From IMG/VR virus record IMGVR_UViG_3300024265_000059, positions 1 to 56,014 of that record: a DNA stretch of 56,014 bases. One strand, given 5' to 3'. Positions 1-56,014 of the stretch are shown here, in pieces. How positions within the stretch are numbered: position 1 is the stretch's first letter; every line of letters begins with the position of its first letter. The notes beneath the pieces were generated by a model that saw only the letters and a list, made by a program, of their open reading frames with translations, was not told the origin of the DNA and ran no database searches. The translations under genes and the position numbers were made by a program. This stretch comes from a virus. Its lineage: Duplodnaviria > Caudoviricetes.

Positions 1-1029
1 ATTACGGGAGCGGAAGGTGTTGACGAGATCATAGCCAACATCGAAGAACCAATATTTGAATTCACAGGAGACATCATGGATCAAGGCGCAACTGTTGTGT
101 CCTTGGGTCAAATATTTGAAGAATCAATGAAGACCCTGTCCGAAACACCACAGGATATAATAGGGTTGCCCACAGGATTTCCCGCGTGGGATGAGGCTAT
201 CGGTGGTGGTTTGAGACCAGCTACGGTTAATGTAGTGGGGGCCAGGGCGAAGGTTGGAAAATCATTTTTCTGCATGAACGTAGCTCGCAACATAGCCGAG
301 AATAACATACCGGTCCTGTACTTAGACACAGAATTGACCAGTGATATGCAACTTCACAGATTGACATCTCTCGTAACGAAAGTAGAATTGAATCACATAG
401 AGACTGGCCAGTTCGTTAAGAATCATCACGAATCAGATGCTGTCTGGGGTTGCAAAGAACACATCAAAGAACTAACGATTGATCACTTCTCTGTTGCTGG
501 TATGTCTCCGCAAGCTATTATGTCAATAGCAAGACGATGGTTGTCGAAGACTGTTGGCTTCACAGACAGTGGAGCAGCGAAGCCGTGTCTTATAATATAC
601 GACTACATAAAGCTTATGAACGACGGTAGCTTCAAAAACAACCTGCAAGAATATCAACTACTAGGTTTTTTGATAACTGCACTACACAACTTCGCAGTCA
701 AATTCAAACTTCCTGTTCTGGCTACTGTTCAGTTAAACAGAGATGGTGTTGAGAAAGAGGGTTCAGAGGTAGTGTCTGGATCGGATAGAATCATTTGGCT
801 ATGTTCTAACTTCACCATATTAAAGCCCAAATCACAATCAGAACTAAACGAAGACCCACAATACAACGGCACCAAAAAACTCATCGTGACAGCTACCAGA
901 AATGGTTGTGGAATGGAGGACGGTGAATACGTCAACGTCATAGATGAATTGTCTGTGGGTAAACTTTCGGAAGGAAAATCATTTTCTGCCGTAGCGCATC
1001 AAGCATTGGAGAACCAAGCTAGTGAGTAA
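1..1029 (+). CDS. dnaB: Replicative DNA helicase, DnaB family (5'-truncated by window edge)
   Basis: Frame open from base 1; GLPTGF..WDEAIGGGL, Walker A GARAKVGKS, YLDTEL, IIYDYIKLM, VQLNR motifs. Confidence 0.92.
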   Translation: MTGAEGVDEIIANIEEPIFEFTGDIMDQGATVVSLGQIFEESMKTLSETPQDIIGLPTGFPAWDEAIGGGLRPATVNVVGARAKVGKSFFCMNVARNIAENNIPVLYLDTELTSDMQLHRLTSLVTKVELNHIETGQFVKNHHESDAVWGCKEHIKELTIDHFSVAGMSPQAIMSIARRWLSKTVGFTDSGAAKPCLIIYDYIKLMNDGSFKNNLQEYQLLGFLITALHNFAVKFKLPVLATVQLNRDGVEKEGSEVVSGSDRIIWLCSNFTILKPKSQSELNEDPQYNGTKKLIVTATRNGCGMEDGEYVNVIDELSVGKLSEGKSFSAVAHQALENQASE

Positions 1030-2185
1030 GTTTGAGCCATTGAATGTGGACTTTATTCAGGATCGTGCCTGCGAACGCATAACGGAAGTGTTCGATGCTC
1101 TAGGCATAGAATACACAGAACGGCACGATTATATACAAAGCGCATGTCCAGTCCACGGTGGAGAAAATCAAAGGGCACTGTTTTGGGCCATTAGATCGAA
1201 CCACTGGCAATGCAAAACCAGGGGTTGTCACAGAGACCCTATTACAGGCGTATCTAACAGTGTTTTTGGATTGGTAAGAGGTGCTATGAGCCTCAAAACA
1301 GGGCATAAGTGGGATTTCAGGCAAGCAGTTAATTTTGTCACGCAAGCCTTGGGTCTAAAAGACTGTCCAGAAGATACGGCTACGGCACAGGATATTGAGA
1401 TAGCTAAGATGCTGAAGATTCACAGGAAAAATCAGGCACTACCAAAAGACCATGGCGCATTACTGTCTGAAACAATTAAACATCTCAGACCTGACCAAGT
1501 ATATTATCCCCATAGAGGCATTTCGCCCGATCTCATTGCTAAGTACCATATATCATTCTGCAACACTAGGGGTAAGCCGATGTACAAACGAGCATTTTTT
1601 CCCATCCTCGACGATAAGGGAAGATACATAGTTGGGTGGTCCGGAAGAAGTATCTATGACAAATGCCCAAGATGCAAAATGCATCACCATCCCGATCGCG
1701 AATCATGTCCTAACCCTAGCTACAAAGGATTGTATACCAAATGGAAACACTCTAACGATTTTCATGCTGAGAAATGCCTGTATAACATATGGTACGCGAA
1801 ATCATTCATAAGCAGAACAGGTGTTGTCATTCTTTGTGAAGGGCCTGGGGATGTATGGGCATACGAAGCGGCGGGTATTAAAAACAGCGTAGCACTGCTC
1901 GGTACTAGCATGTCCCGCCAACAGAGACTCATGCTTCAGAACGCTGGGGCGCTAACCATTATATGCACTTTCGACAACGATGAATCAGGACAGAAGGCAA
2001 TGGAAAGGATGGAAAAAGAGTTGACTCACTACTTCAGGGTATTCTGTGTCACGCCCACAACTGTAAACGACATAGGTGATATGTTTAGTGGGGACATATT
2101 GTCTCAAATTGGTCCCATTTTGCAACAAGCGTCTAGGGCTGAAATGCTGTCAGACGACTATACTGTGGAGAAAGTATATGACTGA
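1022..2185 (+). CDS. dnaG: DNA primase, DnaG type (Zn finger + TOPRIM)
   Basis: CPVH..C..C N-terminal Zn finger, FPILD..G.IVGWSGR, LCEGPGD and FDNDESG TOPRIM motifs; follows the helicase. Confidence 0.9.
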   Translation: MSKFEPLNVDFIQDRACERITEVFDALGIEYTERHDYIQSACPVHGGENQRALFWAIRSNHWQCKTRGCHRDPITGVSNSVFGLVRGAMSLKTGHKWDFRQAVNFVTQALGLKDCPEDTATAQDIEIAKMLKIHRKNQALPKDHGALLSETIKHLRPDQVYYPHRGISPDLIAKYHISFCNTRGKPMYKRAFFPILDDKGRYIVGWSGRSIYDKCPRCKMHHHPDRESCPNPSYKGLYTKWKHSNDFHAEKCLYNIWYAKSFISRTGVVILCEGPGDVWAYEAAGIKNSVALLGTSMSRQQRLMLQNAGALTIICTFDNDESGQKAMERMEKELTHYFRVFCVTPTTVNDIGDMFSGDILSQIGPILQQASRAEMLSDDYTVEKVYD

Positions 2186-2804
2186 GAAATTCGGGAAAAT
2201 TGAAGACTCTGGTGAAAGACGTGGATTTGATACCGGAGCTAAGCGGGATGTAGATGGAGACAAGCCGAGATTCGATCTTATCCCTATTACCGTCCTGCAA
2301 AGAGTCGTGCGATGTTATGAGAATTTTGATCTATCAGAAATCGTGAGCAAGGATATTTCTGACAAACTGAAAGCACGAATAATGAACCTTGGTTTTTCGT
2401 GGGGGGCCTACCCTCTTGACGACACTCTTCTGGAGATAATCTGGATTTGCCTTGAAGTTATCGAACTACAAGAAAACGACAATGTTCTGTCAACTAATTC
2501 AAAGTCGTTCTGTGGATTTCACGCAATATCTGCCAAGACATATCTTAGGATAGCTAATCACTATGGTGGTGGAGCCAAGAAGTATGATCCATGGAACTGG
2601 TCCAAGGGAATGCCATTTAGTGTGTTTCATGCCAGCTTAATGCGACATATTTTCAAGATCATAGACAACGAAGTAAACGAAGATCATTGGAGTGCGATAT
2701 TCTTCAATGCAGCGGCTATCTTACATTTCAGGATGGTCGGTCGAGTGGATATGGATGATGTTACTCCAAGACTAGAAGAGTGGGGAGACTATGCGAGTAG
2801 TTAG
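2178..2804 (+). CDS. dATP/dGTP diphosphohydrolase-like protein (DUF5664-like)
   Basis: TGAKRD...KPRFDLIP and GAKKY..WNW.KG....ASLMRH...EDHW.A..FN motifs; ATG 2178 overlaps the primase stop. Confidence 0.7.
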   Translation: MTEKFGKIEDSGERRGFDTGAKRDVDGDKPRFDLIPITVLQRVVRCYENFDLSEIVSKDISDKLKARIMNLGFSWGAYPLDDTLLEIIWICLEVIELQENDNVLSTNSKSFCGFHAISAKTYLRIANHYGGGAKKYDPWNWSKGMPFSVFHASLMRHIFKIIDNEVNEDHWSAIFFNAAAILHFRMVGRVDMDDVTPRLEEWGDYASS

Positions 2805-3747
2805 ATGTAGTTCATCTGCCATAAATCTGTATAATCATTGTCCATTTTCGTATTTCATGCAGTACATATTAGGCATGGAATCGCAGTCTGGGAAAGCTGC
2901 GCTTCAAGGGAGCATAGTACATCAGACTCTAGAGTGGATGATTCTCTTGAGTAAACATGGGAAAACTAATGTTGATCCCATGTGGCTACTGCATCGTGCT
3001 TGGGACGAACTCGTTGTTAAGTCTCCGACTATCAGTATTCGTAAGATAACTACAAGACTTGATAGAGAGACTGGACGCCACAAGGAAGCGGCAGATTTCA
3101 AGAAGTGTCGTGTTGCTCTGGAGCATATTCTGGCAAACGAATTTTACAATCCGTATAATTTGACAAAGATAATTTGTGTAGAACAGTGGTTCGCGTTGGA
3201 AATACCAGGAGAAGAGTGGAAGTGCCTGGACAAGGAAAACAAAGAACACCAATTTGCCATTCGTGGTTTGATAGACTTAGTACACGAGATCGACGAAGAT
3301 ACAATAGAAATCGTAGACTGGAAAACAGGTAAGAAAAAAAGCTTCTATACGCAAATAGATATCGACGAAGCAGTGTTGATGCGGGAAGTTCAGCCGAGGC
3401 TGTACCATCTCGCGGCATTCGATTTGTACCCACAATACAAAAATATATGGGTTACCTTCTATTACTGCAACGATGGTGGTCCAGTGACTATATCTCTTTC
3501 TCGTGATGATATACCTCTGACTATAGCTAGCCTTCACCGTTTTTTGACAACAGTTAGCAAGGATACGCTGATTCGTAGGAACCGTTCATGGAAATGCCGG
3601 ATGTGTAGTTTTGAGAAGAATAGTACGTGCCATAAGGTGTGGTCTGATTTGCACACCTTGGGGGGCGAATACGTTGAGCAGAAGTATGCAGACTTGACAT
3701 TTGAAGGCCAGCAACTAATTGGGAAGACAGAGGAATTAGATGTCTAA
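2791..3747 (+). CDS. PD-(D/E)XK nuclease (RecB/Cas4-like)
   Basis: S.S.I..Y..CP, G..VH..LE, RGLIDLV, IVDWKTG, Q..LY, C-terminal CRMC. Confidence 0.85.
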   Translation: MRVVRCSSSAINLYNHCPFSYFMQYILGMESQSGKAALQGSIVHQTLEWMILLSKHGKTNVDPMWLLHRAWDELVVKSPTISIRKITTRLDRETGRHKEAADFKKCRVALEHILANEFYNPYNLTKIICVEQWFALEIPGEEWKCLDKENKEHQFAIRGLIDLVHEIDEDTIEIVDWKTGKKKSFYTQIDIDEAVLMREVQPRLYHLAAFDLYPQYKNIWVTFYYCNDGGPVTISLSRDDIPLTIASLHRFLTTVSKDTLIRRNRSWKCRMCSFEKNSTCHKVWSDLHTLGGEYVEQKYADLTFEGQQLIGKTEELDV

Positions 3748-6115
3748 CCTCAAGGAAAAAAGCAAGATGAGTAAGAAAACTTATTGTCCCCTCCACGTAC
3801 ACTCTTTCTACTCGCTACTGGATGGCTTGTCTTCTCCGAAAGCCCTCGTAAAGAGATGTGTTGAACTTGGTCTGCCGGGTTGCGCGATAACTGACCACGG
3901 TAGCATAAGTGCCATGAAATCATTTTATGATGCATGTAGAAAAGCAAAAATCAAACCCGTCATTGGGTGCGAGATGTACATCTGTTTGCAGGATGCCACG
4001 ATCAAGAATAACGACAACAATAAGCGACACCACTTAATAGTGCTGGCCAAAAACGACCAAGGCATAAAAGACCTGATGTCTTTGGTTAGCGAATCCAATA
4101 AGCCGGAACACTTCTACAGGAAACCTCGTATCAGTATGGAAGGTCTTGCTCCGTTTGCGAGCAAGGGCAACCTCATTCTTCTGTCTGCGTGTATCGGTGG
4201 AGAACTACCCTCTAGCTTGTTCACCGATTTCAAAGCGGCGTGCAGCCTAAGTGAACATGGTGGCGAAACCAATCTATTACAAGTCCGAGCGTGTCTAAAG
4301 CCAGATTGGAAAGAAGTTGGTAAAGAGATCATAAAGAGATTTGTTACCATAGCTGGCGAAGGTAACTTCTATCTTGAACTTCAGGACGAAGGCATGTCTG
4401 TCCAGACTGTGGTTACGGAATGTTTGAGAATATTGGGTGAAGAGACAGGAATTCCTACAGTAGCAACTATAGATGCTCATTACGCATCTAAGAAAGATGC
4501 AGAAGATCAAAGACTACTTCTATATGCGCAACTACACACCACAAAAGAAGATCAGGCTCGCAAACAACAGCAGGGTATAGACATAATGGACTTTTTTGTG
4601 TCGGACGAATATTTCATACCTTCCTATGAAGAAATGAGGAAAAGATTCACAGAGGAAGAACTTCAGGCGTCCGTAGACATAGTCGACACCATCAATTACT
4701 CGGAACTTGGACATGATCCTTATCTGCCGATTTTCACAAATAAAGAATCAGAGAAGTTGGGATTGAATTCCAATGATTATCTGAAGCATCTTTGTATAGA
4801 AGGTGCCAAGGTGAAGTTGTCACACCTTGATGGTGCCCAAAAGAAAGTCTATTGGGACAGGCTACAAAGAGAACTGATCGTTATTGCAGAAGCGAAACTG
4901 GCTGATTACTTCTTGATAGTATGGGATGCATGTCGATTTGTCGATAGCAAAAACGGGCCTAGAGGCAAAGGTCGAGGGTCTGGCGCTGGTTCACTAATCA
5001 ACTACCTTACAGGTATCACTGGTATTGATCCGATCGAATACGGTCTGTATTTTGAGAGATTCTACAACATGAGTCGTAACATCCCTCCACACTTTGATGT
5101 TGGTTCGGTAGACTTCATGTCGTGGATGTCAGACAATTTCGAATTATTACACACTAGGGATACAGACGAAGAGAGAAAAGCGGTATCTCTACATTTGGCA
5201 AGACGGATAAATGGGGGCAAGGTCAAGTTCACCGCCGCGATGAAGGCAGAAGTTGAATGGATCGACGCCAAGAATCAACGGATGTGGATGTATCTATATG
5301 ACATGATTCAGGGTAAACCGGCTTCAAATCCTTCTAATTCGCATCTGGCATACGGTCTTGGCATAACGATTGCTGAGCAAAATGAGCTAGATATCGATCG
5401 CAAGGTCAAAACCCATGACGGTCATATTAGTTTACCAGATATCGACACTGATATCGGCGTTGTGTTCCGTAGTGAGGTTATCGCCTATCTAAAAGAGAGA
5501 TGGGGAGAGGATTATGTAGCTCAAATGATCACGTTCGGTCGCTTACAGGGCAAGGCAGCGCTGAAAGAAGTGTTCCGTGCTCAGCCCGATCTGGTCAGGC
5601 ATCTGATGAAGGTCAAAGCACTCAAGGAAGGCAAAGATGTCACAGATATCAGTACGACACCACACGATCTGTGTAACGAAATAACACGATACATACCCGA
5701 CGAAGCTTCAATCGCAGATGAGTTGAGACAAGCCAGGAATGAGCAGGGAGATGATTATGGCATTCTGCAATGGGCTATACATCACGTAGATCAAGTTCAG
5801 GATGCTTATGAGTGGTACAAACCGTTGTTTGACCAAGCTATGAGAATTGAAGGTACCAAAAAGTCCCAGTCAAAACACGCCGCTGGCGTTGTCATAGCCG
5901 ACAGACCGATAGAAGGACTTGTTCCGTTAGCCTACGATGCTAAGAATAAGGATCGTGTCGTTGGTCTAGAGATGGCAAACGCAGAAGCCCTGGGCGCTGT
6001 CAAGTTCGACTTCTTGGGCGTTGTTGCTCTGGACAAATTGTGGGAAGCCCAAGATTTGATCAACGGTAAACTGTCGAACAAGGTATTGGACGAAGAATTT
6101 GTGGAGACCGAATGA
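3740..6115 (+). CDS. dnaE: DNA polymerase III alpha, N-terminal half (PHP + palm) of a split dnaE
   Basis: LHVHSFYSLLDG, AITDHG, GRGSGAGSL, FERF, PDIDTD, HAAGVVI, KFDFLG; ends shortly after KFDFLG. Confidence 0.93.
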   Translation: MSNLKEKSKMSKKTYCPLHVHSFYSLLDGLSSPKALVKRCVELGLPGCAITDHGSISAMKSFYDACRKAKIKPVIGCEMYICLQDATIKNNDNNKRHHLIVLAKNDQGIKDLMSLVSESNKPEHFYRKPRISMEGLAPFASKGNLILLSACIGGELPSSLFTDFKAACSLSEHGGETNLLQVRACLKPDWKEVGKEIIKRFVTIAGEGNFYLELQDEGMSVQTVVTECLRILGEETGIPTVATIDAHYASKKDAEDQRLLLYAQLHTTKEDQARKQQQGIDIMDFFVSDEYFIPSYEEMRKRFTEEELQASVDIVDTINYSELGHDPYLPIFTNKESEKLGLNSNDYLKHLCIEGAKVKLSHLDGAQKKVYWDRLQRELIVIAEAKLADYFLIVWDACRFVDSKNGPRGKGRGSGAGSLINYLTGITGIDPIEYGLYFERFYNMSRNIPPHFDVGSVDFMSWMSDNFELLHTRDTDEERKAVSLHLARRINGGKVKFTAAMKAEVEWIDAKNQRMWMYLYDMIQGKPASNPSNSHLAYGLGITIAEQNELDIDRKVKTHDGHISLPDIDTDIGVVFRSEVIAYLKERWGEDYVAQMITFGRLQGKAALKEVFRAQPDLVRHLMKVKALKEGKDVTDISTTPHDLCNEITRYIPDEASIADELRQARNEQGDDYGILQWAIHHVDQVQDAYEWYKPLFDQAMRIEGTKKSQSKHAAGVVIADRPIEGLVPLAYDAKNKDRVVGLEMANAEALGAVKFDFLGVVALDKLWEAQDLINGKLSNKVLDEEFVETE

Positions 6116-6852
6116 TGAGACACAAGGTTACTCTGATTGTCAAAACATTCGAAAGACCGCAATGTATCAAACGTCTCATCTACAGTGTGAAGATGAAATA
6201 CCCTAATATCCGAATAGTGGTTGCGGACGACAGCAGAGAGTTTAGTTCTCTTTCTGGTGTTGATGAACATATTAGAATGCCCTACGACAGTGGAGTTTCA
6301 GCAGGAAGGAATTTAGCCCTCAGTAAGGTTGATACCCCGTTCGTTGTGACACTCGATGACGACTTTGTCTTCAATGAAAAAACAAACCTAGAGAAATGGC
6401 TTAATATCCTAGAAACGACTAACCTAGATATGGTTGGCGGCAACGTAGCTGGACACCCGACCTACAACGCTAGTCTTCACATAGAAGACAACGCACTCGT
6501 GTTCAAACCAGAGCCAGTTGGATCAGAAGGTGATTTCCTTCTTTGGAATATAGTCCTTCAATTTTGGATGGGGAGAACAGACAAAATCAGAGAAATTGGC
6601 GGATGGGATGACGATTTCAAAACAGTAGATCACATCATCTTTTTCGCACGCTCGATTGGCAAATTGAAAATTGGTTATTGTCCATACGTCAGCGTAGGAC
6701 ACATGCAAATACAAGACCAAAAATACTATCAACACAGGAATGGACGAATGCAGCAATATTTACGACTACTCATGGAAAAGCTTGGAGTCAATCGGGTCAT
6801 AAATGTTTATGGAAGAACACTTTACACATATGATGGGCACGCGATACAGTAA
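6112..6852 (+). CDS. Glycosyltransferase family 2
   Basis: KTFERP, VVADDS, GVSAGRN, LDDDF, GGWD motifs. Confidence 0.85.
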   Translation: MMRHKVTLIVKTFERPQCIKRLIYSVKMKYPNIRIVVADDSREFSSLSGVDEHIRMPYDSGVSAGRNLALSKVDTPFVVTLDDDFVFNEKTNLEKWLNILETTNLDMVGGNVAGHPTYNASLHIEDNALVFKPEPVGSEGDFLLWNIVLQFWMGRTDKIREIGGWDDDFKTVDHIIFFARSIGKLKIGYCPYVSVGHMQIQDQKYYQHRNGRMQQYLRLLMEKLGVNRVINVYGRTLYTYDGHAIQ

Positions 6853-6867
6853 GAGGATACTATAGAT

Positions 6868-7641
6868 ATGAACGCAATGTACGCTGGGCCTTGGGTTGGT
6901 GAATTCGGATGGGAGTTGTGTTGGTGGAATCCAATGATACGACATTACTCTAAACAATATGGGTACACTACGATATCAGCACCAGAAAGTTCCCGATACC
7001 TGTATGAATTTGCCGATACTTTTATTCCACTCAAGACCAAGGGTATCACCTATTGGGAAGGGGAACTAGAAGGCGAATCTCCTGTTGTGACAGAACGATT
7101 TAGTATGACCCCAGAATATGAGTTTGCTCGACACATAAATGAACCAGATAGAGTGTCAGCAAGACGGTCGTGGAGATCGCTGGCACCAGAAAATCCTTTC
7201 AAGGTTGCGGATGTTTTGTGTGCTTTCCGTCCAGAGAAATACATTAGAAATCGTCTTATCCCTGGCAAGGAGTATCCCTTTCAAAAATGTCAGGATATAG
7301 TGAATCTGCTTATCACCAAGGGTTTGTCAGTAGCCTGTTTTGGCGGAACAGAGAATCACTGTCCGACAGGTGCTGTAGACCTGAGAGGTACGTCATTGGA
7401 AAAACAGTGCTCAGCTATCGCTGGGGCAAGATGTGTCGTTGGGCCAAGTAGTGGGCCGATCCACCTTGCCAGCTTGTGCGAGTGTCCACATGTTACATGG
7501 ATAGCGTCGATACATCATACGTTAGAACAACGGTACAAGAAACTATGGAATCCTTTTAATACCCCAGTAAGATTTGTCTGCCATAGTAGGATACCATCAT
7601 GTGAAGAGGTTGTAGAACACGCACTGGAGATTACAAGATGA
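6868..7641 (+). CDS. GT9 (heptosyltransferase)-like glycosyltransferase
   Basis: GEFGWEL; C-terminal DLRGTSL..AI..A..VVGPSSGPIHLASL typical of GT9. Confidence 0.65.
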   Translation: MNAMYAGPWVGEFGWELCWWNPMIRHYSKQYGYTTISAPESSRYLYEFADTFIPLKTKGITYWEGELEGESPVVTERFSMTPEYEFARHINEPDRVSARRSWRSLAPENPFKVADVLCAFRPEKYIRNRLIPGKEYPFQKCQDIVNLLITKGLSVACFGGTENHCPTGAVDLRGTSLEKQCSAIAGARCVVGPSSGPIHLASLCECPHVTWIASIHHTLEQRYKKLWNPFNTPVRFVCHSRIPSCEEVVEHALEITR

Positions 7642-8198
7642 AAGGACCAGACATACGGGACATTTCTATCATTGACGCTATGCCGACATACGAATGTGAT
7701 AATTATGTTTTGAATGTAGGTTGTGGGGATGGAAGGATAGACTATATTCTAAGTAGCATGGGATATGTAGTTTGCGCTACAGATTACAAAAAAAATGAGT
7801 CATGGGAAGAATCGGATGGATTGGAATTCTATCGAGCAGATATTTTCGATCTTGATACATTTAATAAATCTAGTCCTATTGTTATTTGTAGCGAAGTTTT
7901 GGAGCATCTAGAAAACTACAAGGTGGCTTTAGCGAATTTGCTTGTATTAACTCAGGTAAGACTAGTTATAACAGTACCTTTCAAGAAATCTTTCGACAAT
8001 GCCGCCCCGTCGCCAGAAGGACACTGCAACCACTGGGACGATTCACAAAATGGAGAATTCAAAGATATCAATGAATTCCGATCTTTGTGTCAACCATATT
8101 CTGTATCCATATCGAGAATTAGGACCAAACCAAAAGATGTGGCGATGAATCAATGGGCGTATTTAATAGTTGTCGACAAAAGACAAAAATACGGATAG
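7638..8198 (+). CDS. Class I SAM-dependent methyltransferase
   Basis: VLNVGCGDG, CSEVLEHL, ITVP. Confidence 0.85.
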   Translation: MKGPDIRDISIIDAMPTYECDNYVLNVGCGDGRIDYILSSMGYVVCATDYKKNESWEESDGLEFYRADIFDLDTFNKSSPIVICSEVLEHLENYKVALANLLVLTQVRLVITVPFKKSFDNAAPSPEGHCNHWDDSQNGEFKDINEFRSLCQPYSVSISRIRTKPKDVAMNQWAYLIVVDKRQKYG

Positions 8199-8212
8199 AT
8201 TGGAGACGAAAA

Positions 8213-8938
8213 ATGTCTGTAGCGATTAGCGAACGAACAGTAGAAGTTCCATGGCTTATGGATACGATCAGAAGTATTGATCCAAAAGAATTGTTGGATG
8301 TTGGATATGCTGGAGGATGGTATCTGAAAAACATTCTAGACATGGGTATTTCTTGTTACGGGTTAGATTCTGATGTTGAGAGAATGAGCGGCAGGACATT
8401 CAAGGTAGACAAAAAGAAGAAGGATGAATGGATAAAGATAGCCGAAAGAATGATTACTTGCATAGCAGACATAACTAAGTACCCCGAAGCTGGCCAGGAC
8501 AATCTGGCATTTCCTGTCGTCATGTGTATCTCTACGATAGAACATATCGTACCTTGCGGGTACCAAAATGATTCTGAAGTAGACATGGAATCAGACATAA
8601 TAGCTGCAACTAATATGAAAAAACTTGTTGCAGATGATGGGTCGTTGATGTTGACGTTTCCTTGTGGTGTGGAACATTTTTTCTACAACAAGAACAGAAA
8701 GACCCCACTAAATCATCCGAAATTCACGGCAGGAAATTACGACCTGATGGTCTATGGGCGAGAAAGAATTGATATGTTGGTAGGGGATTGGAAAGTAGTA
8801 GACAAACAATTCTGGACCCGACAGAGTGGCGTAGGAAGTAGCTTCGAAAAATGTGACGAAGATATAGCATTACGCAAGGTTCCCATTGTAAACATACCGG
8901 TACAATCAGTTTGCGCTATCAGGATGGTGGCACCATGA
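8213..8938 (+). CDS. SAM-dependent methyltransferase-like protein
   Basis: ERTVEVPW, LLDVG, CISTIEHI, G.L.LTFP; GGAG SD before ATG 8213. Confidence 0.7.
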   Translation: MSVAISERTVEVPWLMDTIRSIDPKELLDVGYAGGWYLKNILDMGISCYGLDSDVERMSGRTFKVDKKKKDEWIKIAERMITCIADITKYPEAGQDNLAFPVVMCISTIEHIVPCGYQNDSEVDMESDIIAATNMKKLVADDGSLMLTFPCGVEHFFYNKNRKTPLNHPKFTAGNYDLMVYGRERIDMLVGDWKVVDKQFWTRQSGVGSSFEKCDEDIALRKVPIVNIPVQSVCAIRMVAP

Positions 8939-9912
8939 TAGACCTAATGAATTTTGAAGATACAAAAGCACTCGTCGTCGGAGACTTGATGCTCGATATC
9001 TACAAGTACGGTACTGTATCTCGCATATCTCCAGAAGCGCCGGTTCCTGTGGTCCTAGTTACTCATGAGACTGTATCTGCGGGCGGCGCTGCTAATGTCG
9101 CAGTAAACCTTAAAGGGCTAGGCTGTCAAGTTGAACTCATAGGATATATGGGTGACGACCATGCTGGGGATATGCTGGAAGATGAACTAGACAAGAACGG
9201 CGTTTTGCACAGACATTCCGTGGCATCAAATACTTCTACCATATCAAAAACTCGTGTCATTTCAGATAAACAACACATGATACGCTACGACGACGATTCT
9301 AACATAAACACACACATGCATCGACAAGTGCATGAACGTTCATTGATCCATAAAATAACAGCGATAAGTCAAAAGAAAACGTTTGATGTTGTCGTTGTTT
9401 CGGACTACGCGAAAGGGACAATTACCAAAGAGGTAATGGACACAATTAAAGCCTCATTCGAATGTCCAATTGTATGCGACATCAAACCCGCCAATAAGCA
9501 TCTGTTCACAGGAGTGTTTTGTGTCGCACCGAATCTGGCGGAAGCTATCAAGATGTCTCCAGATAACGATTCTACCCTCAAAGGTCTAGCAAAGGCGATC
9601 AAAGACGATCTTGGTTTGCTCACGGTAATGATCACGCTGTCCCAGAATGGTCTTTTCCTTCTTGATGAGAAAGATGAACCACATTTATTCAAGCCTCATG
9701 TTGCAGTTTACAAAAATGACCCCAGTGGTGCGATAGACGTGACAGGGGCTGGAGATACAGTCCTTAGTACTTTTGCGTCTTGCATAGCAAGCGGATATAC
9801 AACAGAGGAATCAGCGCTTCTAGGCAATCTTGCTGCTGGAGTTGTCGTCAGAAAACCCGGCACTGCTGTGTGCTCAGTGGAAGAATTGAAAAATGCATAC
9901 CTACAGTTGTAG
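8935..9912 (+). CDS. rfaE: D-glycero-beta-D-manno-heptose-7-phosphate kinase (HldE/RfaE domain I, PfkB family)
   Basis: VVGDLMLD.Y.YG.VSRISPEAPVPVV, GGAANVA, SDYAKG, DVTGAGDTV, AAGVVV.K.GTA; kinase domain only. Confidence 0.9.
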   Translation: MIDLMNFEDTKALVVGDLMLDIYKYGTVSRISPEAPVPVVLVTHETVSAGGAANVAVNLKGLGCQVELIGYMGDDHAGDMLEDELDKNGVLHRHSVASNTSTISKTRVISDKQHMIRYDDDSNINTHMHRQVHERSLIHKITAISQKKTFDVVVVSDYAKGTITKEVMDTIKASFECPIVCDIKPANKHLFTGVFCVAPNLAEAIKMSPDNDSTLKGLAKAIKDDLGLLTVMITLSQNGLFLLDEKDEPHLFKPHVAVYKNDPSGAIDVTGAGDTVLSTFASCIASGYTTEESALLGNLAAGVVVRKPGTAVCSVEELKNAYLQL

Positions 9913-10576
9913 CGGCACGCTTGGCGATACATACATCAATCTATGCATCCTGTACAATATCGCTATCAAAGAGGCGGTATTGTGCAAACATTACACGGTG
10001 GTACCCCAGTGGCACTCGTTGATCGAACAGATATACTCATTGCTTCCAAATATTCGTGTTGAATTTGTATCAGAAAGATCAACGTCGCACCCTAGAATAC
10101 ATTCGGCATTCTCGCATCAAGAAAAATACGGAGATGAATTTACTCGACCAGATGAATGGTGTGTTTTGCCTGAGTTTGTTTTTCCGAAAACAGAAATCGA
10201 ACTTCCAGATAGATATACGGTTATGAATCCTCAATCTGGAAAACCTAAAGAGAATAGACACATTGAGGGAAAATCTATACACGAGATACTCAAAACATCC
10301 GTAGACCCAGTTGTCGTAATAGGAACAGAAAAAAAACACAAAGACATACTAGGGGCAAATGTAATTAACATCGTTGGCAAAACTTCTCTGTTGGAAGCCA
10401 TGTCTATTGTCAGCAAAGCTAGTCATTTTTGTGGATTTCAGGGTCTTATGTCTTTCGTGGCAATGAGCCATCGAGTCCAGAGTGACGTGTACGCAAGAAA
10501 TGAAAGTGACATCCAGGCAATATTCGCGAGAATGCCTGAGCGGTGGAAACAGTATTGTTCGATAGTGAGGGATTGA
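9893..10576 (+). CDS. GT9-like glycosyltransferase
   Basis: GTLGD N-terminus; INIVGKTSLLEAMSIV..A..F.G..G motif. Confidence 0.65.
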   Translation: MHTYSCSGTLGDTYINLCILYNIAIKEAVLCKHYTVVPQWHSLIEQIYSLLPNIRVEFVSERSTSHPRIHSAFSHQEKYGDEFTRPDEWCVLPEFVFPKTEIELPDRYTVMNPQSGKPKENRHIEGKSIHEILKTSVDPVVVIGTEKKHKDILGANVINIVGKTSLLEAMSIVSKASHFCGFQGLMSFVAMSHRVQSDVYARNESDIQAIFARMPERWKQYCSIVRD

Positions 10577-10577
10577 T

Positions 10578-11339
10578 ATGAAAAAAGCTTTGATACTATA
10601 TTGGCACGGACTTGGGGATGTAATTATGCTTACCCCTATTCTTAGACATCTACACGAGACTAGACACGACGTTCATCTTATGTGTAGGCCAGAGGTTACA
10701 GGATGCAGCCTGCTAAAAGACTGCCCGTATGTTAGTCTGTTTATCAATGTTACCAATCCTTGGCAATCGCCTTTGGGATTCGATCGACAGAGAAATATCA
10801 ACATTACTACGTACAAAGAGTTGTCACTAAACTACGACTGGTTTGCTCACTGTCTGCACGAACAGATTGTTTGTGGTTGCAAAATTGAGACCAACTGGAG
10901 TGAATGCGGTCTGGTCCCAGATAACAGAAACCATCAGCTTGAGGTTTTCATACCTCCTGAGACAGAAAAGACAGCCATGAAGTACATCGAGGATAATTAT
11001 CCAGATGGATATATTTTCCGCCATACAGACATAGAATTTCATTCAACACATGATTGGGATTGCGAAGAATGGATCAAGGATAACCTACCAGACCTACCTA
11101 TTATCAACACTGGATTTGGTGGTAATTATTACTGTTCAGATGTCGATATCAACTTTTCGTTTGTGTTGGCAAGAGAAGCTGACCACAGAGTGTTGTCATC
11201 ATCTGTTTTTGTCCATGCCTGCGATGCAATGAATGTGCCAATAGATGTGATCAATTACGGTAGGCCGGATCATAAAGTGTGGCCAAAAGATAGCAATAAG
11301 GTTCTTAGAATTCGAGAGAACGGAAGGTGGATTAGATGA
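10578..11339 (+). CDS. GT9-like glycosyltransferase (divergent)
   Basis: HGLGDVIMLTPILRHL N-terminus; SSVFVHAC.A near the C-terminus. Confidence 0.65.
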   Translation: MKKALILYWHGLGDVIMLTPILRHLHETRHDVHLMCRPEVTGCSLLKDCPYVSLFINVTNPWQSPLGFDRQRNINITTYKELSLNYDWFAHCLHEQIVCGCKIETNWSECGLVPDNRNHQLEVFIPPETEKTAMKYIEDNYPDGYIFRHTDIEFHSTHDWDCEEWIKDNLPDLPIINTGFGGNYYCSDVDINFSFVLAREADHRVLSSSVFVHACDAMNVPIDVINYGRPDHKVWPKDSNKVLRIRENGRWIR

Positions 11340-11932
11340 GTTATCATCCTAACTTTTTTGAAGCTGGTGGAAGGGTTGTGCGACAGGATTGCCTGGGACG
11401 ACTAAAGACAATTCAGAAGCACATAGAGCCAGGCAGTTTGTTGGACGTAGGATGCAGCGAAGGATTCTACTCTTTCGGTCTGCATGAAACTTGTGGTCCA
11501 ATCTTGGCAATAGACAAAGAGCAACCATTGATAGATACTGCAAATGAAATCAGACAAAATCAACGTCAGTGCTGGCACATACATTTCCAGTGCATGAAAC
11601 TGGATGAGCTTTTTTCAGGAAACGGTCATTGGGATACGGGTCTTTATCTTAGTGTGCATCACCACATAGTTGCGCAGTTTGGATTAGATGCGGCGAAGGA
11701 TGTTCTTCGTAAACTTTCAGAAAAGTGCGACACAATGTTTTTCGACATGGGTCAGAAAAATGAACAGAATTCCGAAATGCACAAGTGGTGGCAATTGTTA
11801 CCAGAAAACGACGACCAGGAAAAGTGGTTGGCCGAATACCTGGGAGACAATACAGTTTACAACCATGCCGAGATTATTGGTTCTTCTGACATACATAAGA
11901 TGAAAAGATTGCTATGGAAATTGACCAAATAA
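11336..11932 (+). CDS. SAM methyltransferase, resembles the WbdD N-terminal domain
   Basis: RQDC..RL..I, LLDVGCSEGFYS, LSVHHHIV..FG.D....L..L. Confidence 0.7.
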   Translation: MSYHPNFFEAGGRVVRQDCLGRLKTIQKHIEPGSLLDVGCSEGFYSFGLHETCGPILAIDKEQPLIDTANEIRQNQRQCWHIHFQCMKLDELFSGNGHWDTGLYLSVHHHIVAQFGLDAAKDVLRKLSEKCDTMFFDMGQKNEQNSEMHKWWQLLPENDDQEKWLAEYLGDNTVYNHAEIIGSSDIHKMKRLLWKLTK

Positions 11933-12474
11933 TATCGTTTGACGACAAGAACTATATCGTTTGTCATGTTTACTACCGCACAATGGGTAGTCACGATCAG
12001 CGTCTAATGCCATATGTCACAGACAGAATTGAACACAGAAGAACATTTGGTCTAGTATCTAGACACGATAAACTGTTCTGGGTCAAAGAGTATACACAGC
12101 CAGATTATGGACACAGTATTACCTACGAATTCGAAGAAACATCAAAATTGCACTATCCAACAACGGTAGACGGGAACTTAATCAGAACTGTTCGTATGAT
12201 CAGCGTTAGTGGCAACAGATTGTTGATGGAATATTGCGATGGATATGTCAAGCTAAAAGATGCAAAGCTTAATCCAGATCAGAGGAAAATGGTCACCAAG
12301 CTTATTAGCAAATGGATAGACGAACACGACGTGCATGATTATGATATGTGCGAAAATAACATAATGGTAAAAGCAGAGAGCAACTTGAGTTTGATCCTTA
12401 TCGATTTCGAATATTCGGTTGGAGTCAATGAGGAAAGATGGTTAAGATTTTTGGAAGGCTGGTTTAATGCCTAA
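11914..12474 (+). CDS. Protein-kinase-like fold kinase (sugar/LPS kinase-like)
   Basis: WVKEY, LLMEYCDG, YDMCENNIMV, LIDFE. Confidence 0.65.
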   Translation: MEIDQIISFDDKNYIVCHVYYRTMGSHDQRLMPYVTDRIEHRRTFGLVSRHDKLFWVKEYTQPDYGHSITYEFEETSKLHYPTTVDGNLIRTVRMISVSGNRLLMEYCDGYVKLKDAKLNPDQRKMVTKLISKWIDEHDVHDYDMCENNIMVKAESNLSLILIDFEYSVGVNEERWLRFLEGWFNA

Positions 12475-13306
12475 AATCATTGGACTGATCAATTCGTGGT
12501 ATTCCGAAAAATGGATTGCCGCATCCATAGAGCAGGCATTACTGTACTGTGACGAAGTCATAGTGGCGATTGGTGCGCATTCTAAAGCACTTGCCAACCT
12601 GAAAGACAGGACCAGGGAGATAGCAAAAACATATTCAGATAGAGTCACGTTAATAAAAGCGTCTATGTCTAGTGTCCATGACCAGAGCAAGGCAGATACA
12701 CTAAACAGGATGTTGTCTGTAAGCAAATTACACAAGCCAGGAAACTGGATATGGATACTCGACGGGGATGAGTTCTATTTTGAATGTTCCTATCTTAAAA
12801 TAAGAGAAGCAATTGCTTCTGGTTTGTATACACACATGAAGGTTGAAGAGAAGTTCTTCCTAATCAATACCATGAGATATCTACTGGGGAGTCATGGGAG
12901 ACTATTCAGAATAGGAAGTACAAATGATCGATTTAAGCCTACACAACACTGGACAGGTGTCAAGACAAAAGAATATGTACTAAGAAGAGATGATGGCAAA
13001 ATGGGAATGTTTCACTATAGTCTTCTAACAGATACAGATTATCGCAGAATTATGTGGGAAACTGAACACTCGTATAGCCAATCCAACAAATTGCAATGGC
13101 TATCTGACATATACATACTATATGACCTAGATGACGAAGAACTGTGGATAACCAAAAACCAAAAATTATTCGGAGTAAAATCCCCGTGGTTTGCTAAAGA
13201 GATGAAGGCGAATAACGATGGTAAACTTTTTGTGTATGACGGTCCTCATCCCGAACTAGTAGAGAAAGCTGGTATTACTAGTATACCAGATTTCAGAAAG
13301 GTCTAA
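12467..13306 (+). CDS. Glycosyltransferase family 2-like
   Basis: E..IA.SI...L..CDEVIV, WIWILDGDEFY, RLFR, FHYS. Confidence 0.75.
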   Translation: MPKIIGLINSWYSEKWIAASIEQALLYCDEVIVAIGAHSKALANLKDRTREIAKTYSDRVTLIKASMSSVHDQSKADTLNRMLSVSKLHKPGNWIWILDGDEFYFECSYLKIREAIASGLYTHMKVEEKFFLINTMRYLLGSHGRLFRIGSTNDRFKPTQHWTGVKTKEYVLRRDDGKMGMFHYSLLTDTDYRRIMWETEHSYSQSNKLQWLSDIYILYDLDDEELWITKNQKLFGVKSPWFAKEMKANNDGKLFVYDGPHPELVEKAGITSIPDFRKV

Positions 13307-13310
13307 TGTC

Positions 13311-14156
13311 ATGTCCCAAATGATGATCGGAAGCATGAACGGCAATATGTATCTCTTTGATACGGATACTGGTGAATTAACTCCATATGATAAGCCAGAC
13401 GACAAAGGGATCATGGGGCTTGCTCGGCATGGAGAGTACCTCTTCGTTTCATCTAGAGAGATGGTAATGAGGCAGAAATATCCAATTGACAAATCGGAGG
13501 ATTCGTTGTGTTTGAGATTCCCAAAAGAATCACCGCAATTCCATCAAATGATGATACTTCATAGTGAGATATATTTGACATGCACTATTCTCAATGAGAT
13601 ATGGGTTTTCAACAACGAACTCAAATTACTAGGGAAAAGGAATATAAGACCCCCCAATCCAAAGCAGCCAGTAGGATTGAAGGTAAATTATAATCATGTA
13701 AACAGCATATGTTTCCACAACGATAGATATCATGTTGGACTCAACTGGTTGACATCAGAGCAGTACGGAAGAAGTGGCGTATGTGTTTTGGATACCAAGT
13801 TTAGAGAACTGCGAAGATATCAATACGGTTGGGAAATGCATGGATTTACTTTCGTAGACGGGAAGCCATGTGCATTATGCGCATCTTCGAAGCTAGCTGG
13901 AAGAATTATGGAACACCCTCTTGTCGCGGGATTAATTGTCGATGATGAGGTAGTTTTCGAACACTCTACGGACGTGTTCTGTAAGGCACTTGTTGTGTCG
14001 GACGATCGCATTTATCTACTTGGTGGAGATGTCGCACCAAGAGAAGACAGGGGAACTTCGCGTGGATTCATTTATGTTCTCGATAGGGAATTCAATCTAC
14101 TAGACACGCTGAAGTTTGACGGTACTGGACAATTTTGTGGAGGAATTCTGTTATGA
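13311..14156 (+). CDS. Beta-propeller-like protein
   Basis: Repeated beta-blade pattern, GIMGLA, HVNSI; function unknown. Confidence 0.45.
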   Translation: MSQMMIGSMNGNMYLFDTDTGELTPYDKPDDKGIMGLARHGEYLFVSSREMVMRQKYPIDKSEDSLCLRFPKESPQFHQMMILHSEIYLTCTILNEIWVFNNELKLLGKRNIRPPNPKQPVGLKVNYNHVNSICFHNDRYHVGLNWLTSEQYGRSGVCVLDTKFRELRRYQYGWEMHGFTFVDGKPCALCASSKLAGRIMEHPLVAGLIVDDEVVFEHSTDVFCKALVVSDDRIYLLGGDVAPREDRGTSRGFIYVLDREFNLLDTLKFDGTGQFCGGILL

Positions 14157-15073
14157 TCAAGGTAGCATACATAGAAAAATTTGATCATTACTTTTCTAGC
14201 GCCAACTACATAGCCGCCGCTTTTAACAGAATGGGTATCGAAGTCATGTCTATCTCTTTAGATGCACCGTGGCACACGATAAGAGAAATGATAATCAGCT
14301 ATAAACCAGATTTTGTGTTATGTAGCAAGGGTGCAGACTATTTCGAAAGACTAGTCCCGTGGATAAAAGCTTGTGGTATACCTTTGGTTCACTGGAGTTT
14401 TGATAGACTGTTTTATCTTGATAGAGCCCAGACTGTTATTCGCAAGCGAAAACTTTACACGTCAGACCTAGTGTTCACGACCGATGGAGGATGTGACGAA
14501 CAGTGGCGAGAACAATTCAAAGTGCATCACCGCACATTGAGACAAGGAATACACGGTCCAGATCGCCTGTGGCTAGACCCAGTTCCGAAAGATTTTGATA
14601 TTGTATTTATAGGTAGTGTCTACAACGAATGTCGAAGAAATCTTGTTCGTTTTTTGTCATCAACATACGGAAGTAGATTCAAAGTTTTCGGAGCATCAGA
14701 AAAGCCAGAAGATCAAATTAGAGGACTTGATCTCAATGAACTATTAAGGTCTGTGAAAATCGTAGTCGGAGATTCACTGCCAGGAGACCACTATTGGAGC
14801 AACCGCTTGTACGAACAGCGTGGACGTGGTGGCTTTTTATTGCATCCATATACTGTTGGGATGGGTCTTGAATTCGAAGTTGGCAAAGAGTTAGTGTTGT
14901 ATCCAAGGGACAATATGGATGAACTGAAAAATATCATAGACTATTATGTAGATCATGACGAAGAAAGAGAACAAATTCGAAGCTGCGGATTCCACAGGTG
15001 CCCTACATACGAAGACAGAGTACGTACAATGATGCATTTTGTTAAAGCCATTATCCGAAGGAGACAGACATGA
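14153..15073 (+). CDS. Glycosyltransferase, CgeB/YkvP-like (GT-B)
   Basis: FDIVFIGS, KIVVGDS..YWSNRLYE..GRGGFLLH, HTY-like PTY..R. Confidence 0.8.
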   Translation: MIKVAYIEKFDHYFSSANYIAAAFNRMGIEVMSISLDAPWHTIREMIISYKPDFVLCSKGADYFERLVPWIKACGIPLVHWSFDRLFYLDRAQTVIRKRKLYTSDLVFTTDGGCDEQWREQFKVHHRTLRQGIHGPDRLWLDPVPKDFDIVFIGSVYNECRRNLVRFLSSTYGSRFKVFGASEKPEDQIRGLDLNELLRSVKIVVGDSLPGDHYWSNRLYEQRGRGGFLLHPYTVGMGLEFEVGKELVLYPRDNMDELKNIIDYYVDHDEEREQIRSCGFHRCPTYEDRVRTMMHFVKAIIRRRQT

Positions 15074-15768
15074 AACTACATAACTGCAAATTGTGCGGAG
15101 GGAATCTTCGAGGCCCGGTTGTTGGTTATTTTTTCTCGTGCGACGAATGTCAGATACATTACAATACTCAAATACCAACAAAGAAGGGTTTGAAAGACAG
15201 ACTAAGAGGAATGATGCTAACTGCTTGCTTTAGCGCGGAAGGAATGAATCGTCGGAAGAACAATGGTGGTGAACAGCTAGACATAATCGCTCCACACATA
15301 AATGTGGGAAAACTTTATGACGTAGGCGCAGCAGGCGGATTCGTAATGAAGGCAGCGGAGGATAGAGGATGGGCTGTCCATGGTAACGAAGTCAGCCAAT
15401 CAGCAGTCTCCTGGGCAAAGCAAAATTATGATCTCGATATCTTTTATGGATTTTTGGAAGACGATCCAATTTCCAAAGACTCAGATTTTGATCTGGTTAT
15501 TTTCTGGAACACATTCGAGCACATGATAGACCCGATAGCCGAATTGAAACTTGCTGTCAGGATGTTGAAACCTGGGGGACATATACACATTAGAGTGCCA
15601 ATCAAAACATCTGAAGAGGTAGTGAAATTTCACGAAGAGTGGCACACGATAGAATTTAGTCTGAAATCGATAGACATATTGCGAAGAAAAAACGGTTTAG
15701 AAACAGTCACAAAGTTTCTTCTAGATTCTCGTGTACCTTGTGTTGATTTTCTGTGGAGGAAACCATGA
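15070..15768 (+). CDS. Class I SAM methyltransferase with N-terminal Zn ribbon
   Basis: CKLC..C..C, LYDVGAAGG, FEHM.DP, LKPGG. Confidence 0.85.
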   Translation: MKLHNCKLCGGNLRGPVVGYFFSCDECQIHYNTQIPTKKGLKDRLRGMMLTACFSAEGMNRRKNNGGEQLDIIAPHINVGKLYDVGAAGGFVMKAAEDRGWAVHGNEVSQSAVSWAKQNYDLDIFYGFLEDDPISKDSDFDLVIFWNTFEHMIDPIAELKLAVRMLKPGGHIHIRVPIKTSEEVVKFHEEWHTIEFSLKSIDILRRKNGLETVTKFLLDSRVPCVDFLWRKP

Positions 15769-16697
15769 AAATACGTGTATCGATGATTCATCAAGCTACG
15801 TCGCCCAGAATGGAAGCCTTTATTAGAACTCTGATGAGAAACGGCCACAGGGTAAGCAAAACCGGAGAAGCTGATATTTGGTTCGTAGATTGTATCTGGC
15901 CACACAAGATAACACAACAAACCATAGACGAGATGATTGCTTACAAAGGCAAGATAGTCTTGTTATCATTGGGCGATCTCAACATATTCAAACTAGATGG
16001 ACTGCCAGACGAATTGGTAGACAGAGTATCGGCGTTCGCAAAGATACAGTGGGAAAATGATTTGACTTCCTATGATCTACGAGTAGTCAATAGGATGGTT
16101 ACTTTCTATCCATTCCTAATTGGGGGATTGCCTCGTCCGTCAGATTTGGAACCTATTGTAAGTTTTTTTGGCTTGCCGACAGGAGCAGGAAAAACAGAAG
16201 ATAACCTTAGAGTGCGTGCGTGTCGAATCATGAAAGATCAGCCGTGGTTTGTCGGCGGCTTGGTTGGACAAGAATGCGGTGCTTATCCTAGAGACATAAC
16301 GGGTTTAGAAACTACGGCTCTACCTAGAGGCGAATACCTTAGAATTATGAGCAAGTCACTCATGTCGTTATGTCTGCCAGGAAATAGCCCACTGACATAT
16401 CGTATGTTCGAAAGCCTCGGTGTAGGCTCTGCGGTCGTATCTTGCTGCCTGGAGGATGTCAGGTGGTTAAACCGCATGGAACCTGGAGTACACTACTTTG
16501 CTGTCGAGCCAGACCTATCGGACCTAATGGAAATATGCGAAAAGGCAGTATACGATAACACGCAAGCCAAAAAAATTGCGTTAGCTGGATACGCTCTACA
16601 CAATGACTACTATGCTATCCAACCAGATGGCGGCTTGTCTAGCAACATGTGGGAAGACATCAGGACACAATTTGACGATCTCGGCATTATAATCTAA
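15765..16697 (+). CDS. Glycosyltransferase (GT-B, C-terminal CgeB-like domain)
   Basis: YL..M..S..SLCLPG...TYRMFE...G, PGVHY, IA..G. Confidence 0.7.
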   Translation: MKIRVSMIHQATSPRMEAFIRTLMRNGHRVSKTGEADIWFVDCIWPHKITQQTIDEMIAYKGKIVLLSLGDLNIFKLDGLPDELVDRVSAFAKIQWENDLTSYDLRVVNRMVTFYPFLIGGLPRPSDLEPIVSFFGLPTGAGKTEDNLRVRACRIMKDQPWFVGGLVGQECGAYPRDITGLETTALPRGEYLRIMSKSLMSLCLPGNSPLTYRMFESLGVGSAVVSCCLEDVRWLNRMEPGVHYFAVEPDLSDLMEICEKAVYDNTQAKKIALAGYALHNDYYAIQPDGGLSSNMWEDIRTQFDDLGIII

Positions 16698-16704
16698 AAA
16701 AAGT

Positions 16705-16733
16705 GGTACAAACTACCTAGTTGGAGGTATAAT
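16705..16733 (+). promoter_or_regulatory. Promoter GGTACAAAC-N13-GTATAAT upstream of dnaE C-half (probably leaderless transcript)
   Basis: TATAAT ends 5 nt before ATG 16739; same bipartite motif at 18697 and 53883. Confidence 0.7.
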
Positions 16734-16738
16734 AGTAT

Positions 16739-18691
16739 ATGATCACGTTCAAGAAATGTAAATGCGAAGTAGAGAGAGGTAAATTTAGTGTCAACGATAT
16801 CCCCCTGGATTGCCCAGCCGTGTGGCAGCTTATCGCTACAGGACATACTGTGGGCGTATTTCAACTTGAGAAGAATCTGGGACAAGATTGGTCGAAGAAA
16901 GTTAAGCCGGATAGCCTGGAAGAACTCGCAGCCTTGACAGCCCTCCTTCGCCCCGGTCCTCTTGAAGCCGGTATGACGCAAGATTATGTAGACATCAAAT
17001 TTAAGCGCAAAAAAAACGAGTATTTACACCCAGCGCTAGAACCTATCCTTAAACCAACATTCGGATGTCTTGTGTATCAGGAACAAGCGATTCGCATAGC
17101 TACTGATATTGCCGGATTGAGTCCGGAGAGTGCTGACGAACTACGAAAAGCCATTGGCAAAAAGAAGCCAGAACTCATGGCTAAAGTCAAGAAAAAGTTC
17201 GTAGAAGGTGCCCAGAGCTATGGCAAAATCAGTCAGGAAATAGCAGAAGAAATTTTCGGATGGATTGAGAAGTGCCAACGATATTCGTTTAACAAATCAC
17301 ATGCAATATCCTACGGAATGATTGCGTATCAAACTGCATGGGTAAAGTGTCACTTTCCACAGGAGTTTTTCACCAGCTATCTGACCTATTCGCAATACAA
17401 GGGTGATCCTAAAGAAGAAATTTACAAACTCGTGCAAGACTCTAGATTATTTGGTATCGATATTTTTCCACCAGATATACGACGAGGAAATGTTCACTTC
17501 AAAATGGTTGATAAGCCAAGCAAAGGCATAGCATTTGGCCTGGCGCACATAAGGGGTGTCGGAGCATCAGCAATCCAAAAGATCGTCGCAGCGGGCGAGG
17601 AAACGCCAGCAATGGACCCTTTAGACGAGAATGTACTGAAGCACATGGGTTCTGCGTCGGTGGCTGCAAAATCAGATGCGGTAGAAGCAATTCACAATGG
17701 TTGTCCCAAGCAAGTAAAGTACGGCCTTAAAACTTGGGCAGATTTTTTGGCAGCAGTTCCTGCTTTTCACAGGAATGTTGGAATTGCTCTGATTAAATCT
17801 GGTGCTTGCGATTGCTACCACAGACCACGTAGCGAAATGGTTAGAGAACTCGAAATCGTACTCGGAACCACTGTGAGAGATCACACCGGAAAGAAAGTTG
17901 AAGTTAGAGGGTTAACCGAAAAAGAAAAGGGATACTTTTTCGCCCATCTACAAGAAGACATCATGACCACCAAACAAATCCTGCTAGAAATGTCTCAGCC
18001 CCCAGGAGAGAAAACCAAAACAATCAGACAGATGACCAAGCGAGAACTGGTAAAAACGGCTGTTGGATACCTAGACCAAGCGGATGTGGCTTTTGATGGC
18101 ATCACGGATGGGGACAGTAAATTCGTGTACACGTCTTCTGACGAAAAAGAGACTTGGTTGGACAACGTGCATAGCCGCACCAAAACAGCAATTGAAAAAC
18201 TCATGATTGAGAATGGTTATCAAGACATTGCAGTGAAGCCACCGTGTTCGAGCGAGGCGAGACGGACAAAGATGGCACAGAAAGCGGATATGTTGGAAGA
18301 TGAATTACAAGACACAAACATGGCAAATGCTACGGCTGAAAAACACTTCTTGGGCATTGCTCTATCATGCTCTCAGGCTGATGATGCGGATAATGCATTG
18401 GCTACCCATACATGTTTAGACATCGCAAGAGCGGCCAATAGTGAGTCCATTGCGGTATGCGTGATCATAGATAGTGTCAAGCATACAAAAACCAAGCGTG
18501 GACGTAATCCTGGTCAGCCGATGTGTTTCCTAACCATGTCTGACGCAACCTACTCGATCGATCATGCGGTTGTTTTTCCAGATGCTTTCGACAGACTGAA
18601 GGCATTTTGCAAAGACGATTTAATTGGTCTTGTGTTCGGCGAAAAAAAGAACGGTAGCTTTATCGTAAAAGATATTCAGAAATTGATGTAA
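16739..18691 (+). CDS. dnaE: DNA polymerase III alpha, C-terminal half (fingers, HhH, OB) of a split dnaE
   Basis: IPLD, T.GVFQLE, LLRPGPL, LVYQEQ, ADELRKAIGKKK, YSFNKSHA, FGL..IRGVG, OB-fold M.FLT.SD...VVFP. Confidence 0.93.
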   Translation: MITFKKCKCEVERGKFSVNDIPLDCPAVWQLIATGHTVGVFQLEKNLGQDWSKKVKPDSLEELAALTALLRPGPLEAGMTQDYVDIKFKRKKNEYLHPALEPILKPTFGCLVYQEQAIRIATDIAGLSPESADELRKAIGKKKPELMAKVKKKFVEGAQSYGKISQEIAEEIFGWIEKCQRYSFNKSHAISYGMIAYQTAWVKCHFPQEFFTSYLTYSQYKGDPKEEIYKLVQDSRLFGIDIFPPDIRRGNVHFKMVDKPSKGIAFGLAHIRGVGASAIQKIVAAGEETPAMDPLDENVLKHMGSASVAAKSDAVEAIHNGCPKQVKYGLKTWADFLAAVPAFHRNVGIALIKSGACDCYHRPRSEMVRELEIVLGTTVRDHTGKKVEVRGLTEKEKGYFFAHLQEDIMTTKQILLEMSQPPGEKTKTIRQMTKRELVKTAVGYLDQADVAFDGITDGDSKFVYTSSDEKETWLDNVHSRTKTAIEKLMIENGYQDIAVKPPCSSEARRTKMAQKADMLEDELQDTNMANATAEKHFLGIALSCSQADDADNALATHTCLDIARAANSESIAVCVIIDSVKHTKTKRGRNPGQPMCFLTMSDATYSIDHAVVFPDAFDRLKAFCKDDLIGLVFGEKKNGSFIVKDIQKLM

Positions 18692-18696
18692 TTTCT

Positions 18697-18725
18697 GGAA
18701 CAAACATCCCTGCTTGACGTATAAT
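18697..18725 (+). promoter_or_regulatory. Promoter GGAACAAAC-N13-GTATAAT upstream of ssb
   Basis: Intergenic; second copy of the motif. Confidence 0.7.
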
Positions 18726-18764
18726 AGTATGGATGGATGATCTTCTAATTTGAAAGGTGAAGAC

Positions 18765-19193
18765 ATGGCAGCGATGACAGTTTTTGGTGTTGGTGTAGCT
18801 ACGGCAGATGCCGAATTGAAGTATGTCGGGGAGAAGAAGTCTGCTGTTTGTTCGGTCAACCTTGCGTTCAACCGCAACTGGAAGGACCGCGAAGGGCAAT
18901 GGCAGAAAGAAGCATGTTTCATGAGGGCTCAGGTTTGGGGCACTCGCGCCGAACGTATGGCGGAATTGGTCAAGAAAGGCCAGCCCGTATATGTTAACGG
19001 GTATCTGAAGCAGGATAATTGGGAGAAGGAAGGACAGAAGAGGGTTGCATTCTCTATTGCCATTCAGGATTTCCAGCTAGTGGAAAAGAATGCCAAGAGC
19101 AATGGCGAGTCAAAGAATGCAGAGCCTACGGCTGCTACTGCGGCACAGGTACCAGCGAACACCGATACGTCTCCAGACGACATGCCGTTCTAA
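18765..19193 (+). CDS. ssb: Single-stranded DNA-binding protein
   Basis: OB-fold pattern WG..AE....KG..VYV.G.L...W; acidic C-terminus DDMPF. Confidence 0.92.
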   Translation: MAAMTVFGVGVATADAELKYVGEKKSAVCSVNLAFNRNWKDREGQWQKEACFMRAQVWGTRAERMAELVKKGQPVYVNGYLKQDNWEKEGQKRVAFSIAIQDFQLVEKNAKSNGESKNAEPTAATAAQVPANTDTSPDDMPF

Positions 19194-19780
19194 TGACTAG
19201 ACGTAATTCGATTCATGAATTCATCGTCAATTTCGCTACGAAGATAGAACAGCTTTACCCCAACAGCTATTCTGATGTTGGTGACTATATTCAGGAGGGA
19301 CATCTGAAGTTGGCACAAATAAGAGGCTGCGAAGGAAACAAGAGAGATTTTTTTTCGTATGCCATAACATGCGTAGCTAGGGCGATGAGAAAATCAGCTA
19401 TCGATTCAACATGTGTTGCATCGGCTCCACATAGGATCAAGTGGATGGCACATAAGATTAATAGCCTTTTGGCGTCTGGCAGCACAGAACAAGAAGTTTG
19501 TAGGAAACTAGAAATCACTGTCGAACAACTTTTCGAGATCAAACAGCTTTATTATCACGAATCTTGGAACATGCTTTTTGAAGAACCTGCCGAAAGTGCA
19601 GAGTCGTTTTCTTTTTTCGACGACATCTTAGAATCAGAACAACTGACCGAAGAAGATGTGGTTATTCTCAAAGCACAATTCGAAAACGCTATCGACGATC
19701 TCGATTTGGATAGAAATCAAATATACAGAAAGATGGTAGAAATTCGTCTCAAGTTAATTCGGAGTGGATATGGAGACTAA
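19193..19780 (+). CDS. Sigma-70-like factor
   Basis: Region-2-like DYIQEG.L.L...FFSYA...., HTH-like EVCRKLEI; ATG overlaps the ssb stop. Confidence 0.65.
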   Translation: MTRRNSIHEFIVNFATKIEQLYPNSYSDVGDYIQEGHLKLAQIRGCEGNKRDFFSYAITCVARAMRKSAIDSTCVASAPHRIKWMAHKINSLLASGSTEQEVCRKLEITVEQLFEIKQLYYHESWNMLFEEPAESAESFSFFDDILESEQLTEEDVVILKAQFENAIDDLDLDRNQIYRKMVEIRLKLIRSGYGD

Positions 19781-21479
19781 AGAAAAACTTCGTATATTAT
19801 TCATAGGCGAAGCCTCGTTTCTCGCGACGGGGTTCTCAACGTATTGGAATGAAGTAATCAAGAGGCTCTACAAAACAGGCGAATTCGAAATTGCAGAAAT
19901 GGGCAGCTATGCCTACGCAGACGATCCACGTTGTCAACAAGTTCTATGGAAATTTTATCCAGTAGCTCCTGCGAAAAGTGATCGCAAAGCAATGTCTATA
20001 TATGGGCCAAACGTAGCACAACACTTCGGCGAAGGAATTTTTGACAAAGTGTGTTTGGACTTCAGACCAGATATCGTGGTTGGTATTCGAGACTGGTGGA
20101 TGGATGAGTTTGTTTTGCGATCCACTTTTCGACATAATTTTAAGTTCATATGGATGCCCACGATAGACGGAGAGCCGCAAAGAGAACTTTGGTTGGATTC
20201 GTATCTTCAATGCGATCGCATCCTTACATATTCTCATTATGGAATGGATTTGTTAAAAAAAGAAGCAAGGAAAGATACCCATCTTGTAACGATAGCATCT
20301 CCTGGTTCTGACTTGGAAGTGTTTTCCCCACCGGAAGACAAAAGAAAACACAAAGCAGACTTGGGTATTGATCCCAATTCTCTGATCGTGGGTACGGTCA
20401 TGAGAAATCAAAAACGTAAACTGTATTATGATCTAATCGAGGCATTCAGTGATTGGGTTTATGGGTCAAAATCCAAAGGACATGTCGAATTAGCGCGTAG
20501 GACTTTTCTGTATTTGCACACAAGTTATCCAGATGTTGGATACGACATAGGCAAAGCAATACGGGATTTCAAAGTAGGCAACAAGGTCATAATGACATAT
20601 CTTTGTACCAACTGCCAAACAGCCTATCCATCTTTCTTCTCTGGAGAATTGACGGTATGTCGTAAGTGCGGAAAATTAGCCGCCCACACACCGAATGCAG
20701 AACATTCTTGTCCTCGTAACGTGCTCGCCGGTATTATGAAAACGTTCGACTTGTATGCTCAGTATTCTATTTGCGAGGGTTGGGGTATGCCCTGCACAGA
20801 CTCCCTTGCTTGCGGTGTCCCTGTTGCTGCTGTCGATTATTCAGCTATGGAAGATCATCTTAGATGTCCGACAAGTATACCAATCGCCGTAGAACGTTTT
20901 TTCTGGGAATCTATTATTGAGACAGAACAAAAAAGAGCATTGCCAGACAACCGTGATTTTGTTTCCAAACTAGATCGTTTTCTCAAATTCAGTGAAGAAA
21001 AAAGAAAAGAGATATCTGCGAAAACAAGAGCATACGCAGAAGAGCTAGTTAGTACATATGGTACAGATAAAAAAATGCCCAGATATGGGTGGGAACGAAC
21101 AGCAGAAATTTGGAGAAATGTTCTCAGAGAAACATCCGTCAAAGATCAAGAAACCACTTGGCTTTGTAAAAAACCCAGGATAAAACAACCCAATTTAGTA
21201 CCTCCACATACACAAATGGACAATAGTGAGTTTGTCAATTGGGTTATTGGAAAAGTATGGGGTCGTCCAGACATGCTGCATACACATTTTGCTGGAGACT
21301 GGCTAAAGTGTTTGAATAGTGGCGCTAGGACGATGGGAGAATCAAGGGTGGCATTCAATCGAGACCATTTGGTTAATCACTTCCTGGGAATTATCAAACA
21401 ATCTAATGAAATGGAACAGAAAAGGATAAACATTTTGAGCAGTGTGGCCCAAGATGATGTAAGTGTGGTGATAATGTGA
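19770..21479 (+). CDS. Glycosyltransferase family 4 with inserted Zn ribbon
   Basis: TGFSTY, VGTVMRNQKRK, CTNC/CRKC, EGWGMP..D.LACGVP. Confidence 0.85.
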   Translation: METKEKLRILFIGEASFLATGFSTYWNEVIKRLYKTGEFEIAEMGSYAYADDPRCQQVLWKFYPVAPAKSDRKAMSIYGPNVAQHFGEGIFDKVCLDFRPDIVVGIRDWWMDEFVLRSTFRHNFKFIWMPTIDGEPQRELWLDSYLQCDRILTYSHYGMDLLKKEARKDTHLVTIASPGSDLEVFSPPEDKRKHKADLGIDPNSLIVGTVMRNQKRKLYYDLIEAFSDWVYGSKSKGHVELARRTFLYLHTSYPDVGYDIGKAIRDFKVGNKVIMTYLCTNCQTAYPSFFSGELTVCRKCGKLAAHTPNAEHSCPRNVLAGIMKTFDLYAQYSICEGWGMPCTDSLACGVPVAAVDYSAMEDHLRCPTSIPIAVERFFWESIIETEQKRALPDNRDFVSKLDRFLKFSEEKRKEISAKTRAYAEELVSTYGTDKKMPRYGWERTAEIWRNVLRETSVKDQETTWLCKKPRIKQPNLVPPHTQMDNSEFVNWVIGKVWGRPDMLHTHFAGDWLKCLNSGARTMGESRVAFNRDHLVNHFLGIIKQSNEMEQKRINILSSVAQDDVSVVIM

Positions 21480-22666
21480 CAAAAGTAGCATATATTTCTG
21501 TACATCGCGACGGAACAGGCTATGCCAATCAGGCTATTAACAACATGCTTGCGTTGGAAGCTGGCGGGATAGACGTAGTTGCCAGAGCAATACGATTGTC
21601 CCAATCCCAAAATCTCAAGCTAGCAGCAAGAGTAAGCCACTTGGAATCTAACAATACAGACAATGTAGACGTGGTAATACAGCATATTTTGCCGCATACG
21701 TTTGAGTACAAATCTGGTGTCAAAAATATTGGGTTGATCTGTTGGGAAACAACGAACTTCATTCGATCAAGTTGGGCTTATTCTTGCAACATGATGGATG
21801 AGATGTGGGTACCTAATATACAGACTGCGACCGCCGTAAAGAATAGTCACGTAGATGTGCCAGTGAAGATATTGCCATGTGCGTGCGACACCAAGAGATT
21901 TGACGATTTGCCTAAGCCCTTGAATCTTCCTCAACTAAAAGACAAATGCGTATTCTACACCATAGGTGAGATGAGCAGGCGTAAAAACGTAGTAGCTATT
22001 TTGAGGGCATTCTACGCAGCATTCAGCAACAGAGACGATGTTGCGCTGGTAATCAAGGCTAATATCCCAGGGAAAACGCCAGACGAAGTAGTAAGTATGA
22101 TCCAGACCACTGTCGACGATGTCAAGAAATCAGTCCACACATACGTAAGACACCCGTACTATCCTCCAGTTGTGTGTATCGCCAACTTCTTATCCGAAGA
22201 GAAGTTAGATCAGCTTCATGCGACGTGCAATATATTCGTGTCTGCAAGCCATGGAGAATCCTGGGGGATACCAGCCCACGATGCAATGGGGTTCGGTCGT
22301 CCAGTGATACTCAGCAATTGGGGCTCTTATCCAGAATTGACATACGATAGAGCAAATAGATTCTGGAAATCGGATGATAATGAATTTCGCTTTCCTGGAC
22401 AAATAGATTGCGGTTGGCTCATCAAGGGACAATTGACTCCGTGTTTCGGCCAAATTGATTCATTCCCAGATTTGTACACGGGAAACGAATCATGGTTTGA
22501 ACCCAACGTATGTCACTTGATCGAGTGTATGGTAGAAGCTTACGAAGAATGGAAAGACGGTAGTCTCCGTAAGAAAAGCGAAGCCGCAAAATATCGTGCT
22601 CGTTTATTCAGCTACGACAACGTAGGGAAAATAGCAAAGTCATTGCTTGAATGCGAGGGGGAATAA
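21476..22666 (+). CDS. Glycosyltransferase family 4
   Basis: TGY, WET, RKN...ILRAF, SHGESWGIP..DAM..G.PVI. Confidence 0.85.
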   Translation: MTKVAYISVHRDGTGYANQAINNMLALEAGGIDVVARAIRLSQSQNLKLAARVSHLESNNTDNVDVVIQHILPHTFEYKSGVKNIGLICWETTNFIRSSWAYSCNMMDEMWVPNIQTATAVKNSHVDVPVKILPCACDTKRFDDLPKPLNLPQLKDKCVFYTIGEMSRRKNVVAILRAFYAAFSNRDDVALVIKANIPGKTPDEVVSMIQTTVDDVKKSVHTYVRHPYYPPVVCIANFLSEEKLDQLHATCNIFVSASHGESWGIPAHDAMGFGRPVILSNWGSYPELTYDRANRFWKSDDNEFRFPGQIDCGWLIKGQLTPCFGQIDSFPDLYTGNESWFEPNVCHLIECMVEAYEEWKDGSLRKKSEAAKYRARLFSYDNVGKIAKSLLECEGE

Positions 22667-23691
22667 TGGCAGCATCGATATCCACAGTGATGAGAAGTAT
22701 CAACAGGAACGACAATCGTCCGCTAAACATACTGTTTGGTAATAATCACGAAGCCTATAGTGCCACATTAGCCAAAACAGGCCATAACTTTTACGTTTTG
22801 CAACATCCAAAATTCCATCCATGGTCGGTCAAAGAACGAGCATTACCACCAAACTTCTTCATACTAGATGGTCCAGACATACCTCATCAACTAAAAACGG
22901 ACATAGCTTTCGATCTAGTGCTAACCCAAAATCGTATAGATCATTATCCGATCATGGTACAACTTGCCACACAACTTAATTGTCCACTTTTGCAGATGGA
23001 ACACACACTACCATGGCCCGACTGGAATGAAGAAACAACGAAGCGTGTAGGACACCTAGCGTGTAATCACAACATCTTTGTTGCCAACTTTTCTGTTGGG
23101 GCATGGTTCCATGACAAGGATGATCCTGATGTTCAGGTGATAAGACATGGCATGGATACCGATTACTGGAACGGATGGGTTGGTGGCGACGGAGCTATCA
23201 TGACAGCAGTTTGGGACTATATAAACAGAGACAGAATTTGTGGTTTCTCTTTGTGGAAAGAGGTTACAAAAGACCTGAAAGTGAATCCTTGGGGAGAGAC
23301 GCCCAATCTGTCTAAGATGGCAGACAATTCAGATCATCTGAGAGATTTGTATCGAAACGCATCTGTGTTCCTCAACACCACCCTTTGGTCGTCTTGCCCC
23401 TTCTCTTTGCTGGAAGCTATGTCGGTTGGTTGTCCAATCGTAACGACGGCGACCACCTCGATACCTGAATTTATCGAAAACGGCAAAAATGGCTTCATCA
23501 CGAATGATCCAAAAGAAATGCGATCAATGCTTTGTAATTTGATCAACGATAAAGATATGGCGCGTGAAATCGGTGCAGAAGGTAGAAAAACAATTTTGGA
23601 ACATTTTGGGCAACAACAATTCCTGGACAAATGGAATAAGGCGTTTTGGAAAGTTGCTAGATGTCCAGTTGGCAGTCTAATTGGAGAATGA
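22666..23691 (+). CDS. Glycosyltransferase family 4
   Basis: HGMDTD, FLNTT...P.SLLEAMSVGCPIV, IENG.NGF. Confidence 0.85.
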   Translation: MAASISTVMRSINRNDNRPLNILFGNNHEAYSATLAKTGHNFYVLQHPKFHPWSVKERALPPNFFILDGPDIPHQLKTDIAFDLVLTQNRIDHYPIMVQLATQLNCPLLQMEHTLPWPDWNEETTKRVGHLACNHNIFVANFSVGAWFHDKDDPDVQVIRHGMDTDYWNGWVGGDGAIMTAVWDYINRDRICGFSLWKEVTKDLKVNPWGETPNLSKMADNSDHLRDLYRNASVFLNTTLWSSCPFSLLEAMSVGCPIVTTATTSIPEFIENGKNGFITNDPKEMRSMLCNLINDKDMAREIGAEGRKTILEHFGQQQFLDKWNKAFWKVARCPVGSLIGE

Positions 23692-23692
23692 C

Positions 23693-24157
23693 ATGAAGAG
23701 ACTCAATTTGGGTTGTGGAAATGATATCAGAAGTGGTTTTGTCAATATCGATCGCTTGCCAGGAAAGTCAGATAACTACAAGCAAGGATGTATGAAATCT
23801 CTGGATTGGCTTGTCGAAGATTCTACTGTTGATGAGATTTTGGCCCTAGACTGTTTGGAATATGTTCTAGCGAAAGATGTTCGATCGACTGTGACAAACT
23901 GGGTAAACAAACTGTCTCCTGGTGGAATCATAAAAATTCTAGTACCCGATTGTCATCTAGCTGCAAAATCGTTTGCTCAAGGTCAATTGGCTTTGCAAGA
24001 ATATCAAATGATAGTGTTCGGCACCCAAGAGAACAATGACGAAAGACTATCCCTCATTGATCCACTCATCATATTAGACATGCTGAAAGAATTGGGCTTA
24101 ACTGTGTCTCTGAAAAGATACGACGGTGTTGCTTTTTATGTAGAGGCGGTTAAGTGA
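23693..24157 (+). CDS. Methyltransferase type 11-like
   Basis: RLNLGCG....GFVNID, LE.V, L.PGG..KI.VPD. Confidence 0.75.
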   Translation: MKRLNLGCGNDIRSGFVNIDRLPGKSDNYKQGCMKSLDWLVEDSTVDEILALDCLEYVLAKDVRSTVTNWVNKLSPGGIIKILVPDCHLAAKSFAQGQLALQEYQMIVFGTQENNDERLSLIDPLIILDMLKELGLTVSLKRYDGVAFYVEAVK

Positions 24158-24918
24158 TAACAACAGAATGTAATGTGTGTGTTTTTGCAAAACGCCAAAA
24201 AGACAAAGCCGGTTGCACATTGAATCAACTATGTATTCTCAAGGACGATCAAATGTGCGCACCTGGGTTCTGTAGACTGTGTAGAACTCAAAATTGGGCT
24301 CAAAAGCAGGGCACAAGAGAATTGAAGCAATTGCAAGAGGCAGTCGCTGGCGAGATGACTTTGTTGTTCGACATGCTTGTGTTTTTCGACGAGAGAAACA
24401 ACACCATAGAAGACCTAGAGAGAACTCTAGGTTCTAAATGGTATGTAGAACATGCTCGAAAGGTCATCATTGTTGATACTACAGGGTTCGGCGAAAGAAA
24501 AAATCTGGCTCTCAAATATATCCTGTCAAAGGAACATCCAGTCGAAACTGTTGTTGATAGTAGCGCTGAACACGAACCTGTTTGTGAAAGAGCAGATACC
24601 CTCAAAAGAATATCCAAAAATGTAGAAGCATCCTTTTTCTTGGCGATACCTGCCGGTGGTGTAATAGTAAATTTCGATAGATTCGCCAATATGATCAACA
24701 AACTGAGAAGTAGAGTGGTGTATTGGTCGTTCCCGTCTTTCATTGGGGATACTGCTATTGTCCCTCCTAATCCTAATCATGGTGTGTTTATTACGCAGGT
24801 ATACAAAGCACTCATTCAAAATCGAGATGGTAAATCTTTTTCCGAGCAACTAAAAAAAGAAGAAAAAACTACTGAAATGATTTTATCCTGGTTTTGTTCG
24901 GATTGTTGGTTAATATGA
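24154..24918 (+). CDS. Hypothetical protein (Cys-rich N-terminus)
   Basis: ORF translationally coupled to its neighbours. Confidence 0.6.
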   Translation: MITTECNVCVFAKRQKDKAGCTLNQLCILKDDQMCAPGFCRLCRTQNWAQKQGTRELKQLQEAVAGEMTLLFDMLVFFDERNNTIEDLERTLGSKWYVEHARKVIIVDTTGFGERKNLALKYILSKEHPVETVVDSSAEHEPVCERADTLKRISKNVEASFFLAIPAGGVIVNFDRFANMINKLRSRVVYWSFPSFIGDTAIVPPNPNHGVFITQVYKALIQNRDGKSFSEQLKKEEKTTEMILSWFCSDCWLI

Positions 24919-25679
24919 AAGACAGTGAAAAGGTTACAATCTGTATAGCCACCCACAACAATAAGTCAACAATTGCTCGCGCTCTGAAATCTGTGGTTAT
25001 GGGAATCCGGCCAGCAGACCAAGTGATAATTGGTGATAATGATAGTAAAGATGGAACGTATGAGTTGTTGTGCGAACTTCTCGGTGCAGAAGAAGTTATA
25101 ATCGATGAACAGAAAGGATTGCCTCCCAATTTCGATGGAAAATTTTTAGGCGTACCAGTAAAAATTTTCCGCAAACGACTTAGCACCACAAGCCACACCC
25201 TGAACGTGGCAATGCAAATGAAGTGGCAAGGTGTCACAATATTTGGGTTCTTAGACCCAACAAGTTGGTACGCTGGAGACAAGATATCCCAGGCCGTTAG
25301 AATATTTCAAAGTCAACCATTCATCTCGTGTGTAATTAGTGATTGGGACAATCATCACGAAGACGGTACCGTGGAAAGAGTTTTCAAGAACTCTTTTGAT
25401 TGCAATAGACTATTGTGCAATTTCGAGTATGATCGCAATTTTTTAGTTAGGACTGGCACGTTTGGTCAAATGAAATGTGGTTTTAATGAGCAGATGACAA
25501 TAAGAGATGATTATGATTTGCTTGTAAAAATATCTGAAACAGGTCTTATCTATCACATACCAGCACCACTACACAACAACATGGTTGAGAGAAACGATAA
25601 CGAAAAAGATGCGATAGTTCTGGCAAACGATTTTGTGAGAAGATGTGCTTCTGAACGTCGAGATGAATCTAATGGCTAA
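24915..25679 (+). CDS. Glycosyltransferase family 2 (degenerate DXD)
   Basis: I.I..HN....I.RAL.SV, IIGDNDSKDGT, GFNE....DDYDL. Confidence 0.75.
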   Translation: MKDSEKVTICIATHNNKSTIARALKSVVMGIRPADQVIIGDNDSKDGTYELLCELLGAEEVIIDEQKGLPPNFDGKFLGVPVKIFRKRLSTTSHTLNVAMQMKWQGVTIFGFLDPTSWYAGDKISQAVRIFQSQPFISCVISDWDNHHEDGTVERVFKNSFDCNRLLCNFEYDRNFLVRTGTFGQMKCGFNEQMTIRDDYDLLVKISETGLIYHIPAPLHNNMVERNDNEKDAIVLANDFVRRCASERRDESNG

Positions 25680-26280
25680 GAAGAAAAAAAATACAAAACA
25701 TACCGAGGCTGTCAAGCGGAAAAAACTTGCAGAAGCAGAAATGGCCAACTTGGGCCTGACACTTTCAGATGATTTGGCATCTATCGGTTTTGTTTTTAAC
25801 CATCTTTCTGTTTCACATCTTGTGTATTGCGGATTGACTTCCATCAATCATCTGTGTAAACATTACACTGGTGTGGATATTTGCATTTTTACCCAACATA
25901 TAATAGCATCATGTATCACGCCGTTGTGTTCGGTATTTAGTATATCTGATTTGACAAGATGGAGAAGCGATCCCCTCGTGACAACCAGCATAGGAACGAC
26001 GATAGATGCACTAGCAACTAACACACCCCACATCTATCACTACGCATTTGATCCAGAATTCATAGGTAAAAATAGTTGCGATTCACAAGATTTACGAGAA
26101 GCATTTTGTAACCCAAGAGTGAAAGTGATAGTAAGACATGAATCACACGCCAAATTAATCGAAGCGGAATTTGGCATATCTGTGTGTGATATTATTGTTC
26201 CAGATTGCGATGCCCTGATGTTGACTAAATTCATACTAACGGAGATGAAAAATGAGCGAAGAAGTAACGTCCCCAACTAA
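25672..26280 (+). CDS. Hypothetical protein
   Basis: ORF in the operon, overlaps its neighbours. Confidence 0.6.
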   Translation: MAKKKKNTKHTEAVKRKKLAEAEMANLGLTLSDDLASIGFVFNHLSVSHLVYCGLTSINHLCKHYTGVDICIFTQHIIASCITPLCSVFSISDLTRWRSDPLVTTSIGTTIDALATNTPHIYHYAFDPEFIGKNSCDSQDLREAFCNPRVKVIVRHESHAKLIEAEFGISVCDIIVPDCDALMLTKFILTEMKNERRSNVPN

Positions 26281-27175
26281 GATGAAAAAAGAAGAGATAG
26301 AGCAAGAACTGCTAAAGCTAGGATACAGCGAAGAAGACTTGACTGATTCTGGCGGCAAAAAGTTGAAGCGACCAGCTTTGGTGGAAAAACTTCAAGATCA
26401 CAGACAAGGAGAAGAAGGATTGTCTGTGCTGTCCGTCGTAGAGGACGGTGATGTTGGAGTAGAAGTTGTGCAGGACACAGAAGAAGACAAGGCTAGTGAT
26501 GCAGTTGATGATGACGCTGAAGACATAACCGAACCATGCGTTGATCCAACACCGAGTGATTCAGAATGGACTCAGTATGTTTTGGGCAAGTTTCTGCCTG
26601 ATGAAGTAGACGGGAAAAACCCACGAGTAGAAGGCTTGAGACGTGTGGCTGGAGATTTGGTTGGTGAATTACTAGAAGAAGGATGCGATCTAGTATCTGC
26701 ACCATGCGAAGACAACCGATTCCGCGCCTGTGTAAAAGCGTGGGGTGTATTTCTAACAAACGAAGGTAGAACAAAAAGGTTCGAAGCCCTTGCTGATGCC
26801 CATGGGGACAACTGCCACGAAGATTATGCTACCTATTTAGTAGCCATGGCCGACACTAGAGCGAAGGGTCGTGTATTCAGAAATGCATTGTGTTTGAGGC
26901 GGGTAGTTGCTGCGGAAGAAGTTAGCAAGACAGTAGCTCTGGCTTCAGACGTACAGCCTGGAGGATCAATCCATACTGGTCAGATTAGTATGATTCGTAT
27001 CATGGCAGATCGCCATGGATTCAATCTCGTAGAAATACTAGATGGCTTGTGTATCAAACATGAACTAGACGACAACACTGCGGATGTTAATCTGAAGAAG
27101 ATAACATACGAAGAAGCGATGTCTATCACGAAACGAATGAGAGAAATTATCGAACAGAAAGGAGAGACAGAATGA
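26252..27175 (+). CDS. Putative Rad52/Rad22-like single-strand annealing protein
   Basis: GLRRVA...; ADA...N...Y.VAMADTRAKGRVFRNAL.L...AAEE resembles the phage Rad52-like core. Confidence 0.5.
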   Translation: MSEEVTSPTKMKKEEIEQELLKLGYSEEDLTDSGGKKLKRPALVEKLQDHRQGEEGLSVLSVVEDGDVGVEVVQDTEEDKASDAVDDDAEDITEPCVDPTPSDSEWTQYVLGKFLPDEVDGKNPRVEGLRRVAGDLVGELLEEGCDLVSAPCEDNRFRACVKAWGVFLTNEGRTKRFEALADAHGDNCHEDYATYLVAMADTRAKGRVFRNALCLRRVVAAEEVSKTVALASDVQPGGSIHTGQISMIRIMADRHGFNLVEILDGLCIKHELDDNTADVNLKKITYEEAMSITKRMREIIEQKGETE

Positions 27176-27657
27176 GCGACGACAAAAAGAAGGTGTTCAC
27201 TCAAAATTTCAAACTCTACAAAGCCAGGAGCAGCGGCGACGGCGCGGCTTCTCAGTGGAATCTGGGATCGGAAAAGGATTGTGTTTTTCTGGAGATGGCT
27301 AATCAGACAGGCAAAGATGGAAATGGAAATGCCAGTTTTGATTGGGGCAACAAAATTCGCTTCAAATTGGGTTTATCTGACATTGGCGAGGTTCTTAGTG
27401 TATTGGTCGGTCTACAGAAGGGTGTTGGCCAGTATGACTCCGAAAGAGGGAAATTCAAAGGGTTATACCACGCAAACAAGAGCGGGAATGCCATTCTTTA
27501 CTTTGGAAAAGATGAGGCAGGAAGGTTTGGAATTCGCCTGAGCGTCAAGAAAGACAACAATCAGACCAAGGTTCAACACACTATGACCAAGGGAGAGGCA
27601 TGTGTCCTGAGTACCCTTTTGCGTCGTGCTATCGAGATCATACACAAATGGGATTAG
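27172..27657 (+). CDS. Whirly-like ssDNA-binding protein
   Basis: FKLYK..AA, FLEMA, FDWGNKIRFKLGLSDIG, LYH, LSV, TKGE..VL..W parallel the plant Whirly domain. Confidence 0.6.
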   Translation: MSDDKKKVFTQNFKLYKARSSGDGAASQWNLGSEKDCVFLEMANQTGKDGNGNASFDWGNKIRFKLGLSDIGEVLSVLVGLQKGVGQYDSERGKFKGLYHANKSGNAILYFGKDEAGRFGIRLSVKKDNNQTKVQHTMTKGEACVLSTLLRRAIEIIHKWD

Positions 27658-28001
27658 TCTGTATTCGCTAGCTCGGTTTCCATTCGTTCCATCAGCGCTT
27701 TGAGCACTTGAACGTCAGTATGTAGCTTGGCAACATCTGCTGTTAGCTGGATAATACTGCTCTGTAATAGAGTGATGGGAAATGCAATAATCTCTGCGAA
27801 GCGGTCCAATTCTTTTTGGATCACTTCTTTGTGCGATACGTCTTCATTCTGCATAGCTATCATTGTCAAAGCATGTTGTGCTAATGTATCGTTGACACGT
27901 TGTTTATCTGCTCCTAATGCATATGCGGTACCAGCTACCCCACCTATGATTCCTATAATTAAACCGATGATTCCTCCAATAGTTTGTTGTTTCTTGGTCA
28001 T
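27654..28001 (-). CDS. Membrane protein (N-terminal TM + coiled coil), possible lysis accessory
   Basis: Hydrophobic GGIIGLIIGIIGGVAG then heptad-like tail; stop overlaps the convergent gene. Confidence 0.6.
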   Translation of the reverse strand: MTKKQQTIGGIIGLIIGIIGGVAGTAYALGADKQRVNDTLAQHALTMIAMQNEDVSHKEVIQKELDRFAEIIAFPITLLQSSIIQLTADVAKLHTDVQVLKALMERMETELANTD

Positions 28002-28002
28002 C

Positions 28003-28320
28003 CTATCCTCCTAATTCAATCCACTCCAGTAAGTCTCGCTCCCATCCGTCTCTCGTTATGAGAAGAAGCTTTAGTCCTTGTTTTGCGTAGTAAGCCTTTT
28101 TCTTTTCCAGCTTGTCGTTTGTACGAACTTCCATCAGTCCGTCATATTCAACCCACAAATCATAATCTGGCAAATAAAAATCACAAATACTGCGACTCGG
28201 TTTTGGAAGGTGTTTGTGGGGTTCGTATTTAATGTCATTCAGATAAAGCCAATCAGCTACATTGGCTTCAGATTGGGAGTCATAAATTACGCCATCTAGT
28301 CCTATCGTTTTTTTGTACAT
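28003..28320 (-). CDS. Small PD-(D/E)XK endonuclease-like protein
   Basis: S.SE..VA.WL....I.YE, DFYLPD..LWVEYDG, K...Y. Confidence 0.7.
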   Translation of the reverse strand: MYKKTIGLDGVIYDSQSEANVADWLYLNDIKYEPHKHLPKPSRSICDFYLPDYDLWVEYDGLMEVRTNDKLEKKKAYYAKQGLKLLLITRDGWERDLLEWIELGG

Positions 28321-28331
28321 GCGTTACTCGC

Positions 28332-28373
28332 AAAAAAAAGGGGCTATCCGCGTCGGGACACGGAACGCCCCCC
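28332..28373 (-). terminator. Rho-independent terminator
   Basis: GGGGC..TTCCGTGTC cc GACGCGGA..GCCCC followed by a U8 run on the minus strand, after gene 28395-29036. Confidence 0.75.
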
Positions 28374-28394
28374 TGTTTCGTTGACGACTACAGT

Positions 28395-29036
28395 TTAGAG
28401 ATACTCAAGCTGCACATATAAACCGAAGCTTTCCTTCGAGCCAATACTTAACGGACTAGCCGAAAGGCAAGTGTACCAGTCGTGACGTGCGTCCGTGGTA
28501 TCCGTACCGTTAGGACTCAAGCCACCACTACCTGCGCTGCTCAGTAGGGCCACTGTCAAACCAGAACCTGACGCTGCTATCCATCCAAGATGGGCTGCTG
28601 GTGCTGCCGCAACTCCACCAGTCGTGACACCTGAACCACCGTTGGCGATCTGGAGTACTTGAGTCGTTACCCCTACCGCTGCGGTGTTGATATTAGACCG
28701 GTTGAAGATACGAAGTTGAGCATTCTGCGTCTTGACCGCTGTGTCGAATGTAAACCGAATGTTGAGCGTACCAGAGTTGATTACCATCGAAGATGGAACC
28801 ACTGCCACGTCGCCATTGACGATTATACCTGAAGTCACGGTATCATATTTACAGTTCGTAGCCGTTGGACCTGCTGGGGCACTACCATCACTCGCGCTGA
28901 TGAAGGTGCTATCATTGTACTCCCCGACTTGAACCGAAGTCCCAAACGATGCACCGAAGAAACCCAAACCAGACCCGCCAAGGCCGGTAAATGTTCCACC
29001 ACCTTGTCCTGCGTAAAAAGTTATCGCTGCTGCCAT
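28395..29036 (-). CDS. Putative virion structural protein (paralog of 29125-29760)
   Basis: G/S/T/A-rich; GGAGG SD before ATG 29036; own promoter and terminator. Confidence 0.6.
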   Translation of the reverse strand: MAAAITFYAGQGGGTFTGLGGSGLGFFGASFGTSVQVGEYNDSTFISASDGSAPAGPTATNCKYDTVTSGIIVNGDVAVVPSSMVINSGTLNIRFTFDTAVKTQNAQLRIFNRSNINTAAVGVTTQVLQIANGGSGVTTGGVAAAPAAHLGWIAASGSGLTVALLSSAGSGGLSPNGTDTTDARHDWYTCLSASPLSIGSKESFGLYVQLEYL

Positions 29037-29086
29037 GTCTTTCACCTCCCATCAATTTTTTCAAGAACAACAATCTATCCACTATT

Positions 29087-29096
29087 ATTATACACC
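29087..29096 (-). promoter_or_regulatory. Putative late promoter GGTGTATAAT
   Basis: Motif recurs upstream of minus-strand genes. Confidence 0.6.
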
Positions 29097-29124
29097 GTAT
29101 CACATACAAGCTACGCTTTATTCT

Positions 29125-29760
29125 TTACAGATATTCGAGATCGACGGTAACGCCAAATTGCTTGTTTCCCAATTGGGTCGGAGTACAGGACATGGCCACA
29201 TACCAGTCATGTCGAGTGCTCAAAACCTCGAACCCGCCTTCTCTTACTCCCTTTGTACCAGGAGAATTGACTAATGTAATCCAATTCGATCCAGACGCAC
29301 TAACATTTGTCCATGAAGCATCGGTATAGGGGCTTACCGTAGCTTGTAGGTTGTCTCTATGGCGTATTTCAGCCATCTGGAACGTGATATTCTCTGCCGG
29401 AACAGTTTTGTTAGCTGCGCCTCCAATGGTTGTCCCGTCATATATGTATATCTTAACAAACTGGCAGAATATAGATGATCCATGGGTGAATCGGATATTA
29501 GCCGTAGCCAATTCGTTAGGTAATCTTGTTAAAGTGATACCGGAACCAGTTTGACCATGAGTAACCTCTGTTGAATTTTCGTATTTGTTGTTGTTGCATT
29601 CGAATCCTTGTACAGTACCACTTGCATTTGTTACGAAAGTGCGGCCATTATAGGTTCCGATTGCCAAAGAAGAATCAAAACCTATTGCCCCGAAAAAGCC
29701 CATACCAGAAGCTGTCGGAACAAGGGTGTTTTCACCAGCATACAAATTCAGCGTCGCCAT
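29125..29760 (-). CDS. Putative virion structural protein (paralog of 28395-29036)
   Basis: Shares GFFGA, YN..TF, NIRFT, RHDWY and C-terminal LEYL. Confidence 0.6.
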   Translation of the reverse strand: MATLNLYAGENTLVPTASGMGFFGAIGFDSSLAIGTYNGRTFVTNASGTVQGFECNNNKYENSTEVTHGQTGSGITLTRLPNELATANIRFTHGSSIFCQFVKIYIYDGTTIGGAANKTVPAENITFQMAEIRHRDNLQATVSPYTDASWTNVSASGSNWITLVNSPGTKGVREGGFEVLSTRHDWYVAMSCTPTQLGNKQFGVTVDLEYL

Positions 29761-29775
29761 AACTACCTCCCTTTA

Positions 29776-29785
29776 TTTATACACA
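29776..29785 (-). promoter_or_regulatory. Putative late promoter TGTGTATAAA
   Basis: Motif variant just upstream of the GGAGG SD of 29760. Confidence 0.5.
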
Positions 29786-29786
29786 T

Positions 29787-31604
29787 TTAGCTTGACATCT
29801 CGTAAGAAATCGCATCTAATCGCGTGCCATTAACGGTTAGTGACACAGAAAACGGTTCTTCTTGGATATCGTCTGCCGCTGTCATTGGATCACCAACAAA
29901 GAAGTTGTCCAAAGTATTCAAAAAGAAGTGACAATGATAGTCCAGAACAAATTGAGTATCTTCAATAATAAAATGCTCGTGGCAGAATATAGGTGGTTCT
30001 GGCATGCTGCCAATTGGGCCATTAGAATTAAGCGGGTCTACCCACAGTGTGGGCAATAGGAGATCAGAATATAAAGAATGTTCTGTAGCAGCTTTGACTC
30101 TGACGCGAACAGATGTAGCTCCTGCTCCAAGAGCTACGGTTGTATTGAAAGGAACAACTAGTGGAGCGTTAGGGAGTGGTGTTAAATCCCTACTGGCGTC
30201 TCGATGTAACTCATCACTAACGCTATCCCCATCGCCGTCAAGGACCGTTGGTTTATCTAGCCATACCTTATCCCATGATGTATCGTTACTTACCGATATT
30301 TGAACAGAACCATTTTTTCTAACTGTTTCGGCAGCACCATATGTAAAATCACTAAATGATCCATCACCCTCATTTGGTGCCCAGCCTGGGGTAAGTAGAA
30401 GGCTAACGGGATTTGGCAAAGCCTGAGATATTTGTCGCCAATCCAATGCGTGAGTATTTGTTATCAAGTTTTGGACAGTTATCTCTCCATCAATAGTTAC
30501 AGTTCCTGGCGTTGCATCGTCTGGATCAGGAGGTAAATCAGATACATTGACGACAAAATCAAAAAAAGCAAACGCAGTAATTAGAAAACCAAGCGCACCC
30601 TTAGACGAATTTTGAAACTTACCCGTGTAGTGTTTGGTATAGCTTGCTCCGAACATTTGCATTGGGACTAAGTTCATAACAGAATTCAATTCTGTAAATG
30701 TTCTATATTCGTTTTGTCCATTCTCTCCGTTGTGATAAACAGAAGAATTTGTTAAAGTTTTAAGCGCTTTAGTAGCACCCATTACTTTACATTCAGCAAC
30801 AAATGTTCCACCGTGGGTTATTTCCAGAAAAGGATCATTACCCTGGATATCGAGAAAAGATGTACCAGAATAATTATTCCAATGGTTAAGGTCGATTAGT
30901 GAAAAAGTATGTGTGGCTTTGGTTGTTAACGATTGTGCTGCTGTGGACAAAGCGTCTATCGCAGCACGAAAATATTGTGCCAGTCCCAAATATGAAAATA
31001 CACTCTTGTCGAAAAAAAGACGATTCAAAGCTTCTGCATCTACCTGATTAGTAACTGGTGTAATACCAATACCCATGGGCCTAAATGTAATACCAGGACG
31101 AGGGTCTGGCGAAGGAATACCAGCACTACTAACAGAAAAATGATCCAGATACGCAGAGGGTACTTCAGACAAAGATGGATATATGTTGCCTAAACTAATG
31201 GTGGCATCTTCGAAGTTTCTATCTATTAGAGGTAGGGCAATTTCAACAGCAGGACCAATAAGAGAACTTCCGTCTTCCCCGTTAAGTATGGCTTGCCATA
31301 CTCCAATTCCATACGACATCCTGCCGAATGTGTCAAAAATGCCCAGCAAATGTCCAGGATTTTTGTAGTCAATACCAGGGTTTCCAACACCAAGACCTAT
31401 ATATCTTTTGGCTGGGGTAAATTCGGTAGCTGTCATTTCTTGATACAGATAAGGATCGAAGTTTGGATAGGATAAGGTTGTTGGATTCGGATACAGTATT
31501 CCAGGGTAAGCACCACAGAAAATACCAACTTCTGGTTGAAATGGAGTGTATCCCTGGAGAACTAGGCTAATCAATTTGTTGTCTGGCAAAATACCCAAAT
31601 CCAT
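29787..31604 (-). CDS. Putative tail/baseplate protein
   Basis: AGGAG SD before ATG 31604; lies in the tail module. Confidence 0.5.
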   Translation of the reverse strand: MDLGILPDNKLISLVLQGYTPFQPEVGIFCGAYPGILYPNPTTLSYPNFDPYLYQEMTATEFTPAKRYIGLGVGNPGIDYKNPGHLLGIFDTFGRMSYGIGVWQAILNGEDGSSLIGPAVEIALPLIDRNFEDATISLGNIYPSLSEVPSAYLDHFSVSSAGIPSPDPRPGITFRPMGIGITPVTNQVDAEALNRLFFDKSVFSYLGLAQYFRAAIDALSTAAQSLTTKATHTFSLIDLNHWNNYSGTSFLDIQGNDPFLEITHGGTFVAECKVMGATKALKTLTNSSVYHNGENGQNEYRTFTELNSVMNLVPMQMFGASYTKHYTGKFQNSSKGALGFLITAFAFFDFVVNVSDLPPDPDDATPGTVTIDGEITVQNLITNTHALDWRQISQALPNPVSLLLTPGWAPNEGDGSFSDFTYGAAETVRKNGSVQISVSNDTSWDKVWLDKPTVLDGDGDSVSDELHRDASRDLTPLPNAPLVVPFNTTVALGAGATSVRVRVKAATEHSLYSDLLLPTLWVDPLNSNGPIGSMPEPPIFCHEHFIIEDTQFVLDYHCHFFLNTLDNFFVGDPMTAADDIQEEPFSVSLTVNGTRLDAISYEMSS

Positions 31605-31614
31605 AAAATTACTC

Positions 31615-34326
31615 CTATTGCACTGGCGGTGGCGAGAAAACTTGTGGTGTCTGTTCCATGTACGGCAAGTAGGGGCCATCCAGACCCTCTTGCGAAAAGA
31701 TGCTTATAGTCACTCTTGTTCCTACGATGAGAAGACCAGGACTATTGTCAGGTTCTGCCAAATTGCGAACACCTGTCCACTCTGACAAGAAGTATGATCC
31801 GGTAGTGTCAAGTCCACCAGCATATGATGTTGGATCAATATCTCGGTAATCCAATCGTCTCACAGCATAGAAAGGACCACCTTCCTTGACACTGATAACT
31901 CCTAATCCTCCATCTGGCTTGTCATAAATGAACTCAAGCGATCCGTCACTCGGCCCAGTCGGTGGGTCTACTGGATCGGTTTGGGCATCACTAAGTTCCT
32001 CTTCAATATCTGTATCACTAGTCAGAAGTTCATCTGCTAGTGGTACCAAATCATCTAGAAGTTCTGGAAATTCATCTTCATCATCTAAATTTTGGGTTAT
32101 CTCTTTCTCTTCTTGAATTTGTTGTAGTTCATTAGCTGGTTGAGCACTGCTTGTTCGATCTCTGGAGTTGATAGCCATCGTATATCTGGTCGTTATTCCA
32201 TTATTGTCGGCTCGAATATAGATTTCAGTAATATTGGTAAGACTTCCAGTTCCAAAGGTTGAAGCTATTGATTGTGATAAATCCAAAACAGGCAAACCGG
32301 CAACTTCTAGTTGTCCAGTAAGAAATACTCTTTCTTGTGATTTGAAGTCAGCTTTTTTAACACCTTCAGCTTCCATAGCGGCGTCTGCAATTTCATTTGT
32401 AACACCTCGACCACCAAAAGCCCACGGCACCAAATCTCTATCTACGTGGGACAATACTCTACCATTTATAAACCTAGCCTTTTCTTGAAGCGAACTTATC
32501 TCGGCAATTTGGGATGCTGTGTAACCATCTATTGGTCTCTCATTCGCTATTTGCTCAAGTCTTCTGGTTTCTACGTTTCCGCCATCAGTCCATGGTCCAT
32601 AATGCGCACTTCTATCCATAGAAGTTAACCACAAATGATCCAATTTGTTGTGACGAGTAATTCTATCATAATCTATTTCACCAGTATCCGCATCGACCAC
32701 ATATCTACTCATCGGGACCGGAAGAGTTATGATTACATATCTATCAAATTGAGTTAGAGAACATCTCATATATTTTCTAGGATCACCAAACACATCAAAG
32801 TCGTATATTAGATGGTGAGACCTAGAAACGATAGGTGTCCATTGGATAAAATGATTTTTGAATTCTCTATATGCAGCACCATTATTTTTGTACTCTACGA
32901 TCCCAGATGAAACAGAAAATTCATTTATTTGAACAAACGGCACATAACGGCCATCTTCTGTCGATACCTTAAGCATATTGCTATTGGAAAATGGCCTAGC
33001 TCCATTGGGATAAGGTGCAAGTATCTCTCCATTAGCGTATTCAATTGGAAAATCTTCCTTCTTACTGAATGGAACATCAAGTCCGACAGTTGACCACCAA
33101 GCATTCGGTATAACTTCTATTCTTTCATTCATGCGATACCAAAATTGTCTTCCCCAATGGGTGTTCATATATCTCTTTAATGATCTCAATTTCTCTAAGT
33201 CTCTCTCGTCATTGAGACCGCCATTGAGAGCTTCTTCCATTTCGTCAAAATTGGTTGGTATAAGAACATCTGGATTACTTGGCTTCGTATAGGCAGGATT
33301 CAACAGAGGAACTCCGTCTTTATCAAAACCCCAAAATTGTCCAGCCGACCGTTGTAAAATAGGTTTAACCTTGTAATTACCCTGACCATTATTAACTAAT
33401 TCTTCTTCCATGTCGTTTATGAGCCCGAGTGACCTTCTAACTCCACCAAAAACGTATTTACGCCTCAAACTATGGTTTCTTTCGAACCCATCTTTCCGAC
33501 TTATTATCTCTCCATCATGAAGTGCTGCTAAAGTATCGAGTGTCACATCTGTTATGTCTCTAGCACGATTCGCATCTCTATCAGTCGTCTTGACGCTAAT
33601 AATCCACAAATCATCAGAGACACCTTTTTTTCTAGTATCAACCCACCATGATACACCTACCTTGCTAGTATATTCATTGAGGATAGAAACAAGAGACCTA
33701 GTTTTCCCTTGTACCAAATGTTCAGATGGTCCGTCTCCAGATGAATCAACCAAACTAGAAAACTCACTAAGGTCTAATTCAAATTGGCGATCTCCGTAAT
33801 AAAGAACATTTCCTTCTAGGCTTGCTATAACATCGCCAAGAGTTAAACCGGTTGATTCTTCTCTGTTAACTCCACTAGCACGAGTACCAGAAGGAATTCC
33901 ACTGACACTAATAATATTGTGTCGAACCACTAGTCTGGTATTATTTGGCGCTCCAATACGGCTGGTAGGTAGCGGTGTACCGAGATTAGCAATCATTGCA
34001 GTTTGCATCACAACTCTTGCGTCTTTTATTTGAACGGTGTAAAGACCAGACCCCTGTTTGTTTATACTAGTCCGCTCATAAGATTCAACAAATCCAGTCA
34101 TACGAAATTCACCTATTTTGATAACTTGCATATCGTCGATCGAGTATCTATTGAGAGTAAAATCGCCAGGATTTCTTTCTAGAACAATAATATCCATGGT
34201 GCTTGGAGCACCATTGAAACCCGTCTCAGCACTCATGGATTTGAAAGCGCAGCCGAATATATCAGATGCAATTATACCTGATTCTGATACATAAAGAACT
34301 TCTTGTTCAGCTACTGTCGTTGCCAT
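31615..34326 (-). CDS. Putative tail hub/baseplate-like protein
   Basis: 903 aa, downstream of tape measure; N-terminal beta pattern typical of hub proteins (inference). Confidence 0.5.
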   Translation of the reverse strand: MATTVAEQEVLYVSESGIIASDIFGCAFKSMSAETGFNGAPSTMDIIVLERNPGDFTLNRYSIDDMQVIKIGEFRMTGFVESYERTSINKQGSGLYTVQIKDARVVMQTAMIANLGTPLPTSRIGAPNNTRLVVRHNIISVSGIPSGTRASGVNREESTGLTLGDVIASLEGNVLYYGDRQFELDLSEFSSLVDSSGDGPSEHLVQGKTRSLVSILNEYTSKVGVSWWVDTRKKGVSDDLWIISVKTTDRDANRARDITDVTLDTLAALHDGEIISRKDGFERNHSLRRKYVFGGVRRSLGLINDMEEELVNNGQGNYKVKPILQRSAGQFWGFDKDGVPLLNPAYTKPSNPDVLIPTNFDEMEEALNGGLNDERDLEKLRSLKRYMNTHWGRQFWYRMNERIEVIPNAWWSTVGLDVPFSKKEDFPIEYANGEILAPYPNGARPFSNSNMLKVSTEDGRYVPFVQINEFSVSSGIVEYKNNGAAYREFKNHFIQWTPIVSRSHHLIYDFDVFGDPRKYMRCSLTQFDRYVIITLPVPMSRYVVDADTGEIDYDRITRHNKLDHLWLTSMDRSAHYGPWTDGGNVETRRLEQIANERPIDGYTASQIAEISSLQEKARFINGRVLSHVDRDLVPWAFGGRGVTNEIADAAMEAEGVKKADFKSQERVFLTGQLEVAGLPVLDLSQSIASTFGTGSLTNITEIYIRADNNGITTRYTMAINSRDRTSSAQPANELQQIQEEKEITQNLDDEDEFPELLDDLVPLADELLTSDTDIEEELSDAQTDPVDPPTGPSDGSLEFIYDKPDGGLGVISVKEGGPFYAVRRLDYRDIDPTSYAGGLDTTGSYFLSEWTGVRNLAEPDNSPGLLIVGTRVTISIFSQEGLDGPYLPYMEQTPQVFSPPPVQ

Positions 34327-34331
34327 AACGA

Positions 34332-36059
34332 TTAACCTTCCGTAACGGTGTGAACTCTAGTTCTGTTGTATTTACCAGTACCTGGATTCCACTTTACGCG
34401 ATCGCTGTCTAAGATGTATGAACCAACAGCAAATTGCGGTATCAAAGGAATACCACCCGCCGTATCCATTGTATCTGCTACAGTATCCTTATCAGGTTCC
34501 GAACTGTGACCATCAGAAGTATATGCAACAGTAATCCTTTGTGCGGTAGTTGTGTTGATGTTTTGGATCACAGGGCCAGCAAGACGACCAGGAATAGTAA
34601 TCTCAGCCGATATAGTTTTTGGGTAATCAGTATCGACTGAAATATCAACATTATTCGGGTCTCTATCTGTCCAGGTCCATGATGTATTAGACGAACCGTT
34701 TGTTTCATTCATGGCGTTCGACTTAGATATATGAGTGCCAAGAAACACAACGCCAGTAGGAATTTGAGAACCTATTAGACTAACAGCCAAAACACGAGCA
34801 TCTAAATCTGCGGGTATATTGCTTCTTGCATTATCGATCCGTATGGCTTTTGTATCTCCCACTCCCTTTATATTAACAACCAAACCAAGGTTGTAAACTC
34901 CATTGGTAGTATCATAAGAAAGGGTAGCTTCGTTAGATTGCGTAAATGTAGAAGCTTCACCGGCAGACCAATTAAAGGCGAAATTCACAACACCATCTTT
35001 GTTGTTTACTGTGATATCTCTTTGATTCGGAGTGTCGGTGAGTGTAACACCAGACAGCAACACGCCTAATGCTGCTTCAGTAGAAGCCTTTGCGGCAGCG
35101 TTAGTTGGTATTGCAGCTTTTGCGTTAGCTGTTGCAGTCGGACCACCAACCCTCTCATTAGCCTGAAGACCAAATATAGTACCATTGTAACCAACTTCGA
35201 ACGCATCATCGCTGACAGTACTAACAACGGTAAATGATTCTTCGATGTAAGTAGCAGCCGTCTCGGATGGACCAGCTTCTCGTATTGTCCAAGTTTCGGT
35301 AACAGAATATGTTCCATTTTTTTCCGAAACCCTAGTTGACTTTGAATACCCACCATTGACCCAGTTAACAAAACCAGTTGCGAAGCCCACAAAATCACTA
35401 TCTGGTGTACCACCAATTTTTGCGTTAACCCAACTCTTGGCATTCAACCAAGCCTGAATTGTGGCACCAGTTGATACATCAAAAGTAAGCTCTCCCTGAG
35501 ACTCAACAACATGACTAATCTCGTATACCTTGCCGTTGTGTCCAGGAACCTCACTAAAATCCCAATTTTCAGCTACACTGATAAGGCCAGATGCATCAAA
35601 AGAATCTTCGTCAGTTATCCCAACTAGATATTCGGCATTGAGTTCGACAACATACTGAGAACGATCAGACCATTGTCCTTCTGGGAATGTGATCGACAAA
35701 ACCTTTGGGCGACACTTTACAGGAGAAGCAGCGCCTCCATACCATTCAAGTTCTTTTCCATCTTCTCTGAAAAGCCATCTAATAGCTTCTTGTTTTCGCT
35801 GCAAACGAACAAATGGTGTATCGCCACCGACGAAGGTATCATCAGGAGGAAGACCAGCAGCCGTCCAAAAAGCAGTGGATGGATTTCCTATAACATAATT
35901 CCCACTCGGAGAACCACGGAACGGCAGAAGTGTCCCTGCCAAGGTGATGTTATATTCAACACCATGCTTGCTTCCGTCAGGAGCGGCACTATACACCTTG
36001 TTGATAGTGATCAACGGTGCAGGTACAATCGAATTTCCATCATACAAAACAGTAGCCAT
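34332..36059 (-). CDS. Putative distal tail/baseplate protein
   Basis: 575 aa beta-rich; repeated W.....N...G...Y/F...W units; GAGG SD. Confidence 0.5.
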   Translation of the reverse strand: MATVLYDGNSIVPAPLITINKVYSAAPDGSKHGVEYNITLAGTLLPFRGSPSGNYVIGNPSTAFWTAAGLPPDDTFVGGDTPFVRLQRKQEAIRWLFREDGKELEWYGGAASPVKCRPKVLSITFPEGQWSDRSQYVVELNAEYLVGITDEDSFDASGLISVAENWDFSEVPGHNGKVYEISHVVESQGELTFDVSTGATIQAWLNAKSWVNAKIGGTPDSDFVGFATGFVNWVNGGYSKSTRVSEKNGTYSVTETWTIREAGPSETAATYIEESFTVVSTVSDDAFEVGYNGTIFGLQANERVGGPTATANAKAAIPTNAAAKASTEAALGVLLSGVTLTDTPNQRDITVNNKDGVVNFAFNWSAGEASTFTQSNEATLSYDTTNGVYNLGLVVNIKGVGDTKAIRIDNARSNIPADLDARVLAVSLIGSQIPTGVVFLGTHISKSNAMNETNGSSNTSWTWTDRDPNNVDISVDTDYPKTISAEITIPGRLAGPVIQNINTTTAQRITVAYTSDGHSSEPDKDTVADTMDTAGGIPLIPQFAVGSYILDSDRVKWNPGTGKYNRTRVHTVTEG

Positions 36060-36068
36060 TTTTTCCTC

Positions 36069-39000
36069 CTAATACCCGTGTATATACATGTTTCCACTGG
36101 TATTATACACCCCAACGACAGCATTCAAGAACAAGCTAAGTCCACTAGGACCGTTGTTCACGATACCAGAAACGCCCATTAGATAAAGAGGTACTGTACC
36201 AGTAGGTTGTCCAAAGAGTCCTTCGATAAACAGATCGCCAGACGCAAAAATAGTGATTGGGGCTGCACCCGATATATACAGAGTGGTGGTATTGAACAGT
36301 CCCTGATCTACCCTTAGAAATAGTGTCCACGGGTTTTGTGCTTCGTGTGGTATATACCCGATTCTTCCAGGATCAGATGGATCGATACTACAACGGAGAC
36401 TGAGGGTACCACTCAATTCGTTCCCGTGTGGAGATGATCCAGATGCATGTCCATAAGTAACAAGACTGAACGACCCACTCGTCGTAGTATCCGCCTTCAG
36501 GAACATAGACCAATTTTGGTCTTGGTTTAGATTCCCCGAACCCACTCGCATGAACATAGACCAATTTTGCGTCCCGCCTGCTGTGTATGGGAAATTAGCG
36601 TCTGTAGCTTCAAGATACAAAGGCATATTGTTAAATGTTTGATTGACTCCAGATTGTCCAGACGCAGGAATAAATCCATGTGTGAAAAGATTGACTGAGT
36701 TGTTGGAGGTACTAGATTCTGTTTTTATGTACATAGTCAATGACAGCCGTGCGGGTAGCGGTCCAATATATAGCGTCATTGTTCCAGTTATTGGTAAGTG
36801 AGCTTCCATAAATAAATCGGCATCGGATGTAAATGGTAGCGGTCCCCTAGTGACCAAGTTTAGACTTGGGCCACCAGACGGAGTAGTGAACAGACTCGCA
36901 TCTAATGGATAGGCAAAATCTCCACTCGTCGTAATGAATTCTGGTCCTTTGATGTACAAATCTCTAATGCGGTCTCTAACAAAAACGCCGTGCATAAACA
37001 AATCAATAGAATCGAATGAACCCGCTTGTGTGTATAAAGACAATTGACCACTGGATGGTAGTGGACCGATTATGACCATATCCATAGAGCCAGTGGCTAA
37101 TTCATGGCCGGTGGTAACCATTTCTAATCCAGATGGATAAGCCCCACTTGTGTCAATAACTACTCTATTTTCAATGAACAGCGGGAATTGTCCACTCACA
37201 GCTTCTGGTGCGCTCATAAAGAGATCAAAATCTAAAATTATTTGAGCGCCTAATGACCCACCCATGTAAAGATCGTGATTCCCACTTGAAAGTGGTGGAG
37301 CACCACCAACATAAAGATTAACGTTACCAGTTGAAGCTATGGGGTCTCCTGGGATAAATTTCAGTGCATCCCAATAACCTAAAGTCAGAAATTCATGTTG
37401 ATCTGCGGTGCTGTTGGTCTTTAATTCTATTTCACTTCCTATTACGTTTACGGAAATTCGTAATGTATCGGCACACGTATCTGTTGGTGCTATATTCGTT
37501 TGACGAATAGTAAAGAATCTATTATTGTTAGAACCAACCTCTCTGCAACCAAAGTTGCGTTCGTTATTGTTGTCACGGTTTTCGATAACCACTTCGGCTA
37601 TACTGCCATCTGGTACGGTTACACTTTTTGCTTGCCAAATATGATCGGTAGTCGTATCTGCCAAAACCTCAAAAGCTTCATTGTAGGTTCCGGGAGCCAA
37701 AGACCATCTACCAATAGCCGTAAGAGTTATGTCTGCATCTGTCGTTGCGTATCCTTGTATTGTGCCGTTAACGCCACTTGTATTTACATGGAGACTAGTA
37801 TGATCTGGATAATTCGTAAGGCCAGGGGATATTGAATGATAACGATTAAGGGACGAACCAACCTGTCGAATTCCACCACTTTGTTGTATGCTGGTGTTCG
37901 CATTAGAAATCACTATATCGACTATTTGAGAAACGTAATCTGTTCCTAGATTAACATTAGTCCAGGCACTATCTGCGCCAACACTAAACTCTTCCATCGT
38001 TTCTACATATGTTGCACCTACCCAGTACCCCAATAACCAAAAATTAACCCAAGATGCACTATCGGCATATATTTCGATTTTTCCGCCAGAGCTAACCGGA
38101 ACAAGCATACTAACAAGATCATATCCATTGCCGGTTGGTATGCGTAAACCGAATTTGCGTTCTAGTGAACTGTCTACAGACCTAACACCACCACTGTAAG
38201 ATATTGATGTAAATTGATTTCCCAGAAGTATTTCTGCGACAACTGGGTCTCTTTCGGTTGACTTTGGTACATTTCTATTTGTGAATATGTCATACTCTTC
38301 CCACGTACCTACTCCGGTGGTAGTGAACACTGTGGGATCGCCTTCTACGTAATGTACAATTGGGTCACGACCTATTATGATCATATCGATTCCAGCGGCA
38401 TGTGGAAGTATTTGACCAGAAACAAAATTATCCCAATAGCTTACGACTACAAATTGTGGGTCATCGGGACTAATATCCCCGGCTAAATGTTGAACATTAC
38501 CGCCAGAGTCAACATTAACATTCATTTGAATCCAACTGAGACCATCTTCACTTAACGATTCTTGTAAGTTGACGTATCGATCATCAGAAGATGATGTATT
38601 TCTTACACCAATGAGTTGATTGTCAGTAAGATTTTGACCCAACAAGAATGAAGCAACAGAATTATTGGGAATACCAGAGGCACTAACATCAAGTGTTTCC
38701 CAGGTAGAATCAATGCTAGGTTTCGGAAAAGAAACATCTGCTTCTGTATAGTCTCCGGGTGCAACATTGAGATATCCTAGAATATAGACATTGCAGTCAG
38801 TATTATCTTCGGCATATATGTCAATTGCAGCGGTGACACCACTTGCTTGAACCCATTGACTCAAGCAAGTTTCGCCGCCATTAATAGATTGGGTTAGGTC
38901 GAACAAGTGTTCGCGAGTAGAACCGCTAGCCCTGACACCTACTTCTCTTGCAAGAGCGGTATCTACGTTTGTCATGGTGACATCTACTATTTGGCCACCA

Positions 39001-39413
39001 GTAATTCCGTATGTATCAAGAGCCTTGCTTTCCCAACCAGAACTAGCAATAGGACTGAAGCTGTCAAATCTTTCAAAATATTCGCAACCAACCCAATATC
39101 CTACCATATTAAATTGGACATTGGTGAGATGTTCTGCGTAATACTCAATTTTTCTATCAGCATCGACCTGTACGTGCATAGTCACAAAAGAATCGCCGTC
39201 CGAACTTCTTACTATGTCAATACGACGGTCAAGTGTCCCGGATGTTGCCCTAACACCACCATACACTGGAGCATCAGGTCTCAAAACATTAATAGCAACT
39301 TCTAGAACTGCACTGGGCGGGATTTGATGAGATGTAAGATCGTACTCCGTCCACGTACCGATGACGGTTGGAGTGATGATCTCAATAAGTTCTGCATAAT
39401 GTCTAAATGCCAT
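36069..39413 (-). CDS. Large repeat-containing virion (tail fibre/adhesin-like) protein
   Basis: Six ~110-aa beta domains (W...GVR..GS...GYW) followed by short G.L.L(Y/F) repeats. Confidence 0.55.
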   Translation of the reverse strand: MAFRHYAELIEIITPTVIGTWTEYDLTSHQIPPSAVLEVAINVLRPDAPVYGGVRATSGTLDRRIDIVRSSDGDSFVTMHVQVDADRKIEYYAEHLTNVQFNMVGYWVGCEYFERFDSFSPIASSGWESKALDTYGITGGQIVDVTMTNVDTALAREVGVRASGSTREHLFDLTQSINGGETCLSQWVQASGVTAAIDIYAEDNTDCNVYILGYLNVAPGDYTEADVSFPKPSIDSTWETLDVSASGIPNNSVASFLLGQNLTDNQLIGVRNTSSSDDRYVNLQESLSEDGLSWIQMNVNVDSGGNVQHLAGDISPDDPQFVVVSYWDNFVSGQILPHAAGIDMIIIGRDPIVHYVEGDPTVFTTTGVGTWEEYDIFTNRNVPKSTERDPVVAEILLGNQFTSISYSGGVRSVDSSLERKFGLRIPTGNGYDLVSMLVPVSSGGKIEIYADSASWVNFWLLGYWVGATYVETMEEFSVGADSAWTNVNLGTDYVSQIVDIVISNANTSIQQSGGIRQVGSSLNRYHSISPGLTNYPDHTSLHVNTSGVNGTIQGYATTDADITLTAIGRWSLAPGTYNEAFEVLADTTTDHIWQAKSVTVPDGSIAEVVIENRDNNNERNFGCREVGSNNNRFFTIRQTNIAPTDTCADTLRISVNVIGSEIELKTNSTADQHEFLTLGYWDALKFIPGDPIASTGNVNLYVGGAPPLSSGNHDLYMGGSLGAQIILDFDLFMSAPEAVSGQFPLFIENRVVIDTSGAYPSGLEMVTTGHELATGSMDMVIIGPLPSSGQLSLYTQAGSFDSIDLFMHGVFVRDRIRDLYIKGPEFITTSGDFAYPLDASLFTTPSGGPSLNLVTRGPLPFTSDADLFMEAHLPITGTMTLYIGPLPARLSLTMYIKTESSTSNNSVNLFTHGFIPASGQSGVNQTFNNMPLYLEATDANFPYTAGGTQNWSMFMRVGSGNLNQDQNWSMFLKADTTTSGSFSLVTYGHASGSSPHGNELSGTLSLRCSIDPSDPGRIGYIPHEAQNPWTLFLRVDQGLFNTTTLYISGAAPITIFASGDLFIEGLFGQPTGTVPLYLMGVSGIVNNGPSGLSLFLNAVVGVYNTSGNMYIHGY
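36102..36111 (-). promoter_or_regulatory. Putative late promoter GGTGTATAAT
   Basis: In the 3' end of the upstream CDS, ~45 nt before ATG 36059. Confidence 0.5.
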
Positions 39414-39439
39414 CAGCTACCTCTGTTTGCGTACTACGA

Positions 39440-42400
39440 CTAACCCCTAGCTGATTCGAAAGTCGAAGCCAATTCAGCATTGCTGGACGCAGCAGCTAAT
39501 GAGGCAAGTGCCGCGTTAATTTCTGCTCTAGCAACTCTAATAGCAACAGCTTCAAACTCGTCGGTGAATTCTTTTGCAGCTTCGCTGATACTCGACACGT
39601 CAACAGTAACTTCACTCATGGTTTCAACGTTAACACCAACGCCATCAGCCATAGCAGTTGCCATTCGATCCATATCTTCACCGAGACCACGCATGTCTTC
39701 ACCCGTCTTTTCAAACTCAGCACTGTTTTTCGTAACTGCATCTGTATTGTCTTGTATTCCTTCTATCTCAACAGGTTCTTCTTTTTGCTCCTTAGCTATC
39801 TCAGCTTCTTGTTCTGTTCCTTCTCGGATAGCCTCTTTAACCCCTAGCATTTCATCTCTAACTTCTCCTATGGCCTGAGTATTCGCATCCATCGCTTCTT
39901 TAACACCTTCATCCAAAGTATTGGCATCTGGCGCTGGTGGTCCCATTAGTACATCTCTTATCGGATCGATGATTGTTTGCAAGATACCGACACCTTCATT
40001 AAACGCAACACTAGCTTCGGATATTGATGATGCACCTGTAAGTATATCGACTGTAGCGGTACTAAATGATGTTGCAGCTTCGTTCGTACTAATAGCAGCA
40101 CTCTCATTGACCCTAGCAGCTTCAAGCACGTTAGTGCTCATGTCTTCAAAAACTCTGGGAGTATCTGTAGGTTGTTGAGTAACAATGTCTCGCATAGCTT
40201 CTAACAGAGCAAGGAAGTTAGGACTTATTTCTTCTTGGAGCCTCTCTGGTTCACGAAGAATAGATGGATTTTCTATGACTTGCTGAACAAGCGCCAATTG
40301 CGCAGTAGCACCATTCATCGCCGCAGCAGCCTTTTGCAACTCACCCGCACCAGGGTCTTCTGCCTGAATTCGACCCAATTCAACAGTTCTTTGAGCCAAT
40401 AGTGTTGAATCCAAATTGCCAAGAACATTGATCAAACCAGGGACATCGTTCAAATTATTAACATTCTTTAGCTCGTCCACCAATCTTCTGAGTTCTTGGG
40501 ACTCGGCTGCACCCCCTCCTAGTTCTCCAACATCTATTCGATTAGCAGTTTCTTGAGCAAGACCAATAGCTGATACACGTAAGTTGTCAAGGAAATCGCT
40601 AATTTGAGCACCAAGAACACCTATCTGCAATCCTCTTGTTTGAACCGCTTGTTGTTCTACGGCGAATTGTGATGTATCAGAAACTTGTCGTGTTGCTCCG
40701 ACACTTCCCGATACTAACTTTGCATCGGTTAAGACTTCCGCACCACGCTGTATGTCAATGTCTGTCAACTTACTGACCCAGAGTGTAAGAGCCTTGGTGC
40801 TATCCGCCAGAGCAGCAACGAAGTGATCAGAAGGTTTTTTGAATATGTCAGAAGTTTCAACAATAGTTTGGAGCTTAAATCCTTCTACCGCTATCCGCAT
40901 GTCTTGGAGAGCCTTTGTATTCGCCTTTAGAAATGCTTCTTGTTGTTTTTCTGTTTGTCTTCCTATCTGTGGTTTCCCGCCAAGAACAGCAGTAAAGGAA
41001 CCACCTTTCGCTCTTTCGGCTTGTATTTTGGCAAGACTTTCTGGTAGTGTCCCCATAATTTTTTCTAATTGTTGCATAAAACCGCTCAATGCCAGAACTT
41101 TTTCTCCAGCCTTAACGGCTGATTCACCCAATTCTAAATTCGCATTTTCACCAGTCGCCTGTTGATCTTCCACTGCTTTGAATGCTGTAGCGAATTCTTG
41201 GAATGATTGGCCAAATAGTTCAGCAATCGCAGCGAACTCATCTCCACCAGCGGCCAATTGAACTATAAATTGTTCTATACTTGTTTGGCCCGCGTCCAAA
41301 GCAGTTGTATCAATATCAAAACCGCTTAATTGCGCAAGGTCTTTCAAAACTTTTATGTCTTGTTCTGGAGTAACAGAAGTCTGAAGTTTGCTTTCTAGTT
41401 CAAGCTTTTTGAATTCTAATTGTCTCGCCGCCTGTTGTGCAGAAGCATTCAACAAATCACCCACTACTTTAACTATGGCATCTGTAATCGCAATATTGCC
41501 ACCGAGAGTGTCTTGTACTGATTTTATTATTGCATTTGGATCATCTACCAAAGCTACGGCACTGACCACCCCTGTTCTGACAGCCTCGCTAAGTTTGAGA
41601 GCAGCTACTTTCAGCAAATCGAGGGCTTCGGGTGAAAGGCCCGCCCCAGAGTCTTCAGCAAACTTCTCTACAAGTTCATTAATCATATCAAAGGGACTAA
41701 TAAGTGAACCCTTTCCCTCTACCAAACCTGCCACATCATCAGCCTTTGCCAAACTAGCAGCAAGTGACAGGAAAAACCCGTTCAAAAGGTCATTTATCTG
41801 AAGTGATTGTCGTGTAAACGAGTCTAGTTGGGCGAATTGTTCTGTACCAAGCAACTCTGCTAGCTTACCTTGTGATAAGATATTCCTAACAGCTTCGTCT
41901 TCAAATTCTGTTCCCAACTGCGGCAAACTAAGTCCTTTACCGAGAGTTTGACTCAAATCGTCAAACAAATTGACATTCTGAAGAATTGCCTTAGCAGCTT
42001 TGCCAACAGATGTACTTAGTAACGAAAGCTGCCCACTTAAAACAGTTGGTATATGCAAAGATGCAAAAGCTTGGTTGGCTTTGTCTATAGCATTAGCTAA
42101 TTTGCTAGCTTTGGCATCAATTTGTATCTGACCTATTCTGCTAACAACCTTCTCTATTCCTCCAAGTGCCTGGACCAAAGCACCACGGAGACGAGCAGCA
42201 CTTTCTGGATTGATATTGGGAGATTGTGCTAACAGCTTGTCGATACCACCCAAGAAACCACTTTTGCCAAATTGTTCGACTGCTGACCGGAAAATCTCAT
42301 TGAGTAATTCGGGGTTTGAACCAACAATATCATCTATGATTTTTTGTGCTTGTGAATCGCTAATCGTAATTAGACCTTCGCCACCAAATAGATTCCCAAG

Positions 42401-44554
42401 ACGCGCTAATCTTTCGGCAAAAAATCCACTTACTCCTTCACCATATCTCTTAACGGACTCTTGGATACCAGCTATAGCTTCTTCCCCAAGTGTTCCCACT
42501 GCTAATGTTAGACCTTTAAGATCGCCAGCTTCAATAGGCACTACTTTTATTGAGGCAACTCTTTTTTGGGCAGCATCCACAATCTTACCAAGGTCTAAAT
42601 CTACAGCCTGTTTTGCAGCAAAGGCAAAAGCTGCCATGGCAGTAACACCGATACCTAGAGCGCTGCCGAATTTACCAAGCGCACCTCCCATCCCCTTCAG
42701 AGCTTCGAAGATACTTTTGCCAGAAATCAAAGAGATGGCAACAAGCATAACTCCGACAGCTTGGGTAAATGTTGTAGCCAATACTCCAGCAGAATCTCCA
42801 GCTTCTACAAAAGACTCTTTCATAGTACTGGCAACCAGAACTATTCCGGCTACGGCAGCAAGTTGTCCAATTTTAGAAACTGCTGCTGATTTGGCGGCTG
42901 AAGCAGCTTGAGCACCAGCACCCGCTGCCACTGCCGTACCGGCTCCAGCACCAACCTCAAGACCAGCCTGACCGCCTAATCTGCGCATAATTCGTTCTCT
43001 AGCAAGACCGCCAGCGACGCCGCCTTGAATATTCCCGGCTCCACCTCTCAAAGCCCCGAAGCTGGCAGCAAGACCGCCACCTATACCTGCTGTAGACAAG
43101 AATGACAGAGCCTTCGCGGCAGCACCTATCGAAATAGCCAGCAATTTGAATCCACCAGCGAAACCAATCATTTGTGCCAAGAAAGGAATAACGGGTTTGA
43201 TAACTTCAACCATGGTAATGAATGCTTTACCTGCCGTAACTGCACCCCTAATAAGGGGAATGAAAAGTGGTTCAGCCAAAGTCTGGACAAGCTTGTTGAA
43301 TTCTTGTACCAGAATATTCAGTTGAGCCTGAAGACCAGCCAAACCAACTTCTGCCACCTCACCAAAAGCACCGGCAGATCGATTTGCTGCTCCAAGCGTC
43401 TCATTCAAAACATCAATATTACTAACCAAAGCCAACAAACGACTGATTTGTCGTCTTCCGCCAAGCTTGGTTCCAATTTCGATTTTGTCTTGTATGCTTT
43501 GCGTATCTTTAAGAGCAGCAGCGATGCGTTTGATTGCTTCGACCGGATTGCCAGCTTCGATCGCTTCGGAGATTCTAATACCCTTGCCCTCAAGGAAATC
43601 AACGATCTTTGGGTCAGCAAGACGAGAAGAGATAGTTTTCATGAAAGTACCAATAGTTTCTGCACTCTCTCTTGTAGCTTGCCTAATTGTGGTAAACACA
43701 GCAGCGAATTCTCTAAATGTTCCTCCGATAGCTTCGAACGCAGCACCACCGCGAGAGATACCCTTCGCAATATCTTCCGAAGATGCAGCAAAGTTGTTTG
43801 ACAATTCTGTCATCACATCTAGAACTTCTGTGGTAGTTAATCCTTCTTGGTTGAACTGATTAAGAGCAGCGATAGAACCTTCGATAGCAGCATCCATTGT
43901 TTCGAACGACGGAGTGAGTGGCACCTTAGCAAGTGCGCTCAGTGATTCTTCCAACTCGTCGCCTCGCTGACCTGCCTGTGCAAGAACTTTAGCTACGCGA
44001 GCAATCTCGCTGGCAGAGGTACCAGTGGCAACTGCTAAGTCTAGAATTGTATCTCGCATACCGCTTATCTCGGAATTGCTTTGGTTTGTGATCTGTCGGA
44101 GTTTAAGTATTGCACCATCAAATTCTATAACAGCAGCGGTAGCTTTTCCAAATGCGGCGATTATGGCAAGTGGAGCAGCAGTCGCTGCAACAAACGCAGC
44201 ATACCTTACTCCAGCTAGTTTCATTTTTTGTCCAAAAGTCTCTGCTGCTTTACCAGCCGCTTTGGCACCTGCGGCAGTTTTCTGTAAACCTGGACCAGCT
44301 TTCTTACTGGAAACATTGAGTCTGTTTTGTGCCAAAGTAGCTTTGTTCATAGCCGCCGAGGTTGCAATGAGAGCAGAAGTCTGTGCTTTAGTTGCAGAAG
44401 TAAAGGCTGTTGTACCACCAACGCCTTTGCCGCCAACACCACCAGCAGCACCTCCAACTTGCGCAGCACCCTGTGACTTGGACAAAGCAGCCTTAACCTT
44501 CTCCAAGCCAATGATGTCTTGAATTCTGAGATTAACGTCAAGAACAAATGCCAA
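39440..44554 (-). CDS. Tail tape measure protein (TP901-type core)
   Basis: 1704 aa Ala/Gly-rich helical; EIA.....LAQAG, LD....SNNFA.SS.DI..GI.R.G..F, TRESAETIGT..KTI.SRL. Confidence 0.88.
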   Translation of the reverse strand: MAFVLDVNLRIQDIIGLEKVKAALSKSQGAAQVGGAAGGVGGKGVGGTTAFTSATKAQTSALIATSAAMNKATLAQNRLNVSSKKAGPGLQKTAAGAKAAGKAAETFGQKMKLAGVRYAAFVAATAAPLAIIAAFGKATAAVIEFDGAILKLRQITNQSNSEISGMRDTILDLAVATGTSASEIARVAKVLAQAGQRGDELEESLSALAKVPLTPSFETMDAAIEGSIAALNQFNQEGLTTTEVLDVMTELSNNFAASSEDIAKGISRGGAAFEAIGGTFREFAAVFTTIRQATRESAETIGTFMKTISSRLADPKIVDFLEGKGIRISEAIEAGNPVEAIKRIAAALKDTQSIQDKIEIGTKLGGRRQISRLLALVSNIDVLNETLGAANRSAGAFGEVAEVGLAGLQAQLNILVQEFNKLVQTLAEPLFIPLIRGAVTAGKAFITMVEVIKPVIPFLAQMIGFAGGFKLLAISIGAAAKALSFLSTAGIGGGLAASFGALRGGAGNIQGGVAGGLARERIMRRLGGQAGLEVGAGAGTAVAAGAGAQAASAAKSAAVSKIGQLAAVAGIVLVASTMKESFVEAGDSAGVLATTFTQAVGVMLVAISLISGKSIFEALKGMGGALGKFGSALGIGVTAMAAFAFAAKQAVDLDLGKIVDAAQKRVASIKVVPIEAGDLKGLTLAVGTLGEEAIAGIQESVKRYGEGVSGFFAERLARLGNLFGGEGLITISDSQAQKIIDDIVGSNPELLNEIFRSAVEQFGKSGFLGGIDKLLAQSPNINPESAARLRGALVQALGGIEKVVSRIGQIQIDAKASKLANAIDKANQAFASLHIPTVLSGQLSLLSTSVGKAAKAILQNVNLFDDLSQTLGKGLSLPQLGTEFEDEAVRNILSQGKLAELLGTEQFAQLDSFTRQSLQINDLLNGFFLSLAASLAKADDVAGLVEGKGSLISPFDMINELVEKFAEDSGAGLSPEALDLLKVAALKLSEAVRTGVVSAVALVDDPNAIIKSVQDTLGGNIAITDAIVKVVGDLLNASAQQAARQLEFKKLELESKLQTSVTPEQDIKVLKDLAQLSGFDIDTTALDAGQTSIEQFIVQLAAGGDEFAAIAELFGQSFQEFATAFKAVEDQQATGENANLELGESAVKAGEKVLALSGFMQQLEKIMGTLPESLAKIQAERAKGGSFTAVLGGKPQIGRQTEKQQEAFLKANTKALQDMRIAVEGFKLQTIVETSDIFKKPSDHFVAALADSTKALTLWVSKLTDIDIQRGAEVLTDAKLVSGSVGATRQVSDTSQFAVEQQAVQTRGLQIGVLGAQISDFLDNLRVSAIGLAQETANRIDVGELGGGAAESQELRRLVDELKNVNNLNDVPGLINVLGNLDSTLLAQRTVELGRIQAEDPGAGELQKAAAAMNGATAQLALVQQVIENPSILREPERLQEEISPNFLALLEAMRDIVTQQPTDTPRVFEDMSTNVLEAARVNESAAISTNEAATSFSTATVDILTGASSISEASVAFNEGVGILQTIIDPIRDVLMGPPAPDANTLDEGVKEAMDANTQAIGEVRDEMLGVKEAIREGTEQEAEIAKEQKEEPVEIEGIQDNTDAVTKNSAEFEKTGEDMRGLGEDMDRMATAMADGVGVNVETMSEVTVDVSSISEAAKEFTDEFEAVAIRVARAEINAALASLAAASSNAELASTFESARG

Positions 44555-44569
44555 TTAAATCATCCCCCT

Positions 44570-45508
44570 CTAGTCACTGTTTTCCGCAGCTACTTTGCGT
44601 TTCTTAGACTTTTTCCTTTGTGTAGTAGACTTGGATTTCTTCTTTTTCTTTTCTGCTTTTGGCTTAACGCCTATACCACAGATAAACATATCTTCACCCG
44701 TTTCTGAATCGGTGAATGGTTTTGAAACCTCGACCAACAGATTGCCATGCTCGTCCACTAATCTCCCAAACGTATCAACCATTTCTCCAGCTTCGTTGAT
44801 ATAACGACCATCTCTATTTACTCGACGACCACCCTGATCAGTCATATCGCCATCCTTGGTAATGTATCGACCATCATCGTCGACGAACTTAGCTTCTTTG
44901 AGCCATTTCATCTCGAACATATGATCATGTATATTTGCATCCAGGCCATAGATCATATTGGCCAACGTCTTAGCACCATCGACCACTGCTGCTTCGTCTT
45001 GCCTCTCTACGTACTCATCGTGATTTTTCAGGAACTTAGCTCCGCTCTCTTCAAAAACAAGACAATTGACCAGCAAAAATTCAAAACGGAAATTCTCAGC
45101 TTGAGATTCGACCGTAGTAGAATCAAATTGCTGACGCTTAGCGTGTTTCTCCATAATTAACTGACGCTTCGAAGCCATTTGAATAGCTAGGTCGCGTCCT
45201 TCTAGATTGGTCATTCCACCTTTCTTCAACATCAATTCGTGGGCACGTATTTCTAGAGCTAATTTTTCCACGTCAAGAGCATCTTTCAATGTCCATACTC
45301 CCGTTTTCTCAAGATACTCTTCCAATTCAGCCCTGAGCAATAATCTATTACCACTGTTTTGTGATCCTTTTCTGATCAAACTGGCCATTCGTAAATTGTA
45401 AGCCATATTGGCTTCTTGTCCAATCCTGTTGCCTGGACGAATAATTGCCAACTTTAGTGGCTTGCCATCAACGTCAACTGTTTCAACAACAACTTTTCTA
45501 GTGTCCAT
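44570..45508 (-). CDS. Hypothetical protein upstream of tape measure (possible tail assembly chaperone)
   Basis: Position; GGAGG SD; short D.DG repeats and Lys-rich tail. Confidence 0.55.
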   Translation of the reverse strand: MDTRKVVVETVDVDGKPLKLAIIRPGNRIGQEANMAYNLRMASLIRKGSQNSGNRLLLRAELEEYLEKTGVWTLKDALDVEKLALEIRAHELMLKKGGMTNLEGRDLAIQMASKRQLIMEKHAKRQQFDSTTVESQAENFRFEFLLVNCLVFEESGAKFLKNHDEYVERQDEAAVVDGAKTLANMIYGLDANIHDHMFEMKWLKEAKFVDDDGRYITKDGDMTDQGGRRVNRDGRYINEAGEMVDTFGRLVDEHGNLLVEVSKPFTDSETGEDMFICGIGVKPKAEKKKKKSKSTTQRKKSKKRKVAAENSD

Positions 45509-45866
45509 CTGGTTTTCCTCCAAAATGCATGTGATATCCTTGGAATTCTATATGATGTAAATCTATTTCCATGCCCAATGCACGCGATTGAGCGTTTCCT
45601 TTGTCGAGGATATTCTTCCGAACCTGTTCCCAAATCACCCTATTGGCAATTTGTTCGGGAGTCATTTCCTCTTTTGACAAACTGTGTCCCCAAAGCAAAA
45701 CTCCAAACTGACTTTCGAACTCAGAAAGGGCAGAAATAAAACAAGTCCTGAACTTTTTCTGCGCTATTTTTTTAAGTCGCTCTCTAGAGTCGTGAGCTAT
45801 TCGTCCATTGCGAACATCTTTTTGGATGCGTCGCAATGCTGCTAGTTCTTTTTCTTTCTCAAGCAT
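45498..45866 (-). CDS. Hypothetical protein
   Basis: ORF coupled to its neighbours; start uncertain (45866 or 45902). Confidence 0.55.
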   Translation of the reverse strand: MLEKEKELAALRRIQKDVRNGRIAHDSRERLKKIAQKKFRTCFISALSEFESQFGVLLWGHSLSKEEMTPEQIANRVIWEQVRKNILDKGNAQSRALGMEIDLHHIEFQGYHMHFGGKPDGH

Positions 45867-45876
45867 TCCAGTTTCC

Positions 45877-46953
45877 TTATCTACGATTGATGCTTTTAAC
45901 ATGATTTTTTTGCATCTCCGATAATTGTTGTCTCATTTCTCGTTGACTATCGGGCATATTTTGTTCTGTTATAGAACCTTCCTGTTGTAATATTTTTTGA
46001 CGAGCCCTTATTTGAGCACGAGATTTTGGATCGTTCATATTGTAAACACGTTTCGAACCATCCTGATCAGACATTATGAAAACTTCATTCTTTCCTGGTT
46101 TATTAGGCGTTTTAACACTAGATTCAGCCGATTTACTATCAATCTTTTCTCCCTGATGAATAAACCAAGAATCCAACAAGTCATCGTCTTCGATAATTTG
46201 TTTCGAAGGACGCTCATACGCCGCATAAACCGAATCGTAGATAGTAGACCAGTAAACAAGTTCTCTCTGATTCAATGACCACGATGTAACTGGGTTATCA
46301 AATAAATCATTGGTACATTTTGATATTTCCCAATATGATCTCCATTGTGGCGATCTAGCTAAGCGACGAATATCAGATGGTAACATACGAGACTTACGAT
46401 AGTAATATTCACAAAGTTGAGATATTAATGCTGAATCTGAAAAATTGTCGAAATCATCCGTTGTTGGCCAGAATTTATTACCATCATCATCTTCTGTAAT
46501 CTGGCTCATCAAATATCTTTGTTGACAAAGCTCAGCATGAGATTCGATACTGTTCTGCAATAGCTTATGTTTCGTTTTTAGATGCTCCATCAGAACTTTT
46601 TCGGCACGACGCAAAAGGGATCGTGAGTGTTCAAGTTTTGTCGTATTGAATACAAGACTAAGCAATCCTCGTCTGATCGTGTGAATATCTTTTTGTAGTC
46701 CTTCGATTGTGTCTTCTTGTTCTATGCTCCACTGTTTAAGGTCTATCAAATACGAAAGCAATTCCTGTTCAGAAAACAACTTCAAAATACTACCGCGTCT
46801 TATCTCTAGATTATAAACTGAAACAGACTTGGCTTGCTCTTTGGGTGTGGGGGGTCGGAGTATGAGTGAAATGATTTCTCCCTTGTCGGTGCTGACAACA
46901 GCCGGAATGCATCCCCAGCTTATCGTGGCTATAAGTCGCTCATTGTCGACCAT
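45877..46953 (-). CDS. Hypothetical protein
   Basis: 358-aa ORF; YDSVY...E.P...IIEDDD.LD.W motif. Confidence 0.6.
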   Translation of the reverse strand: MVDNERLIATISWGCIPAVVSTDKGEIISLILRPPTPKEQAKSVSVYNLEIRRGSILKLFSEQELLSYLIDLKQWSIEQEDTIEGLQKDIHTIRRGLLSLVFNTTKLEHSRSLLRRAEKVLMEHLKTKHKLLQNSIESHAELCQQRYLMSQITEDDDGNKFWPTTDDFDNFSDSALISQLCEYYYRKSRMLPSDIRRLARSPQWRSYWEISKCTNDLFDNPVTSWSLNQRELVYWSTIYDSVYAAYERPSKQIIEDDDLLDSWFIHQGEKIDSKSAESSVKTPNKPGKNEVFIMSDQDGSKRVYNMNDPKSRAQIRARQKILQQEGSITEQNMPDSQREMRQQLSEMQKNHVKSINRR

Positions 46954-47028
46954 TTAATTAGCACCTTCCCAGTCCCAAAGTTACAGTGGCACTGTCTATC
47001 CCAGACCTAAGTCTATCCTATCCAATGT

Positions 47029-47038
47029 ATTATACACC
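47029..47038 (-). promoter_or_regulatory. Putative late promoter GGTGTATAAT
   Basis: Directly after terminator 47051-47083, upstream of 46953. Confidence 0.6.
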
Positions 47039-47050
47039 AATATGGCCAAT

Positions 47051-47083
47051 AAAAAAAGGCCGAAAGCTTTCGCTCCCGGCCTT
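47051..47083 (-). terminator. Rho-independent terminator
   Basis: AAGGCCGGGAGC gaaa GCTTTCGGCC followed by a U7 run. Confidence 0.85.
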
Positions 47084-47110
47084 GGATATGTCGTATTTGA
47101 CTAGTCTACC

Positions 47111-47659
47111 TTAGAATCGCCTTTGGTCTTTCGTCTCTGTAGGAACGCACGTAACGATCGCCAAAAGTTCTACACCAGTGGAGAATCCCACACCAACTGC
47201 ATTGTTGGCTTGAGCGGACAAGGTTGTTCTCAAAGAACCGCCCTTCGGAACAGCAGTCCATGTCTGATCCAAACTCACATCGACCCGGTCGCCAGCATTG
47301 GATGGAGCCTTGAACAGGCTCTTGTCTGTATCTGACGATACACCTGAGCAATCAACCGATATTGCTGTATCCCAGACTACCGATGTTGGTGCTGTTGGGG
47401 ATGCATCAACTTCGTTGGAAGTCTGCAATGCCACAGTCAGATTAGACCCTGCGCCTGCAAAACCACTAGCGACAAGCGATACTGCTTGGACTTCAAATGC
47501 AACTACCTTTACGGCGAAAGGACAGTCCTTCGTGAAAATTGCTTCCGTATCGGTTACTGCCGATCCAGACACAGCCGTAGCGGATAGTGTCTTGTACATC
47601 TTGAATGGTTTTGGAGCCGGATTCAGATTCGCTCCCCATGTATCAGTTACTAATGGCAT
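47111..47659 (-). CDS. Putative virion structural protein
   Basis: Monocistronic (promoter 47751, GGAGG SD, terminator); A/S/T/V-rich beta protein. Confidence 0.55.
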   Translation of the reverse strand: MPLVTDTWGANLNPAPKPFKMYKTLSATAVSGSAVTDTEAIFTKDCPFAVKVVAFEVQAVSLVASGFAGAGSNLTVALQTSNEVDASPTAPTSVVWDTAISVDCSGVSSDTDKSLFKAPSNAGDRVDVSLDQTWTAVPKGGSLRTTLSAQANNAVGVGFSTGVELLAIVTCVPTETKDQRRF

Positions 47660-47742
47660 AACTCTCTACCTCCCTAAAAAAGATAAGGCTACTGAGATTC
47701 CGCCCAACGTAGGAACGAAGGCTTAGTAGATTCACCAATGGT

Positions 47743-47751
47743 TTATACACC
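47743..47751 (-). promoter_or_regulatory. Putative late promoter GGTGTATAA
   Basis: Motif copy upstream of 47659. Confidence 0.55.
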
Positions 47752-47815
47752 ACGGGTATTTTTATGGGGGCAGATGCCGTTATTCCTGTGTTTCCCACAT
47801 TGCAAGAGATAATAA

Positions 47816-47889
47816 CAGGCCGAGCAAGGTTCGAACTTGCAACCTCCAGGTTCAAAGCCTGGCGCTCTGTCCAGTTGAGCTATCGGCCC
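47816..47889 (-). tRNA. tRNA-Gln(UUG)
   Basis: Cloverleaf; anticodon arm CCAGG-CTTTGAA-CCTGG; G1.U72 pair. Confidence 0.88.
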
Positions 47890-47892
47890 ATA

Positions 47893-47977
47893 CGGATGGC
47901 GGTGGACTCGAACCACAGACGTTTGACCGCCCCAACCGGTTAGCAACCGGCGGCAGGGCCTTTCTGCTTCACCATCC
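47893..47977 (-). tRNA. tRNA-Ser(GCU)
   Basis: GCCGG-TTGCTAA-CCGGT, long variable arm, G73. Confidence 0.88.
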
Positions 47978-48031
47978 AAAGACCCCATTCTATGGAGTAT
48001 ATATACTCCTTAGAACAAGGTAAATCCAAAA

Positions 48032-48117
48032 CGGAAGATAGAGGAATCGAACCCCCGACGCTCATCACGCCGCCCTCGGGTTCAAACCGAGTTTCCGACC
48101 ATTCAGAGGTATCTTCC
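48032..48117 (-). tRNA. tRNA-Ser(UGA)
   Basis: CTCGG-TTTGAAC-CCGAG, long variable arm, G73. Confidence 0.88.
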
Positions 48118-48126
48118 AGTGCGCAC

Positions 48127-48160
48127 AAAAAAACCGGACAATCCCAAGGGACCATCCGGT
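48127..48160 (-). terminator. Intrinsic terminator (attenuator) 9 nt upstream of tRNA-Ser(UGA)
   Basis: ACCGGAUGGUCC cuug GGAUUGUCCGG followed by U7. Confidence 0.85.
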
Positions 48161-48189
48161 TCTGATTCTGTGTTTTAGTGTACTCGAAT

Positions 48190-48261
48190 CTACACAGCAT
48201 CCCCCAGACGGCCAAGAGACCGTTGACTACTCGATTGGGATGACTGCTGTCGATTTTTCAT
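48190..48261 (-). CDS. Ser/Gln-rich leader peptide MKNRQQSSQSSSQRSLGRLGDAV (putative attenuator leader)
   Basis: GGAG SD 6 nt before ATG; 6 Ser + 4 Gln among codons 5-15; stop about 30 nt before the terminator. Confidence 0.75.
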   Translation of the reverse strand: MKNRQQSSQSSSQRSLGRLGDAV

Positions 48262-48337
48262 CTTGTTCTCCAAAAAAAACCAGCCCTTGATGCACGTAAC
48301 CCAATTGAGAAAGAGGTGCGGCTGGTGTGTTACTATG

Positions 48338-48346
48338 TTATACACC
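48338..48346 (-). promoter_or_regulatory. Putative promoter GGTGTATAA upstream of the Ser/Gln leader
   Basis: Motif copy immediately 3' of tRNA-Ile. Confidence 0.55.
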
Positions 48347-48348
48347 AA

Positions 48349-48424
48349 TGCGCCTAGATGGATTTGAACCACCGACATCACGCTTATCAGGCGTGCGCTC
48401 TGAGCCAGACTGAGCTACAGGCAC
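48349..48424 (-). tRNA. tRNA-Ile(GAU)
   Basis: CACGC-CTGATAA-GCGTG. Confidence 0.9.
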
Positions 48425-48429
48425 TTCAA

Positions 48430-48502
48430 CGGGCCGGGAAGGAGTCGAACCCTCAACCAACGGCTTTGGAAACCGACGCTCTGCCAATTAAGCTACCGAC
48501 CC
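48430..48502 (-). tRNA. tRNA-Trp(CCA)
   Basis: CGGT-TTCCAAA-GCCG, G73. Confidence 0.88.
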
Positions 48503-48530
48503 ACTATCTTGTTCGTTCAAAAAAACACAA

Positions 48531-48604
48531 CGGGCCGGGTGGGACTCGAACCCACGATAGCCGGGTTAGAAACCCAGTCCTTTGTCCATCTAAGGTACCA
48601 GCCC
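48531..48604 (-). tRNA. tRNA-Arg(UCU)
   Basis: CTGGG-TTTCTAA-CCCGG. Confidence 0.88.
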
Positions 48605-48608
48605 AACA

Positions 48609-49697
48609 TTATTCGACATTATCCCGTTCTAATTTGTTATTGTGAGGACGAATCCTCTTCATCACATAGCTGTCGACCTTGTGATAGTGACTATCGAGTA
48701 AAGCAAACATGGCAGGCGTATGCTTGACTTTTTGTGCCTTGGCTGCAAAATCGCATCTTGGAACTCGATCCATAATTCCGCCGAATTCTTCGAAATAGAT
48801 GTCATCAAACTCCTTATGAATTTCACTATGTAATGTCTGATACTGCTTCTCTAGTACTTCAACAATACTGTTAAGAAGATCGTGGTACTCTATATCCACT
48901 TGACTCCAAACGTCTTTTGTCACTTCTCCATCTACCATGTTGTTCCACATGACTAGCGGAGTAAGGTTGCTCAACAGATGATGCCGCCTGAAATAATCTT
49001 CCGACTTGATTTTGACACGAAAGCCATTGGTAAATCTGATAACAAAACCTTCTTGCTCATTACCCGGAATGGTCTTCAATGATCCACGACACGCGCCTAA
49101 CCAATTTTGATCATAGGACTTTACGAGTGTAAAGCCGTAATCGCTGGCAAAACTTGCTACTTCGCACCAACGATATTCTTTGCCGGTGTGTCTATTATAC
49201 GCAGAAAGCAAAACCAAATCCTCACGATCTCCGTAGTCAACAACAATTTTCGTGATTGGGCATATCAATTCGAAAACTAGAGTAACCTCATCTGGGAATC
49301 CATCAAGATCGTAATTATCATCTAGAAATTTCGAAGCCCATATCGCTCCAGGACTAGTGAATGAACCGCGAGAAGCAACCTTGTGCTGACCAGCATGACG
49401 ATAAAGAGAGCCAAACCATCCATCCTCTTTTTTGAATATTCTGAACCCATCGTGCCATGGTAGATTACGCTCCTGAGTGTCTGTTCTCTCGTTCATGTTG
49501 AAGAACTTGGGGAAGGTCTGTGCCACAACCTCTCCTGTCTGGCGATTGAAGATTATACCTCTGCTGTTTATCGTAGTTTCATCCCACTGTTTGCAGTGAT
49601 TGGTGTAGTTGTAGATACGAAGATCATCAAGATCAGCACATCTCAGCACGCCTTCTGCAACCAGACGATCTCGTATTTCTATTTGTGGGTGTTTCAT
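48609..49697 (-). CDS. RNA ligase, T4 Rnl1 family
   Basis: YNY, SRGIIF, FPKFFN, motif I KEDG, ASRGSF.S, FELI.P..IVVDY, EGFVI, RVKIK..DY. Confidence 0.88.
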   Translation of the reverse strand: MKHPQIEIRDRLVAEGVLRCADLDDLRIYNYTNHCKQWDETTINSRGIIFNRQTGEVVAQTFPKFFNMNERTDTQERNLPWHDGFRIFKKEDGWFGSLYRHAGQHKVASRGSFTSPGAIWASKFLDDNYDLDGFPDEVTLVFELICPITKIVVDYGDREDLVLLSAYNRHTGKEYRWCEVASFASDYGFTLVKSYDQNWLGACRGSLKTIPGNEQEGFVIRFTNGFRVKIKSEDYFRRHHLLSNLTPLVMWNNMVDGEVTKDVWSQVDIEYHDLLNSIVEVLEKQYQTLHSEIHKEFDDIYFEEFGGIMDRVPRCDFAAKAQKVKHTPAMFALLDSHYHKVDSYVMKRIRPHNNKLERDNVE

Positions 49698-49707
49698 GTC
49701 TTTTTTC

Positions 49708-50187
49708 CTAGACTTTCCCTGAAATCAATTGGTCTATTTCTTCAATTGCGATATTCGTCATTTTCTGCAATTCTTTGTCATCGCAATCTTTGTTTTTTTT
49801 TCTGAAGTTTCTTCTGATATTTCGGACAGATACCTTGGCGTCTTCTCCAAGTTTGTTCATCTTTGAAGCAACTTCTCGTCTGGTATCTCCAGAAATAAGC
49901 GGTATGTTTACCACCACGGTTGTCTTAGAAAATTTGTACGCATCAAAACCTTGCTTCTTCAATTCTTCCTCTACCTTCGCCATTATCGATGGATCATATG
50001 GTGTTATAGATATTCTTCTGTCTTTTTGGTTGATCAAGCACAGATGTTCAAGCGGTGTCTGTTGACCACTGTAATCTATTGTCACAGTAGAAATTAGATC
50101 GTCATTGATATTGCCGCCCATTCCTTTAAGTTGATCTCTAAGAAAATCAACAGTTTTCTTCATGAGCGATCTGGTTTTTTCCATCAC
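49708..50187 (-). CDS. frr: Ribosome recycling factor (shortened)
   Basis: M.K..D.L..., I.YSGQ.TPL, I.I.PYD, IP.ISG..R, E.AKVSVRNIRR, ELQK.T...I.EID. Confidence 0.85.
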   Translation of the reverse strand: MMEKTRSLMKKTVDFLRDQLKGMGGNINDDLISTVTIDYSGQQTPLEHLCLINQKDRRISITPYDPSIMAKVEEELKKQGFDAYKFSKTTVVVNIPLISGDTRREVASKMNKLGEDAKVSVRNIRRNFRKKNKDCDDKELQKMTNIAIEEIDQLISGKV

Positions 50188-50197
50188 AAACCTCCAA

Positions 50198-50270
50198 TGG
50201 GTCGGGTGGGATTCGAACCCACGGCCCCCCGCTTAAAAGGCGGAAGCTCTGTCCACTGAGCTACCAACCC
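50198..50270 (-). tRNA. tRNA-Lys(UUU)
   Basis: TCCGC-CTTTTAA-GCGGG. Confidence 0.9.
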
Positions 50271-50273
50271 ATA

Positions 50274-50347
50274 TGGGAATGGTGAGATTCGAACTCACGA
50301 CCCGCTGGTTAAGAGCCAGCCGCTCTGATCCGCTGAGCTACATTCCC
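50274..50347 (-). tRNA. tRNA-Lys(CUU)
   Basis: GCTGG-CTCTTAA-CCAGC. Confidence 0.9.
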
Positions 50348-50350
50348 GAA

Positions 50351-50421
50351 TACCAGTGACAGGAGTCGAACCTGCGCCTCCTGATCCACAGTCAGGCGTT
50401 CTGCCGTTAAACCACACCGGC
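50351..50421 (-). tRNA. tRNA-His(GUG)
   Basis: CCTGA-CTGTGGA-TCAGG; A73, no encoded G-1. Confidence 0.88.
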
Positions 50422-50429
50422 TACGACAA

Positions 50430-50514
50430 TGGGCAGGATAGGACTCGAACCTACACGCCCTGTTAAGGGACCGGGTTTACAGCCCGGCGAGCCAGCCAAT
50501 TGCTCAACCTACCC
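50430..50514 (-). tRNA. tRNA-Tyr(GUA)
   Basis: CCGGG-CTGTAAA-CCCGG, long variable arm. Confidence 0.9.
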
Positions 50515-50739
50515 TTATGACTCAACCACCAATTGTTCTGGCATGGCCAGAAAAACACTCCCACCAGTAGAGACTATATAAACAATTTTGTTTCCGTTAC
50601 AACCTCTTGTGGAGTAATTGATCCATCCTTCGAGTATAACCGTTTTGTAACCAGGAGAATAATGTCCTGGCGCATGTTTTTGATACACGAATGATTCGCC
50701 AACAATTAATTCATCACGTTTCGCTTGTCTGTATTCCAT
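50515..50739 (-). CDS. Hypothetical protein
   Basis: 74-aa ORF filling the inter-tRNA space, GAGAG SD-like. Confidence 0.5.
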   Translation of the reverse strand: MEYRQAKRDELIVGESFVYQKHAPGHYSPGYKTVILEGWINYSTRGCNGNKIVYIVSTGGSVFLAMPEQLVVES

Positions 50740-50810
50740 GTCAACTCTCTACTGCAAAACAACTTTCGAAATCAAACCAGTTTAGTGTATGTAAGAATTC
50801 CCATGATTTT

Positions 50811-51182
50811 TTAACCTCTCTTGAGTTTATTCTGCTCGCGAATTTTTATTGATTGACGTTTCACAGCCTTCCAAACCCAATCTGGTAACCACGGATAATC
50901 GACCTGAAATTCCTCAATAAAAAACAAATATTCCGCTATCCCCTCTGCCCACATTTTAATATGAAGATTCAAATACCCCTTAGCGAGAAGTACATTCCTA
51001 AGTAAATCAGATTCTCTACAAGGAACATTCTTGCCATCTGAGTCCTTGAAAGCAAAAGCTTCTATTGCAGAGTACCCATCTTTGTGTTCATAAACAAATG
51101 GCAGTTCGCCCATCACCCGCATACGAGAGTTAACCAAAACATATAGATTAAAGTTGCGACGTACCTTGTGACCAATTTTCAT
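50811..51182 (-). CDS. Hypothetical protein
   Basis: Start moved to ATG 51182 because the longer ORF overlaps tRNA-Leu(CAA). Confidence 0.55.
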   Translation of the reverse strand: MKIGHKVRRNFNLYVLVNSRMRVMGELPFVYEHKDGYSAIEAFAFKDSDGKNVPCRESDLLRNVLLAKGYLNLHIKMWAEGIAEYLFFIEEFQVDYPWLPDWVWKAVKRQSIKIREQNKLKRG

Positions 51183-51202
51183 ACTTATACCGACTTCCTT
51201 AA

Positions 51203-51286
51203 TGCCTAAGACTGGATTCGAACCAGTACGCCCTTTCGGACACGGGTTTTTGAAACCCGCGCGTCTGCCAGTTCCGCCACATAGGC
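51203..51286 (-). tRNA. tRNA-Leu(CAA)
   Basis: CGGGT-TTCAAAA-ACCCG, long variable arm, A73. Confidence 0.9.
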
Positions 51287-51290
51287 TCAA

Positions 51291-51363
51291 TGCCCCGAAT
51301 AGGATTCGAACCTATACTGACATGGTTCTAAACCATGTTCCTCTGCCGTTGGGATACCGGGGC
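51291..51363 (-). tRNA. tRNA-Leu(UAG), short variable loop
   Basis: CATGG-TTTAGAA-CCATG, 5-nt variable loop, A73. Confidence 0.82.
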
Positions 51364-51465
51364 TCATCTCCGATCCTTACTGTTTTTCCTAACAAAATTT
51401 CGGACAGCTAAGACAAATTCGTGTTCAGTATATCTTTTGGTCACATCACACACTCACGAATAAAA

Positions 51466-51549
51466 TGCCTGCGCTGGGAGTCGAACCCAGAAACCCTTGC
51501 GGGCACGAGGGTTTAAGCCCCGCTCCTTTGCCTGTTTGGACACACAGGC
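51466..51549 (-). tRNA. tRNA-Leu(UAA)
   Basis: CGGGG-CTTAAAC-CCTCG, long variable arm, A73. Confidence 0.88.
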
Positions 51550-51557
51550 TACAACGA

Positions 51558-51758
51558 CTAAAACCAAGTTCTTTTTGTTTTCCCAGAAATCAAATCAAAA
51601 CCTTCACCACATTCATGACATTTCGTGCAATGCCAATACGTTGGATTGACCACCCAAACTGTTGGATAACAACGATGATTTCTGTGATACCACGAACATC
51701 GAAGCCATTTGTGCAAAAATCTTGTAATACGTTTCAAACAATTATCACCATATTTCAC
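51558..51758 (-). CDS. Small Cys/His-rich hypothetical protein
   Basis: GGAGG SD; C...H...C.KC pattern. Confidence 0.55.
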   Translation of the reverse strand: MKYGDNCLKRITRFLHKWLRCSWYHRNHRCYPTVWVVNPTYWHCTKCHECGEGFDLISGKTKRTWF

Positions 51759-51771
51759 AATTCACCTCCAA

Positions 51772-51844
51772 TGGAAGGGAAGGGACTCGAACCCTCGACA
51801 TCTGGCTTGCAAAGCCAGCGCTCTCCCAACTGAGCTACCCCCCC
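51772..51844 (-). tRNA. tRNA-Ala(UGC)
   Basis: CTGGC-TTTGCAA-GCCAG; G3.U70 identity pair. Confidence 0.92.
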
Positions 51845-52410
51845 TATTTATCCAATTCGATCCTTCTTTTCTTGCTGTGCCTCTTTTTCTTCTGTGACAC
51901 ATAGCCTTTTGGTATAGGCTCGTCAATTACTTTGTTTACTGCTTCGATTGCCTTTTCCATATTCTCTTTGATATCTACTGTGGTGATATCATCGACATCT
52001 ATCGTAGTTGTAACCGGAAGCATGGTGTCTTCGATTTGCTCTTTCGAAAGCCCCCGATTAGGTATCACACCACTACCAGATATTGGAATGGCATGGATAC
52101 CTGGAGAGAAAAATGGTTGTTGATGATCATTTTTGAACACCTTGAAAATCATACCATCTGGTATGTATTGACTTTCAATTATCTTGACTCCATACATTCT
52201 CATTTGTCCATCTGGATCGGCACCGCCGTTACTTCTGTGGAACATCTTCTGCACTTCATACAAATCATTGGAGCTAATCAAAAAAGCTTCTACGTTATCA
52301 AGCTGTTGACCTTGTTGCTCAATCTCTCTTATGGTATCATGAAATTGCTTACGTATTCGATGCGTAGCCGCCTCAATTTCCGGATCGGAACTATGGTACA
52401 TATCAGCCAT
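51844..52410 (-). CDS. Hypothetical protein
   Basis: Start set at ATG 52410, just after the stop of ORF 52412-52573. Confidence 0.55.
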   Translation of the reverse strand: MADMYHSSDPEIEAATHRIRKQFHDTIREIEQQGQQLDNVEAFLISSNDLYEVQKMFHRSNGGADPDGQMRMYGVKIIESQYIPDGMIFKVFKNDHQQPFFSPGIHAIPISGSGVIPNRGLSKEQIEDTMLPVTTTIDVDDITTVDIKENMEKAIEAVNKVIDEPIPKGYVSQKKKRHSKKRRIELDK

Positions 52411-52411
52411 T

Positions 52412-52573
52412 TTACCCATCCCACTGTTCGTGTAGTCTGTCATCGCAGCGAGCACATTGCCATCCACTCATGGTAGAAGATCGATTGAAATCGGTTTCCC
52501 AATTATGCATATGAAGACAGATATAATTGCATCCAGCAAACCAACAAATCATCCTACGAATCATTCTCTTCAT
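52412..52573 (-). CDS. Small Cys-rich protein (53 aa; not in the ORF track)
   Basis: GGAG SD; MKRMIRRMICWFAGC...QCARC. Confidence 0.55.
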   Translation of the reverse strand: MKRMIRRMICWFAGCNYICLHMHNWETDFNRSSTMSGWQCARCDDRLHEQWDG

Positions 52574-52586
52574 GTCTCTTCTCCAA

Positions 52587-52659
52587 CTTACCCGAAGGGA
52601 TTCGAACCCTTGACCTAGCGGTTAACAGCCGCTCGCTCTATCCCCTGAGCTACGGGCAA
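52587..52659 (-). tRNA. tRNA-Asn(GUU)
   Basis: AGCGG-CTGTTAA-CCGCT; U1-A72, G73. Confidence 0.9.
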
Positions 52660-52662
52660 GAC

Positions 52663-52735
52663 TCGGGGTGAAAGGACTCGAACCTTCAACTTCGCGGCCC
52701 CAAACCGCGCACTCTTCCAATTGAGCTACACCCCG
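52663..52735 (-). tRNA. tRNA-Pro(UGG)
   Basis: CGCGG-TTTGGGG-CCGCG; C1-G72, A73. Confidence 0.92.
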
Positions 52736-53034
52736 TTTTTCACTAACTTCAAAAAACCATCAAGCGTTGAACATGTTGAATTGACAGTACACAATTTCTC
52801 AAACTCCTGGCAATGATCATCTATCAAAACGTCAGCGATTGGTTTTACGTGAGATTCTTTATCTCTATAGTCAAATCCCATCAACTGAGCGATAACTTGG
52901 CCATCATCGTGACAAGACCAAACAATAACATGATGACCACCTTTCTTAGCCCAATCCTGAAATCTGGCAAATTGAGGATGCAAATTGCCTCTTATTATAA
53001 CTGTGTCATCAAGGTCCAGAAGGATTCGCATCAA
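52726..53034 (-). CDS. Minimal HAD-superfamily phosphatase-like protein
   Basis: ILLDLDDTVI motif I, VIVWS motif II, K...DVLIDD motif IV. Confidence 0.7.
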   Translation of the reverse strand: MMRILLDLDDTVIIRGNLHPQFARFQDWAKKGGHHVIVWSCHDDGQVIAQLMGFDYRDKESHVKPIADVLIDDHCQEFEKLCTVNSTCSTLDGFLKLVKNGV

Positions 53035-53669
53035 TCTACTCCGATTACTTCAGTTTCGATTCCACGTTTCCTAGCTTCCGTCACAATATGCTTAGTCCCT
53101 TTAGACTTACTCAGATCGTCGTGGAAGGCAATCACAAGACTCGGTTTTGTATCCAGCATCTTGATGTTCCTTCTCGGTCCTGCTGACAACCCATACTTCT
53201 TCCAAGCTGCCCAGAACGTAACAACTTCAAAACCCATATTCAAAGCAAGGTTACGAGCCATGGTATCAACACCATCGCAACCGCCCTCAACTATAATAGT
53301 ATCAGACGGAAGATCGAAAAGTCGCTTTCTTATCACCTCAACTCCATCGTGTGACCAATCTCTACTGCCGCAAATAACTACCTTCATGGTTTTCTCCAAA
53401 TATTCAGCGATCACATCTCCGTGACAAGCTTCCGGCTTACAAAAACAACCAAGCCGCTTTCCCTTCAACTCTTTTGTTCTACGTGTAAATTCAGGATCAA
53501 TTTTCAATCGATTCAGAAAATACTTGCGATAGAGTTCTATGACCTTCTTTCTACCACCATCTTGGGCAACGCTGAAAGGATTGCCGAAATATCCATCATG
53601 GCCGTTCCCCGCCCTGCCAATGTATTCATCGTATTCTTGTCGACGAATATTAACGACGGTTGTCTTCAT
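53031..53669 (-). CDS. DUF4326 + DUF2493(SLOG)-like fusion protein
   Basis: YIGR....FGNPF...LKGKRLGCFCKP.ACHGDVI; then VVICGSRDW, GG..GVD, W.KYG.SAGP.RN.KML, AFH....SKGT. Confidence 0.75.
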   Translation of the reverse strand: MKTTVVNIRRQEYDEYIGRAGNGHDGYFGNPFSVAQDGGRKKVIELYRKYFLNRLKIDPEFTRRTKELKGKRLGCFCKPEACHGDVIAEYLEKTMKVVICGSRDWSHDGVEVIRKRLFDLPSDTIIVEGGCDGVDTMARNLALNMGFEVVTFWAAWKKYGLSAGPRRNIKMLDTKPSLVIAFHDDLSKSKGTKHIVTEARKRGIETEVIGVD

Positions 53670-53685
53670 GGTCCGATATTCCTAC

Positions 53686-53710
53686 AAAAAAACTCGCGAT
53701 TTCTCGCGAG
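53686..53710 (-). terminator. Intrinsic terminator (attenuator) ahead of the DUF4326/tRNA/frr/ligase block
   Basis: CUCGCGA gaaa UCGCGAG followed by U7. Confidence 0.88.
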
Positions 53711-53743
53711 CAAAAGTCTTATCTGAAATCGTTCACAGAGAGA

Positions 53744-53833
53744 CTAGCCCGCATCACCACCAGGCGCGCGCAGATTGAGTACGGCTGGGGCTAATGGATA
53801 ATTCCGTCCGGGTTTTCTATACAAGCTTCTCAC
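53744..53833 (-). CDS. Leader peptide MRSLYRKPGRNYPLAPAVLNLRAPGGDAG (putative attenuator leader; not in the ORF track)
   Basis: AGGAGG SD 8 nt before GTG; lies between promoter and terminator. Confidence 0.7.
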   Translation of the reverse strand: MRSLYRKPGRNYPLAPAVLNLRAPGGDAG

Positions 53834-53854
53834 GATTCATTCCTCCTACATATC

Positions 53855-53883
53855 ATTATACCCCAAACCAACAGGTTTGTGCC
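53855..53883 (-). promoter_or_regulatory. Promoter GGCACAAAC-N13-GTATAAT
   Basis: Third copy of the bipartite motif. Confidence 0.72.
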
Positions 53884-53908
53884 AAGAAAAATGAAAAAAA
53901 ACTGAAAA

Positions 53909-53983
53909 TAGCGGGAGAGGGATTCGAACCCTCGACCTCCGGGTTATGAGCCCGATGGGCTAACCAAACTGCCCTACCCCGCA
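53909..53983 (-). tRNA. Initiator tRNA-fMet(CAU)
   Basis: GGG/CCC anticodon stem, loop CTCATAA, unpaired 1:72 (U/U). Confidence 0.9.
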
Positions 53984-54047
53984 TCAAGTTGCCGCTGATA
54001 CGGCTCAGCGGCCAAGCCTTTATGGTTCCCCTGCCTCTGGCAGACGA

Positions 54048-54170
54048 TTACAGAAAAAACCAACAACCGGTTCCGATAACCAAAAGAGCGGCTACGATCC
54101 ATTTCCAATACATCAAAAAATAGATCGGCCACCTGATGGGCCACGGCAAATCATCAATTGACCAACTCAT
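54048..54170 (-). CDS. Small membrane protein (40 aa; not in the ORF track)
   Basis: GGAGG SD; MSWSIDDLPWPIRWPIYFLMYWKWIVAALLVIGTGCWFFL. Confidence 0.55.
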   Translation of the reverse strand: MSWSIDDLPWPIRWPIYFLMYWKWIVAALLVIGTGCWFFL

Positions 54171-54252
54171 CCTTTACCTCCTAATCGTTCTTCCATCCGC
54201 CCTCTGGGGCGTGTGATCGTCCTTATCAGACCTTCACAGTGGCATTTGTCAC

Positions 54253-54573
54253 TCATTTCGATTCGTCCCCTTTCATGTGCTTGAACATCTCGATCTCGGC
54301 CAATCTCTTATCGGCTCCCTTGCGAGTCTCAAAACAGCCAAGCTTTTTGCCCTTCTTGCTGTATATGCAGTACGGCTTACTTTTCGTGCCATCCTTACGG
54401 ATCACAGCTTTTGCTGATTCCAATGCATCTTCCGTCGCCTTCTCAAGTTCTTCATTCCAGTCAGTCACAGGACCACCTGCCTTTTGTCGTCTTGCCAGAA
54501 TCTCTTTTATCGATAGATAATACTTGTACGGCCTCTTGCCTCTTCTCTCTGCGTGCGTATGCCTTGTGCTCAT
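54253..54573 (-). CDS. Hypothetical basic protein
   Basis: VIRK...YCIYSKKGKKLGC..T...A.KRL..IE.FKH. Confidence 0.6.
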   Translation of the reverse strand: MSTRHTHAERRGKRPYKYYLSIKEILARRQKAGGPVTDWNEELEKATEDALESAKAVIRKDGTKSKPYCIYSKKGKKLGCFETRKGADKRLAEIEMFKHMKGDESK

Positions 54574-55007
54574 ATGACATAGTCTACGACATAGTCGTCT
54601 TGTATGCTCTTGAAAATATCGATTACGATACGATCGGGCATAAACAACACCTTGTCTCTCATTTGGACTTCTTTGACAAGAAACGGGGCGTCGAAAACCA
54701 AACCACCAAGCATGTATCCCGATTGGACGGCTTGTTCGTATGTGTCGAAGAAGCCATGCGAAGCCCTTCCCTTAACTAGGACGAATTTCCCAGCATGTTT
54801 TTCAAACCACCACATTCGATTTTCTTCAAAAAACTTCAGTTCTGTCCCAAGAACAGACAGAGCACATCTTTTCTTGTGCTCGCTAATTGAGGAAACTGGT
54901 ATCTTCAGGAAACAAAAGTGACACTTTATACAGCATGGCCCCATGTGTCTAGTCTCCATCCCATCTTGGTTTCTGTGGCAATCGCATCGGCATTCTTCGC
55001 TTCCCAT
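54570..55007 (-). CDS. Hypothetical protein (Cys-rich N-terminus; DUF5678-like C-terminus)
   Basis: FF..N...L/F..H.GKFVLVKG....GFFDT...A. Confidence 0.55.
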   Translation of the reverse strand: MGSEECRCDCHRNQDGMETRHMGPCCIKCHFCFLKIPVSSISEHKKRCALSVLGTELKFFEENRMWWFEKHAGKFVLVKGRASHGFFDTYEQAVQSGYMLGGLVFDAPFLVKEVQMRDKVLFMPDRIVIDIFKSIQDDYVVDYVI

Positions 55008-55086
55008 ATCATATACCTCTCAGACTACAAGCAGGACGACAAAAGTCAGCAGCGGCCACTACAAGAGGAATTAGGCCCATTACAGA

Positions 55087-55368
55087 TCATCTTACGCAAT
55101 TGCACAATTGCTGTCCTTCTGATGGTGATGGTTTTCCGCAAAGCCTACAATATTCTGGTTCGTCTAAGCCTTCTTCTGAGTATCTAAGACAGAAACTACA
55201 AGGTGGAGATATATGACACGAACAACAATCATCGTTCCATCTTAAATCCACGCAGGCTATGGCGTCAGCATAATCGTTACTTGATGAGCCAACTGCACTA
55301 CGACAATCGCATTGAACAACGGAAGTAAATAACTGTATTTTTCCAGTGTCTCTGCAATCTTTACACAT
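55087..55368 (-). CDS. Cys-rich Zn-binding hypothetical protein
   Basis: CKDC..TG...C.C; CSCHISPPCSFC; CRLC...C..C. Confidence 0.55.
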   Translation of the reverse strand: MCKDCRDTGKIQLFTSVVQCDCRSAVGSSSNDYADAIACVDLRWNDDCCSCHISPPCSFCLRYSEEGLDEPEYCRLCGKPSPSEGQQLCNCVR

Positions 55369-55838
55369 TAAAGTCCATCCATAGCGTCTACGAAACCACC
55401 TGCTGTATAATATCCACGCTCTTTGGCAGTTTTCTTAGCATGACAATTGGCGCATCGGACCACACATTTTTCTATTTCTTTCAGTATTGTTGGCCAAATA
55501 CGTGTTGTCAGCATTGTTGTAATATTAGCCGTTTTTGTTCCTGTCACATGATCGAATTCAAGTGTCGCTGGATGAGTTTCTCCACAGTCGATACATGGAT
55601 GGTTTTTCAAATAGTCGAGCATCAAAGGCCAATTAATACCACAAAGTTTTTTATGATTTACTTTGGAAAGATTTATTCTTTTGTTGCGAAAATCTTCTGA
55701 TTGATCGTATCTCTCTTTATTATGTATGCTATGACACGCTTTGCACCAAGAACAATACCCATCCTTGCGAGCCCGACGTATGGCGAATTCGGAAACCGGC
55801 TTTTCTTTACCGCATTTTGAACATCTCTTGATTCTCAT
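55368..55838 (-). CDS. HNH endonuclease with N-terminal Zn ribbon
   Basis: KRCSKCG..K...EF....CKAC; CIDCG.....LEFDH....EIEKC.V.CANCH. Confidence 0.85.
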   Translation of the reverse strand: MRIKRCSKCGKEKPVSEFAIRRARKDGYCSWCKACHSIHNKERYDQSEDFRNKRINLSKVNHKKLCGINWPLMLDYLKNHPCIDCGETHPATLEFDHVTGTKTANITTMLTTRIWPTILKEIEKCVVRCANCHAKKTAKERGYYTAGGFVDAMDGL

Positions 55839-55843
55839 TCTGT

Positions 55844-56014
55844 TTACTTGAATGTTACAGAATCTAATGCTGAGACAAAACCGGGTTCGAATTTTTCTGC
55901 ATTATCGGTAAATAATTCCCAACAAACATCAAAACCGGACACACACGCAGAGACATCCCATCCGACCACATTGCTCGTCACGCCTTCAAGGAGCGTACAA
56001 CCACCACCCAAGAG
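55844..56014 (-). CDS. Hypothetical protein, 3' end only (truncated by window edge)
   Basis: Open frame from the window end to TAA at 55844. Confidence 0.4.
   Translation of the reverse strand, partial: LLGGGCTLLEGVTSNVVGWDVSACVSGFDVCWELFTDNAEKFEPGFVSALDSVTFK

What the first reader, a model, noticed from the sequence alone, without database searches (positions are those of the whole stretch)
47816..48346. Ser/Gln leader-peptide attenuator placed directly upstream of tRNA-Ser(UGA), tRNA-Ser(GCU) and tRNA-Gln(UUG)
Seen on the minus strand: promoter motif (48346), GGAG SD, then a 23-codon ORF MKNRQQSSQSSSQRSLGRLGDAV (48261-48190). Codons 5-15 are CAG CAG TCA TCC CAA TCG AGT AGT CAA cgg TCT, i.e. 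10 of 11 are Gln or Ser, covering both Gln codons and five of the six Ser codons. An intrinsic terminator follows (48160-48127), and 9 nt later come exactly the tRNAs that read those codons. The RNA has classical alternative pairings. The control-codon segment ACAGCAguCAUCCC (48250-48237) can pair with GGGAUGCUGU (48203-48194). Alternatively GCCGUCUGG (48212-48204) can pair with CCGGAUGGU (48159-48151), the terminator's 5' arm, extended by CUGUGU/ACACAG: an antiterminator. Established: this is the trp/his/thr-type ribosome-mediated attenuation layout. Inference: stalling on Ser/Gln codons when those tRNAs are scarce or cleaved frees the antiterminator and induces phage replacement tRNAs. I do not know of leader-peptide attenuation controlling tRNA genes in phages, but I could not search the literature.
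Basis: partly seen in the sequence, partly recalled or inferred. Interest (0 to 1): 0.95.

Follow-up and report, generated by a model that had tools for sequence, protein, structure and literature searches.

The report
Ser/Gln leader-peptide attenuator before phage tRNAs
A short, conserved gene made almost entirely of serine and glutamine codons, followed by a transcription stop signal, sits directly in front of a phage's serine and glutamine tRNA genes and looks like a switch that makes more of these tRNAs when reading those codons becomes slow.

Summary
On the minus strand lie GGAG (48271-48268), a 23-codon ORF MKNRQQSSQSSSQRSLGRLGDAV (48261-48190) and a strong intrinsic terminator (48163-48127). 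Eight or nine bases later come tRNA-Ser(UGA), tRNA-Ser(GCU) and tRNA-Gln(UUG).

It is not chance. In all six frames of the 56 kb window, this is the only 11-codon stretch with 9 or more Ser+Gln codons.

Nine further distinct copies occur in related uncultivated phage contigs. All 10 keep the ATG and the QQSSQSSSQ core. Core changes fall 1/1/7 on codon positions 1/2/3, and all seven third-position changes are synonymous.

The terminator and a small hairpin show compensatory changes. A 10-bp antiterminator pairs in 97% of cells, against 27-40% in slid controls. Constrained folds give the antiterminator only when a ribosome sits at codon 13 or earlier, which is the last Gln codon.

Relatives without these tRNAs have a plain terminator and no such ORF. 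One relative, however, keeps the ORF after losing the tRNAs.

Best reading (about 0.6): a trp/his-type ribosome-mediated attenuator wired to tRNA genes. I found no published precedent. No expression data could be obtained.

The parts
48338..48347 (-). Promoter-like motif TGGTGTATAA, immediately after tRNA-Ile(GAU)
   Evidence: One of 3 exact copies in the window, all minus strand and intergenic. The same motif family precedes the leader or the neighbouring genes in relatives. Promoter activity is inferred.
48272..48326 (-). Hairpin plus U8 between the promoter-like motif and the SD. Window-specific and unexplained.
   Evidence: Present in the MFE fold of the spacer. Not present in L003, L014 or L019 at this place.
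48268..48271 (-). Shine-Dalgarno GGAG, six bases before the ATG
   Evidence: An SD-like purine block lies 6-7 nt before the ATG in 9 of the 9 homologues that have upstream sequence.
48190..48261 (-). Leader ORF, 23 codons plus stop: MKNRQQSSQSSSQRSLGRLGDAV
   Evidence: ATG is kept in 10 of 10. The stop is at codon 24 in 9 of 10 and at codon 21 in L003.
48217..48249 (-). Control codons 5-15: Gln x4, Ser x6 and one Arg. The conserved core is codons 5-13.
   Evidence: Minimum changes in core codons 5-14 by codon position are 1/1/7, and all 7 third-position changes are synonymous. Ser10 appears as TCG, TCC, TCT and TCA. It is the only stretch with 9 or more Ser+Gln codons in 11 in six frames of the window.
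48236..48240 (-). Region 1a, UCCCA (Ser8/Gln9 codons). Pairs with UGGGG of region 2.
   Evidence: RNAalifold consensus, cols 47-51 with 81-85, paired in 49 of 50 cells.
48218..48223 (-). Region 1b, 5' strand of the small hairpin (codons Gln13-Arg14-Ser15). Pairs with 48213-48208.
   Evidence: 6 pairs, 100% of cells paired, 2 pairs with changes on both sides.
48202..48213 (-). Region 2, GGCCGUCUGGGG. It is either sequestered by regions 1a/1b or pairs with the terminator 5' arm to form the antiterminator.
   Evidence: Antiterminator helix (cols 74-83 with 128-137): 97.0% of cells paired. The full tested structure (that helix plus an inner CUGUGU/ACACAG helix) pairs in 97.5% of cells, against 27-40% when slid. 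The best duplex with the 5' arm ends at nt 59 in all 10, at -15 to -21 kcal/mol, and 0-11 of 500 shuffles do as well.
48127..48163 (-). Intrinsic terminator: 5' arm 48163-48149, loop CUUG, 3' arm 48144-48130, U7 tract 48133-48127
   Evidence: Folds (-20.1 kcal/mol). 98.5% of cells paired in 10 sequences, 2 pairs with compensatory changes.
48031..48118 (-). tRNA-Ser(UGA)
   Evidence: ARAGORN.
47893..47977 (-). tRNA-Ser(GCU)
   Evidence: ARAGORN.
47815..47890 (-). tRNA-Gln(UUG)
   Evidence: ARAGORN and Rfam tRNA at 69.1 bits.
47743..47752 (-). Next promoter-like motif TGGTGTATAA, ahead of the 182-aa gene. Marks the downstream end of the tRNA unit.
   Evidence: Relatives without the tRNAs have terminator, (G/A)TGCGCAT, then this motif directly.

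Best explanation
This is a ribosome-mediated (leader-peptide) transcription attenuator that gates read-through into tRNA-Ser(UGA), tRNA-Ser(GCU) and tRNA-Gln(UUG). These tRNAs have no promoter of their own between the terminator and the first tRNA.

Proposed mechanism:
1. Transcription starts upstream, at the TGGTGTATAA-type motif, or in most relatives at the promoter of a small Cys-rich ORF.
2. A ribosome loads at GGAG/ATG and must read nine to ten consecutive Gln/Ser codons.
3. If charged Ser- and Gln-tRNAs are plentiful, the ribosome runs on to codons 14-24. There it covers region 2 (GGCCGUCUGGGG), so the 3:4 terminator forms and the tRNAs are not made.
4. Without any ribosome, region 2 is held by UCCCA (Ser8/Gln9) and by the small hairpin (codons 13-15), and the terminator also forms.
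5. If decoding of Ser or Gln codons is slow, the ribosome stalls at codon 13 or earlier. It melts both sequestering helices but leaves region 2 free. Region 2 pairs with the terminator's 5' arm before the 3' arm is transcribed, and RNA polymerase reads into the three tRNA genes.
6. The tRNA products, once charged, speed up leader translation and restore termination. This closes a negative feedback loop on tRNA supply.

Shown: the anatomy, its conservation, the codon-level constraint, and the mutually exclusive helices.
Inferred: translation of the ORF, coupling to transcription, the response to tRNA supply, and which RNA polymerase is involved.
For: 1. Anatomy is as described.

2. Composition is unique. 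All four 11-codon windows with 9 or more Ser+Gln codons, out of 70,207 stop-free windows in six frames, lie in this ORF.

3. There are 10 distinct intact homologues (the window, L003, L014, L019, L026, L027, L033, L035, L036, L037).
   - ATG is kept in 10 of 10, and an SD in 9 of the 9 with upstream sequence.
   - Core codons 5-14 change 1/1/7 by codon position, with all 7 third-position changes synonymous (Gln CAA/CAG; Ser10 with all four third bases).
   - Codons 15-17 change 4/4/3 and instead obey an RNA hairpin.
   - The conserved non-third positions of codons 9-13 lie in a predicted loop, so RNA pairing does not explain them.
   - No antisense frame is open in all copies.

4. Helices.
   - Terminator: 98.5% of cells paired, with 2 compensatory pairs.
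   - Small hairpin: 100% paired, with 2 compensatory pairs.
   - Antiterminator helix: 97.0% paired. The full tested structure pairs in 97.5% of cells, against 27-40% when slid.
   - In every homologue the antiterminator is the best duplex to the 5' arm, beaten or equalled by 0-11 of 500 shuffles.

5. Constrained folds of the transcript ending before arm 4.
   - The antiterminator (at least 7 of its 10 pairs) forms with the A site at codons 4-13 in 9 of 10 homologues. In L035 it is absent at codons 6-8.
   - It forms in 0 of 10 with the A site at codon 14 or later.
   - The full-length MFE without a ribosome shows the sequestered state plus the terminator in 9 of the 10 shown. The L027 line was cut from that output.

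6. Linkage.
   - 9 of 10 intact leaders are followed by at least one cognate tRNA.
   - The two complete relatives without the leader (G004, G006) have no tRNA-Ser or tRNA-Gln at all.
   - At the homologous place G006 and G007 have a plain terminator with no Ser/Gln ORF.
   - No other tRNA group has such a leader, in the window or in 61 held loci (658 kb, 173 tRNA calls). The one other hit was a translated tRNA.

7. Precedent that such attenuators sense tRNA amount. Loss of one of two tRNA-Phe genes de-represses the pheA attenuator 6-7 fold (passage read in PMC3082878).
Against:
- The antiterminator has 0 pairs with changes on both sides. Its 5' strand is invariant, partly because my metagenome pattern forced it. 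In L003 and L026 a G-to-A change is compensated in the terminator but leaves a C.A mismatch in the antiterminator, and their antiterminator domains are weak (-11.2 and -16.7 kcal/mol).
- In 4 of 10 homologues (L014, L026, L033, L037) the pre-arm-4 fold gives the antiterminator even without a ribosome.
- G005/L014, a complete genome, keeps an intact leader and terminator but has lost all three tRNAs.
- L035 keeps every Ser codon although both tRNA-Ser genes are gone.
- The codon-position test rests on only 9 inferred changes among related sequences. The binomial p of about 0.008 is my own arithmetic and makes no phylogenetic correction.
- In the window a hairpin plus U8 lies between the promoter-like motif and the SD. 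If it terminates, it would cut off leader transcription.
- The host and the transcribing polymerase are unknown.
- By standard wobble rules (recalled), codon Ser8 UCC is not read by a UGA or GCU anticodon.
Confidence: 0.6

Rival explanations
1. The ORF is an ordinary small protein gene, the last cistron of the upstream operon, ending in an ordinary terminator. The tRNAs are made by leaky read-through or from another promoter. The match between Ser/Gln codons and the tRNAs is coincidental, or reflects a peptide function.
For: - In most relatives the ORF directly follows, and its SD overlaps the stop of, a Cys-rich roughly 64-aa ORF.
- G005/L014 keeps the ORF and terminator without any tRNA.
- L035 keeps the Ser codons without tRNA-Ser.
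- Relatives also have a terminator at this place without the ORF.
- A consensus scan flags a weak sigma-70-like site at 48024-47996 between the two tRNA-Ser genes, though such sites are no more frequent than chance (11 found, 11.0 expected).
Against: - Only the Ser/Gln run is under peptide-level constraint. Codons 15-17 and 21-22 vary freely or follow RNA pairing, and L003 stops three codons early.
- The one stretch in 56 kb with this composition lies 8-9 nt upstream of exactly the cognate tRNAs.
- The conserved antiterminator complementarity is not expected for a plain terminator.
- The ORF is absent where the tRNAs are absent without remnants.
Confidence: 0.15
2. It is a translation-dependent switch with a different input or output. 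It could sense general translation capacity rather than Ser/Gln decoding specifically. Alternatively, its main product could be the terminated roughly 135-nt RNA or the peptide acting in trans, as described for the rhizobial trp attenuator RNA and peptide.
For: - The same structural evidence as for the attenuator applies.
- Retention of the leader without the tRNAs in G005 would fit an independent role.
- Abstracts on rnTrpL/peTrpL show that attenuator products can act in trans (search listing).
Against: - A general sensor would not need nine to ten codons of just the two amino acids served by the next three genes.
- No target is known.
- The module is absent from relatives lacking the tRNAs.
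Confidence: 0.15
3. It is a non-coding structured spacer or insulator, and the ORF is spurious.
For: The spacer folds better than shuffles (z = -3.9), and several helices are conserved.
Against: - ATG and stop are kept in 10 of 10, and an SD in 9 of 9.
- Core changes follow a 1/1/7 codon-position pattern with only synonymous third-position changes, in a segment predicted to be mostly loop.
- The other frames and the antisense frames carry stops.
- There is no Rfam match in 44000-56014 apart from tRNAs and sub-threshold noise.
Confidence: 0.05

Closest known systems
Enterobacterial amino-acid operon attenuators (trpL, hisL, thrL, leuL, pheL, ilv leaders)
   Same: - A short SD-led ORF with a run of regulatory codons.
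- An intrinsic terminator downstream.
- A mutually exclusive antiterminator whose 5' strand lies next to the leader stop codon.
- A sequestering helix that overlaps the control codons.
- Sensing of more than one amino acid, which has precedent in the thr and ilv leaders (recalled).
   Different: - The regulated genes are tRNA genes, not biosynthetic enzymes, so the product feeds back directly on the sensor.
- The control codons are Ser and Gln. I know of no leader with these (recalled).
- The element is in a phage.
- There is no sequence or structure match to the Rfam leader families.
pheST attenuator (pheM leader) of E. coli
   Same: Leader-peptide attenuation applied to a component of the translation apparatus that serves the same amino acid (recalled, not read here).
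   Different: It controls a synthetase mRNA rather than tRNA genes. It senses one amino acid. It is bacterial, not viral.
T-box riboswitches
   Same: Terminator/antiterminator choice set by the state of a specific tRNA, giving homeostasis of aminoacyl-tRNA supply.
   Different: A T-box binds uncharged tRNA directly and has no translated ORF. Here there is a conserved ORF with an SD, and no T-box match was found.
tRNA gene arrays of large phages (T4, T5 and others) and their proposed role against tRNA-targeting defences
   Same: A clustered tRNA array sits among small ORFs, next to a T4 Rnl1-type RNA ligase. Recent papers link phage tRNAs to evasion of tRNA-cleaving defences (listings and abstracts; PMC10264068 searched for terms).
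   Different: I found no paper describing regulated read-through or leader peptides for phage tRNAs. Here only one sub-cluster of the array carries the switch.

Membership tests
Leader-peptide (ribosome-mediated) transcription attenuators | A short ORF with SD and start codon upstream of the regulated genes | tested here: met
   GGAG, 6 nt, then ATG, with a 23-codon ORF. ATG is kept in 10 of 10 homologues, and an SD-like block 6-7 nt upstream in 9 of the 9 with sequence.
Leader-peptide (ribosome-mediated) transcription attenuators | A cluster of codons for the sensed amino acid(s), conserved as codons | tested here: met
   9 of 9 codons 5-13 are Ser/Gln. Changes fall 1/1/7 by codon position, and all third-position changes are synonymous. 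The composition is unique in six frames of the window.
Leader-peptide (ribosome-mediated) transcription attenuators | An intrinsic terminator between the leader ORF and the regulated genes | tested here: met
   Stem plus U7 at -20.1 kcal/mol, 8-9 nt before tRNA-Ser. 98.5% of cells paired and 2 compensatory pairs in 10 sequences.
Leader-peptide (ribosome-mediated) transcription attenuators | An antiterminator mutually exclusive with the terminator, free when the ribosome stalls on the control codons and covered when it reaches the end of the ORF | tested here: met
   In silico only. The helix pairs in 97.0% of cells, and the full tested structure in 97.5%, against 27-40% when slid. 0-11 of 500 shuffles give as good a duplex. 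It forms only with the A site at codon 13 or earlier. There are no compensatory double changes.
Leader-peptide (ribosome-mediated) transcription attenuators | A sequestering (1:2) pairing that overlaps the control codons | tested here: met
   UCCCA with UGGGG is paired in 49 of 50 cells, and the small hairpin in 100% of cells with 2 compensatory pairs. The longer helix in the window's register pairs in only 77% of cells, because the register shifts by 2 nt in other copies.
Leader-peptide (ribosome-mediated) transcription attenuators | Read-through rises when the cognate charged tRNA is limiting | not testable with these tools
Rfam leader families (Trp_leader, His_leader, Thr_leader, Leu_leader and the like) | A match to the family covariance model | tested here: not met
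   cmscan of 44000-56014 at E up to 1 found only tRNAs and sub-threshold YrlA and plastid matches. Nothing matched in 48119-48348.
T-box riboswitch | Specifier loop and T-box motif, with no translated leader | tested here: not met
   No Rfam match. A conserved SD-led ORF under codon constraint is present instead.
Plain operon-end intrinsic terminator | A hairpin plus U tract with no upstream element competing for the 5' arm | tested here: not met
   A conserved competing strand exists. Relatives G006 and G007 show what the plain version looks like at this place.

The most novel reading that the evidence does not exclude
These phages carry a tRNA-supply homeostat, in which tRNA genes are placed under leader-peptide attenuation and so are controlled by the decoding speed of their own codons. 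It switches on when the host's Ser and Gln tRNAs become limiting during infection. Limitation could come from host shut-off, from high demand by the Ser/Gln-richer late proteins, or from cleavage by tRNA-targeting defence nucleases. That would make it an inducible counter-measure rather than a constitutive tRNA supplement. It would be the first described case of attenuation controlling tRNA genes, and the first Ser/Gln leader peptide.
Probability: 0.35. Interest if true: 0.9.

Novelty: new variant of a known kind. Interest (0 to 1): 0.82.

Why it matters
Phage tRNA genes are usually treated as constitutive supplements for codon usage, or more recently as replacements for tRNAs destroyed by host defences. 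How their expression is controlled is hardly studied.

A leader-peptide attenuator in front of tRNA genes would be a direct, self-correcting sensor of decoding capacity for particular codons. The regulated product, the tRNA, is the very molecule the sensor measures. It would extend a textbook mechanism to a new class of target genes and to viruses.

It would also give an experimentally simple handle, a 135-nt cassette, for asking when during infection specific tRNAs become limiting. It suggests a search image for other phage and plasmid tRNA arrays: SD, a cognate-codon ORF, a terminator, then a tRNA.

Tried and rejected
**DNA similarity to cultured phages.** blastn of 47500-49000 against the phage collection hit only tRNAs. 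tblastn with the 358-aa neighbour found nothing. The lineage has no cultured relative in that collection.

**GTDB genome contigs.** The leader-core pattern gave 0 hits, so there is no host clue.

**Other leaders.** I scanned upstream of every tRNA group in the window and of 173 tRNA calls in 61 loci. Nothing comparable turned up. The one other hit (L032, 'VVVRIHSRV') is a translated tRNA-Leu. The 74-aa ORF abutting tRNA-Tyr has 5 of 9 Tyr/His/Lys codons. By my estimate that is not beyond chance.

**Antisense coding.** No antisense frame is open in all 10 copies. Rejected.

**Fixed-register 1:2 helix.** The shared core is UCCCA with UGGGG plus the small hairpin.

**Upstream ORF.**
- The Cys-rich ORF upstream of the leader in relatives has no Pfam family at threshold.
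- It has no homologue in the window fragment.
- The 141-aa Cys/His-rich ORF inserted in L002 has no Pfam match.

**Literature.** Seven full-text searches found no paper on leader-peptide attenuation of tRNA genes or of phage tRNAs. Term look-ups in PMC2965389, PMC10264068 and PMC3082878 found none either. Subscription-only literature and supplements were not visible. My vague recollection that E. coli tRNA-Phe genes might be attenuated could not be substantiated, and I do not claim it.

Full report
**Setting**

The window is a 56,014-bp fragment of an uncultivated virus record, about 34% complete by the collection's estimate. It has 43% G+C.

On its minus strand it carries 17 tRNA genes between 47815 and 53983. 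Interspersed among them are a T4 Rnl1-type RNA ligase (48609-49697) and a ribosome-recycling-factor homologue (49708-50187). Downstream lies a tail module that includes a tape-measure-like 1704-aa protein.

The finding concerns the 230-nt spacer 48348-48119, between tRNA-Ile(GAU) and tRNA-Ser(UGA).

**1. The observation**

Reading the minus strand confirms every element.
- TGGTGTATAA at 48347-48338.
- GGAG at 48271-48268.
- ATG at 48261, opening a 23-codon ORF, MKNRQQSSQSSSQRSLGRLGDAV, that ends at 48190.
- A hairpin of 11 G/C-rich pairs extended by A-U pairs, followed by U7 (48163-48127; -20.1 kcal/mol).
- tRNA-Ser(UGA), tRNA-Ser(GCU) and tRNA-Gln(UUG), starting 8-9 nt later.

Codons 5-15 are 10 of 11 Ser/Gln and use both Gln codons and five of the six Ser codons. 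In all six frames of the window there are 70,207 stop-free 11-codon windows. The only ones with 9 or more Ser+Gln are the four overlapping ones inside this ORF. Only one other locus (an Ile/Gly-rich segment) reaches 10 of 11 for any two residues.

The spacer folds better than its shuffles: z = -3.9, with 0 of 200 shuffles as good. The motif TGGTGTATAA occurs exactly three times, always on the minus strand and in intergenic DNA. The three copies stand ahead of the leader, ahead of the 182-aa gene and ahead of the 358-aa gene. With up to 1 mismatch there were 10 matches against 4.0 expected.

**2. Relatives**

No cultured phage resembles the region beyond its tRNAs. Neighbour-protein searches of IMG/VR gave nine related records. 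Four came from the RNA ligase. Seven loci came from an alignment of the 358-aa protein, five of them new.

A 260-nt query covering the leader plus tRNA-Ser gave these results:
- It matched strongly in four of the nine (G001, G002, G005, G009).
- It gave only a 26-nt tail match in G007 and G008.
- It gave nothing significant in G003, G004 or G006. G004 had only a 15-nt chance-level match at E = 0.13.

A metagenome scan used a pattern anchored on region 2 and on the run-up to the terminator. It returned 12 stretches. Eight are true homologues, two of which duplicate others (L029 = L027; L032 = L019). Four are chance hits in unrelated G+C-rich or coding DNA.

Two further IMG/VR scans added two things. 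One is L058, from a contig of the same length as that of L035, which I did not compare base by base. The other is a degenerate variant, L059 = L060.

In all there are 10 distinct intact leaders: the window, L003, L014, L019, L026, L027, L033, L035, L036 and L037. There are also two decayed ones. L002 has lost the 5' half. L059/L060 is fused in frame to the upstream ORF and reads ...QQLQSSHDQRSKDRLG.

**3. The ORF is under a coding constraint limited to the Ser/Gln run**

All 10 keep the ATG. The nine with upstream sequence keep an SD-like block 6-7 nt before it. Nine stop at codon 24 and L003 stops at codon 21.

The peptides read M-(K/N)-x-(Q/R/F/K)-Q-(Q/K)-S-S-Q-S-S-(S/N)-Q-R-x-x-x-R-L-G-...

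Minimum changes per codon position:

| Codons | Position 1 | Position 2 | Position 3 |
|---|---|---|---|
| 5-14 (core) | 1 | 1 | 7 |
| 2-4 | 3 | 5 | 6 |
| 15-17 | 4 | 4 | 3 |
| 18-24 | 3 | 3 | 3 |

In the core, all seven third-position changes are synonymous. The Gln codons flip between CAA and CAG, and Ser10 appears as TCG, TCC, TCT and TCA. Seven or more of nine changes at one given position has a binomial probability of about 0.008. That figure is my own arithmetic and has no phylogenetic correction.

Codons 9-13 lie in what the RNA models treat as a loop. Base pairing therefore does not explain why only their third positions vary. The other two sense frames carry stops, and no antisense frame is open in all copies. 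So what is conserved is "a translated run of Gln and Ser codons", which is what a regulatory leader needs. The rest of the peptide is either free or dictated by RNA pairing.

**4. RNA architecture**

On the 10-sequence alignment (A2):
- The terminator pairs in 98.5% of cells, with two pairs changed on both sides.
- A small hairpin made of codons 13-15 and 17-18 pairs in 100% of cells, again with two compensatory pairs (C-G/U-G/U-A and C-G/U-A).
- RNAalifold adds an invariant UCCCA:UGGGG helix that encloses the small hairpin.

Together these two helices hold region 2 (GGCCGUCUGGGG, 48213-48202) against segments that lie inside the Ser/Gln run.

Region 2 can instead pair with the terminator's 5' arm over 10 bp.
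- That helix pairs in 97.0% of cells, and the full tested structure in 97.5%, against 27-40% in slid controls.
- Its three variable pairs change on one side only, and all changes remain compatible.
- No pair changes on both sides. The 5' strand is invariant, which my search pattern partly enforced.
- In L003 and L026 a G-to-A change is compensated in the terminator but not in the antiterminator.
- In each homologue the best duplex between the upstream segment and the 5' arm lies at this same place (-15 to -21 kcal/mol). It is matched by 0-11 of 500 dinucleotide shuffles.

**5. Ribosome-position folds**

I masked a 30-nt footprint and folded the transcript up to the terminator loop, which mimics the moment of decision.
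- With the A site at codons 4-13, the antiterminator (at least 7 of its 10 pairs) is in the minimum-energy structure in 9 of 10 homologues. L035 lacks it at codons 6-8.
- With the A site at codon 14 or later, it is there in 0 of 10.
- The last control codon, Gln13, is therefore the last position from which a stalled ribosome leaves region 2 free. This boundary is partly geometric, but the Ser/Gln run ends exactly at it.
- Without a ribosome, 6 of 10 show the sequestered state and 4 of 10 (L014, L026, L033, L037) already show the antiterminator.
- In the full-length folds shown, the terminator plus the sequestered state is the minimum. One output line was cut.
- Domain energies: terminator -16 to -24, antiterminator domain -11 to -28, sequestering domain -12 to -21 kcal/mol.

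**6. Linkage to the tRNAs**

| Locus | What follows the leader |
|---|---|
| Window, L033, L037 | All three tRNAs, called by ARAGORN |
| L026 | Both tRNA-Ser; tRNA-Gln is cut by the contig end |
| L019, L003, L027, L036 | Ser-tRNA-like sequences with a UGA anticodon loop that ARAGORN and Rfam do not call, plus a called tRNA-Gln |
| L027 | In addition, tRNA-Ser(GCU) carries an internal deletion |
| L035 | Only tRNA-Gln |
| L036 | A near-consensus TTGACA-17-TACAAT promoter and a 47-aa ORF inserted between terminator and tRNAs |
| L014 (G005, complete genome) | Intact leader and terminator, but only a 25-nt stump of tRNA-Ser; no homologue of the three tRNAs elsewhere |

Thus 9 of 10 intact leaders precede at least one cognate tRNA.

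Conversely, the complete relatives G004 and G006 have 5 and 3 tRNAs, none of them for Ser or Gln, and no leader. At the homologous place, G006 and G007 have a different, plain terminator. It is followed by T-run-(G/A)TGCGCAT and then at once by the TTGTGTATAA motif of the 182-aa gene. In G007 it is preceded by the same upstream Cys-rich ORF.

The tRNA module therefore sits between a terminator and the next promoter, a position that is silent unless the terminator is read through. The Ser/Gln ORF travels with that module.

In the decayed variant L059/L060, both tRNA-Ser genes are gone and three Ser codons of the leader are gone too. This is suggestive, but it is one case, and L035 and L014 point the other way.

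No other tRNA group has a cognate-codon leader, in the window or in the 61 loci held (one artefact).

**7. Interpretation**

The best explanation is a trp/his-type ribosome-mediated attenuator whose output is three tRNA genes. Slow decoding of Gln/Ser codons stalls the ribosome at codon 13 or earlier. The stall frees region 2, the antiterminator forms, and the tRNAs are transcribed. Fast decoding carries the ribosome over region 2 and the terminator forms.

Leader attenuators respond to tRNA dosage and not only to amino-acid supply. Loss of one tRNA-Phe gene de-represses pheA 6-7 fold (passage read in PMC3082878). A loop in which the tRNAs regulate their own synthesis is therefore mechanistically plausible.

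The large minus-strand (tail-module) ORFs use somewhat more Ser and Gln (7.8% and 4.0%) than the plus-strand ORFs (6.0% and 3.1%). They also prefer CAA, TCT, AGT and TCA. This fits demand-driven control but proves nothing.

The idea that tRNA-cleaving defences are the trigger is attractive, given the adjacent Rnl1-type ligase and recent work on phage tRNAs and defence (abstracts). It remains speculation.

I put the attenuator at about 0.6. The rivals are:
- an ordinary small gene plus terminator (0.15);
- a translation-dependent switch with another input or output (0.15);
- a non-coding spacer (0.05).

**8. Comparison with the known**

It works like the classical amino-acid operon attenuators. 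It meets each structural criterion I could test (see the membership table), though only in silico. It is not a member of any Rfam leader family or of the T-box family.

What differs is the wiring (tRNA genes as targets), the amino acids (Ser plus Gln) and the viral setting.

Seven full-text searches and three targeted look-ups found no description of leader-peptide attenuation of tRNA genes, in phages or bacteria. Subscription-only papers and supplements were not searchable.

**9. Verdict**

This is a real, conserved and unusual element: a new variant of a known kind of regulator. Function is inferred, not shown.

Noticed in passing
window 48272-48326 (-): A hairpin (CCAGCC...GGCUGG with an inner GCAC/GUGC helix) followed by U8 lies between the promoter-like motif and the leader's SD. 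It looks like a second intrinsic terminator inside the leader's own 5' UTR. It is not present at this place in L003, L014 or L019. Its role is unexplained: it could be the terminator for the upstream ligase/tRNA unit, a 5' stabiliser, or a relic.
   Followed up: partly
window 47030-47039, 47743-47752, 48338-48347 (-): TGGTGTATAA occurs exactly three times, always intergenic and on the coding strand. Variants (TTGTGTATAA, GTTGTATATAA) stand before the same genes in relatives. It is probably a promoter class of this phage group that drives the tail-module genes and the leader.
   Followed up: partly
window 48609-49697 (-) and 49708-50187 (-): A T4 Rnl1-type RNA ligase (the tRNA-repair type) and a ribosome recycling factor homologue are embedded in the tRNA array. 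The ligase stop codon is 3 nt from tRNA-Arg(UCU).
   Followed up: partly
window 47978-48030 (-); also L019 and L027: A roughly 50-nt spacer with a perfect palindrome (GGAGTATATATACTCC) separates the two tRNA-Ser genes in the window, L019 and L027. It is absent in L026, L033 and L037. The consensus scan flags a weak sigma-70-like site in it (48024-47996). It may be an inserted element or an internal promoter.
   Followed up: no
L002 5052-5640: In this relative a 141-aa Cys/His-rich ORF (no Pfam match) is inserted after the RNA ligase. It is followed by the 5' half of a tRNA fused to the 3' half of the leader, the terminator and a truncated tRNA-Ser. The tRNA/leader region is a hotspot of insertions and deletions across the family. 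See also L014, L027, L035, L036 and L059.
   Followed up: partly
L036, between the terminator and tRNA-Ser (about 230 nt): An insertion carries a near-consensus TTGACA-17-TACAAT promoter and a 47-aa hydrophobic ORF. This would uncouple the tRNAs from the attenuator in this phage. It also suggests that host sigma-70 RNA polymerase is used.
   Followed up: no
L003 5463-5552, L019 2278-2361, L027, L036: Sequences homologous to tRNA-Ser(UGA), with an intact-looking acceptor stem and a UGA anticodon loop, are not called by ARAGORN and do not reach the Rfam tRNA threshold. The window's own two tRNA-Ser genes match only tRNA-Sec, below threshold, in Rfam. Whether these tRNAs are functional is open.
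   Followed up: partly
window 3740-6115 (+) and 16739-18691 (+): The DNA polymerase (phrog_405) is split into two ORFs about 10 kb apart.
   Followed up: no
window 53031-53669 (-): A 212-aa protein combines DUF4326 with a SLOG/YAcAr (DprA-like) domain and lies inside the tRNA array.
   Followed up: no
window 50515-50739 (-): A 74-aa ORF ends exactly at tRNA-Tyr and contains YQKHAPGHYSPGYK. Tyr, His and Lys are the next four tRNAs. That is 5 of 9 cognate codons, which by my estimate is not beyond chance, and there is no terminator.
   Followed up: partly

Follow-up and report, generated by a model that had tools for sequence, protein, structure and literature searches.

Leader-peptide attenuators of amino-acid operons and of pheST are represented by trpL, hisL, pheL, thrL, the ilv leaders and pheM. 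Known anticodon nucleases target Lys, Tyr, His, Asn and Arg tRNAs, and Amitsur et al. reportedly found in 1987 that T4 Rnl1 (RnlA) and Pnkp repair PrrC-cleaved tRNA-Lys. The attenuators of the amino-acid operons and pheST are treated in PMC3082878 and PMC1262725. According to further reports, the tRNA clusters of large phages serve codon supplementation or counter-defence (PMC10264068; PMC11464382; PMC7824862), huge phages encode translation factors, including the ribosome recycling factor (RRF) (PMC7162821), and large DNA viruses carry fusions of DUF4326 with SLOG, Macro or NADAR (PMC9503650; PMC7824862). The published prediction for the DUF4326-SLOG fusion is a role in processing the ADP-ribose derivatives that host immunity produces, rather than one in tRNA work (PMC9503650).

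We analysed a window of 56,014 nucleotides (the whole stretch of DNA examined, from an IMG/VR virus record) that belongs to an uncultured phage of ~165 kb and carries a tRNA block on the minus strand at 47815-53983. Our preferred reading, with a probability of roughly 0.62, is that this block is an accessory 'translation island' composed of two compact polycistronic units with leader-peptide attenuators, which would place the supply of phage tRNAs under ribosome-mediated feedback.

Layout and gene content of the block

The features are listed below in minus-strand gene order; A and B denote the attenuators at 53.7 kb and 48.2 kb, respectively.

53909..53983, minus: tRNA-Met(cat), initiator-like, upstream of the A promoter (ARAGORN, Rfam)
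53850..53900, minus: A promoter region with a -10-like box GGGTATAAT (53856-53863 plus one base), a conserved AACAAAC-type box upstream of it, and a T-rich stretch
53744..53833, minus: leader ORF A, 29 codons, GTG start, peptide ending in GGDAG
53685..53752, minus: alternative structures of A, antiterminator versus intrinsic terminator hairpin (53711-53692) followed by T7
53031..53669, minus: DUF4326 + YAcAr-SLOG fusion, 212 aa, first gene past A (DUF4326 5e-23, YAcAr SLOG 7e-9)
52726..53034, minus: capless HAD-fold phosphatase-like protein, 102 aa (motifs, AF2 model, structure matches)
52586..52735, minus: tRNA-Pro(tgg), tRNA-Asn(gtt) (ARAGORN, Rfam)
52412-52573, minus: 53-aa Cys-rich ORF, no family
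51844-52467, minus: 207-aa ORF, no family; homologues in L002, L008, L009, L012, L014 and L230
51203..51844, minus: tRNA-Ala(tgc), 66-aa ORF, tRNA-Leu(taa), Leu(tag), Leu(caa) (tRNAs by ARAGORN, Rfam)
51558-51758, minus: the 66-aa Cys/His-rich ORF; homologue in L010
50515..51182, minus: two ORFs of ~123 aa and 74 aa, no family
50197..50514, minus: tRNA-Tyr(gta), His(gtg), Lys(ctt), Lys(ttt) (ARAGORN, Rfam)
49708..50187, minus: divergent RRF homologue, 159 aa (Pfam RRF 7e-25)
48609..49697, minus: T4 RnlA (Rnl1)-family RNA ligase homologue, 362 aa (RNA_lig_T4_1 2e-21; phrog_562 2e-53)
48349..48605, minus: tRNA-Arg(tct), Trp(cca), Ile(gat) (ARAGORN, Rfam)
48271..48345, minus: unit boundary, promoter-like motif GTGTATAA (48338-48345), then a hairpin (48326-48279) and a T8 run
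48191..48262, minus: leader ORF B, 23 codons plus stop, Gln/Ser at codons 5-13
48127..48240, minus: alternative structures of B, helices 1:2, 2:3 (10-bp antiterminator) and 3:4 (terminator, T7 run)
47815..48118, minus: tRNA-Ser(tga), tRNA-Ser(gct), tRNA-Gln(ttg), the cargo of B (ARAGORN)

The order thus runs from the initiator-like tRNA-Met through the promoter, leader ORF A with its terminator, the DUF4326-SLOG fusion and the small HAD gene to 13 tRNAs with RRF and Rnl1, and then to leader B with its terminator and tRNA-Ser, Ser and Gln. Every part named in the original prediction (two attenuators, DUF4326/SLOG, HAD, tRNAs, frr and Rnl1) was found where it had been placed, on the minus strand. 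Five more ORFs in the block, of 207, ~123, 74, 66 and 53 aa, had gone unmentioned.

ARAGORN revealed 17 tRNAs, of which 15 pass the Rfam gathering score; both tRNA-Ser fall below it. Sixteen of these genes lie behind the attenuators (13 + 3), and the set of 13, within 48349-52735, comprises Pro, Asn, Ala, three Leu, Tyr, His, two Lys, Arg, Trp and Ile. The seventeenth, tRNA-Met(cat), lies outside the regulated block, as had been proposed. It has a mismatch at 1:72 and an anticodon stem closed by three G-C pairs beside the anticodon loop, which we take to be initiator hallmarks.

Intergenic spacing between A and B is mostly -56 to 26 nt, and the 3' ends of tRNAs abut Shine-Dalgarno sequences; in particular, that of RRF lies 9 nt past tRNA-Lys. 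Because of this extreme compactness, co-transcription of the genes between A and B is the simplest reading. The terminator scan revealed no convincing minus-strand terminator from 53692 to ~48280, the sole candidate being a weak 7-bp site within frr, in agreement with the earlier claim of no clear terminator until ~48.3 kb. Internal promoters, which the original prediction had named as evidence against itself, were not apparent either: the phage's recurrent promoter-like motif, the only motif type covered by that scan, was absent from 48.35-53.85 kb, and sigma-70-like sites were at chance level (16 found, 15.7 expected). The block behind A appears continuous, as had been claimed, but A and B form two units and not a single system, being split by the T8 hairpin and the promoter-like motif. 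The hairpin with its T8 run (48326-48271) showed a fold z of -2.05, and the same arrangement is also present in the related loci L199 and L201.

The Rnl1 homologue aligns with both the N-terminal and the C-terminal part of its family model, although it scored 60.6 bits against TIGR02308, below the cut-off of 242. Similarly, the RRF homologue scored 69.7 bits against TIGR00496, under the equivalog cut-off of 149. The HAD protein has the motifs DxDxT, S, K and DD, conserved across 21 aligned homologues, and its AF2 model had a pLDDT of 96.8. All 50 VIA matches listed (Z 8.0-9.9) bear titles of HAD-fold phosphatases, dehalogenases or P-type ATPases, and the T4 Pnkp phosphatase appeared in the Foldseek listing as a weak match (rank 23, E 0.06). 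The HAD gene and DUF4326-SLOG share 4 nt, at the start of the former and the stop of the latter; the ligase has no such overlap with the HAD gene. The suggestion that this protein supplies end-healing activity thus lost ground, since it is a generic capless HAD and not specifically Pnkp-like. Nor was a Pnkp-type phosphatase found for the proposed ligase and phosphatase repair pathway: PNK3P was matched in 0/5 records examined, and an AAA_33 kinase was present in 2/5 and missing from two near-complete genomes with Rnl1.

The two attenuators

Both A and B are conserved in related phages of 160-180 kb. B was matched by nhmmer in 19/35 metagenome loci; its alignment comprised 17 distinct versions, and codons were compared in the 14 versions sharing one register. 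Codons 7-11 and 13 of leader B were Ser/Gln in 14/14 of these, and codon 12 was Ser in 13/14. All four UCN codons occur at codon 10, and codon 9 is CAA in eight versions and CAG in six. Unlike this synonymously varying run, the flanking codons 3, 15, 16, 21 and 22 vary in residue. Helices 1:2, 2:3 and 3:4 are mutually exclusive; helix 1:2 lies within the leader ORF, where the Ser codons pair with GGGG in its outer part. The RNAalifold consensus contained helix 1:2 and the terminator, with 26 pairs and compensatory changes in five of them, and the fold z was -2.88. In helix 2:3, where region 2 pairs instead with the 5' arm of the terminator, 98.2% of 168 cells were paired; six slid registers gave 15-50%. 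When 301 pairings of a small ORF with a tRNA cluster were scanned without bias, the eight best scores (0.45-0.55) all belonged to B leaders.

The predicted Ser/Gln attenuator with three tRNAs was borne out, as the leader run is conserved and matches the downstream tRNA-Ser, Ser and Gln; B appears to sense the very serine and glutamine tRNAs under its control. When Ser- or Gln-tRNA is scarce, a ribosome would stall on the run of leader B and melt helix 1:2, whereupon helix 2:3 would form and RNA polymerase would read into tRNA-Ser(UGA), tRNA-Ser(GCU) and tRNA-Gln(UUG). When these tRNAs are sufficient, the ribosome at the leader stop would cover region 2 and the terminator would form. B may thus place the phage's supply of its own tRNAs under closed-loop feedback. 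Covariation of leader and cargo across relatives is imperfect. In 15/19 distinct versions, tRNA-Ser and/or tRNA-Gln lies downstream of B. L008 has the complete Gln/Ser run yet just tRNA-Gln downstream, and L231 and L215 retain AGT codons in the leader without tRNA-Ser(gct). Additionally, the T8 hairpin follows the promoter-like motif at 48338 and precedes leader B, so that it may affect which transcripts reach B; this counts against the account of B given here.

For A, 11 versions were aligned. Leader A homologues, of 27-29 codons, were found in all of them, and the promoter region is kept in 10/11, the remaining one (L224) ending at a contig edge. The GTG start at 53833 is preceded by AGGAGG at a distance of 8 nt. 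A 7-codon ATG ORF was also considered as the leader; it overlaps the true one, and the conserved ORF is that of 29 codons. The antiterminator is a helix of 12-14 bp whose 5' strand is the end of the leader, stop codon included, and whose other strand is the terminator 5' arm; the stop codon lies within this helix in 11/11 versions. Compensatory changes were observed in 7/8 terminator pairs. In the antiterminator register, 87% of 151 cells were paired, compared with 16-51% in slid registers, and the structure appeared in 11/11 folds computed without the terminator 3' arm. Its variation is mainly G-C to G-U, with a both-sided change in just one pair, and its covariation score was matched by 67/500 shuffles. 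Leader end and terminator flank have changed in concert in L009.

These results bear out the proposed 53.7-kb attenuator; on the sequence evidence, A and B are both genuine, conserved elements with the architecture of ribosome-mediated attenuators. A would share the logic of B, with promoter, Shine-Dalgarno sequence, leader, antiterminator containing the leader stop codon and terminator, and may gate DUF4326-SLOG and HAD and, via read-through, the 13 tRNAs, RRF and Rnl1. No control-codon run was found in leader A. A conserved Arg position is AGA in 8/8 comparable leaders, and TTA is kept in seven. Codons cognate to the window's tRNAs make up 15/28 of the leader against a background of 46% (P = 0.27); the first 13 codons, a subset chosen post hoc, gave 10/13 (P = 0.024). 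The likeliest signal would be either how fast translation proceeds overall or a small set of A/U-ending codons (AGA, TAT, TTA, AAT, CCA) read by island tRNAs.

Cargo across relatives and alternative readings

The cargo was compared over 10 A-bearing loci. At least two tRNAs were retained downstream in 10/10, whereas Rnl1 was present in 5/10 and RRF in 1/10; RRF is rare in this phage family, occurring in two lineages. The L010/L205 lineage has tRNAs, RRF and Rnl1 without either attenuator, and L002 and L228 likewise have tRNAs and Rnl1 without A. As compared among these loci, the block is an island of accessory and hypervariable content, in which RRF and Rnl1 turn up sporadically, as cargo that fits the translation theme but is not tied to the attenuators. 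The tRNA-ligase-RRF system was thus not recovered as a conserved module.

The original prediction took the block to be an inducible rescue from host tRNA-cleaving defences, its attenuators detecting tRNA destruction and releasing replacement tRNAs, ligase-plus-HAD repair and RRF. The attenuators are indeed real, the cargo is translation-related, and the island holds the tRNA-Lys, Tyr, His, Asn and Arg named above as nuclease targets. Phage tRNAs are also described as offsetting anticodon nucleases and PARIS (PMC10264068; PMC11464382), and RNA repair with tRNA provisioning as a counter-defence theme of large phages (PMC7824862). However, the lack of a PNK3P match in the five records, the generic HAD coupled to DUF4326-SLOG, the patchy occurrence of RRF and Rnl1 behind A, the lineage with all of the cargo and no attenuator, and the separateness of B all argue against it, and the codons sensed by B (Ser, Gln) suggest feedback on its own cargo rather than a general alarm. 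The attenuators, the compact block and the Ser/Gln match of leader and tRNAs stand, but the single unit, the conserved module and Pnkp-type healing are not supported; we regard this rescue as improbable, and a dedicated anti-nuclease system as speculative.

It is likewise doubtful that A mainly controls DUF4326-SLOG (plus HAD) as a counter-defence enzyme, with the tRNAs, Rnl1 and RRF as passengers in a permissive insertion hotspot downstream. The fusion does follow A in 9/10 A-bearing loci (immediately in seven, after small ORFs in L007 and L009; the abutment in L213 lay outside this check) and elsewhere the island is freely variable; the segment from the A terminator to the start codon is conserved, the island is flanked by HNH endonuclease genes, and the ADP-ribose prediction (PMC9503650) would suit such a role. 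In L215, however, only a DUF4326 remnant is left and A directly precedes four tRNAs; the constant presence of tRNAs and the lack of a terminator between them and the enzyme genes also speak against it, and a translation-sensing switch has no obvious tie to ADP-ribose chemistry. A lack of any regulation, with the hairpins as ordinary, partly leaky terminators or insulators, the small ORFs as micro-proteins or untranslated, and the island timed by infection only, seems very unlikely. None of the sequencing runs that contain the stretch is catalogued as RNA, terminator-like sites exceed shuffles only modestly (14 vs 8.1, sd 2.9), the B terminator is retained without the leader in L222 and L227, and L225 has the leader and terminator without tRNAs. 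Nevertheless, a plain terminator needs neither a Ser/Gln run preserved by synonymous variation, nor a covarying helix inside the leader ORF and alternative helices sharing terminator strands, nor the stop codon embedded in the A antiterminator.

Comparison with known systems

The translation island shares an Rnl1-family ligase homologue with T4 repair, here embedded among phage tRNA genes, but differs in that PNK3P was matched in none of the five records, in a ligase score far under the NCBIfam equivalog cut-off and in the absence of the ligase from half of the A-gated islands. With large-phage tRNA clusters, it shares dense tRNAs and small ORFs, content that varies among relatives and an association with RNA ligase; we found no leader-peptide control in the portions of the literature on such clusters at hand. 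A phage-borne RRF is shared by huge phages (PMC7162821) and this ~165 kb phage, where it lies in a tRNA island directly after tRNA-Lys. The DUF4326-SLOG fusion is the same as in large DNA viruses, but here it stands first behind a translation-sensing attenuator with a coupled HAD next, a context without mention in the accessible portions of PMC9503650 and PMC7824862.

B resembles the attenuators of amino-acid operons and pheST, with which it shares a short translated leader with control codons and exclusive helices 1:2, 2:3 and 3:4. As in those systems, an intrinsic terminator lies ahead of the genes and a stalling ribosome would read out charged tRNA. In contrast, this system belongs to a phage, leader A is without a codon run, and the regulated genes are tRNA genes instead of biosynthetic or synthetase genes; the molecule sensed by B would therefore be the product of the regulated genes.

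Organization of the minus-strand block and its relatives

The window covers 56 kb of an uncultured virus genome, with an estimated completeness of 34% and a G+C content of 43%. A megablast search with 47600-54300 had no hit in phage records, and no close relative was found among deposited phages. Of the sequencing runs recorded as containing the stretch, none was listed as RNA. Annotation with ARAGORN, Rfam, Pfam and PHROGs recovered, on the minus strand, every feature that the original prediction had listed for 47.8-54.0 kb, so its inventory was correct. Read from 54.0 to 47.8 kb, the order starts with tRNA-Met, a promoter-like region, a short ORF, a terminator, a DUF4326 + YAcAr-SLOG gene and the gene of a 102-aa protein. 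These are followed by 13 tRNAs amid five small or unassigned ORFs, a ribosome recycling factor (RRF) homologue and an Rnl1-family ligase. Last come a second short ORF and terminator and then tRNA-Ser(tga), tRNA-Ser(gct) and tRNA-Gln(ttg). The two combinations of leader ORF and terminator are called element A (53.7 kb) and element B (48.2 kb), and the variable block behind A is called the island. The following features mark its upstream end:

53909-53983, minus strand: initiator-like tRNA-Met, with a 1:72 mismatch and three G-C pairs adjoining the anticodon loop
53711-53685, minus strand: terminator hairpin with a T7 run, belonging to element A (terminator scan)

A GC-rich hairpin of the CCGCTGA...TCAGCGG type (53984-54012, minus strand) precedes the A promoter and is also present in relatives, where it is followed by a T-run and resembles the terminator of an upstream unit. 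In the window, tRNA-Met lies between this hairpin and a T-rich stretch.

The block is compact. Gaps between neighboring features from DUF4326-SLOG to tRNA-Ile were mostly -56 to 26 nt, with just two longer ones of 102 and 71 nt, and Shine-Dalgarno sequences begin 9-13 nt 3' of tRNA ends. The claim that the block holds no clear terminator agreed with our terminator scan, in which no minus-strand site there was convincing. The motif G[GT]GTATAA had eight exact matches in the window compared with 2.8 expected, a number reached in 0 of 100 shuffles, and seven of the eight lie on the minus strand (29088, 29777, 36103, 47030, 47743, 48338 and 53856). An exact-match scan of the window found none between 48.35 and 53.85 kb, and sigma-70-like sites inside the block did not exceed chance level. 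With a compact block that contains no convincing terminator or internal motif, the simplest reading is thus that transcription from the predicted promoter at 53.86 kb extends through the 13 tRNAs, RRF and the ligase.

On the minus strand, GTGTATAA recurs at 29088-29095, 29777-29784, 36103-36110, 47030-47037, 47743-47750 and 48338-48345, usually preceded by TG or GG and with no conserved -35 element. It lies 30-90 nt 5' of ORF starts, those of the 182-aa and 358-aa genes among them, and resembles a class of phage-specific promoters that may act late. The motif 5' of leader A differs and consists of GGGTATAAT with a conserved upstream AACAAAC-type box.

Two features separate tRNA-Ile from leader B, namely a promoter-like motif (48338-48345) and a hairpin (z = -2.05) that carries a T8 run, so element B is not simply the tail of an operon headed by A. 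The same promoter-like motif, followed by a small zinc-finger ORF and leader B, was observed in relatives. From tRNA-Gln to the promoter-like motif that comes next and the 182-aa gene, no terminator-like site was listed on the minus strand.

Relatives were retrieved by using the ligase, DUF4326-SLOG and the 182-aa protein (encoded 3' of tRNA-Gln) as queries, and their metagenome loci are denoted by L-numbers. The related phages have genomes of 160-180 kb, with terminal repeats in two records, and they share a backbone composed of a 106-aa protein, element A, DUF4326-SLOG, the variable island, element B, tRNA-Ser/Gln and the 182-, 358-, 134- and 317-aa proteins.

Element B and the serine and glutamine tRNA genes

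Element B was matched by nhmmer in 19 of 35 metagenome loci, and 17 distinct versions were aligned. Rfam contained no family for the leader region of either element, at the gathering score or at E values up to 5. A loose gapped DNA pattern for element B matched mostly chance loci, and only contigs already in the comparison were left after filtering.

Leader B is an ORF of 23 codons, located just upstream of the terminator, with GGAG 6 nt 5' of its ATG. It was kept in all 14 versions in the same register, of which 12 start with ATG and two with GTG. Codons 5-13 encode Gln or Ser, against a Ser+Gln background of 10.3%; codons 7-11 and 13 were Ser or Gln in 14/14 versions, and codon 12 was Ser in 13/14. 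Codons 6, 9, 10 and 13 varied synonymously, and 12-14 of the 14 versions retained the residue there. In particular, codon 10 used TCG, TCT, TCC and TCA, and codon 9 was CAA in eight versions and CAG in six. At the neighboring codons 3, 15, 16, 21 and 22, the residue varied freely. Since the Ser/Gln run was kept through synonymous change while its flanks were free, this coding constraint, as judged by sequence comparison, indicates that leader B is translated and that selection acts on which tRNA is used, beyond the RNA sequence alone.

Comparison also revealed alternative structures. RNAalifold on the 17 versions predicted helix 1:2, a hairpin within the leader ORF lengthened by UCCC : GGGG pairing that involves the Ser codons, as well as a long terminator, helix 3:4, with compensatory changes at five pairs. 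Helix 2:3, the antiterminator, has 10 bp and forms when the 3' strand of 1:2 pairs instead with the terminator's 5' arm. Upon scoring this helix across the alignment, 98.2% of 168 cells were paired compared with 15-50% in six slid registers, and one pair switches from C-G to U-A in four sequences. The fold of element B had a z-score of -2.88. This arrangement of mutually exclusive helices 1:2, 2:3 and 3:4 with a terminator is the same as that of a trp-type attenuator.

The genes behind the terminator correspond to the codons of the leader. Of the 19 distinct versions listed, 15 are followed by some or all of tRNA-Ser(tga), tRNA-Ser(gct) and tRNA-Gln(ttg). Serine is encoded in the leader by both UCN and AGY boxes, alongside Gln codons, in correspondence with the pair of Ser isoacceptor genes and the single Gln gene. 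An unbiased scan covered 301 distinct pairs, each made up of a small ORF and the tRNA cluster that follows it. The eight top scores all belonged to B leaders, in which 45-55% of codons matched the two amino acids of the downstream tRNAs; no comparable score followed. The correspondence varies among individual loci: L012 has lost the Ser genes and also both AGT codons, L231 and L215 keep AGT codons though they have no tRNA-Ser(gct), L008 keeps the full Ser/Gln run with tRNA-Gln alone downstream, and L225 keeps leader and terminator with no tRNAs. We also observed that the sequence after the B terminator in L014 (~11960-12140) and L002 (~8370-8460) resembles the window tRNA-Ser genes with no ARAGORN call; these may be degenerate copies.

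We infer stalling, the direction of regulation and its trigger as follows. A ribosome stalled on the Ser/Gln run would open helix 1:2, helix 2:3 would then form, and the terminator would be blocked. Element B would thereby provide codon-specific feedback on the phage's own supply of Ser and Gln tRNAs, and we consider it highly probable that it is a functional attenuator of this type.

Additionally, the two genes directly 3' of tRNA-Ser/Ser/Gln (45877-46953 and 47111-47659, minus strand) had Ser+Gln contents of 17.9% and 13.2% compared with 10.3% in window ORFs, and neither matched a family in Pfam, PHROGs or NCBIfam. A demand for Ser/Gln tRNAs could be explained if these genes encode abundant virion proteins. 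The 5' UTR of the 182-aa gene (47660-47742, minus strand) showed DNA-level conservation in L008, L009, L010, L012 and L014, and GAATCT occurs in each of its two repeated segments. One possibility is that the gene is highly expressed and that this UTR forms its structured leader.

Element A and the variable island

Eleven versions of element A were aligned. In the window, leader A starts with GTG at 53833, 8 nt past AGGAGG, and has 29 codons; a 7-codon ATG ORF overlapping it was rejected as the leader, as it was not conserved. The peptide ends in GGDAG in 7 of 10 leaders compared, and the stop codon (TAG or TAA) lies within a strand able to pair over 12-14 bp with the terminator flank and 5' arm. 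The terminator showed compensatory changes in 7 of 8 pairs, and the antiterminator formed in 11/11 sequence folds from which the terminator 3' arm had been omitted. On the alignment, 87% of 151 antiterminator cells pair compared with 16-51% in slid registers; the variation is mostly from G-C to G-U, and its covariation score was reached by 67 of 500 shuffles. In L009, the leader end differs and the terminator flank has changed to match it. Pairing of the leader 3' end with a segment further upstream in the leader is also possible, as found in single-sequence folds only.

A covarying terminator and an antiterminator bearing the stop codon make it quite probable that element A is an attenuator of the same kind as B. 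A ribosome at the leader A stop codon would favor termination, and element A would make a translation-support and counter-defence island depend on how well the conserved leader is translated. Comparison recovered the components of both predicted attenuators: the leader ORF, terminator and strand-sharing antiterminator at 53.7 kb, and the leader, control-codon run, terminator and exclusive helices of the Ser/Gln attenuator ahead of three tRNAs. The 53670-53684 segment (minus strand), from the T-run of terminator A to the next start codon, carries a TATCGGAC-type box that is nearly invariant in the 11 versions and is kept even where a different ORF comes next (L007 and L213).

The signal read by leader A is less evident from its codons, as no run of control codons is present. 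The idea that leader A simply samples codons cognate to the island tRNAs had no significant overall support, with 15 of 28 codons cognate against a background of 46% (P = 0.27); within the first 13 codons, a cut made post hoc, 10 were cognate to island tRNAs. AGA was constant in 8/8 comparable leaders and TTA was kept in seven, though TTA accounts for 12% of phage Leu codons. TAT, AAT and CCA were also kept, and all five codons are read by tRNAs of the window island. These conserved single codons are only suggestive as the sensed codons, and their constancy could be explained by shared descent or RNA constraints. By hand count, Asn, Pro, Ala and Leu together make up 14 of 28 residues in the window leader and 11 of 26 in those of L014 and L007, compared with a background of 23.7%; this richness is suggestive only because GC-rich pairing may force Ala and Pro codons.

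Island composition differed in almost every relative, with 0 to ~20 tRNAs and Rnl1 present or absent, and the island was entirely missing in L207. Behind A, all 10 A-bearing loci carry at least two tRNAs, five carry Rnl1 and one carries RRF, although the compared sequences are related by descent and these counts are not independent events. In L215, A is directly followed by four tRNAs. This comparison associates element A with tRNA cargo; the same genes also occur elsewhere, as L010/L205 have DUF4326-SLOG, the HAD protein, three tRNAs, RRF and Rnl1 all without A or B, and L002 and L228 have tRNAs and Rnl1 with no A. RRF was present only in the window and the L010/L205 lineage, and pattern scans of viral contigs found no close relatives with RRF.

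Several further features of the island region were observed. An HNH endonuclease gene lies upstream of the island (55368-55838, minus strand; phrog_2255, 7e-33), and a 36% identical paralogue directly follows Rnl1 in L007 (9855-10265); homing endonucleases may drive island variability. Small ORFs rich in Cys/His, at 51558-51758 and 52412-52573 (minus strand), are inserted among the tRNAs, and in both cases the Shine-Dalgarno sequence of the ORF directly follows a tRNA; L010 has a homologue of the 66-aa ORF between RRF and Rnl1 (8078-8281). The 207-, ~123-, 74-, 66- and 53-aa ORFs and the 182-, 358-, 134- and 317-aa proteins matched no family in the searches. In L213, L223, L221 and L230, ARAGORN called two four-base anticodons (ccga and gtgg), a tRNA-Tyr(ata) and a tRNA-Phe(aaa), which could be mis-calls, pseudogenes or real oddities.

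Protein cargo, proposed signal and known systems

The Rnl1-family ligase matched PF09511 (2e-21) and phrog_562 (2e-53), with a TIGR02308 score below the cut-off. A KEDG motif, which we take to be nucleotidyl-transferase motif I, is readable in its translation. The RRF homologue aligned through residues 25-158 with positions 11-159 of the 164-position Pfam RRF model, a full-length match, and was divergent, scoring 69.7 bits against the NCBIfam equivalog cut-off of 149. RRF genes of huge phages are reported in PMC7162821. The DUF4326/YAcAr-SLOG fusion is one polypeptide with PF14216 at residues 5-89 (5e-23) and PF10686 at residues 95-159 (7e-9). [quoted passage not shown]

A capless HAD core with a Rossmannoid fold makes up the 102-aa protein. 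Across 21 homologues, the four HAD motifs were all conserved, with D7, D9, T11, S40, K59, D72 and D73 invariant or nearly so. Its structural model had a pLDDT of 96.8, and the best 50 structural matches were all titled HAD-fold proteins, with Z-scores of 8.0-9.9 over 91-102 residues. Pfam gave no match at 0.01, a word-based protein search found only the protein itself, and family profiles against the PDB gave only weak HAD matches (best E value 0.02). Foldseek returned no match at E <= 0.001.

In its stronger form, the original prediction takes cleavage of host tRNAs as the signal and has the ligase and HAD protein repair the damage. Of the T4-type repair pathway, which combines Rnl1 with Pnkp, the ligase was found and the Pnkp partner was not found in the five records searched. 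The Pnkp-type phosphatase PF08645 was found in none of the five, four of which are at least 96% complete; for the window itself, a negative would cover only 34% of a genome. The AAA_33 kinase PF13671 was found in two and not in two near-complete genomes that carry Rnl1. T4 Pnkp phosphatase was a weak Foldseek match of the HAD protein (rank 23, E 0.06, TMq 0.52). The HAD gene overlaps the DUF4326-SLOG stop codon by 4 nt and has the same position in L010, which ties it to DUF4326-SLOG rather than to the ligase. As nothing specific favored tRNA cleavage as the signal or repair by these two proteins, we regard this explanation as unlikely.

A bolder possibility, to which we assign a probability of roughly 0.35, is that phage tRNA islands are under codon-specific control in a closed loop. 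A ribosome stalled at codons read by the downstream-encoded tRNAs would antiterminate those tRNAs, and element B would be the first described leader-peptide attenuator regulating the tRNAs that it senses. Element A would respond to translation speed or to several 'hungry codons', making the whole translation-support island (13 tRNAs, RRF, RNA ligase and ADP-ribose-processing enzymes) inducible when host decoding capacity falls through codon mismatch, shut-off or tRNA-cleaving defences.

Why phages carry tRNAs is a long-standing question, with codon supplementation and evasion of tRNA-targeting defences as the main answers; to our knowledge, the control of phage tRNA expression has hardly been addressed. 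Control codons matching the gated tRNAs would show that the phage gauges decoding capacity directly and supplements particular tRNAs when they are needed, with element B as a compact, portable sensor of Ser/Gln-tRNA availability. On the comparative map, tRNAs, Rnl1 and RRF appear as translation-related cargo shuffled inside one bounded hotspot.

In searches of open-access full texts, we found no account of leader peptides that control tRNA genes or phage tRNA clusters. A Phe-rich leader at the E. coli tRNA-Phe genes was rejected as a precedent, as the K-12 yqgA-pheV region of ~105 nt has promoter-like sequence only and no leader ORF; a literature search on pheU/pheV turned up nothing relevant to such a precedent. 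Classical attenuation is known for amino-acid and synthetase operons, and the mechanism proposed for elements A and B belongs to the same class. In contrast to classical attenuation, the regulated genes here are tRNA genes, so the sensed molecule is the product, and the setting is a phage. Both points would be new, as would a pair of such switches bounding a hypervariable tRNA island, and element B would extend classical attenuation to tRNA genes.

What the first reader, a model, noticed from the sequence alone, without database searches (positions are those of the whole stretch)
53686..53883. Second leader-peptide attenuator heading the 13-tRNA/frr/RNA-ligase block
Seen on the minus strand: promoter (53883-53855), AGGAGG SD, GTG-started 29-aa ORF MRSLYRKPGRNYPLAPAVLNLRAPGGDAG (53833-53744), then a GAAA-tetraloop terminator with U7 (53710-53686). 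Antiterminator: GCGGGC (last codons, 53752-53747) pairs with GCUCGC (53711-53706, terminator 5' arm), with inner AGUCU/AGACU and UCUG/CAGA helices. A competing helix is UAGCCC (53793-53788) with GGGCUA (53750-53745). Leader codons include AGA x2, TTG, TTA, CTC, CTG, TAT x2, AAA, AAT x2, four Pro and four Ala. These match 9 of the 13 downstream tRNAs (Arg-UCU, all three Leu, Tyr, Lys-UUU, Asn, Pro, Ala). His, Trp, Ile and AAG codons are absent. Because 13 tRNAs cover many codons, part of the match could be chance. Inference: a multi-codon 'tRNA pool sensor'.
Basis: partly seen in the sequence, partly recalled or inferred. Interest (0 to 1): 0.88.

Follow-up and report, generated by a model that had tools for sequence, protein, structure and literature searches.

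The report
Phage leader-ORF attenuator before tRNA genes
A small translated reading frame and three competing RNA hairpins, conserved in a group of uncultured large phages, look like a ribosome-sensing switch that decides whether transcription runs on into the phage's tRNA genes; the idea that it reads the phage's own tRNA pool codon by codon is not supported.

Summary
On the minus strand, 53885-53667 holds a conserved promoter, an AGGAGG Shine-Dalgarno site, a 29-codon ORF, a strong intrinsic terminator and the start of the next gene.

The same single-copy cassette occurs in 17 distinct related sequences. Wherever at least 1 kb of downstream DNA is held, tRNA genes follow on the same strand.

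- **Terminator:** it covaries (5 compensatory pairs, 0/500 shuffles).
- **Antiterminator:** a hairpin runs from the last ORF codons and stop codon to the terminator's 5' arm. It is present in all homologues (z -2.4 to -8.7; outer helix 84/84 cells paired).
- **Third helix:** it pairs the same ORF end with upstream codons (108/108 cells paired).
- **ORF:** it stays open in 12/12 leaders while its peptide drifts (pN/pS 0.3-1.7, against 0.14-0.28 for the neighbouring gene). Translation seems to matter, not the peptide.

Best reading: a trp-type ribosome-mediated transcription attenuator without tandem sensor codons (confidence 0.6).

The "multi-codon tRNA pool sensor" part is not supported. Matching 9 of 13 tRNAs is chance (P 0.26-0.40). 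One near-complete relative keeps the leader while lacking most of the matching tRNAs. There are no expression data and the host is unknown.

The parts
53909..53983 (-). tRNA-Met(CAU) directly upstream of the cassette. In several relatives an extra terminator hairpin sits between this tRNA, or the upstream genes, and the promoter.
   Evidence: ARAGORN; Rfam; relatives
53855..53908 (-). Conserved promoter block: T-rich stretch, -35-like TTGGCA (53885-53880), ACAAAC (53880-53875) and GTTTGGGGTATAAT (53868-53855). The spacer is 19 nt.
   Evidence: Sequence; exact 13-mer unique in the window; conserved in L001, L014, L015 and the metagenome homologues; not listed by the consensus scan
53842..53847 (-). 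Shine-Dalgarno AGGAGG of the leader ORF
   Evidence: invariant in the 12 aligned leaders
53744..53833 (-). Leader ORF: GTG start, 29 codons plus TAG. Its last codons and stop codon lie in the 5' strand of the antiterminator.
   Evidence: frame open in 12/12 homologous leaders while the other frames carry stops; pN/pS 0.28-1.67
53770..53784 (-). Segment 1, the 5' strand of the anti-antiterminator: CCGUA (53784-53780) and CUGC (53773-53770). It pairs with UGCGG (53753-53749) and GUGG (53760-53757).
Evidence: RNAalifold; 108/108 cells paired, slid controls 33-62%.
53745..53761 (-). Conserved 17-mer GGUGGUGAUGCGGGCUA, the hub (segment 2) that can pair either upstream or with the terminator's 5' arm
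   Evidence: Identical in L014 and L015, which were found independently of it; the GCGGG core is kept in L044 and L050; single copy per genome
53706..53752 (-). Antiterminator hairpin: outer helix 53752-53747 with 53711-53706, and inner hairpin 53745-53715
   Evidence: z -3.33; homologues z -2.4 to -8.7; outer helix 84/84 cells paired; whole hairpin 89% paired with 4 double-change pairs, 0/500 shuffles
53686..53711 (-). Intrinsic terminator: 8-bp stem, GAAA loop, U7
   Evidence: 5 compensatory pairs, 0/500 shuffles
53667..53685 (-). Conserved ribosome-binding region and start codon of the first gated gene (GGA.UAUCGGAC.AUG). It is kept even where the downstream gene differs.
53031..53669 (-). 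First gated gene: DUF4326 + YspA/SLOG domain protein, 212 aa
   Evidence: Pfam; PHROGs
52586..52735 (-). tRNA-Pro(UGG) and tRNA-Asn(GUU), the first tRNAs of the gated block. tRNA-Pro overlaps the end of ORF 52726-53034, so no intergenic space for a separate promoter exists after the terminator.

Best explanation
This is a ribosome-mediated (leader-ORF) transcription attenuator carried by a clade of uncultured 160-180 kb phages. It gates transcription from a conserved promoter into a block that always contains tRNA genes. In the window that block also holds a DUF4326/SLOG gene, a ribosome-recycling-factor homologue and an Rnl1-type RNA ligase.

Mechanism (geometry shown, dynamics inferred): the G-rich end of the leader ORF, with its stop codon, can pair in two ways.
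- It can pair with C-rich codons upstream (hairpin 1:2).
- It can pair with the 5' arm of the terminator, extended by an inner hairpin (antiterminator 2:3).
- The terminator itself is hairpin 3:4.

The three outcomes:
- A ribosome that reaches the last codons or the stop covers segment 2, so the terminator forms and transcription stops.
- A ribosome held up about 6-12 codons before the stop melts 1:2 and leaves segment 2 free. The antiterminator then forms and RNA polymerase reads on.
- With no ribosome, 1:2 plus the terminator is the predicted equilibrium in most homologues.

The signal is therefore the progress of the leading ribosome. Which codon or condition slows it is unknown.
For: 1. 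All parts are present and conserved in 17 distinct sequences, found by four routes: promoter pattern, 17-mer pattern, neighbouring-protein search and covariance model.
2. The terminator has 5 pairs with compensatory changes; 0/500 shuffles reach this.
3. The antiterminator hairpin folds at z -2.83 to -8.66 in 10 cassette-bearing leaders and z -2.40 in the L001 variant. Its outer helix is paired in 84/84 cells against 19-51% when slid. The full 14-pair stem is 89.1% paired with 4 double-change pairs, 0/500 shuffles.
4. Hairpin 1:2 is paired in 108/108 cells against 33-62% when slid. This includes a CCA to CUG (Pro to Leu) double change that keeps both pairs by wobble.
5. The ORF is open in 12/12 leaders with lengths of 20, 26, 27, 29 and 46 codons, always ending at the same stop inside the antiterminator strand. 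Frames +1 and +2 carry stops in 11/12 and 12/12. AGGAGG is invariant in 12 aligned leaders, and GGAGG is present in L050.
6. The peptide evolves nearly neutrally (pN/pS 0.28-1.67), and synonymous sites are slower than in the adjacent gene. For L014-L027, leader pS is 0.19 against 0.58 for DUF4326; DUF4326 pN/pS is 0.14-0.28. This is the pattern of a regulatory ORF within a constrained RNA.
7. Ribosome-mask folding:
   - With no ribosome, terminator P>=0.97 in 7 of 9 leaders.
   - With a mid-to-late stall, antiterminator P>=0.8 in 8 of 9.
   - With the A site in the last 6 codons or on the stop, the antiterminator strand is masked in 9 of 9.
8. Only about 20 nt separate the U-run from the next start codon, and that stretch is conserved even before different genes. 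Downstream expression must therefore pass this terminator.
9. tRNA genes follow on the same strand in 13 of 13 loci or genomes with at least 1 kb of downstream DNA.
Against: - There are no expression or termination data, and no RNA run holds the region.
- The metagenome homologues were retrieved with the exact 17-mer plus a T-run. The invariance of segment 2 in those rows is therefore by construction, and the shuffle controls for helices 1:2 and 2:3 on those alignments are uninformative (500/500).
- The alignment for one search was fitted to the antiterminator model.
- Hairpin 1:2 in the window is not more stable than shuffles (z -0.22).
- Predicted behaviour of the untranslated nascent RNA is inconsistent: P(antiterminator) is <=0.25 in 5 of 9 leaders and >=0.99 in 4 of 9.
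- L030 never favours the antiterminator at full-length equilibrium (maximum 0.35). L044 favours it even without a ribosome.
- L044 and L021 lack a visible SD.
- L001 has an 85-codon ORF and a weak antiterminator (z -2.4, 5/200).
- There are no tandem regulatory codons, so the sensed quantity is undefined.
- The promoter spacer is 19 nt.
Confidence: 0.6

Rival explanations
1. One reading: the leader is a multi-codon sensor of the phage's own tRNA pool. Stalling occurs at codons read by the downstream phage tRNAs, so low levels of those tRNAs induce their own genes.
For: The cassette always precedes tRNA genes. Under a permissive wobble rule, 19-20 of 28 leader codons are read by phage tRNAs, against a mean of 12-15 (P 0.012-0.033). 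AGA and AAU are invariant in the 12 aligned leaders, and the window encodes tRNA-Arg(UCU) and tRNA-Asn. AAU, CCA and GCA lie in the modelled stall zone, and Pro, Asn and Ala are the first three downstream tRNAs in the window and in G001.
Against: Matching 9 of 13 tRNAs is chance (P 0.40 loose, 0.26 strict); for 10 of 16 tRNAs, P is 0.55 and 0.37. Codon coverage is not significant under strict wobble (P 0.11-0.22). AGA is the phage's commonest Arg codon (42%). G002/L015, 96% complete, has only Tyr, Leu x3, Trp and Glu tRNAs (one further weak Rfam hit). It keeps the same leader; by my eye count, only 3 of its 26 codons are cognate. The Pro and Ala codons are explained by the C-rich pairing strand. 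No tandem codons are present.
Confidence: 0.12
2. The region is a constitutive element rather than a switch. It would be a short stand-alone transcript (an sRNA or mRNA of a dispensable mini-ORF) with a structured 3' end and a leaky terminator. Alternatively it is a promoter/terminator insulator and recombination linker of the PeSL type. On this view, translation of the ORF does not control termination.
For: Promoter, about 170 nt of RNA and a strong terminator is the anatomy of an sRNA gene. The upstream stem-loop, T-run and promoter in relatives resemble PeSL composites (PMC2839356 passages, PMC4122927 abstract). Different ORF bodies (27-29, 46 and 85 codons) and different downstream genes sit between the same conserved ends. 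This is what recombination at conserved linkers produces. The whole-leader fold is unremarkable.
Against: The antiterminator shares its 3' strand with the terminator's 5' arm in every homologue, so the two cannot coexist. Every ORF variant ends at the same stop inside that strand. The cassette is single-copy per genome, whereas PeSLs are dispersed repeats. The next gene has no promoter space of its own.
Confidence: 0.17
3. The ORF encodes a functional micropeptide with a conserved ...NPRAxGGDAG C-terminus. The RNA hairpins would be only its transcription terminator and an mRNA-stabilising structure.
For: There is a conserved SD and start, an open frame in all homologues, and a recognisable shared C-terminal motif.
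Against: pN/pS is 0.28-1.67, against 0.14-0.28 in the neighbouring gene. In homologues found without the 17-mer, the C-terminal block changes non-synonymously (GGDAG, GSGAG, RGDAG, NGGVD) while the GCGGG nucleotides stay. The Pro to Leu change keeps RNA pairing. There is no Pfam or PHROG family.
Confidence: 0.05
4. The switch between terminator and antiterminator is set by a trans factor, not by the ribosome. Candidates are a protein, an uncharged tRNA or a small molecule that binds the conserved 17-mer.
For: The 17-mer is conserved beyond what the two helices strictly need, and the context is tRNA genes.
Against: No Rfam family, including T-box, matches at E<=1. The antiterminator is a plain hairpin without an obvious pocket. 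This model leaves ORF and SD maintenance unexplained.
Confidence: 0.06

Closest known systems
Classical leader-peptide transcription attenuators of enterobacterial operons (trpL, hisL, pheL, and pheM ahead of pheST). Recalled from textbook knowledge; reviews seen only as listings.
   Same: A promoter-proximal short ORF with its own SD; three overlapping helices (1:2, 2:3, 3:4) with an intrinsic terminator as 3:4; the end of the leader ORF lies in segment 2, so a ribosome that finishes translation favours termination. pheM is also a case where the gated genes belong to the translation apparatus.
   Different: There are no tandem codons for one amino acid. The element is carried by a phage. The gated genes are tRNAs and translation or RNA-repair factors rather than biosynthetic enzymes. 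The antiterminator is a long, near-continuous hairpin of 45-48 nt that includes the stop codon. ORF length and sequence vary widely between relatives.
PeSL (promoter-early stem-loop) cassettes of T4-type phages (PMC2839356 passages read; PMC4122927 abstract read)
   Same: A phage composite of a sigma70-like promoter with an AT-rich upstream tract and a terminator stem-loop. It flanks variable small ORFs, and it is plausibly a site of modular exchange.
   Different: PeSLs are dispersed repeats in hyperplastic regions, arranged as stem-loop then promoter. This cassette is single-copy, arranged as promoter, ORF, antiterminator and terminator, with mutually exclusive helices and a fixed stop-codon position.
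Drug- or metabolite-responsive leader ORFs that act through ribosome stalling (erm/cat-type leaders, ARE-ABCF leaders, tnaC, mgtL). Recalled, apart from the abstract line of PMC6851288 shown in the search listing.
   Same: The sensing does not rely on runs of one codon. Ribosome position on a short ORF selects between RNA structures.
   Different: No arrest motif could be tested here, and the peptide is poorly conserved. The output here is an intrinsic terminator upstream of tRNA genes.
T-box leaders (Rfam RF00230)
   Same: A terminator/antiterminator switch linked to tRNA status.
   Different: There is no Rfam match at E<=1. The leader is only about 170 nt, is translated, and lacks a recognisable Stem I or specifier.
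Attenuator-derived sRNA rnTrpL and peptide peTrpL of Sinorhizobium (abstracts seen in the listing: PMC6614838, PMC7298713)
   Same: The terminated leader RNA and its peptide could have a second life in trans.
   Different: Nothing here tests a trans function.

Membership tests
Ribosome-mediated (leader-peptide) transcription attenuator | Short ORF with ribosome-binding site in the 5' leader, maintained by selection | tested here: met
   AGGAGG plus start invariant in 12 aligned leaders. Frame open in 12/12 while the other frames carry stops. L044 and L021 lack a visible SD.
Ribosome-mediated (leader-peptide) transcription attenuator | Intrinsic terminator between the leader ORF and the regulated genes | tested here: met
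   8-bp stem plus U7. 5 compensatory pairs, 0/500 shuffles. About 20 nt to the next start codon.
Ribosome-mediated (leader-peptide) transcription attenuator | Antiterminator helix mutually exclusive with the terminator | tested here: met
   Shares the terminator's 5' arm. z -3.33 in the window and -2.4 to -8.7 in homologues. 84/84 cells paired. 4 double-change pairs, 0/500 shuffles.
Ribosome-mediated (leader-peptide) transcription attenuator | A ribosome completing the ORF occludes the antiterminator strand | tested here: met
   The stop codon lies inside the 5' strand in all homologues. Masked in 9/9 modelled leaders. This shows geometry only, not kinetics.
Ribosome-mediated (leader-peptide) transcription attenuator | Anti-antiterminator (1:2) helix within the ORF | tested here: inconclusive
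   108/108 cells paired against 33-62% slid. But the 3' side is invariant by ascertainment, the window fold has z -0.22, and the nascent-RNA predictions disagree among homologues.
Ribosome-mediated (leader-peptide) transcription attenuator | Tandem or enriched regulatory codons for the sensed amino acid | tested here: not met
   No runs of one codon in any leader. This defines the amino-acid-operon subclass, not the mechanism.
Ribosome-mediated (leader-peptide) transcription attenuator | Termination responds to leader translation | not testable with these tools
   No RNA data. Host unknown.
PeSL cassettes | Dispersed multi-copy repeat in the genome | tested here: not met
   The 17-mer occurs once per genome in G000-G003 at <=3 mismatches. 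The model R1 gives one hit in the window. Only a shorter promoter-like motif recurs, 2 to 6 times.
T-box riboswitch | Match to the Rfam covariance model | tested here: not met
   No hit in 47000-56014 at E<=1.
Functional small-protein gene | Purifying selection on the amino-acid sequence | tested here: not met
   pN/pS 0.28-1.67, against 0.14-0.28 for the adjacent DUF4326 gene.

The most novel reading that the evidence does not exclude
The cassette is a phage-encoded sensor of translation capacity. The trigger would be ribosomes slowing on the leader, for example because of codon-supply mismatch with the host, ribosome shortage late in infection, or host defences that cleave tRNAs. Polymerase would then read through into a rescue module of tRNA genes, a ribosome-recycling factor and an Rnl1-type RNA ligase. 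That would be an inducible counter-measure and a feedback loop on tRNA supply, something not described for phage tRNA clusters.
Probability: 0.2. Interest if true: 0.85.

Novelty: new variant of a known kind. Interest (0 to 1): 0.64.

Why it matters
Many large phages carry tRNA clusters, but how their expression is controlled is largely unknown.

A conserved leader-ORF attenuator at the head of such a cluster would link tRNA and translation-factor gene transcription directly to how well ribosomes are translating. It would give a testable mechanism for when and why phages switch on their own tRNAs.

It would also extend leader-peptide attenuation in three ways: to phages, to RNA genes as targets, and to a form without tandem sensor codons.

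I found no paper describing this. Full-text searches returned no phage case. That is a limited search of open-access text only.

Tried and rejected
- **Rfam** at E<=1 over 47000-56014 found only tRNAs and chance hits, with nothing in the leader.
- **blastn against 50,697 phage records** matched only the tRNA-Met. tblastn with the polymerase gave at most 34% identity, so there is no cultured relative and no host clue.
- **Pfam and PHROGs** on the 29-, 27-, 46- and 85-aa ORFs found no family.
- **BLASTP of the 29-aa peptide against the L001 85-aa ORF** gave no alignment. My by-eye C-terminal likeness rests on the nucleotide alignment only.
- **The promoter+SD pattern** in IMG/VR gave four unrelated loci besides L014 and L015.
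- **The 17-mer alone** gave 6 unrelated coding hits among 9 stretches.
- **Whole-leader folding** was unremarkable.
- **Expression:** no RNA holder is listed for the region, and read laying was not used.
Model R1 finds no second copy in the window.
- **Considered by eye and dropped:**
  - Stop-codon read-through or frameshifting at the conserved ORF end. Relatives use either UAA or UAG, and their downstream spacers differ in length (30-33 nt), so no common extended frame is conserved.
  - An RNase III-type processing hairpin, because it cannot explain the strand shared with the terminator.
  - A phage middle-promoter activator box at ACAAAC, which is untestable here.
- **First Pfam call:** it failed because one ORF reference contained stops. 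I dropped that ORF and repeated the search.
- **Not used:** supplementary files of papers were not consulted, and the look-up of encoding contigs was not called.
Full report
**What is at the coordinates.** On the minus strand, in order:
- tRNA-Met (53983-53909);
- a T-rich tract and a promoter-like block: TTGGCA 53885-53880, a 19-nt spacer, TATAAT 53860-53855;
- AGGAGG (53847-53842);
- a GTG-started 29-codon ORF (53833-53744);
- a hairpin region;
- an 8-bp, GAAA-loop, U7 intrinsic terminator (53711-53686);
- 16 nt later, the ATG of a 212-aa DUF4326 + YspA/SLOG protein (53669-53031).

The terminator is one of only two strong ones on this strand in the whole window. The other, 47083-47056, closes the tRNA block. 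Sixteen tRNA genes, a ribosome-recycling-factor homologue and an Rnl1-type RNA ligase lie between the two terminators. tRNA-Pro overlaps the end of the second ORF after the terminator. This leaves no intergenic room for a separate promoter before the first tRNAs. Rfam has no family for the leader.

The window is the whole of a 56-kb viral record, estimated at 34% of a genome. It has no cultured relative.

**Relatives.**
- A search with the downstream protein found a 181-kb phage (L001). It has the same promoter block and a terminator in the same place, but an 85-codon ORF between them.
- The promoter pattern then found two 160-kb phages (L014, L015). They carry the full cassette with 27-codon ORFs ending in the same 17 nucleotides, GGUGGUGAUGCGGGCUA plus stop.
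- That 17-mer found a 180-kb phage (L021, 46-codon ORF) among 9 IMG/VR stretches; the other 6 were unrelated coding hits.
- With a T-run added, the pattern found 15 metagenome stretches, all of them cassettes and 11 of them new sequences. Because these were retrieved with the exact 17-mer, its invariance in them proves nothing.
- Less biased routes added two more. L044 (=L045) came through an alignment of the DUF4326 domain. L050 came through a covariance model.
- Only 5 of 80 DUF4326-bearing viral loci carry the cassette, namely those with at least 63% DUF4326 identity. It therefore marks a narrow clade.
- It is single-copy per genome.

**The RNA structures.**
- *Terminator.* It is paired in 93.7% of cells, with 5 pairs showing compensatory changes; 0 of 500 shuffles reach this.
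- *Antiterminator.* In every homologue a 44-48-nt hairpin runs from GCGGGC, the last two codons, through the stop codon and an inner stem-loop to the 5' arm of the terminator.
  - It folds at -16 to -26 kcal/mol.
  - z is -3.33 in the window. It is -2.83 to -8.66 in nine other cassette-bearing leaders. It is -2.40 in the L001 variant.
  - In per-sequence folds it is more stable than the terminator hairpin in 12 of 12.
  - Its outer helix is paired in 84 of 84 cells, against 19-51% when slid. The terminator arm varies only C to U opposite the G's.
  - On a model-fitted alignment of 18 sequences the 14-pair stem is 89.1% paired with 4 double-change pairs; 0/500 shuffles reach this. That alignment leans towards the structure.
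  - Because the hairpin shares a strand with the terminator, the two cannot coexist.
- *Upstream helix.* RNAalifold also finds a helix pairing the same G-rich ORF end with C-rich codons.
  - It is paired in 108 of 108 cells, against 33-62% when slid.
  - In the window clade, CCA became CUG (Pro to Leu), keeping both pairs by wobble.
  - In the window alone this fold is not better than shuffles (z -0.22). I rate this third helix as likely but not established.

**The ORF.**
- The frame is open in 12 of 12 leaders, with lengths of 20 to 46 codons, always stopping at the same place inside the antiterminator strand. Frames +1 and +2 carry stops in 11 and 12 of 12. Shuffles are open with P of 0.05-0.41 each.
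- AGGAGG at 8-9 nt from the start is invariant in 12 aligned leaders. L050 has GGAGG. L044 and L021 have no visible SD.
- The peptide drifts: pN/pS is 0.28-1.67 across 31 pairs, against 0.14-0.28 for the adjacent DUF4326 domain. Synonymous sites change more slowly than in that gene; for L014-L027, pS is 0.19 against 0.58.
- In the homologues found without the 17-mer, the C-terminal residues change (GGDAG, GSGAG, RGDAG, NGGVD) while the GCGGG nucleotides stay.
- Selection therefore acts on being translated and on the RNA, not on the peptide. This is the signature of a regulatory leader ORF.

**Mechanism.** I modelled a ribosome as masking everything up to 13 nt past the first A-site base.
- Without a ribosome, the full-length equilibrium has the terminator at P>=0.97 in 7 of 9 leaders. 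The exceptions are L021 (0.26) and L044 (0.00).
- With the A site about 6-12 codons before the stop, the equilibrium flips to the antiterminator (P>=0.8) in 8 of 9. L030 is the exception, with a maximum of 0.35.
- With the A site in the last six codons or on the stop, the antiterminator strand is covered in 9 of 9.

This is the logic of the trp-type attenuator. The geometry is shown; the kinetics are inferred. Predictions for the untranslated nascent RNA disagree among homologues (5 low, 4 high). I therefore cannot say whether no translation means termination, as in trp, or read-through.

**What is gated.**
- The 20 nt after the U-run, including the SD-start spacer, are conserved even where the next gene differs, as in L015/L038, L034, L026 and L050.
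- Several relatives have an extra terminator just upstream of the promoter. There, the cassette's own promoter and terminator control entry.
- In 13 of 13 loci or genomes with at least 1 kb downstream, tRNA genes follow on the same strand. These are the window, G001-G004, L044, L050, L027, L030, L036, L034, L035 and L029. In L036 the tRNAs begin only 130 nt after the cassette.
- The relatives share ancestry, so this is conserved synteny rather than 13 independent associations.

**The tRNA-pool claim.**
- Random 28-codon windows from 44 long ORFs of the window match as many tRNAs as the leader does. For 9 of 13 tRNAs the random mean is 8.1 (P 0.40) under loose wobble and 7.4 (P 0.26) under strict wobble. 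For 10 of 16 tRNAs, P is 0.55 and 0.37.
- Covered codons are raised only under the loose rule (P 0.012-0.033; strict 0.11-0.22). That excess comes from Pro and Ala codons, which form the C-rich pairing strand.
- AGA, invariant in the leaders, is simply the commonest Arg codon of this phage (42%).
- The near-complete G002 phage encodes only Tyr, three Leu, Trp and Glu tRNAs, yet has the same leader. By my eye count, 3 of its 26 codons are cognate.
A general ribosome-progress sensor remains the better statement.

**Comparison and novelty.**
- The element works like a classical leader-peptide attenuator and meets the structural criteria I could test. It lacks tandem sensor codons, sits in a phage and gates tRNA genes.
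- It is not a PeSL, which is a dispersed repeat with a different order of parts; I read passages of PMC2839356 and the abstract of PMC4122927.
- It is not a T-box.
- Three full-text searches found no phage case.
- I rate it a new variant of a known kind. It is of real interest but rests on comparative sequence analysis only.
- No RNA run holds the region and the host is unknown.

Noticed in passing
window 53984-54050 (-): A conserved structured element lies just upstream of tRNA-Met. It has two hairpins, CUGCC...GGCAG and GCCGCUGA...UCAGCGGC, and folds at -27.6 kcal/mol (z -2.58, 6/200 shuffles). Near-identical copies sit upstream of the cassette or its tRNA in L021, L027, L029, L034 and L038. 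Function unknown; it could be a processing or pause signal.
   Followed up: partly
window 47029-47083 (-): The 12-bp, GAAA-loop terminator that closes the tRNA block is followed at once by TTGGTGTATAAT and a 5' UTR of about 75 nt before the ORF at 46953. The same 12-mer recurs 1-3 times in each related genome. It is probably the promoter type of the next (tail-gene) operon. The UTR fold is unremarkable (z -1.37).
   Followed up: partly
window 53667-53685 (-) and homologues: The spacer between the SD-like GGA(G) and the start codon of the gene after the terminator (UAUCGGAC) is conserved even before unrelated genes. It could pair with the GGUCU strand of the inner hairpin, which would add a translational layer. 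This was not tested.
   Followed up: no
window 3740-6115 (+) and 16739-18691 (+): The Pol III alpha-like (DnaE-type) DNA polymerase is split into two ORFs about 10 kb apart. They match the N- and C-terminal parts of the same PHROG family (phrog_405).
   Followed up: no
window 48609-50187 (-): A ribosome-recycling-factor homologue (159 aa) and an Rnl1-family RNA ligase (362 aa) are embedded among the tRNA genes. This is a translation-maintenance and tRNA-repair flavoured module.
   Followed up: partly
L001 5750-6007 (+); L021 7216-7356 (+): In two relatives the leader ORF is much longer: 85 codons in L001 and 46 in L021, with unrelated N-terminal sequence. It still ends at the same stop inside the hairpin. 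In L021 the ATG lies only 2 nt after the -10-like hexamer, so the real start or promoter there is unclear.
   Followed up: partly
L029, L035, L014, L015, L030, L036, L038, L044 upstream of the promoter: An extra terminator-like hairpin plus T-run lies immediately upstream of the cassette promoter. It is preceded by a conserved CCCACCATGTGTGG-like palindrome. It is absent in the window, L034 and L037. This is a PeSL-like stem-loop/promoter composite.
   Followed up: no
window 52663-52735 (-) versus ORF 52726-53034 (-): tRNA-Pro overlaps the last codons of the preceding 102-aa ORF. The mRNA and the tRNA precursor must therefore be one transcript that is later processed.
   Followed up: no
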